Assembly: GCA_040398185.1 (NCBI GenBank)
Contig: JBBAUO010000021.1
Location: 1 to 63,518 of the forward strand
Origin: Microcystaceae cyanobacterium
Lineage (GTDB): Bacteria > Cyanobacteriota > Cyanobacteriia > Cyanobacteriales > Microcystaceae
Length of the DNA: 63,518 nucleotides
Reading direction: 5' to 3'
Below the pieces are notes generated by a model. The model saw only the letters and a list, made by a program, of their open reading frames with translations. It was not told where the DNA came from and did no database searches. The position numbers were made by a program, and so were the translations under genes. Shown in pieces: positions 1-63,518 of the stretch (positions are counted from its first letter, which is position 1; each line of letters opens with the position of its first letter).

Positions 1-227
1 GTTCTTCTTCTGACTCTATCTCCCTAGCTGCCTGACCACCCCCTGAACGCTTACTCGGTAGGTGTGACCCATTGTTTTGTAGCGCTGGCAGAATTTAGCC
101 AAATGGGTATAGATTATCTAGCAGGGATAGCTGTTACCGCAAAAGAAGCCCTCAGACAAACCATAGCCGAAGGAGGTGGGGTGAGGATTTTTGAAACCAG
201 AGTACAGTATCGTTGTCTTAAACTTTA

Positions 228-1049
228 ATGGATATAAATATGGGGACAAAGGATCGACCTGTAAATATTTTGGTTAGTAATGATGATGGCATCTCGGCAC
301 TCGGGATTAGGACCTTGGCTAATACCCTCGCTAAAGCTGGTTATCAGATTACAGTGGTTTGTCCGGATGGAGAGCGCTCCGCTACGGGCCATGGACTAAC
401 CTTACACCAACCCATCTGGGCGGAAATTGTGGAAGGAGTTTTTCATCCCCAGGTGACGGCTTGGAGTTGCTCCGGCACCCCGGCTGACTGTGTGAAATTT
501 GCCCTAAGTGCGGTTTTAGAGCATCGTCCCGACTTTGTAATCTCAGGTATTAATCATGGCTCCAATTTGGGAACTGATGTCCTCTATTCAGGGACAGTTT
601 CGGCGGCCATGGAGGGAACAATTGACGGCATCCCCAGTGTAGCCATTAGTTTAGCCAGTTTTACCGAAAAGAACTTCCAACCGGCGGCGGATTTTGCCCT
701 AACCCTGGTCAATAAAATGAAAGAAACTCCCCTTCCCCAAGCAACTTTACTCAATGTCAATGTGCCCCCAGGTCCGATCGCCGGGGTCAAGATTACTCGC
801 CAAGGACTGCGCCGCTATACCGAAAAATTTGAAAAGCGACTAGATCCTCGGGGAAAAAGCTATTATTGGCTAGTTGGAGAAGTAATCGAAGAAATTGAAC
901 AACCAGATCATATTCATCTACCTTCGCAGATTATCACCGATGTCCAAGCCATTCGTGAAAATTTGATCACCGTTACCCCTTTGCAATATAACCTCAGTGA
1001 TGTAGTGGGACTGGAGTATTTACAGGGGACGGGATGGTTTAACCTTTAA
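228..1049 (+). CDS. surE: 5'/3'-nucleotidase SurE
   Basis: N-terminal '[18 protein letters not shown]' and '[18 protein letters not shown]' are SurE hallmarks. Length 273 aa. Alternative in-frame ATG at 240. Confidence 0.9.
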
Positions 1050-1149
1050 AAATTAAGAAAATCAGGGTCAACAATCGTGATATTCTGATCCAATCAATTT
1101 AAAATTTTTTTTGATTGACTCGGAAACACGCGCTTATTGATTTAACCCC

Positions 1150-1743
1150 ATGTCCTCATCTAAACTTAATCCAGACAGTAACTTTGATGAAGCTGAAAGA
1201 ATTGTCCTCCAAGATGAACAAGGGCGATCGCTAGAATGCTACATCGAAAATACCCTAGAAACTGATGACTTCGTTTATCTTTTGCTCACCCCTGTGGATA
1301 CCCCGGTCGTTATCCTTGCCTTTGATGATGACGAAGATGGTGACGAGGACGTTTCTGATGACGCGCTGATCCTCGAAGACAGCAAGGAAATAGACCCGGT
1401 TTTTGCCGATGCTAAGGCTGTTTTAAGCGAACAAAACCTAACGCTCCAGTACACGGCCTATAGTCTGACGGTGAGTGGGGAACTGCCCCCCATTGAAGAC
1501 GAAAGCATTCTCAGTCTAGAATTAGAATCCGACGAGGATGAGGAATCCGAAGAAACCGAAGAACTACAGTATTTGGCTAGTTTTTATTCTCAGGATCAGA
1601 AGTATTCTATTTATACTCCTCTAACGGCTCTCCTCTTCGTGGCCACCTACGATCAATTTGGTCAAGTCAAGTTAGTTTCTCCCGATGAAGAAGATATTCA
1701 GCCCATTCTTGAAGAACTTCTTTTTGAAGAGGGGGAACTGTAG
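1150..1743 (+). CDS. conserved acidic hypothetical protein (DUF1292/DUF3727-like)
   Basis: 197-aa ORF, very acidic (D/E runs), good codon usage, no recognisable catalytic motif. Confidence 0.5.
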   Translation: MSSSKLNPDSNFDEAERIVLQDEQGRSLECYIENTLETDDFVYLLLTPVDTPVVILAFDDDEDGDEDVSDDALILEDSKEIDPVFADAKAVLSEQNLTLQYTAYSLTVSGELPPIEDESILSLELESDEDEESEETEELQYLASFYSQDQKYSIYTPLTALLFVATYDQFGQVKLVSPDEEDIQPILEELLFEEGEL

Positions 1744-1744
1744 T

Positions 1745-2881
1745 TCAAATTTTCCCCAAAAACCCCAAGACGGCTCCCCCAAGGAGCAGCCAAGCAGCAT
1801 TAACTCGGTAACGGATCAGTAGGAGCATAGATAGGAGCATCAACAGAGCTCCTAAGGGATTAAAGGGGGCGAGAAAAGTCTCTTGGGCTAGTTGGTAGGT
1901 GACAACCCCCATCAGGGCTACAGCACTGACATTAACTGCATCTAAAAAAGCCCCCGCCCATTTAGATTGGCGCAAGCGGGGGATAAGGGGATTAAGGAGT
2001 AGAACCCAAAAGAAAGAAGGTAAAAAAATGCCGATCGTCGCCACTATCGCCCCAGGTATTCCTAGGATTAGATAACCTATAAAAGTAGCCGTAGAAAGCA
2101 CAGGGCCTGGGGTAAGTTGGCCTATGGCTATGGCATCTAGGAGTTGTGCTTGGCTTAACCATTGATATTTATCGACCAATTCCCCTTGTAGAAACGCGAC
2201 GAGGACATAACCACTCCCGAATAAAACCGAGCCAACTTTTAAAAAAAATAATCCCAGTTGTACCAGATTCGGTGGGGCGGGATGGGGGGTGGTAGCGGAG
2301 GAAAGGGTAATTAATCCTAGCCAAAGGGCAGAGGAAGAACGAGAGCCTAACCAAATCATGCCCAAACCACCGCCTAGGAGCAAAGCCAATAGTTCGTTCA
2401 TCCCCCCTAGGACTGCTATCCCTACCCCGAAACCAATCAGTAGTAGGGAACGATTTTTGATGGCTTTTTCGGCTAATTTCCAGACCGCTTGGGCAATAAT
2501 TGCCACTACAACGGGCTTAATTCCCCCCAGAAGAGGCGAGATTTCTGGTAAAGAGCCGAAACTTTGGTAAAGATAGGCCAAAAAAGCCGTAATTAAAACC
2601 GCAGGTACAATAAAACTAACTCCTGCTAAGACTAATCCGGCTAATCCCCCATAGATATAGCCAATGTGAATAGCCATTTCTGTGGAATTGGGTCCCGGGA
2701 TCAGATTCGTTGCCCCCACTAAATCCAGAAACTGCGATCGCTCCATCCAACCACGACGGCTCACTACTTCATCCTCCATCATGGCAATATGGGCCGCAGG
2801 TCCACCAAAGCCAATAATACCCAACTTAAGAAAAAGCCGAGTTAAAGTACCGAGAGATTTTTGGTCAGGCCTATTCTCCAT
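1745..2881 (-). CDS. chrA: chromate transporter (CHR family)
   Basis: Polytopic protein with 'GFGGPAAHIAMMEDEVVSRRGWM' and duplicated CHR halves typical of ChrA. Confidence 0.85.
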   Translation of the reverse strand: MENRPDQKSLGTLTRLFLKLGIIGFGGPAAHIAMMEDEVVSRRGWMERSQFLDLVGATNLIPGPNSTEMAIHIGYIYGGLAGLVLAGVSFIVPAVLITAFLAYLYQSFGSLPEISPLLGGIKPVVVAIIAQAVWKLAEKAIKNRSLLLIGFGVGIAVLGGMNELLALLLGGGLGMIWLGSRSSSALWLGLITLSSATTPHPAPPNLVQLGLFFLKVGSVLFGSGYVLVAFLQGELVDKYQWLSQAQLLDAIAIGQLTPGPVLSTATFIGYLILGIPGAIVATIGIFLPSFFWVLLLNPLIPRLRQSKWAGAFLDAVNVSAVALMGVVTYQLAQETFLAPFNPLGALLMLLSMLLLIRYRVNAAWLLLGGAVLGFLGKI

Positions 2882-2919
2882 AGTTCTACAATAGAGTCGG
2901 GACTTATTATCAAATCATC

Positions 2920-3954
2920 ATGACAATTGTAACGACAAACCCCCCCTTACTAGGTCAATCCCTGGAAGAATTAACCCAATGGATTCAGGAACAGGGACAA
3001 CCTAGTTATCGGGGTAAACAACTCTATCAATGGTTATACCAGCAAGGGGCGCACTCTTTGTTAGATATTTCCGTTTTTCCCAAGGCGTGGCGGGAAAATT
3101 TAGCCGATTATCCCCTCGGGCGCTCGGTGATTCACTACTCTAGCACGGCGAATGATCATACCCGTAAGTATCTTTTACAACTTGCGGATGGGTTAATTGT
3201 GGAAGCGGTAGGGATTCCTACCCCTAAACGTCTGACTGTTTGTGTTTCTTCTCAAATTGGCTGTCCGATGAATTGCGACTTTTGTGCCACAGGTAAAGGC
3301 GGATTCACGCGTAATCTGCAAGCCCACGAAATCATTGATCAAGTTTTGACCGTTCAGGAAGACTTTCAACGACGGGTTAGCCATATTGTCTTTATGGGTA
3401 TGGGGGAACCTTTGTTAAATATTGAAGAAGTGGTCAAAGCTATTCATTGTCTTAACAAGGATGTGGGCATCGGCCAGCGTTGTATTACGGTTTCTACGGT
3501 GGGATTGCCCAGAAAAATCCAAGAGTTTGCCCGTCATCATTTACAGGTTACTTTTGCGGTTAGTTTACACGCCTCTAACCAAGCTTTAAGGGAAAAATTA
3601 ATTCCCAGTGCTAGTCATTATTCCCTTAAACAATTGTTAAATGATTGTCGAGATTATGTGAATACTACGGGCAGAAGAGTTACCTTTGAATATGTGCTTT
3701 TAGGAAATGTTAATGATTCCCCAGAACAAGCCACAGAACTTGCCCAACAACTTAAGGGTTTTCAATCCCACGTTAATTTAATTCCCTATAATCCCATTGC
3801 CGATGCCGATTATGAGCGGCCTAATTCCCAACGGATTAATGAGTTTAAACATAGACTGGAACAGGAATATATCGCGGTCAGTGTCCGCTATTCTCGGGGC
3901 TTGGAAGCCGATGCGGCCTGCGGACAATTAAGGGCGAGCAATTCCCGCCCCTAA
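2920..3954 (+). CDS. rlmN: 23S rRNA (adenine2503-C2)-methyltransferase RlmN (radical SAM)
   Basis: '[11 protein letters not shown]' radical-SAM Cys motif, 'GMGEPL', C-terminal 'CGQL'. 344 aa. Confidence 0.9.
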
Positions 3955-3974
3955 CTATTGACATTTAGTTACTA

Positions 3975-5033
3975 TTATGCTAGGACTGCTACCGGTTCAG
4001 GCCAACGACCTACGGCCTTACCAATAACGGAAAGTTCTTGGGTCAGGCGATCGAAACGTTCTGGGGTCAAGGACTGAGGACCATCGGACAAAGCCTTAGC
4101 GGGATTGGGATGGACTTCAATCATCAGAGAATCGGTACCCGCAGCTAAAGCCGCCATAGCCATGAGGGGAACATATTCTGATTTACCCGTACCATGACTG
4201 GGATCGATCATAATCGGTAAATGGGTTAGACTTCTTAAAACAGGAAGCACCGATAAATCTAGGGTATTGCGGGTGTAGGTACCGTCAAAGGTGCGGATTC
4301 CCCGCTCACAGAGAATTACCCTGGAATTGCCCGCAGCCAGCAGGTATTCCGCCGCCATTAACCACTCGTCGATGGTGGCGGCCATTCCCCGTTTTAGGAG
4401 GACAGGTTTATTTTGAGCTCCCACTTTTTTCAAGAGAGAGAAGTTCTGCATATTTCTAGCCCCCACCTGAATAATATCAGCCACTTCCCCTAGTTTATCG
4501 AGATCCGCCGCGTCCATAATTTCGGTAATAATCCCCAACCCCGTCGCTTCCCGAGCCGAGGCCAATAATCCGAGGGCACTCTCTCCATGGCCTTGGAAAG
4601 CATAGGGAGAAGTCCGTGGTTTATAAGCTCCTCCTCTGAGAAATTGAGCACCTGCGGCTTTAACTCGCTGGGCTGTTTCAATGATCATTTCTTCATTTTC
4701 GACTGAGCAGGGACCCGCGACAATGACGACGGGATGAGTTCTACCAAAGGTAACGGGTCCATTGGGGGTGTCTACCACGACATCACTGAACTGCCCATGA
4801 CGGTATTCGATACTGGCGCGTTTGAAGGGTTTTTCCACTCGCAAAACCGTTTCAATCCAGGGACTAACTTCTTGGATTTGCAAGGGATCTCGCTCCGCTG
4901 TTTCTCCGACTAAACCAATGACAACTTTATGTTGACCCACAATTTTCTCAGGGGAGAGCCCCCAACTGGTAAATTCTTCGCTAACTCTTTGAATTTCGAC
5001 TTCCGGAGAACCGACTTTCATAACTACAATCAT
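3975..5033 (-). CDS. aroF: 3-deoxy-7-phosphoheptulonate (DAHP) synthase, type I-beta with N-terminal regulatory domain
   Basis: KDO8P/DAHP synthase (Ibeta) core ('GPCSVE', 'RGGAYKPRTSPYAFQG', 'ERGIRTF') preceded by a ~80-aa ferredoxin-like N-domain. Confidence 0.85.
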   Translation of the reverse strand: MIVVMKVGSPEVEIQRVSEEFTSWGLSPEKIVGQHKVVIGLVGETAERDPLQIQEVSPWIETVLRVEKPFKRASIEYRHGQFSDVVVDTPNGPVTFGRTHPVVIVAGPCSVENEEMIIETAQRVKAAGAQFLRGGAYKPRTSPYAFQGHGESALGLLASAREATGLGIITEIMDAADLDKLGEVADIIQVGARNMQNFSLLKKVGAQNKPVLLKRGMAATIDEWLMAAEYLLAAGNSRVILCERGIRTFDGTYTRNTLDLSVLPVLRSLTHLPIMIDPSHGTGKSEYVPLMAMAALAAGTDSLMIEVHPNPAKALSDGPQSLTPERFDRLTQELSVIGKAVGRWPEPVAVLA

Positions 5034-5084
5034 CTCAATCTTCCTTGAATTTAGATTTAACAGACTGACTAGGGCGGGTTTGAT

Positions 5085-5519
5085 TTAACCATTACGCCAT
5101 GCGGTAACGGTACGCCCAAAATTGACCTTAAATTCTTCCCATCCCCACCAACTTCCGAGACGCTCCTCATCCCAGGAGGCGGAAAAAATTCCATAACTCA
5201 ATCCCAGAAAACCTAGGCCAAATAGACCCAAAGTGGTTATAAAAACTAGGTAAGGGGGAATTTCTAGCCATTTTTGGCTAACAATCCCATAAAAAATAAA
5301 GAAGGATGCCATCCCTAACCCTGTGGGAATACCACAAAATACGGCCATCCTCTTGCCAATCCTTTTACTAACTTCTTCGGGAATAGCTTTGAGACTGGCT
5401 GCTTCCCGTTGGGTTTTGGGCTTAGGCAAATTGGCCGAAGTCGGGCGCCTGGGGTTTTTGGTCTTTTTTTGAGCGGGTTCAAAGGGAAGTCTCTCCCGCC
5501 CTGAAGGTTCAGAAGCCAT
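5085..5519 (-). CDS. PAM68-like photosystem II assembly protein (DUF3464)
   Basis: Basic Pro-rich N-terminus followed by two TM helices ('MAVFCGIPTGLGMASFFIF...'), the typical PAM68 architecture. Confidence 0.6.
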   Translation of the reverse strand: MASEPSGRERLPFEPAQKKTKNPRRPTSANLPKPKTQREAASLKAIPEEVSKRIGKRMAVFCGIPTGLGMASFFIFYGIVSQKWLEIPPYLVFITTLGLFGLGFLGLSYGIFSASWDEERLGSWWGWEEFKVNFGRTVTAWRNG

Positions 5520-5537
5520 AATAATAGAGATTTTGCT

Positions 5538-5807
5538 TTAACGGCGAATACCAAGGCGAGCAATCAAGGCTTGATAGCGAGATTGATCTTTTTTCTGTAT
5601 ATAGGCTAACAAATTTCTCCGACGGCCGATCATTTTCAGCAAACCCCGACGGGAAGAATGATCCTTTGGGTTAGCTTGCAGATGTCCGGTCAGTTGGGTA
5701 ATCCTCTCGGTTAACATCGCTACCTGTAGGTCCGATGAGCCTGTATCGGTTTCGTGGGCTTGGTATTGGGTGATCAGTTCTTGTTTTTTTGGTTGTGTTA
5801 GAGCCAT
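5538..5807 (-). CDS. rpsO: 30S ribosomal protein S15
   Basis: 89 aa. 'TGSSDLQVAMLTERITQLTGHL...HSSRRGLLKMIGRRRNLL' matches S15. Confidence 0.95.
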   Translation of the reverse strand: MALTQPKKQELITQYQAHETDTGSSDLQVAMLTERITQLTGHLQANPKDHSSRRGLLKMIGRRRNLLAYIQKKDQSRYQALIARLGIRR

Positions 5808-5944
5808 GGTCTTTGATGAACAGTGATGATTAAATGCTGCAATCTATGATCATACCATTATTTGACCCAATGGCAAAATAGGCTATCTAAAATGGCCTGC
5901 TTGTTGTAGATTGTATGAGTATCATGGCAATTGAGGAGTAATGA

Positions 5945-6313
5945 ATGACCCTTCAAGAATTTGGCTTATTGCTTATTTCAGTGTTATTAAGCGTTGTTGG
6001 TCAAGTTTTGCTGAAATTTGGAGCATTAAAACTAGGCAAGGTGACGGCGGGCAATTTAGTCGGCCATCTCATGGGAATTGTCACTATCCCCGAATTACTG
6101 CTAGGCTTATTTTTCTACGGGTTAGGGGCGATGGTTTACATTCTCCTGCTAACTAGGGTTAAGTTGAGTGTTGTTGGACCTTCTTCCTCGTTTATTTATA
6201 TTTTCTCGGTTTTGCTGGGCTATTTTATCTTTAAGGAAGCTATCCCTATACAGCGTATTTGGGGACTAGGGCTGATTGTCTTTGGGGTTGTTTTAGTAGT
6301 GTGGCAAAAGTAG
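5945..6313 (+). CDS. small DMT/EamA-like membrane protein (ArnE/ArnF-like 4-TM)
   Basis: 122 aa with four hydrophobic helices. 'GQVLLKFGALK' start resembles ArnE/EamA half-transporters. Confidence 0.5.
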   Translation: MTLQEFGLLLISVLLSVVGQVLLKFGALKLGKVTAGNLVGHLMGIVTIPELLLGLFFYGLGAMVYILLLTRVKLSVVGPSSSFIYIFSVLLGYFIFKEAIPIQRIWGLGLIVFGVVLVVWQK

Positions 6314-6325
6314 AATTACCCTCCT

Positions 6326-7591
6326 CTATTTCCGTTGCCTCCAGGACTCGATAATGGGGACGAGAATAGCGGCAACAATCCCCGCCGCAAAACCATTATT
6401 GTATAGGTTTAAACCTCCGTGTAATACCACTACACTTCGCACAACTGATGAATGGATAAATCCAGCTATAACTCCCCAAAGCCAGCCATACTTTCCGGCA
6501 ATGGGGGCCAGGGTTGTACCAAATAAGGCTGCTAACAACAGGGAGGGATCATGGGCATTTCCCTCTTTACTAAAAGCTCCTAAAGCAATTCCTAGGATTA
6601 TAGGTATAATATTTTTAGGGTGTTTACCAAAAGCAGAAAATCCGACTACAGTAAAAATTCCCCCGATTGTTGGCCCATTGAGATCGCCACCAACTAGCAA
6701 GACATAGAGGGTAACAACTACACCATTAATCCCCATATTAATTAGGGAAGCACCAAATCCTTCTAGAAGGACAAAATCTGTAACAAGTTGACCAGAATAT
6801 TTCCAGATATGCTTGAGTTTTGACCAGGGGGTTTTCTCTAAATAAATGCCCGTAATAATCATGGAAGTAAACATTAAAAATAAATACCAACCCAAGATTT
6901 CATTGTTCCCTGTAGTCCAGATCATTTGTGGCTTGGGAATAATGCCATAGGAATTAAGGAGTGCTACCACTAATGTTCCTACCATGCCAGCAGTAAATCC
7001 CATATTGTATAGATTAAAGCCCTGATGAACTTTTAATAAATGAACCGAAACAGGATGTAAAATAAAACCAATGGCTAAACTGATCAAAATTGCTAGGGGA
7101 ACTTTTATTGCTGAAGGAGATGTTGTACTAAATAGAATCTCCGTCATTATAGGAGCAAGAGCAGTGCCGAAAAAAGCAGGTAAAATTAAATCTTTAAAGC
7201 GTTTTTTTTGAATTTTGCAATATAAAAATACTCCCACAACAATAAACCATATATTTACAATATTTTTTCCAAATAGAGCAAATCCAGCAATGGTAAATAG
7301 ACAGGCAATGGCAACACCATTGATCTCAAGTTTGTAGCAATAAAATATACTGAGGACGATGAGAGTTAATAAACCTGAGTTTACGAAAGCAGCCCCTATC
7401 CCACCAATCCCCATATAATCAGAAATGAGTGTATCAGGGGATGTGAGGACTTTCTGGATTCCCCAAAATATTTCCTTGGGCGTATCTACCAAAAAACCAA
7501 ATATCACCAATGAGCAAGCATAGAGGGCTAAAATTAAATATTTGCCCTTTTCTGAGAGTTTACTTGTGTTTTTAACCTGTAGATAGGGCAT
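6326..7591 (-). CDS. polytopic membrane protein of unknown function
   Basis: 421 aa, ~12 predicted TM helices, AT-rich codon usage relative to neighbours, no HIP1. Confidence 0.5.
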   Translation of the reverse strand: MPYLQVKNTSKLSEKGKYLILALYACSLVIFGFLVDTPKEIFWGIQKVLTSPDTLISDYMGIGGIGAAFVNSGLLTLIVLSIFYCYKLEINGVAIACLFTIAGFALFGKNIVNIWFIVVGVFLYCKIQKKRFKDLILPAFFGTALAPIMTEILFSTTSPSAIKVPLAILISLAIGFILHPVSVHLLKVHQGFNLYNMGFTAGMVGTLVVALLNSYGIIPKPQMIWTTGNNEILGWYLFLMFTSMIITGIYLEKTPWSKLKHIWKYSGQLVTDFVLLEGFGASLINMGINGVVVTLYVLLVGGDLNGPTIGGIFTVVGFSAFGKHPKNIIPIILGIALGAFSKEGNAHDPSLLLAALFGTTLAPIAGKYGWLWGVIAGFIHSSVVRSVVVLHGGLNLYNNGFAAGIVAAILVPIIESWRQRK

Positions 7592-7730
7592 TTTTGGCTA
7601 GGGGCTCGTTTTGATCGGGATCTCTCACCGTTATTGTAAATCTTACCCTAACTACTGGGGCTAATTTAAATAAAGTAATAATAGGAAAATAATTAAAAAC
7701 CTTTAAACCCTCCTGCCCCCTGCCGTATGA

Positions 7731-9227
7731 CTAGGTACTTACATTGAGGGAAGATAAACCCTCGTTATAGATCCGGCGGGCGTAATCCGTCCAGGAACCT
7801 TGGCCCCAGTAACGAAAGCAACTGGTTTGCACCAGTAGGTTATACAAAAGAGCTTCTAGATAATCCGCTCGTTGTGTTACTGAAGGATCTTCTAGGAGGA
7901 GAGGATCATATTTTTCGTGGAACATGGCACTTAGACGGTTCATGGGTGTTAAAACATTTTCATAACCTTGTACCCAAGTAATATGATTAGTCCAAGAAGC
8001 TCCATCTATGTGAAATTGAGCATCGGTAGCTTTCACGTCGGCTATAGCTGCTTCTACAGCTTCTGGGGTAACATTGTCTAGATCAACCCGTTGCCAGATT
8101 TTGTGTTGATTAATAGCCTGACAAGGGGGATAATCCTGGGGATTAATACCGGCTGCTTCGATTAATTCTAAATATTCCGTACCATTAATAGCGACTATTC
8201 CACCCCCCTGTTGACCTATCTCTTGATTAATCCGCACAAAGTCCCGGGGAAATTCATTCATCATTACTCCACCATTCTCCCCATCGGCAATTTGAGTAAC
8301 TAGAGAGGGAATTAAAACATTACCTACTTGTTGTTTCCCCCGTCCTTTGGCCTCAAAATAGGGCTGCATTTGCGCCACCAGTTTTGTATCAGAACCTTGG
8401 GTTTTAACTAAAACAGTAATACTCAGAGTTTCGCCTTGGGAATTACGAGCTACTAAACGATTAGGAATGTATTTCAGGTCCTGGGCTAAACTAGAGCCAT
8501 CTAGATTTTCTACCGTATGCTCTTGTACCATTAACCAGCGATAACCGCATTCCTTGAGGGCTTTAATGTATTCGTACAAGGTATCAGGATGATTAGGAAG
8601 GTGCATTTCTGGGGGAGAAAATCCTTTTACCCGTTTGAGGGCATCGTAGCCAAAAATAGCCGCAAAATGATGTTGCCAAGCTTGGATATGCAGTTTGATA
8701 TCTGGGATAGGAGTTGAGGGTACAACCCCATGACTCCACATAGTTCCTAACCATTCAATATATGGCTGATATTGAGGATCGCAGGTAATACGACGGAGAT
8801 CATTAAGTACATCTTCCCTGCCCATTTGTCGCAGTCCCCAGAGCAAATTTCCCGAATAATCGAGCATAATCCGAGGATTACAACCTTGCGCGACTAAATC
8901 GGGGATAAATTGTCCCATTCGTCCATAGCACCAAGCAAAAACCCCCGCATTGTGGTTATCTCCTTCTCCCGAATGCTCGAACATATATTGCAAATTGCCG
9001 ATTAATTGTCCATTATTTCCTGCGGGAATGGTGGGTTGGTGCATGTGTAGAGCGCAAGCAAAACCCGCTGTGATATTTTCTAAGCGTAGATTGGTGTTTG
9101 CCAAAAAAACAGGCTCATTATAATTGACTATTTCGCTAATATAAGCTTCATATCCGCAAATATTGGGCAAACCCGAAGTTAATTCTCCGAGAATCGGCGG
9201 TTCTTGACGTGGGGAAGTAGCAATCAT
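7731..9227 (-). CDS. glycoside hydrolase family 57 protein
   Basis: 'ALHMHQP' N-terminal motif and overall GH57 layout. 498 aa. Confidence 0.8.
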   Translation of the reverse strand: MIATSPRQEPPILGELTSGLPNICGYEAYISEIVNYNEPVFLANTNLRLENITAGFACALHMHQPTIPAGNNGQLIGNLQYMFEHSGEGDNHNAGVFAWCYGRMGQFIPDLVAQGCNPRIMLDYSGNLLWGLRQMGREDVLNDLRRITCDPQYQPYIEWLGTMWSHGVVPSTPIPDIKLHIQAWQHHFAAIFGYDALKRVKGFSPPEMHLPNHPDTLYEYIKALKECGYRWLMVQEHTVENLDGSSLAQDLKYIPNRLVARNSQGETLSITVLVKTQGSDTKLVAQMQPYFEAKGRGKQQVGNVLIPSLVTQIADGENGGVMMNEFPRDFVRINQEIGQQGGGIVAINGTEYLELIEAAGINPQDYPPCQAINQHKIWQRVDLDNVTPEAVEAAIADVKATDAQFHIDGASWTNHITWVQGYENVLTPMNRLSAMFHEKYDPLLLEDPSVTQRADYLEALLYNLLVQTSCFRYWGQGSWTDYARRIYNEGLSSLNVST

Positions 9228-9282
9228 GGTTCATTCCTTGTAGGGACCTATTAGACCATAGTAGGGGAATCTGGTGTATCCC

Positions 9283-9978
9283 TCAAATTTCTTCTAATTC
9301 TGAATGCAGTTTTTGTAATTGTGGATCTAATTCTTGGGATTTTATCTTAGCCAGTTCCGCCTCAATGGTATCCTCTCCCTCTAGGGCACGAAATTGTTTT
9401 TCTATGGGGTCGATCGTTGCTCCCATTAACTCCGCATTAGTCTCCATCTGCAGGATTTTAGCTTCCATTTGCTCAAAGACCCCAAAGGACCCCCCCGCAT
9501 TAACATCCCCGACTAATTCCTGCAATCTTTGGGAAGCTGCGGCCGATCGCAAACGAGCCACATACAAACTTTTTTTGGCCTTGGCTTCGGTGTATTTCTG
9601 CTCAAGACGGAACAAGTCTTCTTTTAACTTACCGATAATTCCCCTTTGTTGTTCTAGTTGCGCCTGGAACGGACTAATATTCGTGCGGTAGGTTTGCCAT
9701 TTTAGCAAGGCCTCCTTCGCTAAGTCGTCATTTCCCTTAGATACAGCCATTTGAGCGCGATCGTGCCAGTCCTGGGCGATCTTTTGATGTTGGTGGATTT
9801 GCCTTTCTGTTCGCTTTTGGGTAGCGATCGCTTCAGCCAGGGCTGTTCGCATTTTAATGAGCTCTTGCTCCATTTCCGCCACAGCCTGCTCTAATATCTT
9901 TTCCGGATCCTCGGATTCGCTGACTAAACCATTGAATTGTGCGCGAATAACTCGCCCGAAGTTTTCTAACCAGCCCAT
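9283..9978 (-). CDS. pspA: PspA/IM30 family protein (PspA or Vipp1-like)
   Basis: 'MGWLENFGRVIRAQFNGLVSESEDPEKILEQAV...' is the conserved IM30 N-terminus. Coiled-coil throughout. 231 aa, so more PspA-like than Vipp1. Confidence 0.85.
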   Translation of the reverse strand: MGWLENFGRVIRAQFNGLVSESEDPEKILEQAVAEMEQELIKMRTALAEAIATQKRTERQIHQHQKIAQDWHDRAQMAVSKGNDDLAKEALLKWQTYRTNISPFQAQLEQQRGIIGKLKEDLFRLEQKYTEAKAKKSLYVARLRSAAASQRLQELVGDVNAGGSFGVFEQMEAKILQMETNAELMGATIDPIEKQFRALEGEDTIEAELAKIKSQELDPQLQKLHSELEEI

Positions 9979-10052
9979 AATCGTTATCCCTAAACAAAAA
10001 ACTTGTTTGGCAAATCACTTTGATTCTAACTATTTCTGGGGAATAAGCAAAA

Positions 10053-10895
10053 TCAGTAATTTACCTGAGAGCCATTCGGCCCAATGATAATTGAACTCGG
10101 TACTTTTTGCTGTTGCTCTTGCTGCATTTCTTGGATTAGAGGGGTAGGATCTTGGGCGTGGGTAGCAGCTCGCAGTCTGGCGCGAGTTTTATGATTAAAT
10201 CCCAAGGGTACTGGTTGTACTTCCCTGAGTCGGATTTCTTCTTGTAAACGTTCTTGCATTAGGTTAGGGGAAATAGTTGGTTGGGGTACTGTAGCTGGTA
10301 CTGCAGTATTAGTTCTAGGTTGGGATCTAGAACTTGGCACTGGTACTGCAGTATTGGCTCTAGATTGAGCAATCGTTGGAGACACTATAACTGGTACTGC
10401 AGTATTGGTCTGGGGTTTAAATATGGGTTGGGGTAGCGGTGCTAGTACTGCAGTATTGACCGTGGGTTGGAGTGGAGGAGTCCCTGGTATCCCTTGAACT
10501 TGCTTGGGTAACAGTGCTTGGGTGAGGGTTCTTGTTGGGGTAGGTGGTACTACTGGCTTGGCGATGCTCAGGGTAATCTGGCTTAAATTATCCATGGATA
10601 GATTATTAGTAGGTTGCATGGCTTGGTCCGGCTCAACCTTTGTCACCTTTTGCGGAGGCTCTGCTCTTTGTGCTTTTAACCCCTGGGCCAGACTCAGGAG
10701 GCCATTAGCACCTAGAAGTAAAAACAAAGCTACCATAGTCCAAGGGGTAAATAATTCTTCCTGCCACCAAGTCACTGCATTTTGATCCTCGGGGACAGTC
10801 TCTGCTACTATTTCCCCATTGAGATGGGATTGATAGACAATGCTCAAAGTTTCTTCTGAGGTATCGATCGGGTTTTTTGCTTCGGGGTAATTCAT
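10053..10895 (-). CDS. membrane-anchored Pro/Thr-rich repeat protein
   Basis: One TM near the N-terminus, then P/T/Q-rich low-complexity region with reiterated 'TNTAVP' units. Immediately upstream of pspA on the same strand. Confidence 0.5.
   Translation of the reverse strand: MNYPEAKNPIDTSEETLSIVYQSHLNGEIVAETVPEDQNAVTWWQEELFTPWTMVALFLLLGANGLLSLAQGLKAQRAEPPQKVTKVEPDQAMQPTNNLSMDNLSQITLSIAKPVVPPTPTRTLTQALLPKQVQGIPGTPPLQPTVNTAVLAPLPQPIFKPQTNTAVPVIVSPTIAQSRANTAVPVPSSRSQPRTNTAVPATVPQPTISPNLMQERLQEEIRLREVQPVPLGFNHKTRARLRAATHAQDPTPLIQEMQQEQQQKVPSSIIIGPNGSQVNY
10286..10470. repeat. intragenic imperfect tandem repeat (~45-50 bp period, core GGTACTGCAGTATTG x4-5)
   Basis: The core 'ggtactgcagtatt' recurs at ~10300, 10345, 10394 and 10446. 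It encodes the TNTAVP repeats on the minus strand. Confidence 0.6.
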
Positions 10896-10928
10896 AGGAA
10901 CATAAGGGCAAGCGGCATAGAATCTTCG

Positions 10929-11495
10929 GTGTTTTTGTTCAAGTCTACCTTAAGTTGTATGTCTTTTCAGAGTTTAGATGATATTTTCAGGGTTATTACG
11001 GAAAAACCTGAGTGGGAACTTTACCGCCAGCATTGTCACTTAGTTAATATTTGGCATCAGGTAGTTGCCGATAATGTTTCTCGTCAGACTAGGGTTTTAT
11101 ATATTTCTCGAAAGGTTTTGTGGGTGGCAACTTCTAGCGCTGTCTGGGCACAAAATTTGATGATGCAGCGTTATGAGTTGCTGAAAAAATTAAATCCCTT
11201 ACTTCCTGAGCCTTTGCTAGATATCCGCTTCTCCTCGGCCCATTGGCACAATTTAATGGAGTTACCAACTACCGAAACTGTCTCAGGACAAAATTTTACT
11301 GGTCATCCTAGTGATATTAGTGATCTTACCTACCAGGCAGTAGATGCTCCGTCCGAGGATGCTTTTAGGGCTTGGATTGCCCAAAGACGTTGGTATTTAG
11401 AGAATTTGCCTATCTGTCCCCAATGTTTAGCCCCTACTCCCAAGGGAGAATTAGCCCGTTGGTCCGTTTGTGTGATTTGTACTCAAAATTTCTAG
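10929..11495 (+). CDS. DUF721/DciA-like protein with C-terminal Cys cluster
   Basis: 188 aa. N-terminal region resembles DUF721. C-terminal 'CPQC...CVIC' zinc-ribbon-like motif. Confidence 0.45.
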   Translation: MFLFKSTLSCMSFQSLDDIFRVITEKPEWELYRQHCHLVNIWHQVVADNVSRQTRVLYISRKVLWVATSSAVWAQNLMMQRYELLKKLNPLLPEPLLDIRFSSAHWHNLMELPTTETVSGQNFTGHPSDISDLTYQAVDAPSEDAFRAWIAQRRWYLENLPICPQCLAPTPKGELARWSVCVICTQNF

Positions 11496-11557
11496 TTCAC
11501 CCTTGACAACCAAGTTCTTACTGGGTATATTTGTATTCAATTTAGTCATTATAATGG

Positions 11558-12106
11558 GTGATGGCGAGACTTTTAACAACACCGGAAAAGGGATTAACTT
11601 TACTCGAAACCCTGATCACTGTAGTCTTAATCGGTATTTTAGTGGCGATCGCCCTCGGTTTTTTTGCTCGTCTCCTGGCTTGGTTGCGCTTAAATATTGC
11701 TACAGCAGAACTTGCCCATCACTGGAAATACACGCGGCTAGATGCCACGGGAAGCGGTAGTAATGCCATCTCCTTATGTATGATTGAAATCAATGCCGAA
11801 CAGATTCAATACGCCCAAATTCGAGGCGATGATTGTATTACTGCTTCTAACTGGAGGTTCTTGACTAAGGGCGTGAAAATTGACACTAACAATTCTACCC
11901 TGCGAACAGTTCCAGGTCCCGCGGGTAATGGCGGCATGATTTATCGCGTTAGTTGGGCAGATACCCAAGGAGGCCAAGGTGGCTCCTGGGGACAGTTAGG
12001 ACGCTTGGTATTGACAGCCCCGGGCACTAGATCCACCAAATGCCTATTTTTATTTAATGTCGATGGCAGTTGGAATATTAGGGAAGATCGACGCTGCGAT
12101 CGCTAG
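11558..12106 (+). CDS. prepilin-type N-terminal cleavage/methylation domain protein (type IV pilin-like)
   Basis: 'KG|LTLLETLITVVLIGILVAI' matches the G-F/L-T-L-I/L-E prepilin peptidase site plus hydrophobic helix. Confidence 0.6.
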   Translation: MMARLLTTPEKGLTLLETLITVVLIGILVAIALGFFARLLAWLRLNIATAELAHHWKYTRLDATGSGSNAISLCMIEINAEQIQYAQIRGDDCITASNWRFLTKGVKIDTNNSTLRTVPGPAGNGGMIYRVSWADTQGGQGGSWGQLGRLVLTAPGTRSTKCLFLFNVDGSWNIREDRRCDR

Positions 12107-12512
12107 GACAATTATAAGTTTCCAAGCAACTCTTGAGGCTATTGGCATCAAAAATAATCGGTAAAAAATGAATGCTTTTTACTTCTTTAAAATAAAATAA
12201 AATCGGTATAGGATTCCAAAAAATCCGCCAATTTTCCCATTCTTCATAGGGAAAACTTCTGATCAAATTACCAGAACGATAGACTTCTAAATCCTTTGGG
12301 GTAAAGCGCAGACGAATAGTTACTGTTTGTAGTAGTAAAAAAAGTCCAAACACCGATAGAACCAATCCTAGGATCGGTTGCAACCACAAAAGGGGCAGGG
12401 AAATACCTACTAAAATTAAAGGTATCTTGTAACTAGGGGCGAGTTCAATAGTCGGTGAATTAGTCAGAGGTTGTAGAGAGGTCATGGATTTAGAGGATGA
12501 TATGGCGCTCAT
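12078..12512 (-). CDS. small membrane protein (DUF3119-like), co-oriented with the Crp-family gene
   Basis: 144 aa, two TM helices. Its start overlaps the stop of the upstream Crp gene by ~20 bp. Confidence 0.45.
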   Translation of the reverse strand: MSAISSSKSMTSLQPLTNSPTIELAPSYKIPLILVGISLPLLWLQPILGLVLSVFGLFLLLQTVTIRLRFTPKDLEVYRSGNLIRSFPYEEWENWRIFWNPIPILFYFKEVKSIHFLPIIFDANSLKSCLETYNCPSDRSVDLP

Positions 12513-13086
12513 TATCTATGGTAATTATATCCTGACGTTGGAACTCACCGAGTAAACGAGTCACAGTAACGCGGGTAGTACCGATCGCATTGGCAATATT
12601 TTGGTGGGTAAGACGAATGGAAATACGGGACCGCTCATCGGCGAAACTTTCTCCCATTTCTTGTTTGAGGAGCTTAAGGAGTTGTAGGAGACGATCTTCT
12701 ACCCGTCTTAAGCCAGCGATCGCCAGTATTGCCTCGGTTTGACGTATTCTTCTGGTAACTTGATTGAGCATTGTCTGAGTCAGTTGAGGAGAAGACTCAA
12801 TTTCAGTGAGATTATACCAACGTAAATAAATTTCCGATAGGGCCTTGGCTTGGTAGCCTTCCATGTAGGTTAACCATAAACCAAACACATAGCCCGGCTG
12901 CGCCCACCCCAAAAGAATCTCCTCCCCTGTACCCGAGACTTGGCTCAGTTGTGCAACACCTCGATAAACTTGCCAAACACCCCCCGCGACGAGGGGAATG
13001 GTTTCTCCTTTATCATAGTAATGGAGGCGACGACCTTCGATAACATCGTCTTTAAATAGGGGTTTAGCTTTTTCAGTTACCAGCAT
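12490..13086 (-). CDS. Crp/Fnr family transcriptional regulator
   Basis: cNMP-binding beta-roll followed by C-terminal HTH 'IANAIGTTRVTVTRLLGEF' (NtcA-like recognition helix, but not NtcA by length/N-terminus). Confidence 0.85.
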   Translation of the reverse strand: MLVTEKAKPLFKDDVIEGRRLHYYDKGETIPLVAGGVWQVYRGVAQLSQVSGTGEEILLGWAQPGYVFGLWLTYMEGYQAKALSEIYLRWYNLTEIESSPQLTQTMLNQVTRRIRQTEAILAIAGLRRVEDRLLQLLKLLKQEMGESFADERSRISIRLTHQNIANAIGTTRVTVTRLLGEFQRQDIITIDNERHIIL

Positions 13087-13237
13087 TGTCGGCGTGTTTT
13101 TTCCTGATTACGGATCTGATGGCCATCCTACACCCCGGAGGTAAAAATCAGGTAATGAAAAGATTAAGAGCAAAATTGCTAGATTTAATAGTGTTAATCG
13201 GGTAAAATTATCTGAATTATTTTGGCGACAAGAAAAG

Positions 13238-14296
13238 ATGCTGGATGCTTTGTCTCATCTCCCCCGTTGGTTAAAGGTAGCTCTGGTTTTCCCCCTAATT
13301 TTTCTCAACGCTTGGATACTATACCTTTTGGGTAGCTATTTTGAACCCCTAGTTAGTATTGTGGTAACAGCAAGTCTGCTGGCATTTTTGCTCGATTTTC
13401 CCATCAGGGGCTTACAAGACCGAAAAATTCCCCGTGTTTTAGCGATTACCTTAGTGCTAGGCAGTGCTTTACTGATTTTTGGTTTGTTAGTTTTTATTTT
13501 AGTACCCTTAATAGTGGAACAGTTAGGGGAATTAGTCAATAGTTTACCAAAATGGCTAGAGTCCGGAACTCAACAACTACAAAATTTAGAAAAATGGGCG
13601 ATCGCCCAGCAACTCCCCTTTGATATAAAAGATTCCCTAGCCGAAGTAACCACCAAGTTAACTAACCTCATCCAATCCCTTAGCAGTCGTCTATTGAACT
13701 TTATCCTAGGTACAATTGGTAGTTTAGCCAATGTGTTATTTGTTTTAGTTCTAACGGTTTTTTTGGTACTCTCAGGAGAGGAAGTCTGGGACGGAATTTT
13801 TAGCTGGCTTCCGGCTCCTTGGGACAATTATTTTCGGGATTCCATTCAAAATACCTTTGAAAACTACTTTGCCAGCCAAGCCATTTTAGCGGGAATTTTA
13901 AGCCTAGCCCAAACCTTTGTTTTCGGCATTCTCAATGTTCCCTACGCGGTTCTATTTGGTGTCACCATTGGCTTAACCACCCTAATACCCTACGCCAGTG
14001 CCTTAACGATTACCATCATTAGTGCTTTATTAATGCTGAAGGATTTTTGGCTCGGCTTAAAGGTATTGATAGCGGCGATTATTGTCGGACAAATTAATGA
14101 TAATGTGATTGCCCCTCGTTTAGTCGGCGGGATGATTGGACTTAACCCAGTTTGGATCATTCTCTCACTGCTAGTTGGCGGCAAACTCGCGGGGGTTTTA
14201 GGTTTATTAATTGCGATTCCCCTCGCAAGTGTCATCAAAAATGCTGCGGATACGTTGAGAACAAAATATACAACTAAGGTAGAGGAAGTAGCGTAA
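13238..14296 (+). CDS. AI-2E family transporter (PerM-like)
   Basis: 352 aa, 7-8 TM helices, conserved C-terminal 'GLLIAIPLASVIK' of the AI-2E/PerM family. Confidence 0.85.
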   Translation: MLDALSHLPRWLKVALVFPLIFLNAWILYLLGSYFEPLVSIVVTASLLAFLLDFPIRGLQDRKIPRVLAITLVLGSALLIFGLLVFILVPLIVEQLGELVNSLPKWLESGTQQLQNLEKWAIAQQLPFDIKDSLAEVTTKLTNLIQSLSSRLLNFILGTIGSLANVLFVLVLTVFLVLSGEEVWDGIFSWLPAPWDNYFRDSIQNTFENYFASQAILAGILSLAQTFVFGILNVPYAVLFGVTIGLTTLIPYASALTITIISALLMLKDFWLGLKVLIAAIIVGQINDNVIAPRLVGGMIGLNPVWIILSLLVGGKLAGVLGLLIAIPLASVIKNAADTLRTKYTTKVEEVA

Positions 14297-14297
14297 A

Positions 14298-16253
14298 CTA
14301 AGCCTTATCTGTCGTTGATTGTCCCTTTGTCACAGTTACTTCATTTTTACCATTGGATTTGGGTTCATTAGATTGATTGAGTAACATCATCCCCAGTAAA
14401 CCATCTACTAATCCTCCCCCCTGGGTATTGCCCGTGACAGCAACATCGGGAACAACTCGTACATTGCGATCGCCGATAACTTGCATCAATTGAATGGCTG
14501 TATAGGCTTGGGAGCCCAGGGCATTTACCCCGGCCCGATAGGCATCGGCTTTAGCTTCTCCCGTAATACGGATAGATTCTGCTTCCCCAGAGGCTTGTTT
14601 AACGCGAGCGTTGGCATTGAGTTGGGCAATATTCACCCCTTGATCCGCCTTAACGACCTCCTGCTGTATATCAGCTATAGCTCGTTCACGGAGTAATTCT
14701 TGGCGTTGGGTTTCTGCCATTTGTTGCACTTCGTAGGTTTTTTTCTGTTCTTCGGCAATTTTACGCTGGGTTAAAGGCTCCATCAACTCAGGGGGAGGCT
14801 TAATCAAACCAATCAAGGTATCCACTGCTTGTACATCGTAGGATCTTAAAGCTAAACGCACATACTCGGCGGCTTGGGCTTGGCGTTCGCTGCGATCGTT
14901 AATAAAGTCCAAAATAGTCGATTCCTGGGCAGAGTTGCGGAAATAGTTACCGACAATGGGGCGCAATACCTGATCGACTAAATTCTGCATAGAACCCAAG
15001 CGAGAAATCACCTTAGGTGCGTCTAGGGCGCCAATATGGATGATTTGGAAGATTTCCATATCAAAGGTAAAGCCATCAACGGAGAGTAATTTTAGGGCTA
15101 CTAACTTAGAATCATAACCATGTTCCCCGACAATACGTTCTGAGAAACTCAAGACTATATTAGTTGTCGGTACCAGCTCCATTTTCATAATGCGGGTATT
15201 AATGGGATGTTGCCCAGGATAGAGAGGAGTCACCCAAACCCCTTTATCACCCATTTTGACTAAATTCCCGTGGGTAAAGCCTTCTCCCGTTACATCTTTA
15301 TCCGATGTACCCACATAGGAAATAACAATTCCCACATACCCGATGGGAATCTCCGTCATCGGCACCTGTTCCACTTGTACAAACCAGGGGTTAAGATTCC
15401 AAGAACCCGAGAGAATTACCTGTTCCTGTAGTCCCCGTCTTCCTCCTTGGTTAATAAAGATTTGGGCATTTTGGAAATCATCATGGCCCGCAATCACAGG
15501 ACCTGCTATTTCTCCCCCCTCAATGGGAATACCATCTAAGGCGGTCACTATTCCCACCTGATTGGGTTCAACGGTGGCTAGTCTCAACTGATGGGGACTC
15601 ATACCATTTTTAACAGCATTGAGGGAAGTAATAACTGTAAACACCCCCGTATTAATACGGTAGTTCCCTGAGGTTAAAATCCCCAATTGTCGACCTTTTT
15701 CCCCACCCTTGGTCAGAAATTTACGGGCATCTTGATAGTCACTACAATCTACTACTTTGCCTAAAATCCTTTCGGAGGGAATGGTTTGTCCGTCATTAGC
15801 TACGATTAGACCAATTTCACCCTGGGGAACCGTCACAAGGGGTTCTTTTTTTATATGAAATTGCCAAGGCCAATAACCCCAATGCCATCCTGGGGGGAGG
15901 GTATCTGCCTGTAATCCTGCTTCTTGATTAAGGGCGACAAGTTTACCCGCAGCTAAACTTTTGGCGGCAAATTTTTTAATAATTAAACCGACTTCCTTGT
16001 CCCCAATTACGACTAACCCGAATAAAAATCCAAAATGGGGAATTAAGAAAATACTTCCCCCGAGCAATACAAAGGGCCATAACCAGTTGGGTAATCCGAA
16101 AAGATCGGCTTTTTGTAAGGTAGGTGATGCAGTCTGGTTTTGTACTATAATTGGCTCGGTTTTTCCTAGGGCCATTGTTGGCAAAACCGTACCAATAGTG
16201 TTAACACCTAGAATAGATGCTGCGATTAAGGCTGTTTTTTTGTTAAGTTGCAT
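14298..16253 (-). CDS. flotillin/SPFH-domain protein (YqiK-like)
   Basis: 651 aa. N-terminal TM, SPFH/band-7 region, then long Ala/Glu/Gln-rich flotillin coiled-coil ('AEEQKKTYEVQQMAETQRQELLRERA...'). Confidence 0.8.
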   Translation of the reverse strand: MQLNKKTALIAASILGVNTIGTVLPTMALGKTEPIIVQNQTASPTLQKADLFGLPNWLWPFVLLGGSIFLIPHFGFLFGLVVIGDKEVGLIIKKFAAKSLAAGKLVALNQEAGLQADTLPPGWHWGYWPWQFHIKKEPLVTVPQGEIGLIVANDGQTIPSERILGKVVDCSDYQDARKFLTKGGEKGRQLGILTSGNYRINTGVFTVITSLNAVKNGMSPHQLRLATVEPNQVGIVTALDGIPIEGGEIAGPVIAGHDDFQNAQIFINQGGRRGLQEQVILSGSWNLNPWFVQVEQVPMTEIPIGYVGIVISYVGTSDKDVTGEGFTHGNLVKMGDKGVWVTPLYPGQHPINTRIMKMELVPTTNIVLSFSERIVGEHGYDSKLVALKLLSVDGFTFDMEIFQIIHIGALDAPKVISRLGSMQNLVDQVLRPIVGNYFRNSAQESTILDFINDRSERQAQAAEYVRLALRSYDVQAVDTLIGLIKPPPELMEPLTQRKIAEEQKKTYEVQQMAETQRQELLRERAIADIQQEVVKADQGVNIAQLNANARVKQASGEAESIRITGEAKADAYRAGVNALGSQAYTAIQLMQVIGDRNVRVVPDVAVTGNTQGGGLVDGLLGMMLLNQSNEPKSNGKNEVTVTKGQSTTDKA

Positions 16254-16522
16254 ATAAAGAGAAAATGGTCAATAGGTTTTAATTACTGATCACTATAACA
16301 ATTTGTTTTAGAACTGGGGGGAACTTTATAAAGTATTAATTTTTGGGCAAGAAGAAAGGATATTAAGATGGATTTAGTGGGGTAACAAGATTTCTGATGA
16401 CTACTACTAACACCACTTTATAACCATATAGTTGAAGTCTCTTGTTTTCCTAGAGTCATCCCGTCACCTCGGGGGATAGGCAAAAGGTAAGATATTAATC
16501 ACAAATTATTGAGGATGGTTAC

Positions 16523-17011
16523 ATGGACAAAAATATTACCGTTGGACAAAAGGCTCCAGACTTTTTACTTAAGGATCAGACGGGGAAAGACATTAGTTTA
16601 AAGGATTTTTTAGGACAATGGTTAATCATTTATTTTTACCCTAAGGACAATACCCCTGGTTGTACCACAGAAGCCCTAGATTTCAGCCAATATCGGCAGA
16701 AATTTGCAGAATCAGGAGCAGCGATCCTCGGAGTTAGTCCCGACTCACAAAAGTCCCATTGTAAATTTATTGAAAAACACGATCTGTCAATTCAACTTCT
16801 GAGCGACCCTGAACATATTATGGCAGAAAGTTACGGTATCTGGGGACTTAAGAAATTTATGGGCAAGGAATATATGGGGATTATTCGCTCAACTTTTTTA
16901 CTTGATCCTAGGGGGATAATTGCCTATATTTGGCAAAATGTAAAAGTTAAAGGCCATGGTGAAAATGTTTGGAAAACCTTTATTGATTCCAAGAATCAGG
17001 CATCGAGTTAA
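16523..17011 (+). CDS. bcp: thioredoxin-dependent peroxiredoxin Bcp/PrxQ
   Basis: 'YFYPKDNTPGCTTEA' peroxidatic Cys motif. 162 aa. Confidence 0.9.
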   Translation: MDKNITVGQKAPDFLLKDQTGKDISLKDFLGQWLIIYFYPKDNTPGCTTEALDFSQYRQKFAESGAAILGVSPDSQKSHCKFIEKHDLSIQLLSDPEHIMAESYGIWGLKKFMGKEYMGIIRSTFLLDPRGIIAYIWQNVKVKGHGENVWKTFIDSKNQASS

Positions 17012-17277
17012 TATCCCAATCTGGAACGAATTCAACTATTTCTTCTAGTTCGGAAATCATTATATCCTGGGTAGCAGCAAATTCTTTTTTTAAGGGGAGA
17101 AACCACCGCAACTGGAATTTGAGATAAATTAGCTGGTAAGTAATCCGGTAAGATTCTCTCAACTTCCTCCCCTAAGAGTTCCCACAATTGCCGAGAAAGT
17201 TAACATGAGCTCACATACCAAAAAAAGGAGGCCTTTGATCGGCCCCCTCCAGACTAATTTTTCCGAAAAAACTTACC

Positions 17278-18294
17278 TCAAGCTTTCCATTTACGGGCGA
17301 CCAATTCCGCTAGGTCAACAACCCGTTGAGAATAACCCCATTCGTTGTCATACCAGGCAATCACCTTAACCATATCACCGCCCATGACCATAGTTAAACT
17401 GGCATCTACGATCGAAGAAGCGTCAGTCCCGCGATAGTCAGAGGAAACTAAGGGCAGGTCGTTGTATTCGAGAATACCCCGCAGCGAATTTTCGGCGGCA
17501 TCTTTGAGGACATCATTTAGTTGTTCGGCAATGGTACTATTTTCCACTTGGGCAACTAGGTCGACCACGGAAACATTAGGAGTCGGGACTCGCATGGCAA
17601 TACCATTAAGCTTTCCCTGCATGGCAGGAATGACTAGAGCCACCGCCTTGGCTGCTCCTGTCGAAGTTGGGACAATATTAACCCCCGCAGCGCGGGCACG
17701 ACGTAAATCCCGATGGCTAGAATCGAGAATCCGTTGATCTCCCGTATAGCTGTGAATAGTCGTCATTGTGCCTTTGATAATGCCAAAGTTTTCATGAATT
17801 ACCTTGACAATGGGAGCTAGACAGTTAGTTGTACAACTGGCATTGCTGAGAATATTGTACTGATCGTGGGTGTACTCACTATCATTTACCCCCATGACAA
17901 AAGTTCCTACTGCTGGCCCCTTTCCTGGCGCTGTAATGAGAACTTTCTTCGCCCCAGCAGCGATATGTTTGCCCGCTCCTTCCCCGTCGATGAATACCCC
18001 AGTTGCTTCAATCACTAGGTCAACTCCCCAGGCATTCCAAGGTAAATTCAGGGGATTGCGGTCGGAATAGCACTTGATGGTTTTGCCGTTAACGATAATG
18101 GAATTGTCGTCGGAGTCGATGTCTGCTGACAATTTTCCCAACATGGAATCGTACTTAAGTAGGTGAGCGTTGGTTTTCGGGTCAGATGTATCATTAATAC
18201 CCACAACCTCTAACTGGCTATTTTCTCTTCCTAGCCAGCATCTTAAAAAGTTACGTCCAATTCGCCCAAACCCGTTAATCGCTACTCTAATCAC
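17278..18294 (-). CDS. gap: glyceraldehyde-3-phosphate dehydrogenase (type I)
   Basis: 'INGFGRIGR', '[10 protein letters not shown]' catalytic Cys motif. 338 aa. Confidence 0.95.
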
Positions 18295-18536
18295 TGCTTC
18301 TTGCCCTCTATAGCTTCACTAGAATCAATTTAAAAATTATTAATGACCCCAATCATACCCCAAAGGGGTGTCACTTTTGATCTTTGTCAATTAAAAATTC
18401 TCAGAAAGTCCCTAGCTTTGGTACAAGAGTCCTAGAAAGCAATTGACAATTACGGAACTAAGTAGGAAAATTTGGTTTCTGATATGATAACTCGTATTAT
18501 TTGTTCTCTAAGCCAGTTTATTATTTATGTTGTGGT

Positions 18537-19967
18537 GTGTATGGAGAAGAACCAGTGAAAACGGTAGATTTTAGCGGGGAAAAACCCTTTCATTTTATTG
18601 GAATTGGCGGTATCGGTATGTCCGCTTTGGCCTATATTTTAGCTCAACGGAATTTTGCTGTTTCAGGCTCGGATCTCAAAAGCAGTGATATTACCCAACG
18701 CCTTAGCCAAGCAGGGGCGCAGATATTTCAAGGGCAATTGCCTGAGAATTTAGAAATTTTTCACAACCAGGAACAGCCACCGCAAATTATTTACTCTACA
18801 GCCATAGCCCAGACTAATTTGGAATACAAGGCGGCTCAGGAGTTGAATTATCCGACTTTTCACCGCTCGGAGGTTCTAGCGGGGTTGATTGCCCATTCCT
18901 GGAGCATAGCCGTAGCCGGTACCCATGGGAAAACTACCACTAGCAGTCTGATTGGTTATGTTCTTTGTCAGGCTGGTTTAGATCCAACTATCATCGTTGG
19001 GGGTGAGGTGGAGGCTTGGTCTGGCAATGCTCGTCTAGGCGCGAGTGAGTTTTTGGTAGCCGAAGCCGATGAATCCGATGGCTCTTTGATTCAACATCAC
19101 CCGAAAATAGGCGTAATTACGAATATTGAACTAGATCACCCTGACCATTACCAAACCCTGGCGGAAGTAGTTACCATTTTTAAGACCTTTGCCCAACAAT
19201 GCGGGCTAGTGGTGGCCTGTCTTGACTGTCAGACAACAGCCCAAAATATCGCCGCCGATTTGACCTATAGCCTTAATCCCCATAGCTCGGCTGATTATAC
19301 GGTTCAAGCCATAACCTACCATGCCCAGGGCAGCACGGCTCAGGTCTGGGAAAAAGGTGTCTATTTGGGCACTATGGATCTAAAAATCCCTGGGGAACAT
19401 AATATTAGTAATGCTCTAGCAGCCGTGGCTGTGGCTCGTTTCCTCGGAGTTGAGTTTGCGGTTATTGCCCAAGCGATCGCCAATTTTAGAGGGGCTAAAC
19501 GCCGTTTTGAGTACTACGGCGAAGCTAAGGGGATTACTTTTATTGATGACTATGCCCATCATCCTAGTGAACTAGAAGTTACCCTCAAGGCTGCCCGTCT
19601 TACCCTACAACACAATCAATACCAGAGGGTGGTGGCGATTTTCCAGCCCCATCGCTATAGTCGCACCAGCACTTTTTTAGAGGAGTTTGGGCGAGCTTTT
19701 GCCGATGCGGATCTAGTGGTTTTAACGGATATCTACAGCGCGGGGGAAACTAATACCCATAATATTACGGGGGCATGCTTGGCCGCTATTGTTGGACAAA
19801 ACCACCCCCAGGTCTTTTATCATCCGGATCTGCAAACTTTAAACCATTTCCTTGAGGAATTGCTCCAACCAGGGGATCTAGCTCTTTTTCTCGGAGCCGG
19901 CAATCTTAATCAAAAAATTCCCGAAGTTATGACCTTATTAATGACCCCAGTTAGTAAGATTGCTTAA
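18537..19967 (+). CDS. murC: UDP-N-acetylmuramate--L-alanine ligase MurC
   Basis: 'HFIGIGGIGMSALA' and 'GTHGKTTTS' Mur ligase motifs. The ORF-track start (18501) is a TTG. A GTG at 18537 or 18555 is more plausible from MurC N-terminus alignment, so the start is uncertain. Confidence 0.88.
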   Translation: MYGEEPVKTVDFSGEKPFHFIGIGGIGMSALAYILAQRNFAVSGSDLKSSDITQRLSQAGAQIFQGQLPENLEIFHNQEQPPQIIYSTAIAQTNLEYKAAQELNYPTFHRSEVLAGLIAHSWSIAVAGTHGKTTTSSLIGYVLCQAGLDPTIIVGGEVEAWSGNARLGASEFLVAEADESDGSLIQHHPKIGVITNIELDHPDHYQTLAEVVTIFKTFAQQCGLVVACLDCQTTAQNIAADLTYSLNPHSSADYTVQAITYHAQGSTAQVWEKGVYLGTMDLKIPGEHNISNALAAVAVARFLGVEFAVIAQAIANFRGAKRRFEYYGEAKGITFIDDYAHHPSELEVTLKAARLTLQHNQYQRVVAIFQPHRYSRTSTFLEEFGRAFADADLVVLTDIYSAGETNTHNITGACLAAIVGQNHPQVFYHPDLQTLNHFLEELLQPGDLALFLGAGNLNQKIPEVMTLLMTPVSKIA

Positions 19968-20072
19968 GAAATTTACTTTTTTGGTACAAACTCGACTACC
20001 TTAGAAACAAAGCCCAGGTAATTGTAGTCCTTCAATCAATCTTTCGCTTACACCCCCATACCCGTCTCTCCC

Positions 20073-20972
20073 ATGACCGAGAAAATGGCTTATTTACGCC
20101 CCGACATTGCCCTAGCTCCTCTGACTACCTACCGTGTCGGCGGAGTAGCCCAGTGGTATGCCGATCCCCGCAATGAGGAAGAACTCAGAGCTACCTTTGC
20201 TTGGTTTCGCTCCCAAAACTTACCCCTCACCCTCCTAGGCGCCGGTTCCAATCTTTTAATTAGCGATCGCGGTTTACCAGGACTTGTGATCAGCACTCGC
20301 CATCTACGTCGTTGTACCCTAGACTCCGTAAGAACACAGATTACAGTCGCTGCGGGGGAATTTCTGCCAAAAGTTGCCTGGAAAGCCGCCAGGCGTGGTT
20401 GGAAGGGCTTGGAATGGGCTGTAGGTATCCCCGGCAGTGTGGGGGGGGCGGTAGTCATGAATGCGGGAGCCCATGGCAGTTGTATTGCTAATAGTTTGGT
20501 GGAGGCTGTGGTTCTCTGTCCTGACGGTAGTATAGAAATACTGACTCCCGAAGAATTAAATTATAGTTACCGCACTTCTTCTTTGCAGGGTTCAGGGCGA
20601 TTAGTGGTGGAAGCGACATTTCAACTAGAGCCTGGTTTTTCTGGCGTTAAAATGATGGAAGTGACCCAAAACAATCTCAACCAGCGCAAAATCTCTCAAC
20701 CCTACGATCGCCCCAGTTGTGGGAGTGTCTTTCGCAATCCTACCCCCTACGCTGCGGGTAAGTTGATTGAAGAATTGGGCTTAAAAGGCTACCGCATTGG
20801 GGATGCTGAGGTTTCCCATCGCCATGCTAATTTTATTTTGAACTGCGGTCAAGCCAAAGCCGAAGATATTTTGCGTCTAATTCGTCATGTTCAAGAGCAA
20901 GTCTCAAACCGCTGGTCCTTGGAGCTAGAGCCAGAGGTTAAAATTTTAGGAGATTTTGAATTAGTCTCCTAA
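20073..20972 (+). CDS. murB: UDP-N-acetylenolpyruvoylglucosamine reductase MurB
   Basis: FAD-binding 'GAGSNLL', C-terminal 'SCGSVFRNP'. 299 aa. Downstream of murC. Confidence 0.9.
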   Translation: MTEKMAYLRPDIALAPLTTYRVGGVAQWYADPRNEEELRATFAWFRSQNLPLTLLGAGSNLLISDRGLPGLVISTRHLRRCTLDSVRTQITVAAGEFLPKVAWKAARRGWKGLEWAVGIPGSVGGAVVMNAGAHGSCIANSLVEAVVLCPDGSIEILTPEELNYSYRTSSLQGSGRLVVEATFQLEPGFSGVKMMEVTQNNLNQRKISQPYDRPSCGSVFRNPTPYAAGKLIEELGLKGYRIGDAEVSHRHANFILNCGQAKAEDILRLIRHVQEQVSNRWSLELEPEVKILGDFELVS

Positions 20973-21023
20973 AAACGTGGCAATATTAAGATCAGTCTCA
21001 CCCATTTAATAATCAATCGCAAT

Positions 21024-21365
21024 ATGTCACAGCAAGGATTTGGATTCGGTTTAGGAAAAATTAAAGAACTTCAGGAAGCCTTCAAAAAAGCCCAACAGGT
21101 CCAAGAAGGGGCTAAGGTACTACAGGAAGAACTAGAACAGATGGTGGTGACGGGGAAAAGCTCCGATGGCTCCGTGACGGTTTCCATGAGCGGCAATCAA
21201 GAGCCCCGCGGTGTAGAAATCGCCCCCCAAGCTCTAGAGAAAGGGGCCCAAGTGCTAGGTGAGTTGATCACAGAAGCTATGCACAACGCCTACATAACTT
21301 CTACGGAAACTATGCGCGCCAAGATGGAAGACCTCACCAGTGGCTTAAATCTCCCTGGACTCTAG
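21024..21365 (+). CDS. ybaB: YbaB/EbfC nucleoid-associated protein
   Basis: 113 aa. 'KIKELQEAFKKAQQVQEGAKVLQEEL...VTGKSSDGSVTVSMSGNQE' matches YbaB. Confidence 0.9.
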   Translation: MSQQGFGFGLGKIKELQEAFKKAQQVQEGAKVLQEELEQMVVTGKSSDGSVTVSMSGNQEPRGVEIAPQALEKGAQVLGELITEAMHNAYITSTETMRAKMEDLTSGLNLPGL

Positions 21366-21413
21366 AATCTGTTCAAGGGGGCAGAGAAAAAACTAGCTTC
21401 TTCTCTGTTGCCC

Positions 21414-22814
21414 TTAATCTTTTAAATAGAAGTTCTCCGGGATAATCTGCATTTTTTCCCAATTCGTGAGGGTATTGTAAAACTCAAGGGCGATCGCTTG
21501 GTTAGCCTTGTCGCTCAGATGAATAGTCCCCGTGAAGGAATTTTTAGGAAGATTTGGGCCCGGTCCGTAGAAGTTTTTAACTTTAACCTGATTGGGATAG
21601 TTTTTAGCAATAGCAGAACCTTCTTGAATCAACTTTTTATAAGCCTTAGGCATTCTTTGTAAATAGTCTTTTTCCAACTGTTGCTGTAGGGCTTTTTCTT
21701 GGGGAGATAGCTGTTCAACCCGACGACCTGTAATCTCAGGTTGAAAAGCAATCACAACGGGAATATTCAATCTAGCACCTAGCTGAACTAGGGCTTTTTG
21801 CTGTTGTTTATAACGCTCAATGCGTCGTTTTAACTCGGCATCATCCTTCGGTAAAGACTGGGACAAAGAGCCATTTATCACGGTCATAGGTAGAGTCTGT
21901 TGGGCTAGACTTGGCTGAGGTTTAAAAGCCAAATAGTTGAAAGTTTTGACAATATAAGTATTATCAAACCAGTGAAATAAAGAGAGGTTAAATGCTGATT
22001 TGAAATGCTCTTGGGCATTAGCCAAGAAACCATCTATATGGGGAATATCTGCCTGTTCCTGTTGGCTGGATAACAACAAATCCGTATAGCCCCCTAGCAC
22101 AATAATCACATCCGGTTGATAGGGAAGTACCTTTAAAGCCAATTGAGAGAGATCATTACCCATGGTATAGCCAGGCACCCCCCCATTAATCACCCGATAT
22201 TCTCCTGGGTGAATTTTAGCGGGTAATGGTAATAACTTAGCTCGGTCGGGTTTAAAAAACGGAAAAACATCCGGGCGAAACTTCTCCGGAGAATTGACTT
22301 GGCTAGAAATGCGTTGTTGTAGGAGTTTTTCTAAGTGATGACTGATAGTTTCCTCATTTTTGGCTAATCCCTGACCAAAAACGGTGGAATTGCCGAGAAC
22401 AAAAACACGAATTTCATTTTTAGGCTTAACTAAACCTAGGGATTGACTATCCCTAAAACCCTGGGGATTGATGCCAATAAATTGATTTTTTTGGTTTTCA
22501 ACTAACTCATAGCCCACCGAGGAACTGCGTTTGACCTGTAAATCACCGTCTTGGGGGATTCCTTGAATAGCTTTTTCGTTTTGAGTGACAAATTTGAGGC
22601 GATAGGCATCATCTAGGGGAGAGTTGCCCTTTAAATCGCTGTTGGGACTCGTAATCCCCAGATACATCCGTGCCCCTAGCTCTAACAGTAAAATTAAGAC
22701 CGGAATAGATAAACCTAACCACCAGGCGGGAATTTTTTGATATTGTTTGGGTTTTCGGTAATAGGGACTCCTGTAGGATGAGTAGGTAGGACGACGACGG
22801 GGTAATTTTAGCAT
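21414..22814 (-). CDS. SGNH/GDSL-type hydrolase with N-terminal membrane anchor
   Basis: TM segment 'WWLGLSIPVLILLLEL', block I 'VFVLGNSTVFGQG' and later 'GGVPGYT' / 'IVLGGYTDL' SGNH blocks. Confidence 0.55.
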   Translation of the reverse strand: MLKLPRRRPTYSSYRSPYYRKPKQYQKIPAWWLGLSIPVLILLLELGARMYLGITSPNSDLKGNSPLDDAYRLKFVTQNEKAIQGIPQDGDLQVKRSSSVGYELVENQKNQFIGINPQGFRDSQSLGLVKPKNEIRVFVLGNSTVFGQGLAKNEETISHHLEKLLQQRISSQVNSPEKFRPDVFPFFKPDRAKLLPLPAKIHPGEYRVINGGVPGYTMGNDLSQLALKVLPYQPDVIIVLGGYTDLLLSSQQEQADIPHIDGFLANAQEHFKSAFNLSLFHWFDNTYIVKTFNYLAFKPQPSLAQQTLPMTVINGSLSQSLPKDDAELKRRIERYKQQQKALVQLGARLNIPVVIAFQPEITGRRVEQLSPQEKALQQQLEKDYLQRMPKAYKKLIQEGSAIAKNYPNQVKVKNFYGPGPNLPKNSFTGTIHLSDKANQAIALEFYNTLTNWEKMQIIPENFYLKD

Positions 22815-22966
22815 TTAGATATGTTCCTCAAATTAATCTGGGGTTCCATGGGCATAGAAACCGCAATAAGATAGGTGGTTTGGAAATCTCGACCGATCCC
22901 TTAGTTATGTTGACGTAAAATCTCGCTATAATTCTTCAATCCGAGAGAATTTTTTTTTGATCATCC

Positions 22967-23440
22967 ATGGCCTATAAAATATTGTTCGTTTGTCTAGGCA
23001 ATATTTGCCGCTCCCCAACGGCTGAGAACATCATGAATCATCTGATTGGGCAAGCTAACTTACATTCTGAGATTATCTGTGACTCGGCTGGCACATCTCG
23101 TTATCATATCGGTTCTGTACCCGATCGCCGAATGACATCAGCAGTCCTAAAACGGGGAATACCGATGAATGGTACAGCTAGACAGTTTAAAGCTACTGAT
23201 TTTCAACAATTCGACTTAATTTTGGCTATGGATCGCCAGAACTACCAAGATATTCTTGACCTCGATCCCCAGGGGCTCTATAAAGATAAAGTCCGCATGA
23301 TGTGCGACTACACTCGCCAATCTACTCTTAAGGAAGTACCTGATCCCTACTATGGCGGACAAGAAGGCTTTGAGCGGGTGATAGACCTTCTTCTCGATGC
23401 CTGTGGGGGTTTACTAGACGAGGTAAAAACCCAAGTTTAA
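22967..23440 (+). CDS. low-molecular-weight protein-tyrosine phosphatase
   Basis: 'VCLGNICRSP' P-loop and 'DPYY' motif. 157 aa. Confidence 0.9.
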   Translation: MAYKILFVCLGNICRSPTAENIMNHLIGQANLHSEIICDSAGTSRYHIGSVPDRRMTSAVLKRGIPMNGTARQFKATDFQQFDLILAMDRQNYQDILDLDPQGLYKDKVRMMCDYTRQSTLKEVPDPYYGGQEGFERVIDLLLDACGGLLDEVKTQV

Positions 23441-24747
23441 GGCTGCTCCATAAAGGTTCTCACCGTGCGATCGGGACTTAAAACTAGGCGAATTTCTGGA
23501 TTTTGTTGCAGAGATGGTTCTAGCTCCGAGACAAAAGGCTCTCCTAAGAGGGGCATAGCCGTCCGATCTAAATAGATTTTAGCCGCCTGACCTAGGGGGG
23601 TAACACGCTCAAGGGAGCCGTCCTTACTAAGGGTTAAACGATATTCTAGGGTTTGTTTTAAGCTTTCTGGGGGCTGCCACCGGGCTTGGAAATACTGCCG
23701 AACTTCCGCTACCTGGGGGATAGTATCCAACAAACTGGGTTGCGTTACCTTTGCCCGTTGATCAGCACTTGGTAGATTAGTCGTCTCAGACTTGGGCGCT
23801 TGTAAAGAGGGTAGTTTGGGCAGGGTAGGCAGAGGCGGGTTAAGGTTGACAGTCCCAGGGGTAAGCTCGGCTGGTGCCCTTGTTGTCCCACCCTGGGCAG
23901 GAACGGGGGGTAGAGGGGCAATCACTATGGCCGTTGGCGCAGGAGAAATCCCAGGGGGTGGGGGAAGTACGGGCGGGGGCGGCACAGTTATAGCAATATT
24001 CGGATTGCGAGCAGGACTGGGTAAGGGTTGAATCCCCCCAGGAGGTGGTAGGGGTTTGATGTCAGAAATTGTCGGGGGAAGCGTCGGGGAAGGTAGGGGA
24101 GCGGGGGGTAGGGGAACGGAGGGAATTTCTAAACTCTCGGGATTTATATTCCTAGGGACAGGTGGCAGGGTATTTTTAGCAATTCGAGCTAATTGGGTTT
24201 GTTGCCAATAACGAACGCCAAGGGGTAGCCCGAAGGCAAGGATCAACGCGGCGGCAGTTGCAGACCAAGTTAAAAGGGCTTTGCGGGGTAGGCTTTTGTC
24301 AAGTTTTGGTAGGACTGCTGATTCTTGGCTATATTCGTCTAGGGCGTTGGCTAAATCAAATAATTGGGTAATACTCAGGTTGAGGGTTTCTGGAGGGGTA
24401 CTCAGGGCTAGGGAGTCTAGGGATAATTGGTGTTGCGTTAGTTCTTGGATCGGGCTAGTCATATTTTCCCGAAACTGAAGTAAGTTCTGCGTATAATTGC
24501 TGACAACATCGCAGAGGCTTTGCAATTGATAGCTAGAGCCTTTAATTACTAGGGGTTCTCGTTCTGTTTGTCTGGGATCGTCTAGATATAACTGGAAACC
24601 CACGTCTTTTAGGAGATTCCGTCCTGCCCACAGGGATAAAGGCGATCGCTTTCCCCAAATTTCTAGGGTACAGGTTGGCGGGGTATAGCGGCGAATGAGG
24701 GCGTTAGTAGACAGCATAGGGTAATTTATGGGAGTAGGGCTAACCAC
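23437..24747 (-). CDS. DUF4335-like protein with long Pro-rich linker
   Basis: Conserved N-terminal domain ('YTPPTCTLEIWGKRSPLSLWAGR'), one TM, Pro-rich low-complexity stretch, conserved C-terminal domain. Confidence 0.45.
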   Translation of the reverse strand: MVSPTPINYPMLSTNALIRRYTPPTCTLEIWGKRSPLSLWAGRNLLKDVGFQLYLDDPRQTEREPLVIKGSSYQLQSLCDVVSNYTQNLLQFRENMTSPIQELTQHQLSLDSLALSTPPETLNLSITQLFDLANALDEYSQESAVLPKLDKSLPRKALLTWSATAAALILAFGLPLGVRYWQQTQLARIAKNTLPPVPRNINPESLEIPSVPLPPAPLPSPTLPPTISDIKPLPPPGGIQPLPSPARNPNIAITVPPPPVLPPPPGISPAPTAIVIAPLPPVPAQGGTTRAPAELTPGTVNLNPPLPTLPKLPSLQAPKSETTNLPSADQRAKVTQPSLLDTIPQVAEVRQYFQARWQPPESLKQTLEYRLTLSKDGSLERVTPLGQAAKIYLDRTAMPLLGEPFVSELEPSLQQNPEIRLVLSPDRTVRTFMEQP

Positions 24748-25310
24748 AACCGACGATGACCGTTGCGGCTACTGTAAAAAAGCAGATCGATCATCAGTTT
24801 AAAAGCAATCTCTGTCAGTTGACCAGAAGTGAGGCTTTCTCCCTGTTCAATTCGTTCTTGGTATAGCTGGCTAAAACTATCCAAATAATCCCCCAGTAGA
24901 GCAATGCGGTGGGGTGCTTGCCCCTGGTTGCCTACCTGCTCTAGTAGGGATACAGAACGCCGAATTAACTCCTGATTTTGACTCGCCAAATGGCAAATAA
25001 TCAAAACCAGCGATCGCGCTTCTTCTACATCTAGTTTCTTGCGTCCGCCTGAGCCTTTGCGTAAAGGGTTGGACTGTCTAAGCCGCCAGAGAGCCACCCG
25101 ATCAGCTACCATACCCTCTAAATTGAGGACTTGGGCTGCTTGTAGTATGGCTTCTGAGCCTATTTTAGCCAAGGCTTCCAGAGCCATCAAAAGCAGATCC
25201 AGATGGGTTTTAATATTGTCCAACTGTCCCTCATCCGGGGGGGACTCCAGGGGCAATTGTTGCCATTGACTGACAGGGGACGAGGTTTTGACCGTTGGGT
25301 ACATAGACAC
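24726..25310 (-). CDS. DUF3038-like conserved cyanobacterial protein
   Basis: 194 aa, helical. Its stop overlaps the start of the DUF4335-like gene by 22 bp, suggesting a translationally coupled pair. Confidence 0.45.
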   Translation of the reverse strand: MSMYPTVKTSSPVSQWQQLPLESPPDEGQLDNIKTHLDLLLMALEALAKIGSEAILQAAQVLNLEGMVADRVALWRLRQSNPLRKGSGGRKKLDVEEARSLVLIICHLASQNQELIRRSVSLLEQVGNQGQAPHRIALLGDYLDSFSQLYQERIEQGESLTSGQLTEIAFKLMIDLLFYSSRNGHRRLWLALLP

Positions 25311-25379
25311 TCAGGCGGGGATTCAACTATTCTAAACTGAGTCTATATTAGATCATGGTACTTTATCTGGAGCTATTAG

Positions 25380-26954
25380 ATGGGTTTTGAATCTGCCGCC
25401 GACGTAACCATTAAACAAAGTTTAGAACAATTTCTAGTCGTCCTTGCTGTTTCTTTGAGTGTCGCCACTGTTTCCCGTATTTTTAGCTGGTTACGTCAGA
25501 TTCCCTACACCTTACTCCTAGTTATCGTCGGCTTAGGGTTATCTTTTATTGATATTCGTCTGGTTAACCTCTCCCCGGAATTAATTCTCGAAATTTTTCT
25601 ACCCCCGCTTTTATTTGAAGCAGCCTGGAATACTCGCTGGCGGGATCTCAAAAGCTATTGGATACCTGTCACACTTTTTGCCATAGGTGGTGTGATTATT
25701 TCCATTGCCGGAGTCGCTTTTCCTTTGAGCTTTTTTACATCCTTACCCATCACCATCTCCCTCCTAGTTGGGGCTAGTCTTTCTTCTACAGATCCCATTG
25801 CTGTGGTCGCTCTTTTTAAGGATTTAGGTGCTAGTAAAAAACTCCTGACTTTAATGGAAGGTGAAAGTTTATTTAATGATGGTGTTGCCGTCGTTGCCTT
25901 TGTGGTATTAGTCGGCTTAACTATGGGGATGAAGGGCATTTCTGTTGCCAATACCGTCTCCTCGGTTCTGGCTTTTATTGGCATTGGTGCCGGGGTTGGT
26001 TTATTAATTGGCTTTGGTATTTCCTATCTTACCCAACGTTTAGATTTACCCCTAGTTGAGCAGTCTTTAACTTTAGTTTCTGCCTACGGAACCTATCTAA
26101 TAACCGAAGAGTTTGGCGGCTCAGGGGTTATTGGAGTCGTCACCCTAGGGATTATTTTAGGAAATTTTGGCTCTCGGATTGGCATGAATCCCCGTACCCG
26201 TTTATTGGTGTCTGAGTTTTGGGAGTTTCTAGCTTTCTTTGTTAATTCGATTGTTTTTTTGTTGATTGGCGATCAAATTCAAGTAATTAGTTTACTAGAT
26301 AATTTTAGACTAATTCTGATTGCTATTGCGGCGGTTATAGTTTCTCGATTGGTTACTATTTTTGGCTTGGGAGCGATTAGTAACCTAATTAGTGCTACTA
26401 AAATTGAAGGCAAAGAAGCCACGGTTTTGTGGTGGAGTGGATTAAGGGGCTCTGTTTCCATTGCTCTAGCTTTGAGTGTTCCCGAAACCCTACCTGGGAG
26501 ACAGTCAATTATTGAAACGGTTTTTGGTGTGGTTTTATTTACTTTATTAGTTCAGGGTTTAACCACCCAATGGCTTTTAGAAAAACTAGATTTAGTTGGG
26601 GATAATCCTATTCGTCAAACCTATTCGGAACTCCTAGCACGGCGAGTGGCTTTAAAGCGAGTTTTGGACTATATTGAAAAGCTAGATAAATCCCCTGATA
26701 TTGACGGAGAATTTTATATATATGAGCAGAAATTAGTTGAGGAACAATTGAAAATTATAGAGGAAAAGATTCGAGAATGTAATGCCAAATATCCGCAATT
26801 GCAGTTTTTAATGATGGAACAATTCCGAGAAACCTTGTTAGATATTGAAGCAGACACCTACGCTGAGTTTATCAGGTCAGGGCGCTTGAATAGTAATCTT
26901 TCTACTGTTTTACAAGATATTTTAGTGGATTCCCAAGAAAAAGTAGAATACTAA
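25380..26954 (+). CDS. Na+/H+ antiporter, CPA1 (NhaP-type) family
   Basis: ~11 TM helices with 'LSSTDPIAV' and 'ESLFNDG' CPA1 motifs plus a cytoplasmic C-terminal regulatory tail. Confidence 0.85.
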   Translation: MGFESAADVTIKQSLEQFLVVLAVSLSVATVSRIFSWLRQIPYTLLLVIVGLGLSFIDIRLVNLSPELILEIFLPPLLFEAAWNTRWRDLKSYWIPVTLFAIGGVIISIAGVAFPLSFFTSLPITISLLVGASLSSTDPIAVVALFKDLGASKKLLTLMEGESLFNDGVAVVAFVVLVGLTMGMKGISVANTVSSVLAFIGIGAGVGLLIGFGISYLTQRLDLPLVEQSLTLVSAYGTYLITEEFGGSGVIGVVTLGIILGNFGSRIGMNPRTRLLVSEFWEFLAFFVNSIVFLLIGDQIQVISLLDNFRLILIAIAAVIVSRLVTIFGLGAISNLISATKIEGKEATVLWWSGLRGSVSIALALSVPETLPGRQSIIETVFGVVLFTLLVQGLTTQWLLEKLDLVGDNPIRQTYSELLARRVALKRVLDYIEKLDKSPDIDGEFYIYEQKLVEEQLKIIEEKIRECNAKYPQLQFLMMEQFRETLLDIEADTYAEFIRSGRLNSNLSTVLQDILVDSQEKVEY

Positions 26955-26955
26955 T

Positions 26956-27744
26956 CTAAGCTCCCATGCCTGAATAATGTTGTAATCCCTTACGCCAGAG
27001 CCAACGATTCAGAAAATAAAAGATCATTCCCCAGGCAATTATAATTAAAAATCCCTTGCCTACAGCAACGGGGAAACCCACCAATAATGCTGCGGGAAAG
27101 TAAACAAGATAGGGTAAAGGAGTCCAAAGAATAAACTCTCTTACCCCTGGGGGGAAAACCGTCAAGGGCGCAATGATTCCCGATAAAAACACATAGAATA
27201 AAAACCAAAAACTTTCAATGGCATTAGCTCTTTCTGTCCAAAAAGCTAACATGGCAAAGGTATATTGAATAATAAAACGCAGAGCAAAAGCCATAACTAT
27301 AGCTACTATACCTAAAACTAAGTTTTGGAAGTTAGGAATCCAAAAAGCTTCGGGATAGAGACAGAAAAAAATCAAAATAAAGCCTAACATAAATGGAAAT
27401 CTGGTTACTTTTTCAGCTATATGACTACTAATATGATGCCAAACTGGATCTAGGGGTTGTAGTAGGTGGAAAGATAGTTTTCCTTCTGTGATTTCTTTTT
27501 CAAACTCCCAAATTACCCAAACAATAGTAAATTGACGTACCAGAAAAACTGCAAAAAAATAGCGAGCAAATTCTGTAGAAGTCAGAGCAAAATTACCACT
27601 TTGTGCTGCTTTTATCCAAACACCCATTAAAATAATTGGCAGGGAACCAGCAAGAGCCCAAAGAAAGATTTCAGCCCGGTACTCTAACATATTGGCATAG
27701 TAGGTAACGAAGAAAGCTCTTGCTTTTTTGTAAATTCCGTACAT
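26956..27744 (-). CDS. ABC-2 family transporter permease
   Basis: 262 aa, six TM helices in ABC-2 arrangement. AT-rich codon usage. Confidence 0.6.
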   Translation of the reverse strand: MYGIYKKARAFFVTYYANMLEYRAEIFLWALAGSLPIILMGVWIKAAQSGNFALTSTEFARYFFAVFLVRQFTIVWVIWEFEKEITEGKLSFHLLQPLDPVWHHISSHIAEKVTRFPFMLGFILIFFCLYPEAFWIPNFQNLVLGIVAIVMAFALRFIIQYTFAMLAFWTERANAIESFWFLFYVFLSGIIAPLTVFPPGVREFILWTPLPYLVYFPAALLVGFPVAVGKGFLIIIAWGMIFYFLNRWLWRKGLQHYSGMGA

Positions 27745-27805
27745 TAGACCTCTCGCATAAGTTAAATATCAACAGCTGTGGCTTTTACAGTTAAATTAAT
27801 CGTCA

Positions 27806-28168
27806 TTAGGCACAAATCACGTCAGCTTCTTCAGCTTGTTCTGTCAACACCATATCTACCGCTTGTCGGAAGGTAGCATCGGAGTAGTAGCGTTTAGCAT
27901 TTTCAATCACTACCTTGAGTACCTGCATCCCAACGGGGTTAAGGTTGGAGATGGATAAAAGACGGTTTAGTGCCTTGGGTTGAATATCCCGCAGTAGTTG
28001 CCCAATAGCAAAGTTGAAAAAGGTCGAAATACAGACTTTCACCCCAGTAAAATCCAGTTCTACGGGGATATTGTCTACTAACTGAGGATGAATGAGGTCA
28101 TAGATTTTTTGCCCCTCGTCGGGAGTCATGCAGTTTTCACCGATGATAGTGTGAATCTTGTATCCCAT
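27806..28168 (-). CDS. STAS-like domain protein (DUF4325)
   Basis: 120-aa soluble ORF preceded by GGAGGA SD. STAS-like alpha/beta pattern. No partner ATPase/kinase nearby, so it is an orphan. Confidence 0.45.
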   Translation of the reverse strand: MGYKIHTIIGENCMTPDEGQKIYDLIHPQLVDNIPVELDFTGVKVCISTFFNFAIGQLLRDIQPKALNRLLSISNLNPVGMQVLKVVIENAKRYYSDATFRQAVDMVLTEQAEEADVICA

Positions 28169-28396
28169 GTTCTTTATCCTCCTTTTAGGATGTTGTTTGG
28201 CAAACGGAGTGCGGAAGTAACGCTGTGTGTACAGTTAGAATTATGTAATTATATTATCACAACTTAAGCAGAGGACTTATTCGCCAAAGGCTTTAGTCAT
28301 ATCAAACTCATAACAATCCTAGGGATTAATCTGTTCAGAAAGAGCCGAAAATAGAGGAGGAAATCTACTTTATTAACAACTGAAGCTATCTAATTA

Positions 28397-28620
28397 ATTA
28401 GGAAGCATCTTCGGTATAAGCTTATATGTTGCTTCATTTTGTTCTTGAGCTTCCTGCAAATCGTATTGAGCTTGTAAATTGAGCCAGAATTGAGCACTGT
28501 ACATCAGTCTGATAAGCGGTAATCAAAAAACCATCTCCATTTAGGCGGCGAGCAACGGCAACCGCCCATCGTCTTTCCTTGAGGACGAGGTAAAAAAGCA
28601 ATACATTAGGGTCGCAGCTA
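28397..28620 (-). pseudogene. HigA-family (XRE-type) antitoxin remnant
   Basis: Minus-strand translation gives '...RRLNGDGFLITAYQTDVQ[C]SAQFWLNLQAQYDLQEAQEQ...*'. The C-terminal 'SAEFWLNLQ.NYDL' signature of HigA antidotes is intact. The HTH part is shortened, with in-frame stops further upstream. No recognisable higB. Confidence 0.35.
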
Positions 28621-28627
28621 CTGCGAC
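28611..28627. repeat. perfect 7-bp stem hairpin GTCGCAG-cta-CTGCGAC
   Basis: Seen directly, at the upstream edge of the higA-like remnant. Could be a terminator/REP-like element. Confidence 0.4.
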
Positions 28628-28998
28628 TTAGTGTAAGCTATTGGGAGATTTACCCTAACGTTAGAGCTCCTGAGCCACGCCATTTTTAACAATGGCATTA
28701 ACAAATTTACAACAACATCCCCAATTCATGCAACACCAAGAACCTCAGTTTCTCATAAAACTGGCGAGGTTCAAATTGAGGTAACACTTTGGTGAAAAAA
28801 TCCCCTTCATCCAGAACATTCGTCCTAAGTAATTGGACTGATGAAGGAAACCCGCAACCGGTTGCAAAAAAGAAAATGGGTCACTTGGGAGTAATATCTC
28901 AGTCTGGTGACACGAACCCGATATTTACACCTTGTTGATATCCCTCCCAAATAGTGCTACATTAAAGTTCTTGCTAAATAAGTCTAGGTAGGATAATC

Positions 28999-29313
28999 AT
29001 GAATACCAAAGTTTTGGGGATAAGTGTTTTTGTTACGACGATTTTAGCCCCACAAGTTGCTATAGCGGGCCCTATTTTAGTGCATCAATTTGAGAGAACT
29101 CCATATGGACCTCTGATATGCGCTGACAGGGCTGTTAATATACTTGGCAATATCGGTGCAACTAAAATATCAAATATAGCACCTGGTTTCTTCATCGCAC
29201 GTCTTCAAAATGCCTCAATCGAGATTATTTGTAGAGGTGGAGAAGTATTAGTTATTGTGGCTGGGCCTCCTTATGCTGAAGCAATTTTAAGAGATTTAAT
29301 TAGGGTATTCTAA
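28999..29313 (+). CDS. small secreted protein of unknown function
   Basis: 104 aa. N-terminal signal peptide 'MNTKVLGISVFVTTILAPQVAIAG|P', two Cys. Located in an AT-rich patch. Confidence 0.5.
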   Translation: MNTKVLGISVFVTTILAPQVAIAGPILVHQFERTPYGPLICADRAVNILGNIGATKISNIAPGFFIARLQNASIEIICRGGEVLVIVAGPPYAEAILRDLIRVF

Positions 29314-29349
29314 ATTGGGATATGTAAAGTCTTATAAAAGTATAAAACA

Positions 29350-29580
29350 ATGACACGGATTCCCTTAACAGAAGCTCAACTCCGTTTACCCGAATTGATT
29401 GCCAGTCTGCAACCCGGTGAAGAAGTGCAGATTTTTTCCGGCGATCGCACTGTCGCCAGACTGATTAGCGAACTCCAACCACCCCGGAAGCCTCGCCAGC
29501 CTGGTAGCGCAATTGGAACCCTAACCATCCTCTCCGAAGACGAAATCCACTTGGAAGCCTTACCAACCTCACTGGTGTAG
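29350..29580 (+). CDS. Phd/YefM-VapB-type antitoxin (orphan)
   Basis: 76 aa. 'IPLTEAQLRLPELIASLQPGEEVQIF..DRTVARLI' N-domain and C-terminal 'RQPGSAIGTLTILSEDEIHLEAL' match the cyanobacterial Phd-like antitoxin family that normally precedes a PIN/VapC toxin. No toxin follows here. Confidence 0.6.
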   Translation: MTRIPLTEAQLRLPELIASLQPGEEVQIFSGDRTVARLISELQPPRKPRQPGSAIGTLTILSEDEIHLEALPTSLV

Positions 29581-29628
29581 TCTGAAAGTCTGATAATCCC
29601 ACTTTCCCACTTGACTCTATAAATCAAA

Positions 29629-29943
29629 GTGGGAGATAATAGCAATATGGATCAAGAACAGATAGAACAACAAACTAAAAACGTAGACTCTAAGGGACGG
29701 ATTGCCCTTGGTCGGGAATTCGCCAACCGGACTGCTATCGTCCAATACCAGGGAGATGGAGAGATCCTGATCAGACTCGCCAGGGTCATTCCCGAGAAGG
29801 AAGCTTGGCTGTACCAGAATGAGCGGGCGCTCGCTTTAGTGCGACAGGGACTCAATGAAGCGCAACGCAACGAATTCAGCACCACCCCGCCTAATCTCCA
29901 GGAATCGTTCTCCTTTGCCGAGCAGATTCCCGATGAGGAGTAA
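29629..29943 (+). CDS. AbrB/MazE/SpoVT-type antitoxin
   Basis: 'DSKGRIALGREFANRTAIVQ' swapped-hairpin motif. Its stop TAA abuts the ATG of the next gene. Confidence 0.6.
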   Translation: MGDNSNMDQEQIEQQTKNVDSKGRIALGREFANRTAIVQYQGDGEILIRLARVIPEKEAWLYQNERALALVRQGLNEAQRNEFSTTPPNLQESFSFAEQIPDEE

Positions 29944-30294
29944 ATGGGTTTCAAAGTAGTGTGGACTAAAGCTGCTGACGGAACATTTCGTCAGATCGAG
30001 GCTGATGCACGGACAGCTTTTGAGAGTCGCTTGCGGCTCAAGAAGGAAAAAGTCTCAAAGCAGGAGGGGCTGTTTAAACAAGTCAGAAAAGCGATTGAAC
30101 TTCTCCTGGAGAATCCGCGTCATCCTGGACTTCATACCCACGAATACGACTCTATCCCTCATCCCTTTGTCAAAGATGGCAAGGTCTTTGAAGCGTATGC
30201 CCAAAATCGCACACCCGGTGCGTACCGGATTTTCTGGTGTTACGGACCGGAGAAGGAACAGATTACCATCATTGCCATTACTCCCCACCCCTGA
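29944..30294 (+). CDS. RelE/ParE-superfamily toxin
   Basis: 116 aa. 'FKVVWTKAA...', 'KAIELLLENPRHPG', C-terminal 'AYRIFWCYGPEKEQITIIAITPHP' follows the RelE/ParE fold pattern (YRI.Y ... I.I..I..H). Tight coupling to the upstream AbrB-type gene. Confidence 0.55.
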   Translation: MGFKVVWTKAADGTFRQIEADARTAFESRLRLKKEKVSKQEGLFKQVRKAIELLLENPRHPGLHTHEYDSIPHPFVKDGKVFEAYAQNRTPGAYRIFWCYGPEKEQITIIAITPHP

Positions 30295-30327
30295 GGCTTC
30301 CTATGTCCACAGTTGAATGGGATAATG

Positions 30328-30891
30328 CTAATTAACGTCACACCCTCTGCGATCAATATAGGGGTGATAAAAGGTTAACGCCGTATTTCCATAAACTTTG
30401 GTACGGGAAACCACCAAAGGATCAATAGTCACCGGTTGCCATTGTTTGCTCTTGTGCTCCACGGCGATTTCTCCCCCTGGGGCTAAAAGTTGATAACCGG
30501 CGATCGCCTCTAAAACGGGTTGATACAACGGACTTTCGTAGGGTGGATCAAAATAAATATAATCAAAGGATTGACCCGATAAAGTCGCCAACTCAGTTAA
30601 AACATTCCCGCGCAGGATACGGAAACTCTGGTCAGGGAGGGCTATTTTTTGCCAATTTTCTCGAATAATATCACAGGCTCGCCCTGATTGCTCAATTCCC
30701 ACCACCGATTTAGCACCCCGACATAAAGCTTCGGCTCCCATCGAGCCATTTCCTGCACATAAATCTAACCAGCTACACCCTAAAATATTAGCTTGCCAAA
30801 TATTAAACAATGCCTCTCTTACCCTAGCAGTAGTGGGGCGAGTCAAGGGGCCTGGCAAAGTTTTTAGGGGACGATTTCCATAAATTCTCAT
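30328..30891 (-). CDS. rsmD: 16S rRNA (guanine966-N2)-methyltransferase RsmD
   Basis: 'LDLCAGNGSMGAEALCRGA' SAM motif and 'DPPY' motif. 187 aa. Confidence 0.85.
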   Translation of the reverse strand: MRIYGNRPLKTLPGPLTRPTTARVREALFNIWQANILGCSWLDLCAGNGSMGAEALCRGAKSVVGIEQSGRACDIIRENWQKIALPDQSFRILRGNVLTELATLSGQSFDYIYFDPPYESPLYQPVLEAIAGYQLLAPGGEIAVEHKSKQWQPVTIDPLVVSRTKVYGNTALTFYHPYIDRRGCDVN

Positions 30892-31815
30892 TTAATGTTT
30901 AGGAAATAAGGTTTCTGATTGATAATCGGGAGGTTCTACATGAATCAGCACTCGTACAGGGCGAAATTTCTCATCTAAGTGGGCTTCAATGGTTTCGGTA
31001 ATTTTATGGGCTGATTCTACATCTTGAACATCAACAGTCAAGTGCATTTCAATAAAAACCTGTCGTCCGACAACTCCCCGAGAGGCAATGTCATGACAAT
31101 TAATTACCCCTGGTACTTGCATAACTATCTGGGAAATAGTTTCCGGTGGGATAGCCATTTCATCCACAAGCCAAGGAACATTTTCCTTTAGTACCATCCA
31201 ACCACTCCGCAGCACCATCAGGGCAACGGGGAAGGCTAAAATGGTATCTAACCATTGAAGTTGGGGAAGTTTCTCGATATTTCCCCACCAAATGCCCACC
31301 AAGCCTACTAAAACCGTAATCGTCACCCAGATATCACTCATGGTATGGTAAGCATCGGCGATCAGGATTGGACTGTTAAGTTTTTGTCCCATCCATCTCT
31401 CGTAGTAGGCGACGAAAATATTGATCCCCAAGACTAATAATATTACCCATAACTCAGGGCCTGCAACCTCGACCGATTTCCCTCCTTGTAAGAGTCGCGT
31501 GACGGCACTTTGGAGAATTTCAAAACAAGCTAAGAGTAAAAACGCCGCAATCCCTAAAGCAGCAACCCCTTCAAATTTTTGATGTCCGTAGGGATGATCC
31601 CGATCTGGGGTAGGATCGGAAAGACGGTTAGCCACTAAACCAACTACATTGTTCGCGCTGTCGGTGACGCTGTGGAGGGCATCGGCTTGTAAACTTAAAG
31701 AACCAATTTGTACGCCGACAATAGCTTTAAGGGCCATGACAACAAGATTCAACGCCAGGGTAATCAGCAGGACTTTTTTTACTTGGGATTGACGAGTTGG
31801 TATCATGGAAGTCAC
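30892..31815 (-). CDS. cation diffusion facilitator family transporter
   Basis: Six TM helices with 'HSVTDSANNVVGL' and 'AYHTMSDIW' His/Asp metal sites plus C-terminal cytoplasmic domain. Confidence 0.9.
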   Translation of the reverse strand: MTSMIPTRQSQVKKVLLITLALNLVVMALKAIVGVQIGSLSLQADALHSVTDSANNVVGLVANRLSDPTPDRDHPYGHQKFEGVAALGIAAFLLLACFEILQSAVTRLLQGGKSVEVAGPELWVILLVLGINIFVAYYERWMGQKLNSPILIADAYHTMSDIWVTITVLVGLVGIWWGNIEKLPQLQWLDTILAFPVALMVLRSGWMVLKENVPWLVDEMAIPPETISQIVMQVPGVINCHDIASRGVVGRQVFIEMHLTVDVQDVESAHKITETIEAHLDEKFRPVRVLIHVEPPDYQSETLFPKH

Positions 31816-31928
31816 TGGGGCTAGAATTGCCGATCTTCCTATATTCTAAGGTAACTAAAGTTTCCTAGGTCAATAAAGACACAAAAGCGTAGGATTATAA
31901 TATATAACTAAGCCCTCAAGGTCAATCA

Positions 31929-32645
31929 ATGATGAGTAAGCCTCTTTATCAAGAAAAACAACAGAAATTAGCAGAATTAATGCAAAATGCGGGGATTCAT
32001 ACCCTAGATGAACTCAGCGATCGCTCCGGGGTGTCTGCATGGCAACTGGCCAGGGTACAGCATGGACTTCTGAACAAAATGCCGACAGAAATTCTCCTGA
32101 AACTCTCCCAAGCCCTAGGGGTGTCTCCCAACGATATCCTGGGACAATTGCTACCTGAGGCAAATTTAGAGCCAAAAATCAGCCAAAAAGCCCAAATATA
32201 CTCGTCAGAGCCAGAGAATGAATCCCTAGAGGAGAGATTAGGTAAGGATCGGCAAATTATCGAGCAGGAATTTCAGCAATCTAGTCTCGAAGTCATTGAA
32301 TCTTGGATGTTACAATGGCCTACTGCTGTCGCCCTAGCCAAGAAAAACCCCGAACTATCTGCCGCAAAACTACTAACTTTGGTTAAACCCGTTATGGATT
32401 TGCTAAAACGATGGGGTGTTGAACCTCTTTGTCAGGTAGGGGAGCAAATTGCCTACGATCCTATGTACCATGAACTGATGGAAGGAGAAGCCAGCGTCGG
32501 GGACATAGTTTCGGTGCGCTATATTGGCTATACCCAAGGCTCTAAACTGCTCTATCGTGCTAAGGTTAGTGCCCTTCAATCCCCGGAAACTCCCGTCGTT
32601 GAAGAAGAGGCAAAAACCGATTTTTCCACTATTATCTACGGTTGA
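31929..32645 (+). CDS. HTH (XRE-like) domain fused to GrpE-like C-terminal domain
   Basis: N-terminus 'LDELSDRSGVSAWQLARVQHGLLNKMPTEILLKLSQALGVSPNDI' is an XRE-type HTH. C-terminus 'WGVEPLCQVGEQIAYDPMYHELMEGEASVGDIVSVRYIGYTQGSKLLYRAKVSA' matches the GrpE beta-domain pattern. Stop codon TGA overlaps the IS right-end 'TTGA'. Confidence 0.5.
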   Translation: MMSKPLYQEKQQKLAELMQNAGIHTLDELSDRSGVSAWQLARVQHGLLNKMPTEILLKLSQALGVSPNDILGQLLPEANLEPKISQKAQIYSSEPENESLEERLGKDRQIIEQEFQQSSLEVIESWMLQWPTAVALAKKNPELSAAKLLTLVKPVMDLLKRWGVEPLCQVGEQIAYDPMYHELMEGEASVGDIVSVRYIGYTQGSKLLYRAKVSALQSPETPVVEEEAKTDFSTIIYG

Positions 32646-32656
32646 CTCTCCCACGC

Positions 32657-33976
32657 CTAAAGGCATGGGATTCTTTCGGACAAGAATTTAGACTTAGGCA
32701 TTGCCCAAAGTTTGATTCTGCTTACGGTGGTCAAACACCGTCTACCCAGTCTACTTAAATCAATGTCTAAGTTTCTGGCTACCTTACGCAAAATATTCGC
32801 GGAACCGTTTAAATCTGAGTTGATAAAACTTCCAGCACTCGTTTTATACAAGCCCCTCTTTATTCTTTGTCCTGATGCTTTCCACCCTTGGGGCTTTTGG
32901 CCATATTCGGGTAGGGAGTCTTCATCAAGATAGGAAGCGCAAGAGGTATTAGCTTCTTCAGTTTGGACAAAACGAATATTATAGATAGAACACAATTGCT
33001 CAAGACGTACTTTCAGTTTTGCTAAAGGTATTTGAACGAATTGCTGATTATTCTTATCTCCCATGTTGACACCATCTTTGATGCCCTTATTCCACCCAAC
33101 TACGATTGTCCCAATCTCATATTTAAGGCAATGATTAATGACTATTCGCGCGGCTTTATTCACCATGTCACGCATCTGATGATTACGCTTTCTGGTAATT
33201 CCATCTAAAACCCTGTCCCAATAATCTTTAGGTTTACCTTCTTTACGTTGAGCAACTCGTTTGTTGTAAAGTTGATTCATCGCTTTGGCTTGACGAGAAT
33301 CAACTAAAAAGGAATTTCCCAAGGTATCAACACAAGCCATTAGATTTGCTGAAGTTCCTAAATCAATAGATAGAGCTTGTTCTGGAGCTAATTGAGGAGC
33401 TTCAACTTTCTCGATTTCATAGGCTAGAACCAAGTAAAATGCCCCATTTTTAGGCAGAATTGTCAATTCTTTGACCTTATCGAATTGAAGGTTAGCAGGG
33501 CAAGGCAGAAAGAACTCTTTAACACCAAACCAACGGCCTACCTGTAATCCTAGGGGAAATCTAATCATTCCTTCTCGGTAGGTCGGTTTACCAGCACCTG
33601 TATTCGGAAATGAGATTTTAAATAATCCACCTGATTTCCTATAGCTCGGTGGTAATGGTTTTTGCTCTAATTCTCCTTTTAAAAACAATTGGCGCAGTTC
33701 CCTGAAAGACTTAAACGCCTCGGAGACACTTAACAAAGTTTGTTGGGCGGTCACTGATGGTAAAGCCTGGGCATGAATATTTTTACCCACTTCATAGATT
33801 GGGTCATATTTGGAAATAATCCGATTGGTTTTGAAGAAGATTTGCCGCGCCCAATAGACTCCGCAGTTGTATAAACTATTTGATTGTTCCGTTAAGTAGG
33901 TCAGAATAGCTAGAGTCTCAGCATCACAATGAATCTGGTTTTGCTGAACTCCCATTAGACGACTTGCTTTTGTCAT
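32657..33976 (-). CDS. tnpB: RNA-guided endonuclease TnpB (IS605 OrfB family)
   Basis: OrfB_IS605 N-domain, RuvC-like motifs ('SIDLG', 'TSCASY' zinc finger 'C..C'), C-terminal 'SDLNGSANI'. Start set at ATG 33976 (MTKASRL), because the upstream extension in the ORF track is probably non-coding. Confidence 0.85.
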   Translation of the reverse strand: MTKASRLMGVQQNQIHCDAETLAILTYLTEQSNSLYNCGVYWARQIFFKTNRIISKYDPIYEVGKNIHAQALPSVTAQQTLLSVSEAFKSFRELRQLFLKGELEQKPLPPSYRKSGGLFKISFPNTGAGKPTYREGMIRFPLGLQVGRWFGVKEFFLPCPANLQFDKVKELTILPKNGAFYLVLAYEIEKVEAPQLAPEQALSIDLGTSANLMACVDTLGNSFLVDSRQAKAMNQLYNKRVAQRKEGKPKDYWDRVLDGITRKRNHQMRDMVNKAARIVINHCLKYEIGTIVVGWNKGIKDGVNMGDKNNQQFVQIPLAKLKVRLEQLCSIYNIRFVQTEEANTSCASYLDEDSLPEYGQKPQGWKASGQRIKRGLYKTSAGSFINSDLNGSANILRKVARNLDIDLSRLGRRCLTTVSRIKLWAMPKSKFLSERIPCL

Positions 33977-34031
33977 AGATTTTCCTCCTCTATCTATGTT
34001 ATCATATCTATAGATTTTAGCAATAGGTGGC

Positions 34032-34430
34032 ATGGGACAAAATTACTGGCACGAAAATACATCAGTCAGCCTCATCAACTATCACTTCGTTTGGATAGTC
34101 AGAAAACGGAAGAGAATACTATACGGGGAGATGGATGCTAGGGTTCAACAGCTAATTAGAGAAGCGGTTATTGCCTTAGAATGTGAAGTTATAGCCTTGG
34201 AAACAGATCAAGATCATGTTCATCTGTTCATACAATCTAAGCCAATCTATTCCCCTGCCCAAATCATGCACAATATTAAAGGCTCAGTTTCTCATCAAAT
34301 CAGGATTGAGTTCCCTTGGGTAAAAGAAAAGTTATCAAGTTTGTGGACGCGAAGCTATTTCTGTGGGACTACTGGAAGTGTTTCAGGAGATACTGTTAAG
34401 AGGTATATTGAAGCACAAAAAATTAAATAG
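34032..34430 (+). CDS. tnpA: IS200/IS605 family Y1 transposase TnpA
   Basis: 'NYHFVW', HuH motif 'DHVHLFI', catalytic Tyr region 'WTRSYFCGTTG'. 132 aa. Confidence 0.85.
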   Translation: MGQNYWHENTSVSLINYHFVWIVRKRKRILYGEMDARVQQLIREAVIALECEVIALETDQDHVHLFIQSKPIYSPAQIMHNIKGSVSHQIRIEFPWVKEKLSSLWTRSYFCGTTGSVSGDTVKRYIEAQKIK

Positions 34431-34479
34431 TTTGTTCGCTTTGCTCACCGCCTTATATCCCACGCTTAAAAGCATGGGT

Positions 34480-34703
34480 TTTACGGCGGTTTCTATAAAA
34501 TCGTACTGCTGTCTGGGAACATCATCTAAGGTTGCGGGAGTGGGATCAAAAAAGGTATTTCCGACCCAATCTCGCCCACCGACAAAAATCACTAGATCAT
34601 CTATTTCTGGCTCATAGGTAAATTCCGCCCTCGGCCTGTCTGGCCGCCCTTCCCTGGACTTTTGATGGGTCAAAAAAGCCGTTTTGATCAAATCTATAGT
34701 CAA
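34480..34703 (-). other. short ORF abutting/entering the IS left end (possibly a 3'-truncated gene)
   Basis: Reading frame from ATG 34703 runs straight into the IS hairpin. About the first 75 aa lie outside the IS and have no recognisable family. Confidence 0.3.
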
Positions 34704-34794
34704 ATTGAATATTAAAACCAGAATCCATTTATACAGCCCAACCGAGGCGATTTTAGCTCTAGGTGCAATGACTGAATTTTGGGGAATAGAGTTC

Positions 34795-36150
34795 CTAGCG
34801 TCTACGCCACCAGCTTATCCCCGCCAGGAGAAACCCTAATAAGGGAAAAACCACAATCGACAACCAAAACACCAAACTAGCCGTGAGGGGAGTTAAATTA
34901 ATCCTACGGTTTTTAGCTTCCCTAGGACGAATTGAGAGAGTTGGCGGCTCTTTGAGGGCTAACCATTGCACCGCATTGAGAAACACATCCCCATTTAGCT
35001 GCTGCTGAAAGAGGCCATCGGTGGCAAAGGTGGAATTACCAATGATCACTAATTTGTTCCCCCCAGTACGAGTTAAAGCCACACCTAAATCAAATGGACC
35101 AGGTAAATCCTTACTAGGATCAAAGGTTAATTCAGAATTGAACTCACTTTCGGCCCACATTTGTCCACTCGTTACCAACAGAGAAACCGCCTCAACTCCA
35201 GGAATAGGAACGGTAGCGATCGCCCGAGACACGGGAAAAACCGTAATGCCATTGGCAAAATCTTGGGTAATGGGATGTTGTCCATAGCTGGTAATTATCG
35301 GAGTTGCAGGACCTAAACCTAGGGCTTGACCTGCCCCGGAGCCATCTACGACAATACGATTATCTAACTTAACTCCCCAAGTCTTTAAAAGGGGATCTAA
35401 TCCTGCATCCACTTCTGGATCAATTAAAATCAGTAAATTCCCCCCTTTTTGTAGGTAATTTTCCAAAGCCGTAACTTCTTGGGGAAATAACTTACGTTTA
35501 GGTCCTGCTATGACAAGAGCATCTGTATCTTCAGGAACGACTGTTTTTTCGGCTAAGTTCCAAGGTTGTACCAGATAACCCTTATCTTCTAGGCTATTAA
35601 CGGCTTGTAGGAGTCCCCCCTGGGCAGATTTGAGAGGATATTCCCCATGGCCTTGTAAAAAATAAACCTTGGGAATTTGATTTCTTTGTAGGCTTTGCAT
35701 CCCGTCGGTTAACTGAGCTTCTGATAGGGATGTTCCTTCTTGAACAGTCCGAATCGGCTGCTTTTTGTCCTTAGTATCCAGATAAACCCGATAGAGTTTA
35801 CCCTGGGAAAGCTCTTTAAATTGTTGGGCTAATCCTGGGCTTTTATCTGGGTCTATGATTTGATAGGAGAAGTTTTGACTTTTTTCTTGATACTTTTGTA
35901 ATAGTTCCTCCTCGCTCAAGTTAGCATTGGCATCCCGTTGAAAAATCCAGACTTTAAGGGGAGCATTTAAACTTTTAAGCAGCTTTTGAGATTCTGGAGA
36001 TAGGGTAAATAATTGATTTTCCGTTAGATCAATACGTTGGGAATAGCGCAGTCCTAAAAAATTAATCAATCTGAACAGCACTAAAGCCACTAGGATCGCC
36101 AAGAGAGCATTAGTACCAACTTTAGTTGAACGTCGTTGCCAAAATTCCAT
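34795..36150 (-). CDS. GldG-like ABC-transporter auxiliary protein
   Basis: N- and C-terminal TM anchors flanking a large periplasmic domain. The 'ABC-type uncharacterized transport system' architecture. Confidence 0.65.
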   Translation of the reverse strand: MEFWQRRSTKVGTNALLAILVALVLFRLINFLGLRYSQRIDLTENQLFTLSPESQKLLKSLNAPLKVWIFQRDANANLSEEELLQKYQEKSQNFSYQIIDPDKSPGLAQQFKELSQGKLYRVYLDTKDKKQPIRTVQEGTSLSEAQLTDGMQSLQRNQIPKVYFLQGHGEYPLKSAQGGLLQAVNSLEDKGYLVQPWNLAEKTVVPEDTDALVIAGPKRKLFPQEVTALENYLQKGGNLLILIDPEVDAGLDPLLKTWGVKLDNRIVVDGSGAGQALGLGPATPIITSYGQHPITQDFANGITVFPVSRAIATVPIPGVEAVSLLVTSGQMWAESEFNSELTFDPSKDLPGPFDLGVALTRTGGNKLVIIGNSTFATDGLFQQQLNGDVFLNAVQWLALKEPPTLSIRPREAKNRRINLTPLTASLVFWLSIVVFPLLGFLLAGISWWRRR

Positions 36151-36438
36151 AGGAGGGAGTTGAGGGTTGGGGATTCTCGTGATCTATATCACCTATAGTT
36201 AGTGACAAATTCACCCTTTTATTGTGACAGGGATGATGGTAAAGATGTATAAAAAGGGGAAGAATAGGACTAGGATTCAAAAAGCGGATGCATAGCATAA
36301 GAAATGGTTAGTTGTTGGAGAGATTCTGATCACTGACCATAATTTCTCTTTTTTTGGAGTTTTTTTAAGTTATGAAAGTCTTTTCTCCTAGCGTTTCCAT
36401 ATCATACTAAATCCTGTTTTAATACCATAGTTATTCTT

Positions 36439-36454
36439 CGACCGCCGACCGCCT
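36439..36454. repeat. 16-nt motif CGACCGCCGACCGCCT (tandem CGACCGC heptamer), copy 1
   Basis: Identical 16-mer found again, inverted, at 41235-41250. Both copies are intergenic. Confidence 0.5.
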
Positions 36455-36611
36455 AGCCTCCACGATAATATATTTACCTAAGCAGATTTGGTATTATGTG
36501 GTTAATCACCCGCCTTTTGAGTATGGACAAGCAAGCTCAATAGACCTCTCCAGAAATCAGGCTGGAAGCCTGAACTACCAAGACAAAATCTTAAATGTGG
36601 TCGATGTCTAA

Positions 36612-37025
36612 TCAAGCCAAGGTTTCCGGGCAATAACCTAATCCGCGCGTAAACTGTTGACGAAAAGCTTCGATGTCACTAACATCCGGGGTACCGTGGG
36701 AAACAATAGCCACCTGATAACGACGCATCACATCCAGGGGAGATTGCCCAGTCTCTAAACTCCAAAAAACCATCTGTAAGCGCATTTCCGGCTGGTAAGG
36801 AATCCCCAACTCACCCATAAAGGCTCTAAAGTTCCCGTGCTGTCGGGGTTCGAGGGCAGACTCAAACTTTACTTTAACAATCCAACCATTAATCTGATGA
36901 ATGACCGTCAAGGAGGAGTTAGGTAGATGCTCCATCCGTCGAAGATATTCAGTGACTCTAACAGTCAAGGTGGCATTAGCGAGAAAATAGAGATAGTCCA
37001 TAGGGTTGCCTTGGCTAACACTCAC
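36612..37025 (-). CDS. conserved hypothetical protein
   Basis: 137-aa ORF with good codon usage. No recognisable motif. Confidence 0.45.
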   Translation of the reverse strand: MSVSQGNPMDYLYFLANATLTVRVTEYLRRMEHLPNSSLTVIHQINGWIVKVKFESALEPRQHGNFRAFMGELGIPYQPEMRLQMVFWSLETGQSPLDVMRRYQVAIVSHGTPDVSDIEAFRQQFTRGLGYCPETLA

Positions 37026-37129
37026 AATAAGTGCTATATCTTATAGTTTGTCAGCAAATACCCTTGTTTAGCTAGGGGAAAAGCCCCCTGTTTCCCTGGG
37101 TAAAATCCCCCTATCTTTGAGTTTTCCCT

Positions 37130-38227
37130 ATGATTCCCATTGCTTTTGATCAATTACTTAGTTCCTACGACTATAGGCTACCGGAGGAGTTAATCGCCCA
37201 AAATCCAGTTATTTCTAGGGATAGTTCGCGTATGTTGGTCGTTGATTCACCCTTAACTCATATTCATGGTATTTTTCGGGATTTACCTAACTGGTTAAGG
37301 CCTGGGGATTTATTGGTTCTCAATAATACTCGTGTCCTTCGAGCTCGTTTGTCTGGGCGCAAATCTACGGGCGCTCCCGTGGAAATTTTACTCCTTGAGG
37401 AAAAGTCTCTTCATTGTTGGTTATGTCTAGTTAAACCGGGGAAACGCTTTAAGATTGGTTCGGAACTTTGGTTTTATCCTCCCACGGATAGGGAACAAGC
37501 AGGAGAACAAATTCTCAAGGCTAGGGTAATTGACCGAGATGGAGAGACAGGAGGGCGGATTATTGCCTTTGATATCCCAAATGGTGCGTCTTTTTACGAT
37601 GTTTTAGAGCAATTTGGGGAAATTCCCCTACCTCCCTATATCACCCATTCCCAAGCCGAAGGGACTCAATATCAAACCATTTACGCCCAATACCCCGGAG
37701 CGGTTGCAGCCCCCACCGCAGGACTTCATTTTACTGATCAACTTTTGCAAACTCTACAGGATAAAGGGGTGCAATTAGCATTTGTAACTCTCCATGTGGG
37801 AGTGGGTACTTTTCGCCCCGTGGAGGTAGAAAATATTACTCAGCACCAGATGCACCAGGAATGGATTGATATACCCCCCTCTACGGTGGCAATGATTAAA
37901 AGCACTCAAGCCCAAGGAGGACGGGTTTTTGCGGTGGGGACTACGGTAGTACGTTCCTTGGAAGGCGCAATGCAGGGACAATCCGAGTTGTCTGTCTTTC
38001 AGGGAAAAACTGATTTATTTATCTATCCTGGTTATCAGTGGCGTTTAATTGATGGCTTGATTACTAATTTTCATTTACCCCGCTCTAGTTTACTGATGCT
38101 AGTTGGTGCTCTCATCGGACGGGAAAGATTATTGGAGTTGTATCAAATAGCGATTCAGGAACGTTATCGCTTTTATTCCTTTGGGGATGCTATGTTAATT
38201 TTACCTGAAGCTTGTTCTCGGATCTAA
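37130..38227 (+). CDS. queA: tRNA preQ1(34) S-adenosylmethionine ribosyltransferase-isomerase QueA
   Basis: '[14 protein letters not shown]', 'GLHFT', C-terminal '[12 protein letters not shown]'. 365 aa. Confidence 0.95.
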
Positions 38228-38268
38228 ATCTTGAGTAAGATGGGAGTAAAAACATATTCCCCAATATT

Positions 38269-39135
38269 ATGGCCTCTCAAGATACTCTCTGGGAAAGATT
38301 CCTCAAGCCTGTTTTTGGGCTAATAGTGGATAAAAAAGCCCTAACGGAGCTTTATGAATCCAGGGATTGGCAAAAAGAAAGTGACGCACTGAGCCAAGCC
38401 AACTTTATTTATCCCGAATATTACCGAGCGCAAAACTTCCATGGTATTGAGGGGGGATATCTAACGATAGAAGCAGCGATAAGTTACGATGCAATTACCC
38501 AATACGCCCTTCCCCCTAACGAGATATGGGTACGTCAAGAGCTACTCAAAGCCATTCAAGTCAAACCTAGGCGTATACTGGATATAGGATGCGGTACGGG
38601 TTCAACGACCATACTGCTTAAACAAGCCTATCCCGAAGCGGAGGTAGTGGGTATAGATTTATCCCCCTATATGTTGGCGATGGCTAAGGACAAAGCCGAA
38701 AAAGTAGGATTGGAAATTAACTGGTTACACAAAAGAGCAGAAAGAACCCTGTTGAACGAGCTTTCGGTGGACTTGATTACCGTTTCCCTTGTCCTCCATG
38801 AAACCCCTCCCTACGTTTCCTGGGCTATTATTCAAGAAGCTTTTCGGTTATTAGTACCAGGGGGACAGATAGTTATTTTAGATGGCAATCAGCAGATGTT
38901 GCGCCAGACACAATGGCTAACGGAAATCTTTGAAGAACCCTATATCAAAGTCTATAGCCAGGAAAATCTGGAAACTTGGTTAGATTTAGCGGGTTTTAGG
39001 GCAATTAAAACTGATATATTCTGGATGATTCATCAAATTACCCAGGGAGTCAAACCCCTAACCAAGACAAAACCCAGTCAAGCTCCAGAAGAATCCGACT
39101 TTTTCACTAATTCCACCATGAATCCGGCTTTTTAA
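38269..39135 (+). CDS. class I SAM-dependent methyltransferase
   Basis: 'ILDIGCGTGSTT' motif I, 'GIDLSPYML' motif II. Confidence 0.8.
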   Translation: MASQDTLWERFLKPVFGLIVDKKALTELYESRDWQKESDALSQANFIYPEYYRAQNFHGIEGGYLTIEAAISYDAITQYALPPNEIWVRQELLKAIQVKPRRILDIGCGTGSTTILLKQAYPEAEVVGIDLSPYMLAMAKDKAEKVGLEINWLHKRAERTLLNELSVDLITVSLVLHETPPYVSWAIIQEAFRLLVPGGQIVILDGNQQMLRQTQWLTEIFEEPYIKVYSQENLETWLDLAGFRAIKTDIFWMIHQITQGVKPLTKTKPSQAPEESDFFTNSTMNPAF

Positions 39136-39142
39136 GATTTCT

Positions 39143-39841
39143 ATGCTCAAAGTTGTTTTATTTGATTTTAATGGAGTCATTATTAATGATGAACCCATCC
39201 ATAAAGAACTGATCGAAGAATTACTCCTCGGTGAAAACCTACCGCCTTCCTCTGCTAATTTTCAACAACTCTGTCTAGGGAGAAGCGATCGCGTTTGCCT
39301 CAGGGATATTTTGGCCGCAAAAGGTCGTAGTGTTAGTGAAGACTATTTAACCAAATTAGTTGACAAAAAAGCCCTAGCTTACCTCAAAAAACTAGAGGAA
39401 TTAGACTCCTTGCCCATCTATCCCCATCTAGAAAAATTTTTACAAATTATTCAACAAAACGGTTTAAAAATAGGTTTAGTTACAGGAGCTTTAAAGTCAG
39501 AAGTAGAATTTGTTTTAGAAAAGAGTCACTTAGAAAAATATTTTAATGTCATTGTGGCGGGGGATGAAGTCAGCACCAGTAAGCCCGAACCCAATGGCTA
39601 TCTACTCGCTATTGAAAGGTTTAATCGTTGGGACTTTAACTTACAATTACAACCCAAGGAATGCCTAGCGATCGAAGACACTCCCCCGGGTATCGAAGCA
39701 GCTAAACGGGCAGGAATTAAAGTGGTAGGAATCGCCCACACCTACCCCTTCCATTTTATGCAAAGGTTGTCAAATTGGGCCATAGATTACTTTGTAGATT
39801 TAGAGATCGATCGCGTCGCCCAGACGATGAATAGGAGCTAA
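39143..39841 (+). CDS. HAD-superfamily hydrolase (beta-phosphoglucomutase-like)
   Basis: '[12 protein letters not shown]' motif I (DxD...), 'GLVTGA' motif II, '[14 protein letters not shown]' motif III/IV. Confidence 0.8.
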
Positions 39842-40563
39842 CGGTAGTTAACAATCTGAGCAAAAGCAACGGGATCTAGACTTCCTCCTCCTACGAGAGC
39901 GCCATCAATTTCTGGTTGGGACATAATCGCATCAATATTATCGGGTTTAACCGAACCACCATATTGAATCGGGACATTTTGATTATCTAGTTGCGAGCGA
40001 ATAACACTAATGACATGATTGGCTTCTTGGGGTTCGCAGGTATCTCCTGTACCAATCGCCCAAATCGGTTCGTAGGCAATCACCAGATTACTTTGGTCTA
40101 TATCAACTAAACCACGTTTAATCTGGCTAATAATTACCTTTTCCGTTTCTCCTGCCGACCTTTGGGATTTGCTTTCACCTACACAGAGAATGGGAGTAAT
40201 CCCGTGCTTTTGCGCCGTTAATGCCCTTAAATTAGCTGTTTCGTCAGTTTCTCCGAAATACTGCCGCCGTTCACTATGGCCAACGATGACATAATGGGCA
40301 CCTAATTCCTTGAGCATTGAGCCAGAAATCTCCCCCGTATAGGCCCCGCTCTCTTCCCAGTGAATATTTTGCGCTCCCAAGCGAATTAAGCCGCCATGTA
40401 GGTTTTTTGAGAGTATCCCCAAGGCCGTAAAAGGGACACAGAGGACTGCTTCTCTATCATCTTCTAGTTCCTCTGACTTGGATTTGAATACCTGTAAAAA
40501 CTCCAAAGCCTCAGCCTGAGTCTTGTGCATTTTCCAGTTACCCGCAATAATAATTTTTCTCAC
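39838..40563 (-). CDS. tpiA: triose-phosphate isomerase
   Basis: '[11 protein letters not shown]', 'VIVGHSERR', '[12 protein letters not shown]'. 241 aa. Confidence 0.95.
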
Positions 40564-40566
40564 AAC

Positions 40567-41194
40567 TTACTCTTGATCTTGGAATGAAATATCAGTATCA
40601 AGATTCATTTTAAGCCCTAAAGGGTTCAATCCGTTAGACTTGAGGTACAGACAAGCTAAGAAAAAACTGGTTATGGTTTTAGAGTCTATAGCTACTCCAG
40701 AAGCGATCGCCTCTTGAAACTCCCTAAAGCTCATCAGCACGACTTCCATATCTTCATCCTCATCTTGCTCTAAAGTATGTTCTAGTTTTTCTAAATCCGT
40801 TGCTAAAAAGGCATAAATGTATTCATCGGAATAACCAGGAGCGAGGGGAAATTTCCCTAAGGGGGCCCATTGTCCGGCACGATAGCCCGCCTCTTCTTCT
40901 AGTTCCCGTTTTACTGTAAAGGATGCTGTCTCCCCAACTTCTAAAGTGCCGGCGGGAAATTCTAACAATCTCCCCCCTAGGGCGAAGCGGTATTGACGTA
41001 CTAATACTAATTTTCCCTCGGCGGTGATAGGAACGGCTAAAGCTCCCCCAGGATGGCGTACACATTCCCATTCCCCCTCTACTCCCTTGGGAAGACGCAG
41101 TTTATTGACTTCAAAGGCAAAAACCCGCCCTTGATAAAAAAGACGTTTTTGGAGAAATTCTGGAGGCTCTTGCTCAAAGTACATGGTTGACATA
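40567..41194 (-). CDS. NUDIX hydrolase (ADP-ribose pyrophosphatase-like)
   Basis: Nudix box 'GGRLLEFPAGTLEVGETASFTVKRELEEEAGY'. Start placed at internal ATG 41194 (MSTMYFEQ). The longer ORF (to 41292) would overlap the upstream gene. Confidence 0.8.
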
Positions 41195-41234
41195 GCAGTT
41201 CTCGATATTAGTGAGGTACAAAGATCCTCGTTTG

Positions 41235-41250
41235 AGGCGGTCGGCGGTCG
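41235..41250. repeat. 16-nt motif AGGCGGTCGGCGGTCG, inverted copy 2
   Basis: Reverse complement of the 36439-36454 motif. Lies between the NUDIX start and the UPF0182 stop. Confidence 0.5.
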
Positions 41251-41278
41251 GCAGGATTCGGTCACTAGGGAAATATTT

Positions 41279-44110
41279 TCAAGAATCACCAAAAATAGTG
41301 TCTAGGGCTTTTGTCAGAGTTTCCGCCATCACAATTTTATTATTGTAAACGACTATTACCCTTGCTAAAGTCGGCACACTATTTTGGTCGGCAACAATAT
41401 ATAAAGGTTCAACGTACAATAGGGACTGTTCGATAGGAATAACTAACAAATTGCCCTGCTTGACCTTCGATCCTTCCCGACTCCAAAGGGAGATTTGTTG
41501 AGAAATCTGCGGATTTTGGTTAATTAAAGCTTCTATTTGATTAGGACCATAGATCAACTCTTGTTTCGGGAATTGATAGAGTAGTAATTTACCATAGTGG
41601 GGATCATCGGAACGAGCCGCAAGCCAGGCAATTAAATTAGGACGACCAGCAGGGTTGTAGGGTTGTAATAAAATAAATTCCTCAGAATTGGCTTCCGGAA
41701 GTTTCATAATGAGATAGTAGGGTTCAACTACCTTGGCTTCATTCCCATAGATTTCCTGGGGAATTTGCCATTGATCTTCACGGTTGTAGAAGACCTGAGC
41801 ATCTTTCATGTGATAGGTTAAAAGTCTTTCTGATTGGATTCTAAATAAGTCCTCCGGATAACGAATATGTTGGCGCAGGGAGGAAGGCATTTCGGCAAGG
41901 GTTTTGAACTGTTTAGGGAAAATCCGCTTCCATGTTTGTATCAGGGGATCATTACCATCGGTGATATAAAAATCAACATCCCCATTATAGGCATCGACCA
42001 CAATTTTAACCGAGTTACGGATATAGTTAAAATTTCCCTGACCGGGATCGGAATAGGGATAGTGATCACTACTGGTATAAGCATCAATTATCCAAAACAA
42101 TTTACTCGATTTTTCGCCAATATCCGCCGCCACTAGGTAGGGATTGCGATCGTAGTTTAAAAAAGGAGCGATCGCTTGGATTCTGGCTGAGACTGTGCGC
42201 CGAAATAATAGTTTAGTATCTGGGGTAAAATCTTGGGTAAAAAGTAGTTTCTGATCCCTTAGATAGGCAGAAAATAATAGTTTACGCCAGGGAGAGCCAA
42301 TATTAATACCCCCCGTCCCATCGTAGGTATTATAGGCATTGTCATTGCGATCGGGATAATCTAATTCTTTAACCTTAGTCGAAGTCATGATATAGTTATC
42401 GGTCAATTCCCCAAAATAAATACGGGGTTTACCGATGGGAATACTATAGCGAATGGATTCACTAGAGGTTTTCAAAGCCCCTTGATCCTCATTAGTGCCG
42501 ATATCTTGAACAAAATAATAGGGTAATCCCCCTTCATCAACCAAATTAACAGGGGAAAGGGTAAAGCCGTAACCGTGGGTATAAATTAGATGTTGATTTA
42601 CCCAAGTTTTGGCACTTTCTGGAACAGTACTATAGTCTAACTCCCGGGCTGAAATAATAACCTGTTGACTGTTAGAAGTATTTTCGTAGGGAGCTTTCTG
42701 AAGATCAATATTAACTCGATATCGATCAATATCAGCATCAAAAAACTTATAGTATAGACGAATTTGCTGTAATTGGCGATTGGTTTCTAGGAGTGGTTTA
42801 GTGTCCCAAAGTCGAATATTATCAATAGTTAAGGCATTTTTTTTCAGAACCTCTAAAGTTAGATTACCCTGGGGATTAAAAACTTTTGCTTCAATTTTAT
42901 CTAAACCAAAACCAGCACGGGTATGGAAAATATTGCGCTCAATATAGGGCTTTTCTTGGGCTAATTCATTGGGTTGTACGATAGTTTTTTGCACTATAGT
43001 CGTGAGTAAAAATCCACCCAAAAGGATCATGAGGTACAGATAAACGGGAGCAAAATAAAAAGTTTTGCGCCGAGTCTTTCCCGTTAGGGCTTTCCCAAAT
43101 AACCAAAAACTAATGACGGCAGCTAGAACCGCTAAAACAACTTGTAAAGGCTCTTGAATATGAATATCTGTGTATCCCCCACCATACACCACCCCCCTGG
43201 GGGAATAGAGCAACTCAAAACGAGCTAAACCATGGCGAAAGACTAAAACCGCCATCAAAAAGCCCCAGAGTCCGTAAAGGTGACGTAATTGGGCATGGGA
43301 AAACCCTGGGAACTTACCCTGGGAGAGACTATTAGCAGATAGGATATAGGTTAAAATCGTACTAATTAAGGCATATAGGGCTAAACCCCAGAGCCAAAGG
43401 TTTAATAGCTGTAGAAAAGGTAAAGTAAATACATAAAACCCGATATCTAAGCCATACTGGGGATCTAATTCACCGAAGGCAGTGGGATTAAAAGCTTTGA
43501 GGAGTGTTGTCCAACGCTGGGAAAAAATTAATCCCAACAGAAGACTAAAGCCAACAGCTATCCCTGGGAATAAAAAGCGCGATCGCAGGAGTACCAAGGC
43601 AAGGAGTAAGCCAATTAAGGCGAGTGTTACCAATCCCATCCTGCCTGGGGAATCCAGGGCTTTAGGGGAAGTAAGAGGAGATAAATAATAATCCCGATAC
43701 CAGCCTTGCCAGACTATTTGACCATAGTAAATCAGCATCAATCCCAGAACCGTAGCCATTGCCAGGACTACAAACAGCAGCCAAGGCAAAGAAAGGGGGG
43801 GAGATTGGGGATTAATTCGTTCTGGGTTGCCTCCTTGGGCTAGACGAGATGTAGAGGGAATTGGCACTTCTTGCCATTGCAGTCGACGGGCTAAACGGAT
43901 ATTAAGGACAAAAAAGGCCAGGGATAGGCTAGTAATCTCTAAGCCCAGGCCCATTTGCCAACCGAGTCTTTTGAAAAAGGCATCTAGATAACCAACCTCC
44001 CCAAACCAGAGACTCTCCCCCCAAAACCGTACTATTAGCCCTACCCCTAAAGCCAGAGCTAGGAGTCCTAAAAACCACCCGAATAGCGATTTTGTCAAGC
44101 TTTTGGACAT
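41279..44110 (-). CDS. UPF0182 family large membrane protein
   Basis: 943 aa. N-terminal cluster of ~7 TM helices followed by large extracytoplasmic domain. Layout and conserved blocks ('WDTKPL', 'YYLIMKLP', 'LLVIPIEQSLLYVEPLY') typical of UPF0182/COG1615. Confidence 0.8.
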   Translation of the reverse strand: MSKSLTKSLFGWFLGLLALALGVGLIVRFWGESLWFGEVGYLDAFFKRLGWQMGLGLEITSLSLAFFVLNIRLARRLQWQEVPIPSTSRLAQGGNPERINPQSPPLSLPWLLFVVLAMATVLGLMLIYYGQIVWQGWYRDYYLSPLTSPKALDSPGRMGLVTLALIGLLLALVLLRSRFLFPGIAVGFSLLLGLIFSQRWTTLLKAFNPTAFGELDPQYGLDIGFYVFTLPFLQLLNLWLWGLALYALISTILTYILSANSLSQGKFPGFSHAQLRHLYGLWGFLMAVLVFRHGLARFELLYSPRGVVYGGGYTDIHIQEPLQVVLAVLAAVISFWLFGKALTGKTRRKTFYFAPVYLYLMILLGGFLLTTIVQKTIVQPNELAQEKPYIERNIFHTRAGFGLDKIEAKVFNPQGNLTLEVLKKNALTIDNIRLWDTKPLLETNRQLQQIRLYYKFFDADIDRYRVNIDLQKAPYENTSNSQQVIISARELDYSTVPESAKTWVNQHLIYTHGYGFTLSPVNLVDEGGLPYYFVQDIGTNEDQGALKTSSESIRYSIPIGKPRIYFGELTDNYIMTSTKVKELDYPDRNDNAYNTYDGTGGINIGSPWRKLLFSAYLRDQKLLFTQDFTPDTKLLFRRTVSARIQAIAPFLNYDRNPYLVAADIGEKSSKLFWIIDAYTSSDHYPYSDPGQGNFNYIRNSVKIVVDAYNGDVDFYITDGNDPLIQTWKRIFPKQFKTLAEMPSSLRQHIRYPEDLFRIQSERLLTYHMKDAQVFYNREDQWQIPQEIYGNEAKVVEPYYLIMKLPEANSEEFILLQPYNPAGRPNLIAWLAARSDDPHYGKLLLYQFPKQELIYGPNQIEALINQNPQISQQISLWSREGSKVKQGNLLVIPIEQSLLYVEPLYIVADQNSVPTLARVIVVYNNKIVMAETLTKALDTIFGDS

Positions 44111-44176
44111 ATTTTTTGCCTCGGTAAGTGGGAGGAGAGAATGATGGGAATGGGATCATCCTCTCTTCGCGGATTT

Positions 44177-44608
<432 letters not shown>

Positions 44609-44624
44609 TTATTATGCGATCGCT

Positions 44625-45353
44625 TTAACCTAAATCTAGCATTGCCAAACCCAAATAGCGAATCCCCTGGGGACTGACTTGAAAACGACAGGGTAAAACC
44701 CGGATACCTTTTTCGACACCAAGGCGTAAAAGCGAACCGTAGTCTGGATCGTAGGCATCCCCCGCCCCAAAATGAAGACAATCTTCCCGATTAATAAAAT
44801 AAAGCATTACCGCTTGGGAGTCGGGTAAAATCCCCATCAACTCTCGGAGGTGTTTTTGCCCCCTTGTCGTCACTGTATCGGGAAAAAGGGCGGTAGAACC
44901 CTCGGCTAGGGTGGTATTTTTGACTTCTATGTAGGTCAATGGGGAAGGGGATAGGGGTTCGGTGAGTAAAAAGTCAATGCGGCTTTTTTTCCCCTCTCCG
45001 TAGGCAACTTCAGGGGAGATGAGGGTATTTTCCCCAACCAAGTCCCTAAAAATTCGCTTTTCCAAGGCTAATTTAATGACTCGGTTCGGTAAGCTGGTAT
45101 TGATACCTACCCAAATGTCATGGATTTGAATCATTTCCCAAGTGTAGGCCAGTTTTCTTTTGGGGTTATCGCTAGAGGAGACATAGACGGGGTTATTGAC
45201 AAGACAAACTCCCGTCATCGGTCCTGTATTGGGACAATGGGCGGTGATGATTTCTCCGCTATCTAGTTCAATATCTGCAAAAAAGCGTTTGTAGCGCTTC
45301 AGCAGTTTACCCTTGAGCAGGGGAGGATAGGTATAGAGAAAATCTTCAGACAT
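44625..45353 (-). CDS. sfsA: sugar fermentation stimulation protein SfsA
   Basis: 'GKLLKRYKRFFADIELDSGEIITAHCPNTGPM' conserved SfsA N-terminus. 242 aa. Confidence 0.9.
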   Translation of the reverse strand: MSEDFLYTYPPLLKGKLLKRYKRFFADIELDSGEIITAHCPNTGPMTGVCLVNNPVYVSSSDNPKRKLAYTWEMIQIHDIWVGINTSLPNRVIKLALEKRIFRDLVGENTLISPEVAYGEGKKSRIDFLLTEPLSPSPLTYIEVKNTTLAEGSTALFPDTVTTRGQKHLRELMGILPDSQAVMLYFINREDCLHFGAGDAYDPDYGSLLRLGVEKGIRVLPCRFQVSPQGIRYLGLAMLDLG

Positions 45354-45398
45354 AATCTTAGTGATAGAATGGGTTGGGAATTTTATACAGAATCAGTC

Positions 45399-46298
45399 AT
45401 GAATTATTATAGATTTTCTGGGTTACTTTTATTTTTATTATTGCTATTTAGTTGTACAAGGTCGCCCCAGATTAAAGTTCTGAAAGATATTGAGTATGGC
45501 ACCTATCCTCCCCATCAAGGCACCCAAAAATTATTACTGGATCTCTACTTACCCCCTACTAATCCCCAAAAACCTTTACCTATTATTCTCTACATTCATG
45601 GGGGAGGTTGGCTCAAAAATAGTAAGGAACATTGTCCTGCTCCTGTCCTTGTACCCAAGGGTTATGGTGTTGCTTGTATTAATTACCGTTATAGTAGCGA
45701 AGCTCTATTTCCCGCCCAAATTAAAGATGTAAAAAAGGCTGTAGTTTGGCTAAAAAATAATGCCCAAAACTATAACTTAAATCCTAATAAAATTGGAGTT
45801 TTAGGCGATTCTGCGGGAGGATATTTAAGCGCCTTATTAGGTACTTCTGCGGGGGTGCAAGCCTGGGAGGATACAAAAAATCTTACCCTAGACTCTACTA
45901 GAGTACAAGCAGTAGTTAGTTTATATGCTCCTACGGATTTTAGTCAGGTTACTCCTGCACAGAATAAGGATCAACCTTGGTTTCACTATACCCAAGTTAC
46001 CACGCTCTTGCTCGGCGGTCCTATTTCCCAAAAAAAGGCAGAAACTAAACTCGCTAATCCCCTTACCTATATTGATAGTAATGACCCACCATTTTTATTA
46101 ATTCATGGCGAATTAGATCGGGTAGTTCCCCTTAGCCAAAGTGAGATATTGTACGAGGCTTTAAAGACTCAAAAAGTACCCGTAAAGTTTATTAAAATCC
46201 CTGATCTAAAGCACAATTTTAGAAACAAGGATGGAGAGGGGATTAACCCTGAAATTTTGGAGCCAATGTTGGACTTTTTTCGGGAGCATCTAAACTAA
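45399..46298 (+). CDS. alpha/beta hydrolase (esterase/lipase family), probable lipoprotein
   Basis: Signal/lipobox 'LLLLFSC', oxyanion 'IHGGGW', nucleophile elbow 'GDSAGG', C-terminal 'HGELD...H'. Start moved to ATG 45399. Confidence 0.7.
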   Translation: MNYYRFSGLLLFLLLLFSCTRSPQIKVLKDIEYGTYPPHQGTQKLLLDLYLPPTNPQKPLPIILYIHGGGWLKNSKEHCPAPVLVPKGYGVACINYRYSSEALFPAQIKDVKKAVVWLKNNAQNYNLNPNKIGVLGDSAGGYLSALLGTSAGVQAWEDTKNLTLDSTRVQAVVSLYAPTDFSQVTPAQNKDQPWFHYTQVTTLLLGGPISQKKAETKLANPLTYIDSNDPPFLLIHGELDRVVPLSQSEILYEALKTQKVPVKFIKIPDLKHNFRNKDGEGINPEILEPMLDFFREHLN

Positions 46299-46300
46299 AG

Positions 46301-48577
46301 TTAATATTCCCCTTCTACCTCGCGGATACGCCGAATTGCCAGAATGTCGCTCATATTTTTAATTTGCTGCATACTTTGCTCTAGCTGATTACAGTCTCGA
46401 ATGTCTAAACAGAGGGAAATTAGGGCGGGTTTTCCGAGGCTAGTTTTTACCTTAGCATTGCCAACGTTAATATTGTGGTCACTCAGACGGGAGAGAATAT
46501 CTTTTAAAACCCCAACTCGATCTATCGCTTCAATTTGTAAATTGACGGGATAGGTTTGACATCGTCCGTGACTGTCTACGGGATTCCAACTGACGGGAAT
46601 GAGGCGATCGCCCTCCACATTACCGACATTTAAACAACCTTGGCGATGAATGGAGATCCCTTTTGCTCCCCTGGTTACTACACCAATAATGGATTCCCCC
46701 GGTATGGGGTTACAACAACCCGCTATGTGGTACATAAGCCCCTCAACGCCCGCAATGGGGTATTTACTGCTGAGATTGGCTAAATTGGGGGAAGAAGAAG
46801 GCCTTTCTCCAGAAACAGCAGCTAGGAGAATATCTTCGTCATTTTGTTGGGTTTTGACGGTTTCTCGTAATCGGTTAACTACTTGTTTGAGGGTGATTTC
46901 CCCATACCCTAGCCCGGCTAACATATCATCCACGTTTTGATAGTTACATTGTTTAGCGGTTGTGTACATCCGCTCCGATTTTAAGAGAGCATCAAACCCG
47001 GTTTTTCCTAATTCTTTTTCTAATAGCTCTTTACCGCGACTGACATTTTCATCCCGACGCGATCGCTTATACCATTGACGGATACGGTGACGAGCACTAG
47101 GAGTTACGGCAAAATTGAGCCAATCCAGACTAGGGTGGCTATTTTTGCTGGTAATAATTTCGACAATATCCCCATTGTGTAGGGGTTTATCCAAAACTGT
47201 CCAGCATCCATTTACCCTAGCACCTTTCATGTGGTGGCCGATTTCCGAATGAATATGATAGGCAAAATCTACGGGAGTTGATCCCTTCGCCAGAGCCATC
47301 ACATCGCCCTTAGGAGTAAAGACATAGATAACATCTTCGGCAAAGAGATCATCCCTGACATTATCCATGTATTCTTCGGCATCACTGAGGTCTTTTTGCC
47401 ATTCTAGGAGTTGACGTAACCAGGTAAATTTTTCATCACTTTTATTGAGTTGTCCAAAATTAGAACTCCCGGCTTCCTTGTACTTCCAATGGGCAGCAAT
47501 TCCATATTCAGCGATATGGTGCATTTCTAGGGTACGGATTTGTACTTCTAAGGGGCGACCATTTAAAGCAATTACAGTAGTATGTAGGGATTGATAGCGA
47601 TTGGGTTTCGGTAAGCCGATATAGTCCTTGAATCTTCCTGGGATGGGAGTAAACTGATCGTGGACAATAGCCAAGGTTCGGTAACATTCTTCGTTACTGT
47701 TAACAATTATTCTCAAGGCGGCAATATCATAAATTTCGTGAAATTCCTTTTGTTGGCGGGACATTTTATGGTATATCCCGTACAGGTGTTTGGGTCTGCC
47801 TTGGAGTTCCACCACAGAAATCCCGATTCTATTTAGGCGTGTGTTGAGAATCTCGGTAATTTTTTGAATTTTTTCTTCCCTGTCTATACGTTTCTCAGAG
47901 ACTAGGGATTGTATTTCTCGATATTTATCATTTTCTAAATATTTAAAGGCTAAATCTTCTAATTCCCACTTAAAGCGTCCAATCCCCAAGCGATTAGCTA
48001 GGGGGGCAAATATTTCCCTTGTTTCTAGGGCAATGCGTTGTTGTTGCTCCGGTTTCAGGTGTTCTAGGGTTCTCATATTGTGGAGTCTATCGGCGAGTTT
48101 CACCACTATCACCCGAATATCTTGAGCCATGGCCAGAAACATCCGCCGAAAATTCTCCGCCTGACGCTCTCTTTTGCTAGAAAAGTTAAATTTAGAGAGT
48201 TTTGTCACCCCCTCCACCAACATCCGCACTTCTTCCCCAAAATTTTCTTGGATTTCCTCTGGAGTCACCTCGGTATCTTCCACCACGTCATGGAGAAAAC
48301 CCGCAGCAATCATGGCCGTATCTCCCCCTAAGTCCCTCAGTAAACCCGCTACAGCGACAGGATGGGCAATATAAGGCTCTCCAGACTTGCGGTATTGTTC
48401 CCCGTGGAGTTGGTAAGCGAAATTAAACGCCCGACAAATCAAACCCATGGCCTCATTTTCTGGCTCCGATTGGTAGGTAATCAGACATTGACTCAGCCAT
48501 TGGGGGGGGACAAAAACAGGAAGCTCGGTTTTTGAGGGAGCGTTCGGGGTGGTTTCGGGTATGGTGATGGCTTTCAT
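46301..48577 (-). CDS. spoT: bifunctional (p)ppGpp synthetase/hydrolase RelA/SpoT family
   Basis: HD hydrolase domain ('HDVVEDT'), synthetase domain ('RIKDYIGLPKPNRYQSLHT'), TGS and C-terminal ACT domain. 758 aa. Confidence 0.95.
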   Translation of the reverse strand: MKAITIPETTPNAPSKTELPVFVPPQWLSQCLITYQSEPENEAMGLICRAFNFAYQLHGEQYRKSGEPYIAHPVAVAGLLRDLGGDTAMIAAGFLHDVVEDTEVTPEEIQENFGEEVRMLVEGVTKLSKFNFSSKRERQAENFRRMFLAMAQDIRVIVVKLADRLHNMRTLEHLKPEQQQRIALETREIFAPLANRLGIGRFKWELEDLAFKYLENDKYREIQSLVSEKRIDREEKIQKITEILNTRLNRIGISVVELQGRPKHLYGIYHKMSRQQKEFHEIYDIAALRIIVNSNEECYRTLAIVHDQFTPIPGRFKDYIGLPKPNRYQSLHTTVIALNGRPLEVQIRTLEMHHIAEYGIAAHWKYKEAGSSNFGQLNKSDEKFTWLRQLLEWQKDLSDAEEYMDNVRDDLFAEDVIYVFTPKGDVMALAKGSTPVDFAYHIHSEIGHHMKGARVNGCWTVLDKPLHNGDIVEIITSKNSHPSLDWLNFAVTPSARHRIRQWYKRSRRDENVSRGKELLEKELGKTGFDALLKSERMYTTAKQCNYQNVDDMLAGLGYGEITLKQVVNRLRETVKTQQNDEDILLAAVSGERPSSSPNLANLSSKYPIAGVEGLMYHIAGCCNPIPGESIIGVVTRGAKGISIHRQGCLNVGNVEGDRLIPVSWNPVDSHGRCQTYPVNLQIEAIDRVGVLKDILSRLSDHNINVGNAKVKTSLGKPALISLCLDIRDCNQLEQSMQQIKNMSDILAIRRIREVEGEY

Positions 48578-48782
48578 GGTTTAATGATGTTGGGGGAATA
48601 CGGGCTAAAATATTGGAGTGTGAGGTTTATATAGGTTATTGTTTAGCACTAAGTCCAGAGCTATCTGCAAAAAATGCTTGTATATCTTAAGGTTTTAAGA
48701 GAATATAAAAAGCTTGTCCTTGTTTTGGATCACAAGAGGACTAAAACTTTAGTCTAACAAATTGTCACGCGGTTAGTGTTCT

Positions 48783-49118
48783 ATGTTACCGTTATTTCAC
48801 CGAGAAGTCTATCATATTTGGTTAAATTTTTTGCAAGTTTTGCATAATCAAGCGGATCAAGCCAACTTTGAGCAAGTACAAAGGTATTTCTATGATGTGG
48901 TAATGGGGTTAGATGATGGGGAAATTGAGCCAATATACTTATCCCGTTGGCGCTCTCTGCAAACCGAACTACATCGCTTGGTACGTTTATTGGAGACAGA
49001 TTGGTTATTTTGTGGCTCGGCTCGTCAAAGTTCCACAAGGGAGAAAAGATTACAGGGATTTAGGGGGCGAATTGAGAAAATAATGGAGTATTGTCGGATT
49101 TTAGTCCAAGAAAGCTAA
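48783..49118 (+). CDS. small conserved cyanobacterial protein, possibly PatD-like
   Basis: 111 aa. Family assignment from memory of the PatD N-terminus only, so weak. Confidence 0.3.
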   Translation: MLPLFHREVYHIWLNFLQVLHNQADQANFEQVQRYFYDVVMGLDDGEIEPIYLSRWRSLQTELHRLVRLLETDWLFCGSARQSSTREKRLQGFRGRIEKIMEYCRILVQES

Positions 49119-49458
49119 TATTTTTTGTAAATCTGCCTGAAATAGACCAATATTACGGGAATTGACCAAGGGAACGTGGAGAAATAAACACCGAGACTGG
49201 GTTGTATGTTTTAAGACTTGGTAGTAGAGTCATGCTCTCCTATTCTTTGATAAACTTCCCGTGACATTTCACTTGTCATCTTAACTTGTGGCCAATGAGT
49301 CGCAGGTATAGGGCGGCGGGTGTTCTTTGCTTACCTAGCCCAAAAGTAGGAATCGAGCCAGATTTTTGAATCTCGCCGCAAGGTGTGCAGGAAATACAGG
49401 AGTAATCCTTTTGTGGGATAGTTTTATAATAACATCCCGCTCTTTTTCCAGGTAAAAA

Positions 49459-50691
49459 ATGAAAATTGCCATAATCAGTTCAGGATTCTTCCCCGTTATT
49501 GATGGTGTAACAGTGACTCTCTTTCATCGATTACGCTATCTTAGTCAATATGGTCATCAAGTTTTATTGTTTTGTCCAGATTATAGTTCGCTGGGTTCAA
49601 TTTATCCAGATTGGCAAAAATATACAGGGGAAATCTTTCCTAATGTTAGAACAATTAATCTTCCTAGTACTCCTTTTATGGGTCTAGAATTTGAACAAAA
49701 TGTTAGTCAAAAATCCTATTCAGTGGTCTTACAAGAATTACAATTGTTTCAACCAGATATTATCCATGTTGATGAACCTGAGAGACTATGGTTAGGCTTC
49801 TTAAAACGAGCGGGGCTTGATTTTTCCAGACAAGCTAAAATTCCTTGTGTTAGCTTTTTTCACACCAATTTTATTGAATATCTAGAAGATTATTTACCTC
49901 TTCCCCAATGGGGTTTAAAAATTCTTCAATTCTTAGCGAAATATCATCGTAATTGGATCTATAATGGCTACGACTTGACCTTAATTTCCAGTAAAACGAC
50001 GGCTCATAAAGTCACCAGTCTAGGGTTTAAAAATGTAGTAATCGCTGATTTATTAGGAGTTGATATTGAGCCGTATAAAAATTTAGTCAAAGAATCTAAC
50101 TACTTTGCGACAAAGTATAATATTAAAGACATTAATCAAAAACTAAAATTAGTCTTTTTAGGGAGATTAACCCCTGATAAAGGTTGGCATTTTACCTTAG
50201 ATGCTCTGACTCGGTTTTCTTCTCAGATTAATTTTGACAATCTTGCCTTTATTATTGCAGGAGAAGGAACAATGAAAGCAGAAATTCAACAAAAAATCCG
50301 TAATTTAACTTCTCATATTTATCTATTAGATCGCATTTTGCCAGAACACATTCCCCCATTACTGATCAATAGTGATATTTATGTCACCACCTCTGAAAAA
50401 GAGACAAAAGGGTTGACTATTTTAGAAGCCTTAGCCGCAGGACTTCCCATCCTTGCCCCCCATGCAGGAGGGATTATTGATACTATTCAAAATAACTATA
50501 ATGGTCTACTCTTTACTCCAAAAAATGCGGTAGAATTTATCCAAAAATTAAATTTGTTATTAGAGAATATGGCTTTAAGACAGAAGATAAGTGCCAATGC
50601 GAAAGTAAGTATTCATCGCGGATGGGAAGAAAGTGTTAATAATCTTATCAATATTTGGCAAGAAACAAGGCGTTCTGTAGACGTTGAATGA
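49459..50691 (+). CDS. glycosyltransferase family 4 (GT-B, group 1)
   Basis: N-terminus 'MKIAIISSGFFPVIDGVTV' and C-terminal 'TSEKETKGLTILEALAAGLPILAP' (E-x7-E region) typical of GT4. Confidence 0.8.
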   Translation: MKIAIISSGFFPVIDGVTVTLFHRLRYLSQYGHQVLLFCPDYSSLGSIYPDWQKYTGEIFPNVRTINLPSTPFMGLEFEQNVSQKSYSVVLQELQLFQPDIIHVDEPERLWLGFLKRAGLDFSRQAKIPCVSFFHTNFIEYLEDYLPLPQWGLKILQFLAKYHRNWIYNGYDLTLISSKTTAHKVTSLGFKNVVIADLLGVDIEPYKNLVKESNYFATKYNIKDINQKLKLVFLGRLTPDKGWHFTLDALTRFSSQINFDNLAFIIAGEGTMKAEIQQKIRNLTSHIYLLDRILPEHIPPLLINSDIYVTTSEKETKGLTILEALAAGLPILAPHAGGIIDTIQNNYNGLLFTPKNAVEFIQKLNLLLENMALRQKISANAKVSIHRGWEESVNNLINIWQETRRSVDVE

Positions 50692-50965
50692 CGAGGTAGG
50701 GCGTTAGTAGCATAAAGTCGCCAACCACAGTCTCTCTTAAAGGTAGCTATCTCTGACGGGCACTAATGATACGTTAAAATCAGTACCGTTTGATGAACAC
50801 GACGGCTAGGACTGTTAGTAGTGGGACGACCCCCGTTTTCATAAACTTTATCATAATGAATTTCCGACACAATTGAGGTAGGAATATAGCCATTAACTCA
50901 ATAACGCTTCAGAATTTCTGCTACTAAAGTATCTTTTCCTGGTCGGTCAGCCGAGAGATAGAGTA

Positions 50966-51799
50966 TCATTTATTTGTTTTGCGACTAGCTTTACTAATAA
51001 TACTATCAAAATATTTATTAATAGGTGTTCCTAATAAGCTATGAAATTTTGCCAAAAAAGCCATGGCAAAACCAGGTGTTATAATAAAAATTTTTTGCTC
51101 AATTCCTTTGAGAATTTCTATTGCAACCGATTCTGGACTCCATATTTTTACTTGACCAGTAATCGCTTTTGTTTCTGGTGGTTTTGTTATATTTTCTTGT
51201 GCTAGTTGCGGCGTATCCGTATCTGAAGGATAAACAATTGATAGATTAATTCCTAACATTTTTAACTCTGGACGTAAAGATTCCGCTAATCCTCTAATTG
51301 CAAACTTAGTAGGACTATAGGCAGTATAACCATAAATTCCCATTAATCCAGCCCCAGAAGAAATTAATACAATATGGCCTTTCCCTTGTTCTTGCATGGC
51401 AGGCAATACGGCTTTAATACAATATAGAGAGCCAAAATAATTAACCGCCATCGTTTGTTCAAAAACTTCGATCGGTAAGTTTTGAAAATAGTCTGGATAA
51501 ACAATTCCTGCGGAGTTAATTAATAAGTCTGGTGGGCTAATATTATTAATTACTTGTTCAAGAACTTGTTCAACTTGTTGACGATTACTCACATCAGCTG
51601 TATAAGTTAAAATTTGTTGACTTTTCCGAATTTTTATAGCGTCAAGTTCTGATTTGACCTGTTCTAACTTGAGAGAGTTACGGGCAATTAGAGAAAGATT
51701 ACTTCCAGATAAGGTCAATTCTTTCGCCAATGCTCTCCCGATGCCGCTTGACCCTCCTGTAACAATAGCATGGGAGTAGTGAGATTTTATTAAGATCAT
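50966..51799 (-). CDS. SDR-family oxidoreductase, 3-ketodihydrosphingosine reductase (KDSR)-like
   Basis: 'HAIVTGGSSGIGRALAKEL...LSLIARN' Rossmann motif, catalytic 'YSPTKFA' (YxxxK), hydrophobic C-terminal tail as in KDSR-type SDRs. Confidence 0.75.
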   Translation of the reverse strand: MILIKSHYSHAIVTGGSSGIGRALAKELTLSGSNLSLIARNSLKLEQVKSELDAIKIRKSQQILTYTADVSNRQQVEQVLEQVINNISPPDLLINSAGIVYPDYFQNLPIEVFEQTMAVNYFGSLYCIKAVLPAMQEQGKGHIVLISSGAGLMGIYGYTAYSPTKFAIRGLAESLRPELKMLGINLSIVYPSDTDTPQLAQENITKPPETKAITGQVKIWSPESVAIEILKGIEQKIFIITPGFAMAFLAKFHSLLGTPINKYFDSIISKASRKTNK

Positions 51800-51821
51800 T
51801 ATTAATTATGATAATAGGACA

Positions 51822-52484
51822 TTAACGCGTACCAGAAAGTCTAGCTGATTCTTGCGAAACAACACCTAATGTTTTCTCAACAGTATCTTCATAAACAGTG
51901 AAAAATAAGCCCCGATTAAAACTTGATTGGATATCAGGTTCTACACTAACTTGGTGAGTAATTAAATATTTATTAGAACCCATGGAGTCAATTTGCCAGG
52001 AACCTTGTAGACTTTTCACTTCCCCTTCAACAACTTTGAATTTAATTTGTTTAGGATAATCTTCGTTGACAACAATCTTCACTTTCGCCTTTCTAGAGAA
52101 GGTTAAAAGCTGAAAAACTTGCACTTGTTCAAACACTTTGTAATTCCCTCGATTTTCCAGCAGATTGCTTTCAACTACATTAGGCATATATTTCTCAAAA
52201 TTGTCGTAATCGGTTAAAACTTTCCAAATTACTGATAAATCACCTTTGGCAATCACATATCCTGTGTATTGTCCTTTACTTCCGTTAAGAATGACCTGTC
52301 CTTCTTTTAGGTTAAGCGTAGCCGCCGAAGAATTTTGTTTAACTCTATAGTCATGAACTTGTGCAAGGACAGGAGAATTGGCAAACGATGTGAGAGTGCC
52401 TTTTGAGACTGCTATTGTTGCTAGTGTGATGAATAACAGCCTTCTCATCCATTGTAGATGTTGTTTTTGCCAAGGTTGAATCAT
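51822..52484 (-). CDS. secreted SRPBCC (START/polyketide-cyclase-like) lipid-binding-fold protein
   Basis: Signal peptide 'LLFITLATIAVSKGTLTSFA' followed by ~180-aa SRPBCC-like beta-grip pattern. Confidence 0.5.
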   Translation of the reverse strand: MIQPWQKQHLQWMRRLLFITLATIAVSKGTLTSFANSPVLAQVHDYRVKQNSSAATLNLKEGQVILNGSKGQYTGYVIAKGDLSVIWKVLTDYDNFEKYMPNVVESNLLENRGNYKVFEQVQVFQLLTFSRKAKVKIVVNEDYPKQIKFKVVEGEVKSLQGSWQIDSMGSNKYLITHQVSVEPDIQSSFNRGLFFTVYEDTVEKTLGVVSQESARLSGTR

Positions 52485-52608
52485 GGATTTTGCTAAAATT
52501 TCTAAAAGCCTCTTTTATTTTAACTTAATTGCTAAAAAAGGCAACTTATCTCTTTCCTCTTACTTTAGATAGAGGCTAAGTGAAAGTCATTAATTTGCAG
52601 TTTTTTGA

Positions 52609-53496
52609 TTAAATCTGCCTTCTTAGGTCGTATTGATAATATTTCTGACAGAAGATAAGCCAGTTATGAATAACTTGGCGATACTCAGCTTTAGCTTTAT
52701 ATTGTATGTTGGCGTGGTTAGCTCCTTCGACTAAAATCAAAGATTTAGCCCCTGAAGCTTTTTTATATAAGTCTTGACTCATTGTATAAGGAATAGTTTT
52801 GTCGGCTGTTCCATGAATAATTAAAATTGGCATTTTTAGGGAGCTTATCTTAGATAAAGAATCAAATTTTTGCGTTAAAATTAGCGATTTTGGAAATAGT
52901 TGAATGGGCAAATAATAGTCGATTACTGCTGACATTGAAGTAAAAGAACTTTCTATTATTAAACCGCCCATCGTCGGATATCGAGTGGCTAAATTAATGG
53001 CTATTGCGCCTCCCAATGAATATCCATAAACAAATATATTCTGTGGCAAAATTTGTTTTTTTATGGTTAAATAAGACCAACTTGCTTCCGCATCTTCATA
53101 CAAGCTAATTTCATTAGGAAATGCACCTTGGCTTTTTCCATAACCTCGATAGTCAATCAGTAATATTGAAACGCCTAAGTCATGAAAAAACTCCACTTTA
53201 TCTAGTAAATCCCCTAAGTTACTACTATTACCATAAAAATATAATACTGTGGGACTCTTGAGGAGATTTGAATCAATCCACCAACCATACAATTGTCCTT
53301 TAGGCATAGTAATCCATATCTCCTCATAATTTAACTTTATATCTTTTGGGGTATTATTAATCGCAGAAGAAGGGAAAAATATAAGATGAGTTTGCCCAAT
53401 TCTTAAGCCAATTATTAAGCCCAAATAAAGGCATAAAAAAATACTACTTAGAAACAGGTATTTTTTAGATAGGGCTAAAATAGTTCGCTTGGCCAT
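52609..53496 (-). CDS. membrane-anchored alpha/beta hydrolase (ABHD/Bem46-like)
   Basis: N-terminal TM anchor, 'GYSLGGAIA' nucleophile elbow, 'IIHGTADKTIP' and 'GANHANI' acid/His blocks. Start placed at ATG 53496. Confidence 0.7.
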   Translation of the reverse strand: MAKRTILALSKKYLFLSSIFLCLYLGLIIGLRIGQTHLIFFPSSAINNTPKDIKLNYEEIWITMPKGQLYGWWIDSNLLKSPTVLYFYGNSSNLGDLLDKVEFFHDLGVSILLIDYRGYGKSQGAFPNEISLYEDAEASWSYLTIKKQILPQNIFVYGYSLGGAIAINLATRYPTMGGLIIESSFTSMSAVIDYYLPIQLFPKSLILTQKFDSLSKISSLKMPILIIHGTADKTIPYTMSQDLYKKASGAKSLILVEGANHANIQYKAKAEYRQVIHNWLIFCQKYYQYDLRRQI

Positions 53497-53897
53497 AGAG
53501 TTAAAAGGAAGATTATGCATGCTACAATGGGGTTCGAGTAGCAACGTATACTGTTGGATGACTTGAAAAAAGAAGCCTCGGTTCACAAAAAGCTCGTTAT
53601 CGAAGTTTAGCGACCGCTACTAATTTACTGTGTATGATAGCTTGGTTTAATGATACACGGGAGCAAGTCAGTTCTACAGAACAAATGAACTACAACAGAA
53701 AGCAGCAAAATTGAGTAAAATGAATATCGAAGTCAAGCCGAGTCCTAAAATGAACCCAGAGACCGAAAAAAAACTCCAAGAACATCTGCGAGAAATGTTA
53801 AGTAGAACAACTGCATCTAATTCTACCAAGAACTGGTAGTCTTTACGACAGCCTGCTAGTAAATTTGTTCTGTATTTTAATTAAACTAGAGACGCAA

Positions 53898-55502
53898 ATG
53901 TTACAAAAATATTATCGACAATGGGCATTAAGAAGTCTTGTCTTAGGAATTTTGGTCCCGATACTAACTACTTTACCGGCTTACGGATCTGAAAAAATAA
54001 TTCTAATTTATGGAGGTTTAAATTTCTCTATTCCTGTAAAATCTTTGGAACGATTTGTTCAAAATGGAACAGTTGACCATAGTTTAAAATTCTATTTTCG
54101 TTTTTTAAATGCTCAACAAAAAGCTAATTTACAAGAATTTTTACGCACCCGCTACGCAGTGAAAACCTTCGCATTACATCAGTTAGGACAAACCTATGCG
54201 GGAGAGCAATTATTAACTACCTTAGGTAAGGGAATTCAAATTCCAGGTGGTCGTAATGGTCATTATGCTATTCGAGGCTCGATGATACAAGCTTCAGCAA
54301 CACCTGAAGGTCTGAGTGTGATCAATGTTATCCGTCATTTTCCAACTGATATACAATTAAACATTACATATCTTCTAGCATCTACTAAGCACATTTTTAG
54401 TCTCGTTCAGGACACACAACATTTTATGAAATCGTTACCACAAACGGAGGTGATTAACTCAACGAAAACAATCTCTATTCTACCTAGTTTGGACTTAGAA
54501 AAGACAGATGTGTTTAAAATCAGTAAAAAAGTTTTTTCTTTACATGATTACAAACGCAATCGTCAGTTAAAAATAGCATTCTATTTTCCTAAAACTGAAC
54601 AAAATAAATTTCCTGTAATTGTTATTTCTAACGGTTTGGGAGCACATCTAGATAGATTTAGTAAGTTAGCAGAACATTTAGCTTCTCATGGATTTGCGGT
54701 AATAATTGCCGACCATCCCAATAGTAATGACGAGAGACAAAACGCTTTTTATGCAGGATTATACTCAGAACCTTTTGATGCTACTGAATTTGTTGATCGC
54801 CCTTTAGATGTTACATTTATTCTTGACCAATTTGAGAAATTAAATTCTACTCAGTTTGACCATAAACTCAATTTACAAGAAGTAGGAATTTTGGGTTATT
54901 CTTTTGGGGGAGCCACTGCTTTTGCGTTAGCAGGAGCAAAAATTAACTTTCAGCAACTAGAAAAAGATTGTAAATCTCCTAATGGATTTTATAATATATC
55001 TATCTTATATCAATGTCGGGCTTTAGAGCTTCCTCAAAAATCTTACGATTTAAAAGATCAGCGAATTAAAGCCATATTTGCATTTTTTCCTTTTAGTCGT
55101 AGTCTTTATGGACAATCAGAAATGAATCAGATTAAAATTCCTGTGTTTTGGCAAGCCACAGATGCGGATGTAATTACACCATTATTAACTGAACAAGTCC
55201 CTCCCTTTACTTGGTTACAATCTCGTGACAAATATCTGGCTATTGCTGAAAAACTTCCCCACACTCGTATCATTTTAAATGCCACCAGTAAACTAATTAA
55301 TCAACAAATTACGGAGGAGCAGATAATTCAAACAACTCACCATTATCTAAGCACTTTAAGTTTAGCTTTTTTCAAAACCTATATTGCCCATAATAATCTT
55401 TATTATTCCCATTTACAGCCCCCTTATATATTATCCATTAGTCAGGAACCTTTTAGGTTACATTTAACGCAAAAAGTTCAATTTTCCGTAAATAAAAAAT
55501 AG
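53898..55502 (+). CDS. secreted alpha/beta hydrolase with N-terminal DUF1400-type domain
   Basis: Signal peptide 'LVLGILVPILTTLPAYG'. N-terminal ~200 aa resembles cyanobacterial DUF1400. C-terminal hydrolase with 'GYSFGGATA' nucleophile elbow. Start moved to ATG 53898. Confidence 0.6.
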   Translation: MLQKYYRQWALRSLVLGILVPILTTLPAYGSEKIILIYGGLNFSIPVKSLERFVQNGTVDHSLKFYFRFLNAQQKANLQEFLRTRYAVKTFALHQLGQTYAGEQLLTTLGKGIQIPGGRNGHYAIRGSMIQASATPEGLSVINVIRHFPTDIQLNITYLLASTKHIFSLVQDTQHFMKSLPQTEVINSTKTISILPSLDLEKTDVFKISKKVFSLHDYKRNRQLKIAFYFPKTEQNKFPVIVISNGLGAHLDRFSKLAEHLASHGFAVIIADHPNSNDERQNAFYAGLYSEPFDATEFVDRPLDVTFILDQFEKLNSTQFDHKLNLQEVGILGYSFGGATAFALAGAKINFQQLEKDCKSPNGFYNISILYQCRALELPQKSYDLKDQRIKAIFAFFPFSRSLYGQSEMNQIKIPVFWQATDADVITPLLTEQVPPFTWLQSRDKYLAIAEKLPHTRIILNATSKLINQQITEEQIIQTTHHYLSTLSLAFFKTYIAHNNLYYSHLQPPYILSISQEPFRLHLTQKVQFSVNKK

Positions 55503-55518
55503 TATTGAGTTAGGAATA

Positions 55519-57132
55519 ATGAATAAGTTTTTATTTGCTTTTATGTCGAAAGTCTCTAAAAGATACTTGCTGATAACGATTATTATTCTAGTTTTAGGAC
55601 TCTATTTTAGAATCACAAATCTGAGTAATAAAATTTATTGGGTTGATGAAGTTGCAACTTCTTTGCGCGTGGCAGGGTTTACAAAACAAGAATTAATTCA
55701 GGATGTTTTAAATCTAGGCGTGATAGAGATTAAATCCTTGCAATATTATCAAAAAATTACGCTAAAAAAATCTTTTTATGATTTAGTAAAAGCTTTAATT
55801 AAAAGTCCAGAACATGCACCGCTTTATTTTATCGTTGCTAGAATATGGACTGAGTTTTTTGGCAGTTCAATTTTCTCAATTAGAAGTCTATCTGTGATAT
55901 TTAGTATCCTAAGTTTACCATCTATTTATTGGTTATGTAGACTATTATTTCAATCTTCAAAACCTGGATGGATTGCGGTTTTGCTTTTGGCAATTTCTCC
56001 TCTATACGTAGCCTATGCTCAAGAAGCTCGACCTTATAGTTTATGGCTCGAAATAATTCTTCTATCCCAGATTACTCTTTTGGTATGTTTACGTTCCAAT
56101 TCTTTACTAAATTGGTTTTACTACACTATTATTTTGATTCTTAGTCTTTATACTTCTTTACTATCAATTTTACTAATTATTGCCCAGAGCGCCTACGTAA
56201 TTATAATTAATAAACTTCGAGCTGAATCACAAGTTATTTTCCAATTAATCGCCGTCGGAATTGCCTTAATATTTTTTAGCCCCTGGTTAATCATCATGGC
56301 TCAAAATTGGCAACAATTTCAAGACAACACAACTTGGATGAAAGTCCACTTAAATCTAGGCGCTATGGCGGTAATTTGGTTTTATAGCATGGCTACGATT
56401 TTTATTGAAACACCAATTTATCTAAATTTTGATGCTATGATTTTGACTCGAATCATTATCGACATTAATTTATTTATTTTAGTAATTTTTTCTCTATGTT
56501 TTATTTATCGTAAAACTAATAAAAGTGTTTGGTTATTTGTTTTATTGCAGATACTGATTCCTTTAATAATCATGAGAGGATTAGACCTAACATTAGGAGG
56601 ACAGCGTTCAACAGCTATTAGATATATGATGCCCAGTTATTTATTGGTTCATGTGACAGTTGCTTACTTATTTTCAAGTAAAATTTTAACCGCTTCCAAG
56701 GGTTTTTTTCAAACCAAAAAACAATGGATAGTGCTACTTTTTCTGATTTTGTTTATTGAAGTATCTTCCTGCACTTTTATGTTGAATAAATCTCCCCAGT
56801 ATCAAAAAACTCGCAATCTCCATAATCCTGAGATCGCTCAAATTCTTAATCATAATCCTTTGGCAATTTTACTGACTGAGCCATCCAATATACTTGACGC
56901 TATTTCTATTAGTTATTTACTCAAACCATCTATTCAATTTCAGTTAATTTCTAATCCTTCTCTACTAACACTTTTACCTCTCAGTAGAACTCTTTATGTT
57001 TTAAATCCTTCCTTAGACTTAATCAATCAAATCCGACAGAAGCTAGGGGATTTTGAAATCGAACAAGTCTATCAACCTAAGTTATTAACAGAAGGGGAAA
57101 TTCATTTATCACTTTGGCAGTTAAAAACTTAG
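55519..57132 (+). CDS. glycosyltransferase family 39 (PMT_2/ArnT-like GT-C membrane glycosyltransferase)
   Basis: 'YWVDEVATSLRVAG', 'EHAPLYFIVARIW', 'RSLSVIFSILSLPSIYWLCR' match the ArnT/PMT N-terminal loop and helices. ~12 TM. Translationally adjacent to the upstream hydrolase. Confidence 0.75.
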   Translation: MNKFLFAFMSKVSKRYLLITIIILVLGLYFRITNLSNKIYWVDEVATSLRVAGFTKQELIQDVLNLGVIEIKSLQYYQKITLKKSFYDLVKALIKSPEHAPLYFIVARIWTEFFGSSIFSIRSLSVIFSILSLPSIYWLCRLLFQSSKPGWIAVLLLAISPLYVAYAQEARPYSLWLEIILLSQITLLVCLRSNSLLNWFYYTIILILSLYTSLLSILLIIAQSAYVIIINKLRAESQVIFQLIAVGIALIFFSPWLIIMAQNWQQFQDNTTWMKVHLNLGAMAVIWFYSMATIFIETPIYLNFDAMILTRIIIDINLFILVIFSLCFIYRKTNKSVWLFVLLQILIPLIIMRGLDLTLGGQRSTAIRYMMPSYLLVHVTVAYLFSSKILTASKGFFQTKKQWIVLLFLILFIEVSSCTFMLNKSPQYQKTRNLHNPEIAQILNHNPLAILLTEPSNILDAISISYLLKPSIQFQLISNPSLLTLLPLSRTLYVLNPSLDLINQIRQKLGDFEIEQVYQPKLLTEGEIHLSLWQLKT

Positions 57133-59481
57133 TCACTTGTACCAATAAGCATCACGCTGAAATGGATAGTTCGGTAGGATAATGGGAGAGAATAAGTTTT
57201 TTTCTTCAAAATTTGACCAATTAATTGAGCCACCTAGACTGTAAAATTTGGCTAAGTAGCCACACAAACAAGACCAAATATCTGGAAATTGAAAATCAAT
57301 AGAAATCATCAAATCATAGTCTTCTTGATTTAAAATTTCGAGAGCCTTCTCATTGGATACTTGAGAAGATATTGGATCTGGAAAAAACAGATGTCTATTT
57401 AGATAACTTAATAAAGGAACTTTACCAGGAAAATAAGTGACAGCATCCGATTTTTTTTGTCCAGCTAAGACCATTAAGCTATCTTTTAAACTGACAATTT
57501 CTGCAACAGTCATAGCCACCCAATGTCCAACACCATAACCGATAACGGCTGTGGGAAGAATGCCCCAAGACTCCAAAAGCTTGAATAGGGCATATTCTAA
57601 TATGAAGAGAATGAGCATTAGCTCAGAACTTGTCTGATTTTCTTGTTCAAAAAAGTTACCTAAATCAATCTTCAGGCAAAGTAGAATTTCTTGTTTACAA
57701 TCATCAATTGACTTTTGAAAAACGGATTGAGTTTGATATAAAAACAATGCCTTTTTCCAAGATTTAGAAACATCTTGACAAAATAGAAAAGGAATTTTTA
57801 AGGAATGATTTCTGCTAACTTGTCCAAAGAAGAGATCAAGGGTGAATTGTTCATTCAGAAAGTCTATCAGTTTTTGCTGCAGTGTCGCCAAAGAAAACGT
57901 GACAACCGCTAAACGATAATTAAAATCTGAGCGGCTAGTGTTTGCTGTTCCACAAACATTAGCCAAAGATAAATAGGGATGGGTGGTCAAAAAATCACAA
58001 TATTTCTCAACTAAGACTGTCCTGGCTGATTGACTTTTAGCAGAAAGGGTAAATAAGTAAGCAGGATATTTGACCATTTCCTGAGCCGATACAACGGGAG
58101 TTGAAGCAGGAAATTGAGAAACAATAACATGGGCATTTGTTCCACTAAAGCCAAAAGAACTTACTCCCGCCACTTTTGAATGATTATCTCTTGGCCAAGA
58201 CATATTTTTGGTGGGAATTACCAACGGCAGTTGTGACCAATTAATATTTGGATTAGGATTTTTAAAATGAATTTGAGGAGGAATAGCTTCATTTTGAAGA
58301 CATAAGATAACTTTGATTAAGCTAACAATGCCAGCGGCAGCTTCCAAATGGCCAATATTAGCTTTAACCGAGCCTACAATTAAAGATCCAGAACTTTTTT
58401 GGCTAAAAACTTGCCCCAGTGCTCCAATTTCGATGGAATCGCCCAGTATTGTTCCTGTTCCATGGGCTTCCACATAACTAACGTCATCTGCCTTTATATG
58501 AGCATTTTTAAGGGCTTGTTGAATAACAGCTTGTTGAGCAAGTCCATTAGGAGCCGTTAAGCCATTACTACGACCGTCTTGATTGATAGCCGACCCCCGC
58601 AGAACTGCTAAAATATTATCCTGAGCAGTGATAGCCTCTTGTAACCGTTTGAGAACTACGACACCACATCCCTCTGAGCGCACAAAGCCATTGGCAGAGG
58701 CGTCAAAGGTCTTACAATGACCATCAGGAGATAACATTCGTGCTTTTGAAAAACTAATACTAATTTCAGGGGAAATAATACGATTGACCCCTCCAACAAT
58801 TGCTAAATTACACTCTTGGTTACGGAGACTAGCCATTGCTAAATGAATTGCCACTAGAGAGGATGAGCAAGCTGTGTTCACTGAGAGGCTTGGACCATTT
58901 AGCCCTAAAAAATAGGATAAACGACCTGATGCAGTGCTGTGGGTATTACCTGTTATCAGATAAGCATCAATTTCATTAGGATCTCTTTTTAATAGTTGAT
59001 GCCAGTAATCATTACCACAAATTCCCACAAAAACACCTGTTGAACTGCCACTTAAATTATCGGGAGGAATTCCTGAATTTTCTAGTGCTTCCCAACATAC
59101 TTCTAAAAGGACTCTTTGCTGAGGATCTAAACTAATAGCTTCTCGCGGGGCAATATTAAAGAAATGAGCATCAAAGGTTTGAAGATGTGGAATAAATCCG
59201 CCATAAAACGTACATATTTTCCCTGTTTGATTTAGATCAAGATCGTAGTAAGATGCTAAGTTCCAATGTTCTGGAGGAATTTCGCTGATTCCGTCTTTAC
59301 CATCTCGTAAAAACTGCCAGAAATCATCAGGATTATTAATGCCTCCAGGCAGACGACAACCCATTCCAATTACCGCTATCGGCTCACTTTTAGCTTGCTC
59401 TAAATCATTCAATTTATCTTGCAATTGTTTGATCGCAACTAAAGCTTGTTTTGTCGTAGATAACTCTTGGCTCGATGACAT
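57133..59481 (-). CDS. type I polyketide synthase fragment: ketosynthase (active) + KS-AT linker + truncated inactive acyltransferase; no ACP
   Basis: KS Cys 'NTACSSSLVAIHLA', His 'EAHGTGT' and 'NIGHLEAAAG' all present. AT GHSxGE site replaced by 'GYGVGH'. Gene ends with post-AT motif 'LPNYPFQRDAYWYK'. Stop codon abuts the convergent GT39 stop (TAGTCA). Confidence 0.8.
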   Translation of the reverse strand: MSSSQELSTTKQALVAIKQLQDKLNDLEQAKSEPIAVIGMGCRLPGGINNPDDFWQFLRDGKDGISEIPPEHWNLASYYDLDLNQTGKICTFYGGFIPHLQTFDAHFFNIAPREAISLDPQQRVLLEVCWEALENSGIPPDNLSGSSTGVFVGICGNDYWHQLLKRDPNEIDAYLITGNTHSTASGRLSYFLGLNGPSLSVNTACSSSLVAIHLAMASLRNQECNLAIVGGVNRIISPEISISFSKARMLSPDGHCKTFDASANGFVRSEGCGVVVLKRLQEAITAQDNILAVLRGSAINQDGRSNGLTAPNGLAQQAVIQQALKNAHIKADDVSYVEAHGTGTILGDSIEIGALGQVFSQKSSGSLIVGSVKANIGHLEAAAGIVSLIKVILCLQNEAIPPQIHFKNPNPNINWSQLPLVIPTKNMSWPRDNHSKVAGVSSFGFSGTNAHVIVSQFPASTPVVSAQEMVKYPAYLFTLSAKSQSARTVLVEKYCDFLTTHPYLSLANVCGTANTSRSDFNYRLAVVTFSLATLQQKLIDFLNEQFTLDLFFGQVSRNHSLKIPFLFCQDVSKSWKKALFLYQTQSVFQKSIDDCKQEILLCLKIDLGNFFEQENQTSSELMLILFILEYALFKLLESWGILPTAVIGYGVGHWVAMTVAEIVSLKDSLMVLAGQKKSDAVTYFPGKVPLLSYLNRHLFFPDPISSQVSNEKALEILNQEDYDLMISIDFQFPDIWSCLCGYLAKFYSLGGSINWSNFEEKNLFSPIILPNYPFQRDAYWYK

Positions 59482-59502
59482 AGTAGTAACCAGTAACTAA
59501 TA

Positions 59503-60270
59503 TTAATTGATTTGATCCTTCCAAGCTTCTAAATTTTGCTTACCTTTTTGGACATAGGGAGAAATAGAGACGAGCTTAATAATAAATTGATTAACTAGAG
59601 AAAGAGGAAACTTGAGAGGGCGTAGAAAATCTACAAAGAGGACGACGCGAATATCATTAGTTTGGTTCCAAGCTTCGTGGGGAAAAGTGTCATCAAAAAT
59701 TAAGCTTTTTCCTTCTTGCCAATGCCGAATTTCATTACCTACCCGAATTTGACAATCCGTTGAGGAATGGGGAACTTTTAAGGCAAGATGATAACGAATA
59801 ACCCCTTTGTAAGGGCCACAATGCTCAGGGATGTGTTTATGGGGTAGTAAAATTGAAAAAAATGCAGTTTTCATACCAGGGATTTGTTCAACTAATTGGG
59901 TAGTTTGAGGACATTTCTGACAATTTTGCTCTGCCTTTAGTCCATAGGCATAGAAAAAGAAAGTCTTCCAACGATGATCTTGAGTAATATCGAGCTGATC
60001 AGGGGAAATATCTTGAAAATTTGGAATATTATTTAAACTTTTTAAAAGTTCATCTAGTTCTTGTCGAATAATTAACCAGTTTTCTTCTAAATTTATGACC
60101 CAGTTAAATTGTCGGCAATCAAAAAAGACTTGATTTTCTACTAAGGAATGCCTATCTAATAAGCCTTCTAGTTTTCGGAAATACTTCTCACCTTGAGTAA
60201 CCACAAACTGATGATGTTTATCACCCATCTTTGAGATAATTTCCTTAATGTTTTTAGCAATAATGTTCAT
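59503..60270 (-). CDS. aspartyl/asparaginyl beta-hydroxylase family (AspH/LpxO-like) Fe(II)/2OG oxygenase
   Basis: 'LLPHKHIPEHCGPYKGVIRYHLALKVP' and 'FDDTFPHEAWN' match the pfam Asp_Arg_Hydrox 2-His-1-carboxylate region. Confidence 0.75.
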   Translation of the reverse strand: MNIIAKNIKEIISKMGDKHHQFVVTQGEKYFRKLEGLLDRHSLVENQVFFDCRQFNWVINLEENWLIIRQELDELLKSLNNIPNFQDISPDQLDITQDHRWKTFFFYAYGLKAEQNCQKCPQTTQLVEQIPGMKTAFFSILLPHKHIPEHCGPYKGVIRYHLALKVPHSSTDCQIRVGNEIRHWQEGKSLIFDDTFPHEAWNQTNDIRVVLFVDFLRPLKFPLSLVNQFIIKLVSISPYVQKGKQNLEAWKDQIN

Positions 60271-60466
60271 AAGTTATTAGAAGCCGATTTCCGTCTCGTA
60301 ATTACTAGCCACTAATCTAGTATATCCAATAATATAGCTCTTGTATTTAGATTGTCAACTTACTGTAAGGATAAGGCCCTTTGACTTCACTCAGTACAAG
60401 CTGCTCAGTGACCACAGGTAACAAATATCGTTCGGAAATTATTGAGGATTGCTATAGCAACATTTA

Positions 60467-62797
60467 TTAGCGTAATTTCACCTTAATTATATGGGGATAA
60501 CCATCAGTCTTAGGATCAAGGGGTGAACCGCTTACCCAAACTTGGTTATCTTGAATCTGAAGAATTTGACGACTTCCACTGCCAGAAAAGTCAAGATTCA
60601 TCTTGGGATACAGATTCGATAAAATGGTTTTATCATCAATCATAACACCTGTTTGATCTGGATGTTGAGAATTTGAAAAAATTCCATTTTTCCAATCTAA
60701 ATTATTAATATTAGAGGGAAGAATTTGACGAGTTAAAGCAAAGTCATTTAAGGAAATTAATAGCTGCGCCTGACAAGATTTAACAGTCAATTTTGCTCGT
60801 TCCTCAGGATAAGCTTTCATCTCTAAAATTGACTCTGTTCCCTTTTGATGTTCAAGAGAAATATGCCAATTGGAGTGACTAGAAGGTGCGCCATAACTGT
60901 AGTTGCCTTTTTTTCCAATAGATTTTTGGTGATCTGTTTTTCGTTCAATAATATTCACTAATCCTCGATTTCCTATTAGAGGAATAGACGTAGGTTTAAC
61001 GGTTAAATAATAATTGAGAGTTATATCAGCATAGTAGATATTATGTTCTTCTTTATTCACCGATTGAGGTGTATTAATTATTAATTTTACTACATCATTT
61101 TTTTCTTGAATAATTTGGCAAATAATGGGTAAAGAATTTAGATGTTTCGGTTGCTCTAGGCGTTGCCAAATTAAGTTATAGAATGTCGCTTCGACCAATT
61201 GGTAGTCCTTAATAAATTCTCTATAAAACCACCAATTTGTTCGTCTTACCCAAGTTTCCCATAAATAAGCATCTTCTCGCAATGTAGTAATATATTCAGG
61301 TTTAAATTGTTCCCAGTTACTTAAATATTGATATCTAGATTTATCTCCTAAAGCATGAATGATATAATCAGTTCCAGTGGGATTGAGCGCTCCGATAATC
61401 ACATCCATTCCCGTTGAGTAAGTAGATAATATTTTTTGTAAGGAAGGTTTATTTTGTAGTTCTTGTTTTAACGTTTTAGCTATTTCAATACTTGATTTCC
61501 ATTTAGGGGATAACCATCCGCCTAACTCTGCTACTTTAATAAATCCTTTTTCTGGTGAAGGAATAGGATAATAAATATAATAGTTAATCACATGAATTAA
61601 AGGAGCAATGACAAAGATTAACATCATAAATAGAGATGCCTGCCGAAAAATAAAGTGAATATTAATTCGTGCTAAAAATCGCTGAATTTTTCCATGGAAT
61701 AATAAATAAATAGACAAAGGAATGGTGAAAAGGGAAACAATACCACTTAACAGAAAATAACGAACACTCATAGTCCCTCCCACGGACGAGAGAATCCCTG
61801 CTGTGTAAACGGTTAAGCTAAGATAGATTAAAAGTAGGTGTTGAATGGTATAAGTTTTAAAATATCCTCGTAAGATAATGATGATAATACTCACCAAATA
61901 AATGCAAGAAAATCCCAAAAATAAAGGATGTTTTAAGAAGTCTTGAGGTGCAAGTATCTTATTATAATTTTCAAACCATACATAATACCAAAATTGATCT
62001 CCAACTACTCCACTAAAATTACTTTTTAACCACTCAGGTAGATGTCCTTGGGTCAACAGCATTCCCATTATATAAAAAGTTGTTGCAGCAGATAATATCG
62101 TTAAGAAAATTTTCCTTAATCTTCTTTTTCTATCTTGGGTAATCGCATAAATAATTGTCAAAAAAATTAAATTAAAAGTCGAGGGAATGCCATAATCATT
62201 CGACCAAAGGGGTTGCATTCCCATTAAGCCACCTATTCCTAAATAAAGTAACCATGAATGAGAGAATGATAGCAAGAGAACTAATAAAATTAAGCTTGTC
62301 AAAAAAGGCAAGGAACTCCGAACATTCAAATTACTTGTTCCAGGGCCGACAATTTCATTAATTAAATGAGAATTCTCGAAAAGAAAAGAAACAATAGTCA
62401 TCACAAAAGAAGCCCAAATTAAAGAAGAATATTTTGTCAGTCCCGAGCAAAAAAATAAAGTCCATAAAACTAAAAAATGCAAGCTTAAAGCGATTGAATA
62501 AATACTGAATTGAGAAGATGCAAAATCCCTCCCTGTCAGAAACGTAAAAAAAGCATTGAGATAGGTCGGACCCAAACCTAAATAAGGATTAAATTCTCTT
62601 CCAGGAATCTGCCCTAATAAAATTCTACGCACTGGGTTAAAGGTTTGAAATGCGCCATTGAGTGGGATATAGTCTAAATTTAATCGATGATAACTTGCTA
62701 TACAATAAATAGACAAAATAACAGATAAAAGAGCGACAAATGGTAAATATTTTTGCCATTCAATACCGAGAAAAATTGTTTTGCGTTCTATTCTCAT
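60467..62797 (-). CDS. large polytopic membrane protein with C-terminal extracytoplasmic domain (possible GT-C-like)
   Basis: 776 aa. ~12-14 TM helices in the first ~420 aa, then ~350-aa hydrophilic domain. First gene of the minus-strand operon with the AspH-like and KS genes. Confidence 0.5.
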   Translation of the reverse strand: MRIERKTIFLGIEWQKYLPFVALLSVILSIYCIASYHRLNLDYIPLNGAFQTFNPVRRILLGQIPGREFNPYLGLGPTYLNAFFTFLTGRDFASSQFSIYSIALSLHFLVLWTLFFCSGLTKYSSLIWASFVMTIVSFLFENSHLINEIVGPGTSNLNVRSSLPFLTSLILLVLLLSFSHSWLLYLGIGGLMGMQPLWSNDYGIPSTFNLIFLTIIYAITQDRKRRLRKIFLTILSAATTFYIMGMLLTQGHLPEWLKSNFSGVVGDQFWYYVWFENYNKILAPQDFLKHPLFLGFSCIYLVSIIIIILRGYFKTYTIQHLLLIYLSLTVYTAGILSSVGGTMSVRYFLLSGIVSLFTIPLSIYLLFHGKIQRFLARINIHFIFRQASLFMMLIFVIAPLIHVINYYIYYPIPSPEKGFIKVAELGGWLSPKWKSSIEIAKTLKQELQNKPSLQKILSTYSTGMDVIIGALNPTGTDYIIHALGDKSRYQYLSNWEQFKPEYITTLREDAYLWETWVRRTNWWFYREFIKDYQLVEATFYNLIWQRLEQPKHLNSLPIICQIIQEKNDVVKLIINTPQSVNKEEHNIYYADITLNYYLTVKPTSIPLIGNRGLVNIIERKTDHQKSIGKKGNYSYGAPSSHSNWHISLEHQKGTESILEMKAYPEERAKLTVKSCQAQLLISLNDFALTRQILPSNINNLDWKNGIFSNSQHPDQTGVMIDDKTILSNLYPKMNLDFSGSGSRQILQIQDNQVWVSGSPLDPKTDGYPHIIKVKLR

Positions 62798-63518
62798 AAA
62801 TCTTTAAGGATTGATAGGATTAAACTGACTCAAAGTAAGCTATCTCGTCCGAAAGGGACGAGGCTTTGAATAGCCTGAATCTATTGGATAAGCCAATAAA
62901 CTCGAAGCTTTAGGTTGGCTTACATTCAACCCCACTAAAGCAAAATTATTTCAGAAGTGTTTTGTCTCCATCCTCAGTCCATCCAGGCACTTTATTACTA
63001 CAATTTCTGTTGCTCTATACTGACTTGAAGCTTGACGACTAGGGTTAGGACTTTGTCCTATGGCTCTAAAAACTTGCTACTATGATTATACTTTAGAAGG
63101 GGATAGAATTAAAGCTTTTCTGAGATTTTAAACTGAGCATCGTCGAAGAGCGGGGGTTCAGACCCAATCTTTTCTTTTCTGAGCAAGTTTTGCTTTCATC
63201 TTATTGCCAGAGATCATGGGCAAATTCTTTTAGATAAAAGGGTTTGGAGAGTAATAAGTGGGTACACAAAATAAATTACCCAAAATTAGTAGAAGCGGGT
63301 TTAGCCAGAAGCCTTGTCAAATAAACGATATGATTCGCTCAAAACCCACCCACTTCCGTGTAGTTAATTGTGTTTCTTACTTTTCCCGCTAAGTTCAAAA
63401 TGCAGTCTGTAAGGGCATTATAGCCTTGGGGTAGTTTTAGTGATATAGTACAGAAAAGTTTTTGGGTGGAGGTCAAAAAATGTTGGAATGGTGGGTGAAA
63501 AATTTTGCCAGTTGCGCC

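Follow-up and report, generated by a model that had tools for sequence, protein, structure and literature searches.

A conserved cyanobacterial ketosynthase family with a vestigial acyltransferase and no carrier domain, in gene sets resembling envelope lipid pathways

Modular polyketide synthase (PKS) theory treats the ketosynthase (KS), acyltransferase (AT) and acyl carrier protein (ACP) as an inseparable unit. A departure from this has been characterised experimentally in calcimycin biosynthesis, where CalA3 (PDB 7wvz) is an ACP-less chain-release module that carries an N-terminal docking domain and a KS with conserved Cys-His-His residues, and that forms a C-N bond to give an amide (PMC10006239). 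The AT of CalA3 is inactivated by a Ser to Gly change and by loss of the His and Arg, and a dead DH and a psiKR/KR region buttress its KS-AT (PMC10006239). In the literature search CalA3 was the sole relevant case, and no published description was found of a stand-alone KS with a dead AT (KS-AT0), of a FAAL/AONS cluster or of a cyanobacterial sphingolipid-like pathway.

The gene considered here lies near one end of a 63.5-kb contig of a Microcystaceae cyanobacterium, the whole of which is the window analysed. A preliminary description, made from the letters alone, had placed an open reading frame at 57133 to 59481; it is indeed there, with its frame intact over 782 codons, and its strand is to be corrected to minus. 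Its parts are as follows.

57133..59481, minus strand: stand-alone KS-AT0 gene, 782 aa, with docking helix, KS, linker domain, vestigial AT and post-AT linker, and no ACP
59386..59481, minus strand: N-terminal docking/coiled-coil helix, residues 1-32, MSSSQELSTTKQALVAIKQLQDKLNDLEQAKS; AlphaFold helix at residues 9-31
58102..59385, minus strand: ketosynthase domain, residues 33-460; PF00109 and PF02801, full length
57802..58101, minus strand: KS-AT linker domain, residues 461-560; matches to PF16197, PF22621 and PF22336
57283..57801, minus strand: vestigial acyltransferase, residues 561-733; sub-threshold Acyl_transf_1
57133..57282, minus strand: post-AT linker with LPNYPFQRDAYW, then the stop codon; aligns to CurL 889-936

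Much of what had been read from the sequence stands, namely a complete type I KS with its triad, an N-terminal helix, a KS-AT linker, a dead and shortened AT and termination right behind the post-AT motif. The N and C Pfam domains of the KS are matched in full (330 and 151 bits), Pfam also finds KAsynt_C_assoc and a CurL-like/RhiE-like KS-AT linker, and a codon-by-codon check places Cys205 in NTACSSS (58867-58869), His340 in EAHGTG (58462-58464) and His378 in NIGHLE (58348-58350), with no active-site substitution. In alignment the N-terminal helix corresponds to the N-termini found on multi-subunit cis-AT PKS proteins, and the C-terminus reads ...LPNYPFQRDAYWYK*. The AlphaFold model (pLDDT 84, pTM 0.85) drops below a pLDDT of 50 at residues 694-709 of the vestigial AT, and the closest fold to it is the CurL KS-AT didomain (TM 0.86, 41-43% identity).

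The AT is where the protein has lost most. Its nucleophile elbow, canonically GHSxG, reads GYGVGH (57523-57540), and Acyl_transf_1, at 23.7 bits, stays below its cutoff of 32.7 and spans positions 18-118 of the 319 in the profile. Missing from the remnant, in the family alignments and in that with CurL (PDB 4mz0), are the GQGSQ, Arg and His (HAFH) motifs and the small subdomain. In the CurL alignment residues 4-675 match CurL 10-705 and residues 734-781 match CurL 889-936, so that 58 residues stand in place of 183 in CurL. The net loss is about 125 aa, which takes with it the AT Arg and catalytic His together with the ferredoxin-like small subdomain. Pfam finds no PP-binding, DH or KR match in the protein, which ends at residue 782 behind the post-AT linker. 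Without a carrier domain of its own, the enzyme must depend on one provided in trans, as the preliminary description had supposed. That description had also pointed to a missing AT or ACP in another frame downstream as the mark of a frameshifted pseudogene. When a canonical KS-AT-ACP was searched by tblastn against the whole 63.5-kb window the KS-AT0 gene was the sole match, with no AT part or ACP in any frame, and the stop of the gene directly adjoins that of a convergent PMT_2 gene (57132/57133); for both reasons the frameshift explanation fails.

Relatives of the protein, at 48-72% identity, make up about 70 cyanobacterial cluster representatives and form one clade in the KS tree, with about 41 that bear an AT and about 28 that are KS-plus-linker proteins without any. 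The Ser is missing in 40 of the 41 AT-bearing members, and the linker domain is kept even in the relatives of 600-680 aa that have no AT. (A protein search with the C-terminal 312 aa was swamped by repeated matches to giant multimodular PKSs and was not used for the family count.) Across 44 aligned sequences C205, H340 and H378 are invariant, as are L769, P770, Y772, R776 and Y779 of the post-AT linker, and K11, L14 and L24 of the docking helix are near-invariant across the family alignment. In three pairs dN/dS is 0.085-0.112 for the KS domain, 0.30-0.35 for the AT remnant and 0.14-0.21 for the whole gene; for the N-terminal helix it is 0.06-0.29. The vestigial elbow itself varies between near-identical strains, being GYGVGH or GCGVGH. 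KS-AT0 is a conserved family under purifying selection and not a broken leftover, and the earlier suggestion of a relic of a larger PKS falls with the shared architecture of these representatives and their invariant triad.

As to descent, the clade is sister in an NJ tree to canonical GHSxG cyanobacterial CurL-type cis-AT modules and lies far from the KSs of the partner megasynthases described below. An apparent tie between CurL and the 7zma bimodule as best match arises from summing two KS domains of 362 bits; taken singly each 7zma KS scores about 362 bits and PksJ and PksL score 397-409, against 710 bits for CurL. The resemblance to the KS-AT0 units of trans-AT PKSs that had been drawn earlier is thus not borne out, since both the bit scores and the tree place the KS beside cis-AT modules of the CurL type. 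Discrete stand-alone Acyl_transf_1 proteins, as would serve a trans-AT system, were found neither in the island within the window nor among the genes listed for 12 related loci. The protein is not of the PfaA/HglE type, for it gains 227 bits with TIGR02813, whose cutoff is 1010, and 778 bits with modular PKS models. From the alignments and the tree the family appears to descend from a CurL-like cis-AT module, its AT having decayed to a structural stub and in some relatives gone altogether.

The surroundings of the gene point to lipids. At about 49.4 kb the GC content drops from about 0.43 to 0.33-0.35, and from there runs a 14-kb low-GC island whose genes concern lipids and glycosyl transfer. 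It is cut off where the contig stops, at an IS fragment 0.7 kb past the operon, and so a partner synthase is not visible here; Pfam and tblastn find no ACP, active AT or megasynthase on the 63.5-kb contig. The other genes of the island are these.

49459..50691, plus strand: GT4 glycosyltransferase, first gene of the low-GC island; Glycos_transf_1, 103 bits
50966..51799, minus strand: SDR, KR-type, 3-ketodihydrosphingosine-reductase-like; adh_short 169 bits, KR 62 bits
51822..52484, minus strand: predicted secreted SRPBCC (Polyketide_cyc/START-like) lipid-binding protein; PF03364, 50 bits
52609..53586, minus strand: membrane-anchored alpha/beta hydrolase; Hydrolase_4 and Abhydrolase_1
53865..55502, plus strand: DUF1400 plus alpha/beta-hydrolase, with N-terminal signal peptide; PF07176, 123 bits
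55519..57132, plus strand: PMT_2 (ArnT/PMT-type GT-C) membrane glycosyltransferase, convergent with and abutting the KS gene; PF13231, 52 bits
59503..60270, minus strand: OlsC/LpxO-like lipid hydroxylase (Asp/Arg-hydroxylase family); PF05118, 194 bits
60467..62797, minus strand: Mem776, 776-aa polytopic membrane protein with C-terminal beta-rich domain; GT-C-like predicted fold

The hydroxylase gene (matching the NCBIfam models OlsC at 266 bits and LpxO at 132 bits, under the cutoff in both cases) is separated by 21 nt from the KS-AT0 gene downstream of it, and the two are probably co-transcribed. The SDR has a TGGSSGIG motif and a hydrophobic C-terminus, and its second-best PDB match, over the full length at 92 bits, is TSC10 (8jat). 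It had been stated that ACP, KR, DH and TE are all absent from the window; for the ACP this is right, while for the other three it is too strong, as the same island encodes this discrete SDR with its KR-domain match, the SRPBCC 'polyketide cyclase/dehydrase' and two alpha/beta hydrolases. Mem776 has no Pfam match (even at E=10) and no NCBIfam match, though about 45 full-length cyanobacterial homologues exist, which share a contig with KS-AT0 homologues in three cases (64383, 67444 and 5893 bp). Its AlphaFold model (pLDDT 89) has AftA, STT3, ArnT and EmbA/B as top folds at TM 0.28-0.38, and judged by this predicted fold Mem776 is GT-C-like, and is co-distributed with the KS-AT0 family. It shows no homology to the 556-aa membrane protein found behind the KS-only genes, which likewise has no Pfam match even at E=10.

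Nine neighbourhoods of KS-AT0 homologues share much of this content. The most constant neighbour is the secreted SRPBCC, within four genes in all nine and with a signal-peptide-like N-terminus in every homologue; PMT_2 occurs in six, and DUF1400 in four. DUF1400 recurs in L004, L005, L089 and L093, its homologues too having signal-peptide-like N-termini. The SDR recurs beside the SRPBCC (Cyc) gene in L005 and L089, the N-terminal TM segment of the 52609..53586 hydrolase is conserved in the homologues of L004, L005 and L089, and a GT4 homologue (721 bits) belongs to the L004 operon, L090 likewise encoding a GT4. The hydroxylase homologue is 10 nt upstream of KS-AT0 in L004 and sits behind PMT_2 in the L089 cluster. 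A profile search of contigs with the C-terminal family alignment returned at least 79 loci, and among those listed none had an SRPBCC neighbour, but it used back-translated motifs that amount to generic post-AT/linker motifs and so gave no usable contexts.

Megasynthases of the form FAAL-ACP-KS-AT-DH-ER-KR-ACP and/or KS-AT-DH-ER-KR-ACP-AONS adjoin the gene at three of the nine KS-AT0 loci and at two of three KS-only loci; none lies within 10 kb at L007, L087, L088 and L092, which leaves a megasynthase partner not proven universal. AONS and KS-AT0 homologues lie on contigs of matching length in two cases (199885 and 4449 bp), and most AONS matches belong to a separate family, the very common stand-alone ACP-AONS of about 550 aa. 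The gene had been called an isolated single module, which does not hold, as in relatives it belongs constantly to a lipid cluster of several genes, often with a FAAL-PKS and a PKS-AONS, and here it stands in the 14-kb island; the specialised-lipid role proposed with it fits the gene neighbourhood. The family thus marks a widespread, uncharacterised cyanobacterial gene set (FAAL/PKS-AONS, KDSR-like SDR, OlsC-like hydroxylase, GT4, two GT-C proteins, secreted SRPBCC and DUF1400) that resembles an envelope amino/glycolipid pathway.

How the stand-alone KS may meet its carrier is suggested by the ends of the proteins. In L089, L090, L091 and L006 the first megasynthase ends with an ACP and a tail of about 45 aa, '...LSDSEAEALLKKALLDLNY*', and the AONS megasynthase has no docking helix, beginning 'MSSEPIAIIG', or in L006 'MQLEPIAIVG'. 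At these four loci a helix of about 32 aa is found at the N-terminus of the stand-alone KS only. From this presence and absence of elements we infer that the docking helix of the stand-alone KS matches the C-terminal ACP tail of the megasynthase. The ATs of the partner megasynthases keep their Ser (GHSVG or GDSVG), and in L089, L090 and L091 the two megasynthase genes lie side by side in one orientation with 3-144 nt between them, which fits a simple collinear line needing no third KS.

The reading favoured here, at a probability of roughly 0.4, is that KS-AT0 is a functional trans-acting KS that adds one elongation in an envelope amino/glycolipid pathway; its partner, reaction and product we infer. 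The docking helix would recruit the C-terminal tail of the partner ACP, the acyl chain would move onto Cys205, and His340 and His378 would drive a decarboxylative Claisen condensation with malonyl-ACP loaded by the partner's own AT, the outcome being one additional elongation in trans. The FAAL/PKS(-AONS), KS-AT0, the KDSR-like SDR, the OlsC/LpxO-like hydroxylase and the GT4 would act in the cytoplasm, and the two GT-C-type membrane glycosyltransferases, the secreted SRPBCC lipid binder and the secreted or anchored alpha/beta hydrolases outside it. We know of no characterised trans-acting elongating KS of cis-AT ancestry, and an intact Cys-His-His triad is no proof of Claisen chemistry, as CalA3 keeps its triad and yet forms amides. 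A KS that docks on another module's ACP to elongate in trans would, if this is right, be a new wiring principle and useful in PKS engineering.

A possible if doubtful alternative is chain release as in CalA3, where KS-AT0 would dock on the ACP tail of the FAAL-PKS and pass the acyl chain by way of Cys205 to a nucleophile, with no malonate condensation. The likeliest nucleophile would be the amine of an AONS-made long-chain amino-ketone or amino-alcohol, giving a ceramide-like N-acyl lipid that would then be reduced by the KDSR-like SDR, 2-hydroxylated by the OlsC-like enzyme, glycosylated by the GT4 and GT-C proteins, and exported. This would explain both the docking tail without a release domain on the first megasynthase and the lack of an N-terminal helix on the AONS one, it would supply the missing N-acyltransferase to a cluster with sphingolipid-type tailoring genes, and the characterised CalA3 shows the same features as KS-AT0 (PMC10006239). 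The sole family-specific KS substitution, His161 for the canonical Gln in an NDYWH loop, may also favour it, but is too little to decide the chemistry. On the other hand the dead DH and KR that buttress the KS-AT in CalA3 are absent, the kinship to CalA3 is a general KS-AT homology (375 bits), several loci, the window included, have no AONS or megasynthase nearby, and the literature search found no cyanobacterial ceramide-like lipid. The fuller form of the idea is rather unlikely: that KS-AT0 is an amide-forming off-loader joining the FAAL-PKS acyl chain to the PKS-AONS amino alcohol, and that many cyanobacteria make a ceramide-like envelope glycolipid. Were it true, the route would be independent of the eukaryotic and the known bacterial Spt/CerR/bCerS pathways, its assembly and export would fall to Mem776, the secreted SRPBCC and the DUF1400 hydrolase, and CalA3-like acyl transfer would have a second, unrelated non-Claisen KS example along with a new route to ceramide-like lipids.

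Quite improbable is a KS that works independently of any megasynthase, with AcpP as carrier and FabD loading malonate, elongating fatty acyl chains for an envelope lipid, which comes close to the primer elongation on a trans ACP first proposed for this gene. In its favour stand the established trans-AT systems, where a discrete malonyl transferase serves AT-less type I KSs, and the five loci (L007, L087, L088, L092 and the window) with no PKS or ACP in reach, where only SRPBCC, PMT_2 and hydrolase genes accompany KS-AT0. Yet it is not obvious what a conserved N-terminal docking helix would do with AcpP, on contigs of sufficient length a megasynthase whose C-terminal tail matches is often adjacent, and absence within 10 kb is not absence from the genome. 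That the gene is a decaying relic or frameshifted pseudogene with no current function is hardly credible, for although the dead, shortened AT with no ACP behind it, the low-GC setting beside an IS fragment and the polymorphic elbow would suit decay, they are outweighed by the intact frame with no AT or ACP remnants in others, the architecture kept across the family with its invariant triad, dN/dS values near 0.1 in the KS and near 0.3 in the AT stub, and conserved synteny with the same lipid genes.

Set against known systems, the gene set follows the logic of the mycobacterial FadD32-Pks13-CmrA and other FAAL-PKS envelope-lipid systems, in which a FAAL-primed type I PKS works with a discrete SDR, and secreted alpha/beta hydrolases and GT-C glycosyltransferases are common to both. 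Unlike KS-AT0, Pks13 brings ACPs of its own along with a TE and an AT that is active, and the NCBIfam Pks13 model scores 565 bits against a cutoff of 2100; a Pks13-like or OleA-like head-to-head condensation was considered in view of the FAAL, SDR and hydrolase context, and no specific evidence for it was found. With CalA3 the protein shares a docking N-terminus, the Cys-His-His triad, a dead AT, the lack of an ACP and the need for the ACP of another subunit. CalA3 differs in being actinobacterial, in its extra dead DH and psiKR/KR and in an AT that keeps both subdomains; the sequence similarity is generic at 375 bits, and amide formation, demonstrated for CalA3, is a proposal for KS-AT0.

CurL of curacin biosynthesis is the best sequence match, at 710 bits over residues 4-675, and the two are alike in the N-terminal docking helix, the KS triad, the linker domain and the post-AT LPxYPFQR motif. 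Only CurL has an active AT (GHSxG, Arg, HAFH and small subdomain) within a module with KR and ACP, whereas KS-AT0 has lost all the AT catalytic residues and stops behind the post-AT linker. The trans-AT KSs (PksJ, PksL and the 7zma bimodule) combine an AT-less KS with a retained linker domain and take malonyl loaded from elsewhere, and their KS-plus-linker layout is seen again in the 600-680-aa relatives of KS-AT0; they differ in their independent origin, and KS-AT0 is not embedded in a multimodular chain. Here a large selected family has shed its ACP and shows the loss of the AT at successive stages, from an active AT to a Ser-less stub to none, and as this loss arose independently of the trans-AT PKSs it offers a natural series for the evolution of AT-less KSs.

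KS-AT0 is a single ORF of 782 codons (57133..59481, minus strand) whose ketosynthase is complete in Pfam (PF00109 at 330 bits, PF02801 at 151 bits) and is followed by matches to the KS C-terminal extension and to a CurL-like/RhiE-like KS-AT linker. Catalytic Cys205, His340 and His378 are all found, each codon having been checked, and so the intact Cys-His-His of the preliminary description stands. The acyltransferase match is a fragment covering profile positions 18-118 of 319 and, at 23.7 bits, falls below the Pfam cutoff of 32.7 bits. In the HMMER alignment to CurL (PDB 4mz0) residues 4-675 pair with CurL 10-705 and residues 734-781 with CurL 889-936, and so 183 CurL residues between the two blocks are reduced to 58, which bears out the shortening of the AT described earlier. 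Missing with this stretch are the Arg of the AT, its ferredoxin-like small subdomain and its catalytic His. The GQGSQ oxyanion motif is lost too, and the nucleophile elbow reads GYGVGH (window 57523-57540), as had been read from the sequence; the protein ends ...LPNYPFQRDAYWYK at its stop codon. An AlphaFold model built from 44 sequences is confident (pLDDT 84, pTM 0.85), predicts the N-terminal helix noted before at residues 9-31, leaves only residues 694-709, within the stub of the AT, disordered and has the CurL KS-AT didomain as its best structural match (TM 0.86). The AT-stub part of the gene is lower in GC than the KS part (0.33 against 0.43). Databases label the protein only as 'type I polyketide synthase' or 'acyl transferase domain-containing protein'. 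A resemblance to trans-AT synthases, proposed initially, is not upheld by the scores, around 362 bits per trans-AT KS versus 710 for CurL.

Dozens of full-length cyanobacterial relatives (730-855 aa, 48-72% identity) were found by database search, together with a second set of 600-680 aa that ends after the linker domain. Cultured carriers include Gloeocapsa sp. PCC 73106, Hydrococcus and Chroococcus sp. FPU101. The KS triad does not vary across two alignments, of 20 and 44 sequences. In both, the canonical GHSxG is missing from all family members, which share one large AT deletion, whereas canonical modules within the same alignments keep GHSxGE. From tree labels the nucleophile Ser is missing in 40 of the 41 AT-bearing members, Gly being its commonest replacement, with Asp, Glu, Lys and Thr also seen. 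By neighbour joining of 136 KS domains, KS-AT0 and the KS-only proteins fall in one clade, the latter nested inside it several times; canonical cis-AT modules from cyanobacteria are its sister group, and the adjacent megasynthases have KSs that lie far from it. Nei-Gojobori dN/dS for three orthologue pairs is 0.14-0.21 overall, being 0.085-0.112 for the KS, 0.30-0.35 for the AT stub and 0.06-0.29 for the N-terminal helix. Constraint is thus strong on the KS and weaker, though still present, on the AT stub, which is what a structural remnant should show. A nearly identical metagenomic allele (P0001) has GCGVGH at window 57523-57540 in place of GYGVGH, a polymorphism beside the lost nucleophile. 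That KS-AT0 might be a non-functional relic of a larger PKS, as was first suggested, is effectively excluded by the conserved family, the invariant triad and the purifying dN/dS. Elbows without Ser (GYGVG, GEGVG, GQGVG, GHGVG and GFGVG) also occur outside the stand-alone clade, in proteins P0119, P0114, P0106, P0007, P0017 and P0072, some of them myxobacterial and mostly with an ACP (P0106 has no PP-binding match), and so AT inactivation seems to recur in otherwise cis-AT-type modules.

In the window, GC steps down from about 0.43 to 0.33-0.35 at ~49.4 kb, exactly where the GT4 gene begins, and stays low until the window end. The resulting block of nine lipid and glycosyl-transfer genes (~49400-63518) stands apart in composition, as an acquired island would, and comprises:

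Island gene 1: GT4 glycosyltransferase
Island gene 2: SDR, with TSC10 as second-best PDB match
Island gene 3: 51822-52484, minus strand, secreted SRPBCC protein with a signal-peptide-like N-terminus
Island gene 4: membrane-anchored alpha/beta hydrolase
Island gene 5: secreted DUF1400 hydrolase with a signal peptide
Island gene 6: PMT_2 (ArnT-type GT-C) glycosyltransferase
Island gene 7: 57133..59481, minus strand, KS-AT0
Island gene 8: Asp/Arg-hydroxylase-family enzyme, 21 nt upstream of the KS-AT0 gene
Island gene 9: 60467-62797, minus strand, Mem776, a 776-aa membrane protein with no Pfam family

The alignment with TSC10, a 3-ketodihydrosphingosine reductase, covers the whole SDR, and the best matches of the hydroxylase are OlsC (ornithine-lipid hydroxylase) and LpxO (lipid A hydroxylase). 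The earlier statement that the window encodes no ACP, KR, DH or TE holds for the ACP by tblastn and fails for the KR, in that a discrete KR-type SDR is encoded; this SDR, the SRPBCC 'cyclase/dehydrase' protein and two alpha/beta hydrolases share the island with KS-AT0, 3.5-6.2 kb from it. Using a canonical KS-AT-ACP query, tblastn returned neither the missing AT part nor an ACP in any frame of the whole window, and the KS-AT0 stop abuts that of a convergent gene; a frameshifted pseudogene was rejected on these grounds. The window spans one entire contig (63,518 bp) of a MAG from an uncultured member of the Cyanobacteriota. Its end (62798-63518) coincides with a transposase (Tnp_DNA_bind) fragment on a longer metagenomic copy (L002, 1-300), and the locus L001, from another assembly, likewise begins just upstream of the Mem776 gene, and so a repeat probably hides the remaining cluster. 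In this contig a candidate partner synthase is out of view.

Twelve related neighbourhoods were read, nine of them with a KS-AT0 gene. In all nine an SRPBCC gene is found no more than four genes away, always with a signal-peptide-like N-terminus, and so the protein probably binds lipids in the periplasm or lumen instead of acting as a cyclase in the cytoplasm; PMT_2 recurs in six of the nine, DUF1400 in four and the hydroxylase in three. SRPBCC neighbours are seen at window 51822-52484 (minus strand) and in loci L004-L007, L087-L089 and L092, and signal peptides occur on DUF1400 hydrolases also. The contig of the closest orthologue (71% identity) holds one operon of PMT_2-FAAL-GT4-hydroxylase-KS-AT0, adjoined by a 2564-aa PKS ending KR-ACP-AONS, and a KS-AT-DH-ER-KR-ACP-AONS megasynthase adjoins a 49%-identical relative. 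Divergent from a 57%-identical relative, and from two KS-only relatives, is a megasynthase pair, the first being FAAL-ACP-KS-AT-DH-ER-KR-ACP and the second beginning KS-AT-DH and running past the locus end. Linkage of KS-AT0 genes to envelope-lipid genes is constant, and that to FAAL-PKS/PKS-AONS frequent. A frameshift that may be an error of long-read assembly splits a PKS gene (13191-20635) in locus L006.

Mem776 is polytopic with a C-terminal beta-sandwich region, matches no Pfam or NCBIfam family, and has about 45 full-length cyanobacterial homologues, all annotated 'hypothetical'. Three of these share a contig with a KS-AT0 homologue, one such contig being of 5.9 kb with little other room. 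Its AlphaFold model is confident (pLDDT 89), and the top fold matches are only GT-C glycosyltransferases (AftA, STT3, ArnT and EmbA/B) at low TM, 0.28-0.38. A different polytopic membrane protein of 556 aa, with a 'DDARQH' motif near its N-terminus and no Pfam family, follows the 615-aa KS-only genes of two loci (L090 11934-13604, L091 11860-13530); no sequence kinship between it and Mem776 was found.

Both megasynthases are present in three loci, L089, L090 and L091, and there megasynthase 1, the FAAL-PKS, ends in an ACP and a tail of ~45 aa, ...LSDSEAEALLKKALLDLNY and variants before the stop, a pattern characteristic of the docking domains at the C-termini of cyanobacterial PKSs. The AONS megasynthase starts directly with its KS ('MSSEPIAIIG') with in-frame stops just upstream, and so an N-terminal docking helix is missing there; that of L006 ('MQLEPIAIVG') likewise starts with its KS and has no such helix. 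The stand-alone KS carries a conserved N-terminal helix of ~32 aa, LSPTKRALLALKQMQAKLEALERAKNEPIAIIG, which judging by sequence would be the only N-terminal docking element open to the ACP tail. The partner ATs keep their Ser and so could load malonate onto their own ACPs.

KS-AT0 combines an intact, selected KS, a dead and shrinking AT, no ACP and a conserved docking helix, and probably works in trans with an ACP that belongs to a partner synthase. Our preferred reading, tentatively put at about 0.4, is that it would perform one extra decarboxylative elongation on the docked partner ACP, with malonate supplied by the partner's own AT. ACP-AONS didomain proteins, mostly on other contigs, could also be ACP-bearing partners. 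Stand-alone didomains of this kind (~520-570 aa, among proteins P0373-P0487) form a very common cyanobacterial family, with carriers including Hydrococcus, Moorena, Okeania, Hyella, Calothrix and Xenococcaceae, and P0459 (905 aa) is a FAAL-ACP-AONS fusion.

CalA3 of calcimycin synthesis offers a published precedent for another chemistry. This module has no ACP; it carries a docking domain at its N-terminus, its KS keeps the Cys-His-His triad, and its AT is inactive through a change of Ser to Gly and the loss of His and Arg. The KS frees the upstream ACP-bound chain via amide formation (PMC10006239). By analogy KS-AT0 might make a ceramide-like lipid by N-acylating the long-chain amine that the AONS provides. 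Such release would account for the docking asymmetry, for a megasynthase 1 without a release domain and for the sphingolipid-type tailoring genes, although the extra dead DH and KR domains of CalA3 are missing from KS-AT0; we regard it as the main rival, somewhat less likely than elongation. Only one KS substitution is specific to the family, His161 in place of Gln in the NDYWH loop, and it is indecisive on chemistry. In four loci KS-AT0 and SRPBCC genes, with or without PMT_2, lie amid housekeeping genes with nothing else of the set. A third reading, a KS working independently of any megasynthase, with AcpP and FabD, is rather unlikely.

In the literature searched no description was found of the KS-AT0 family, of a cluster joining FAAL/PKS-AONS to a stand-alone KS, or of a cyanobacterial sphingolipid-like pathway. 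Overall KS-AT0 is real and widespread and is built from familiar parts. Its ancestry is not that of a trans-AT KS; it derives from the KS-AT didomain of a cis-AT module of CurL type and would work likewise, although its AT and its want of an ACP set it outside that class. With CalA3 it has four defining features in common, the structural DH-KR region being particular to CalA3.
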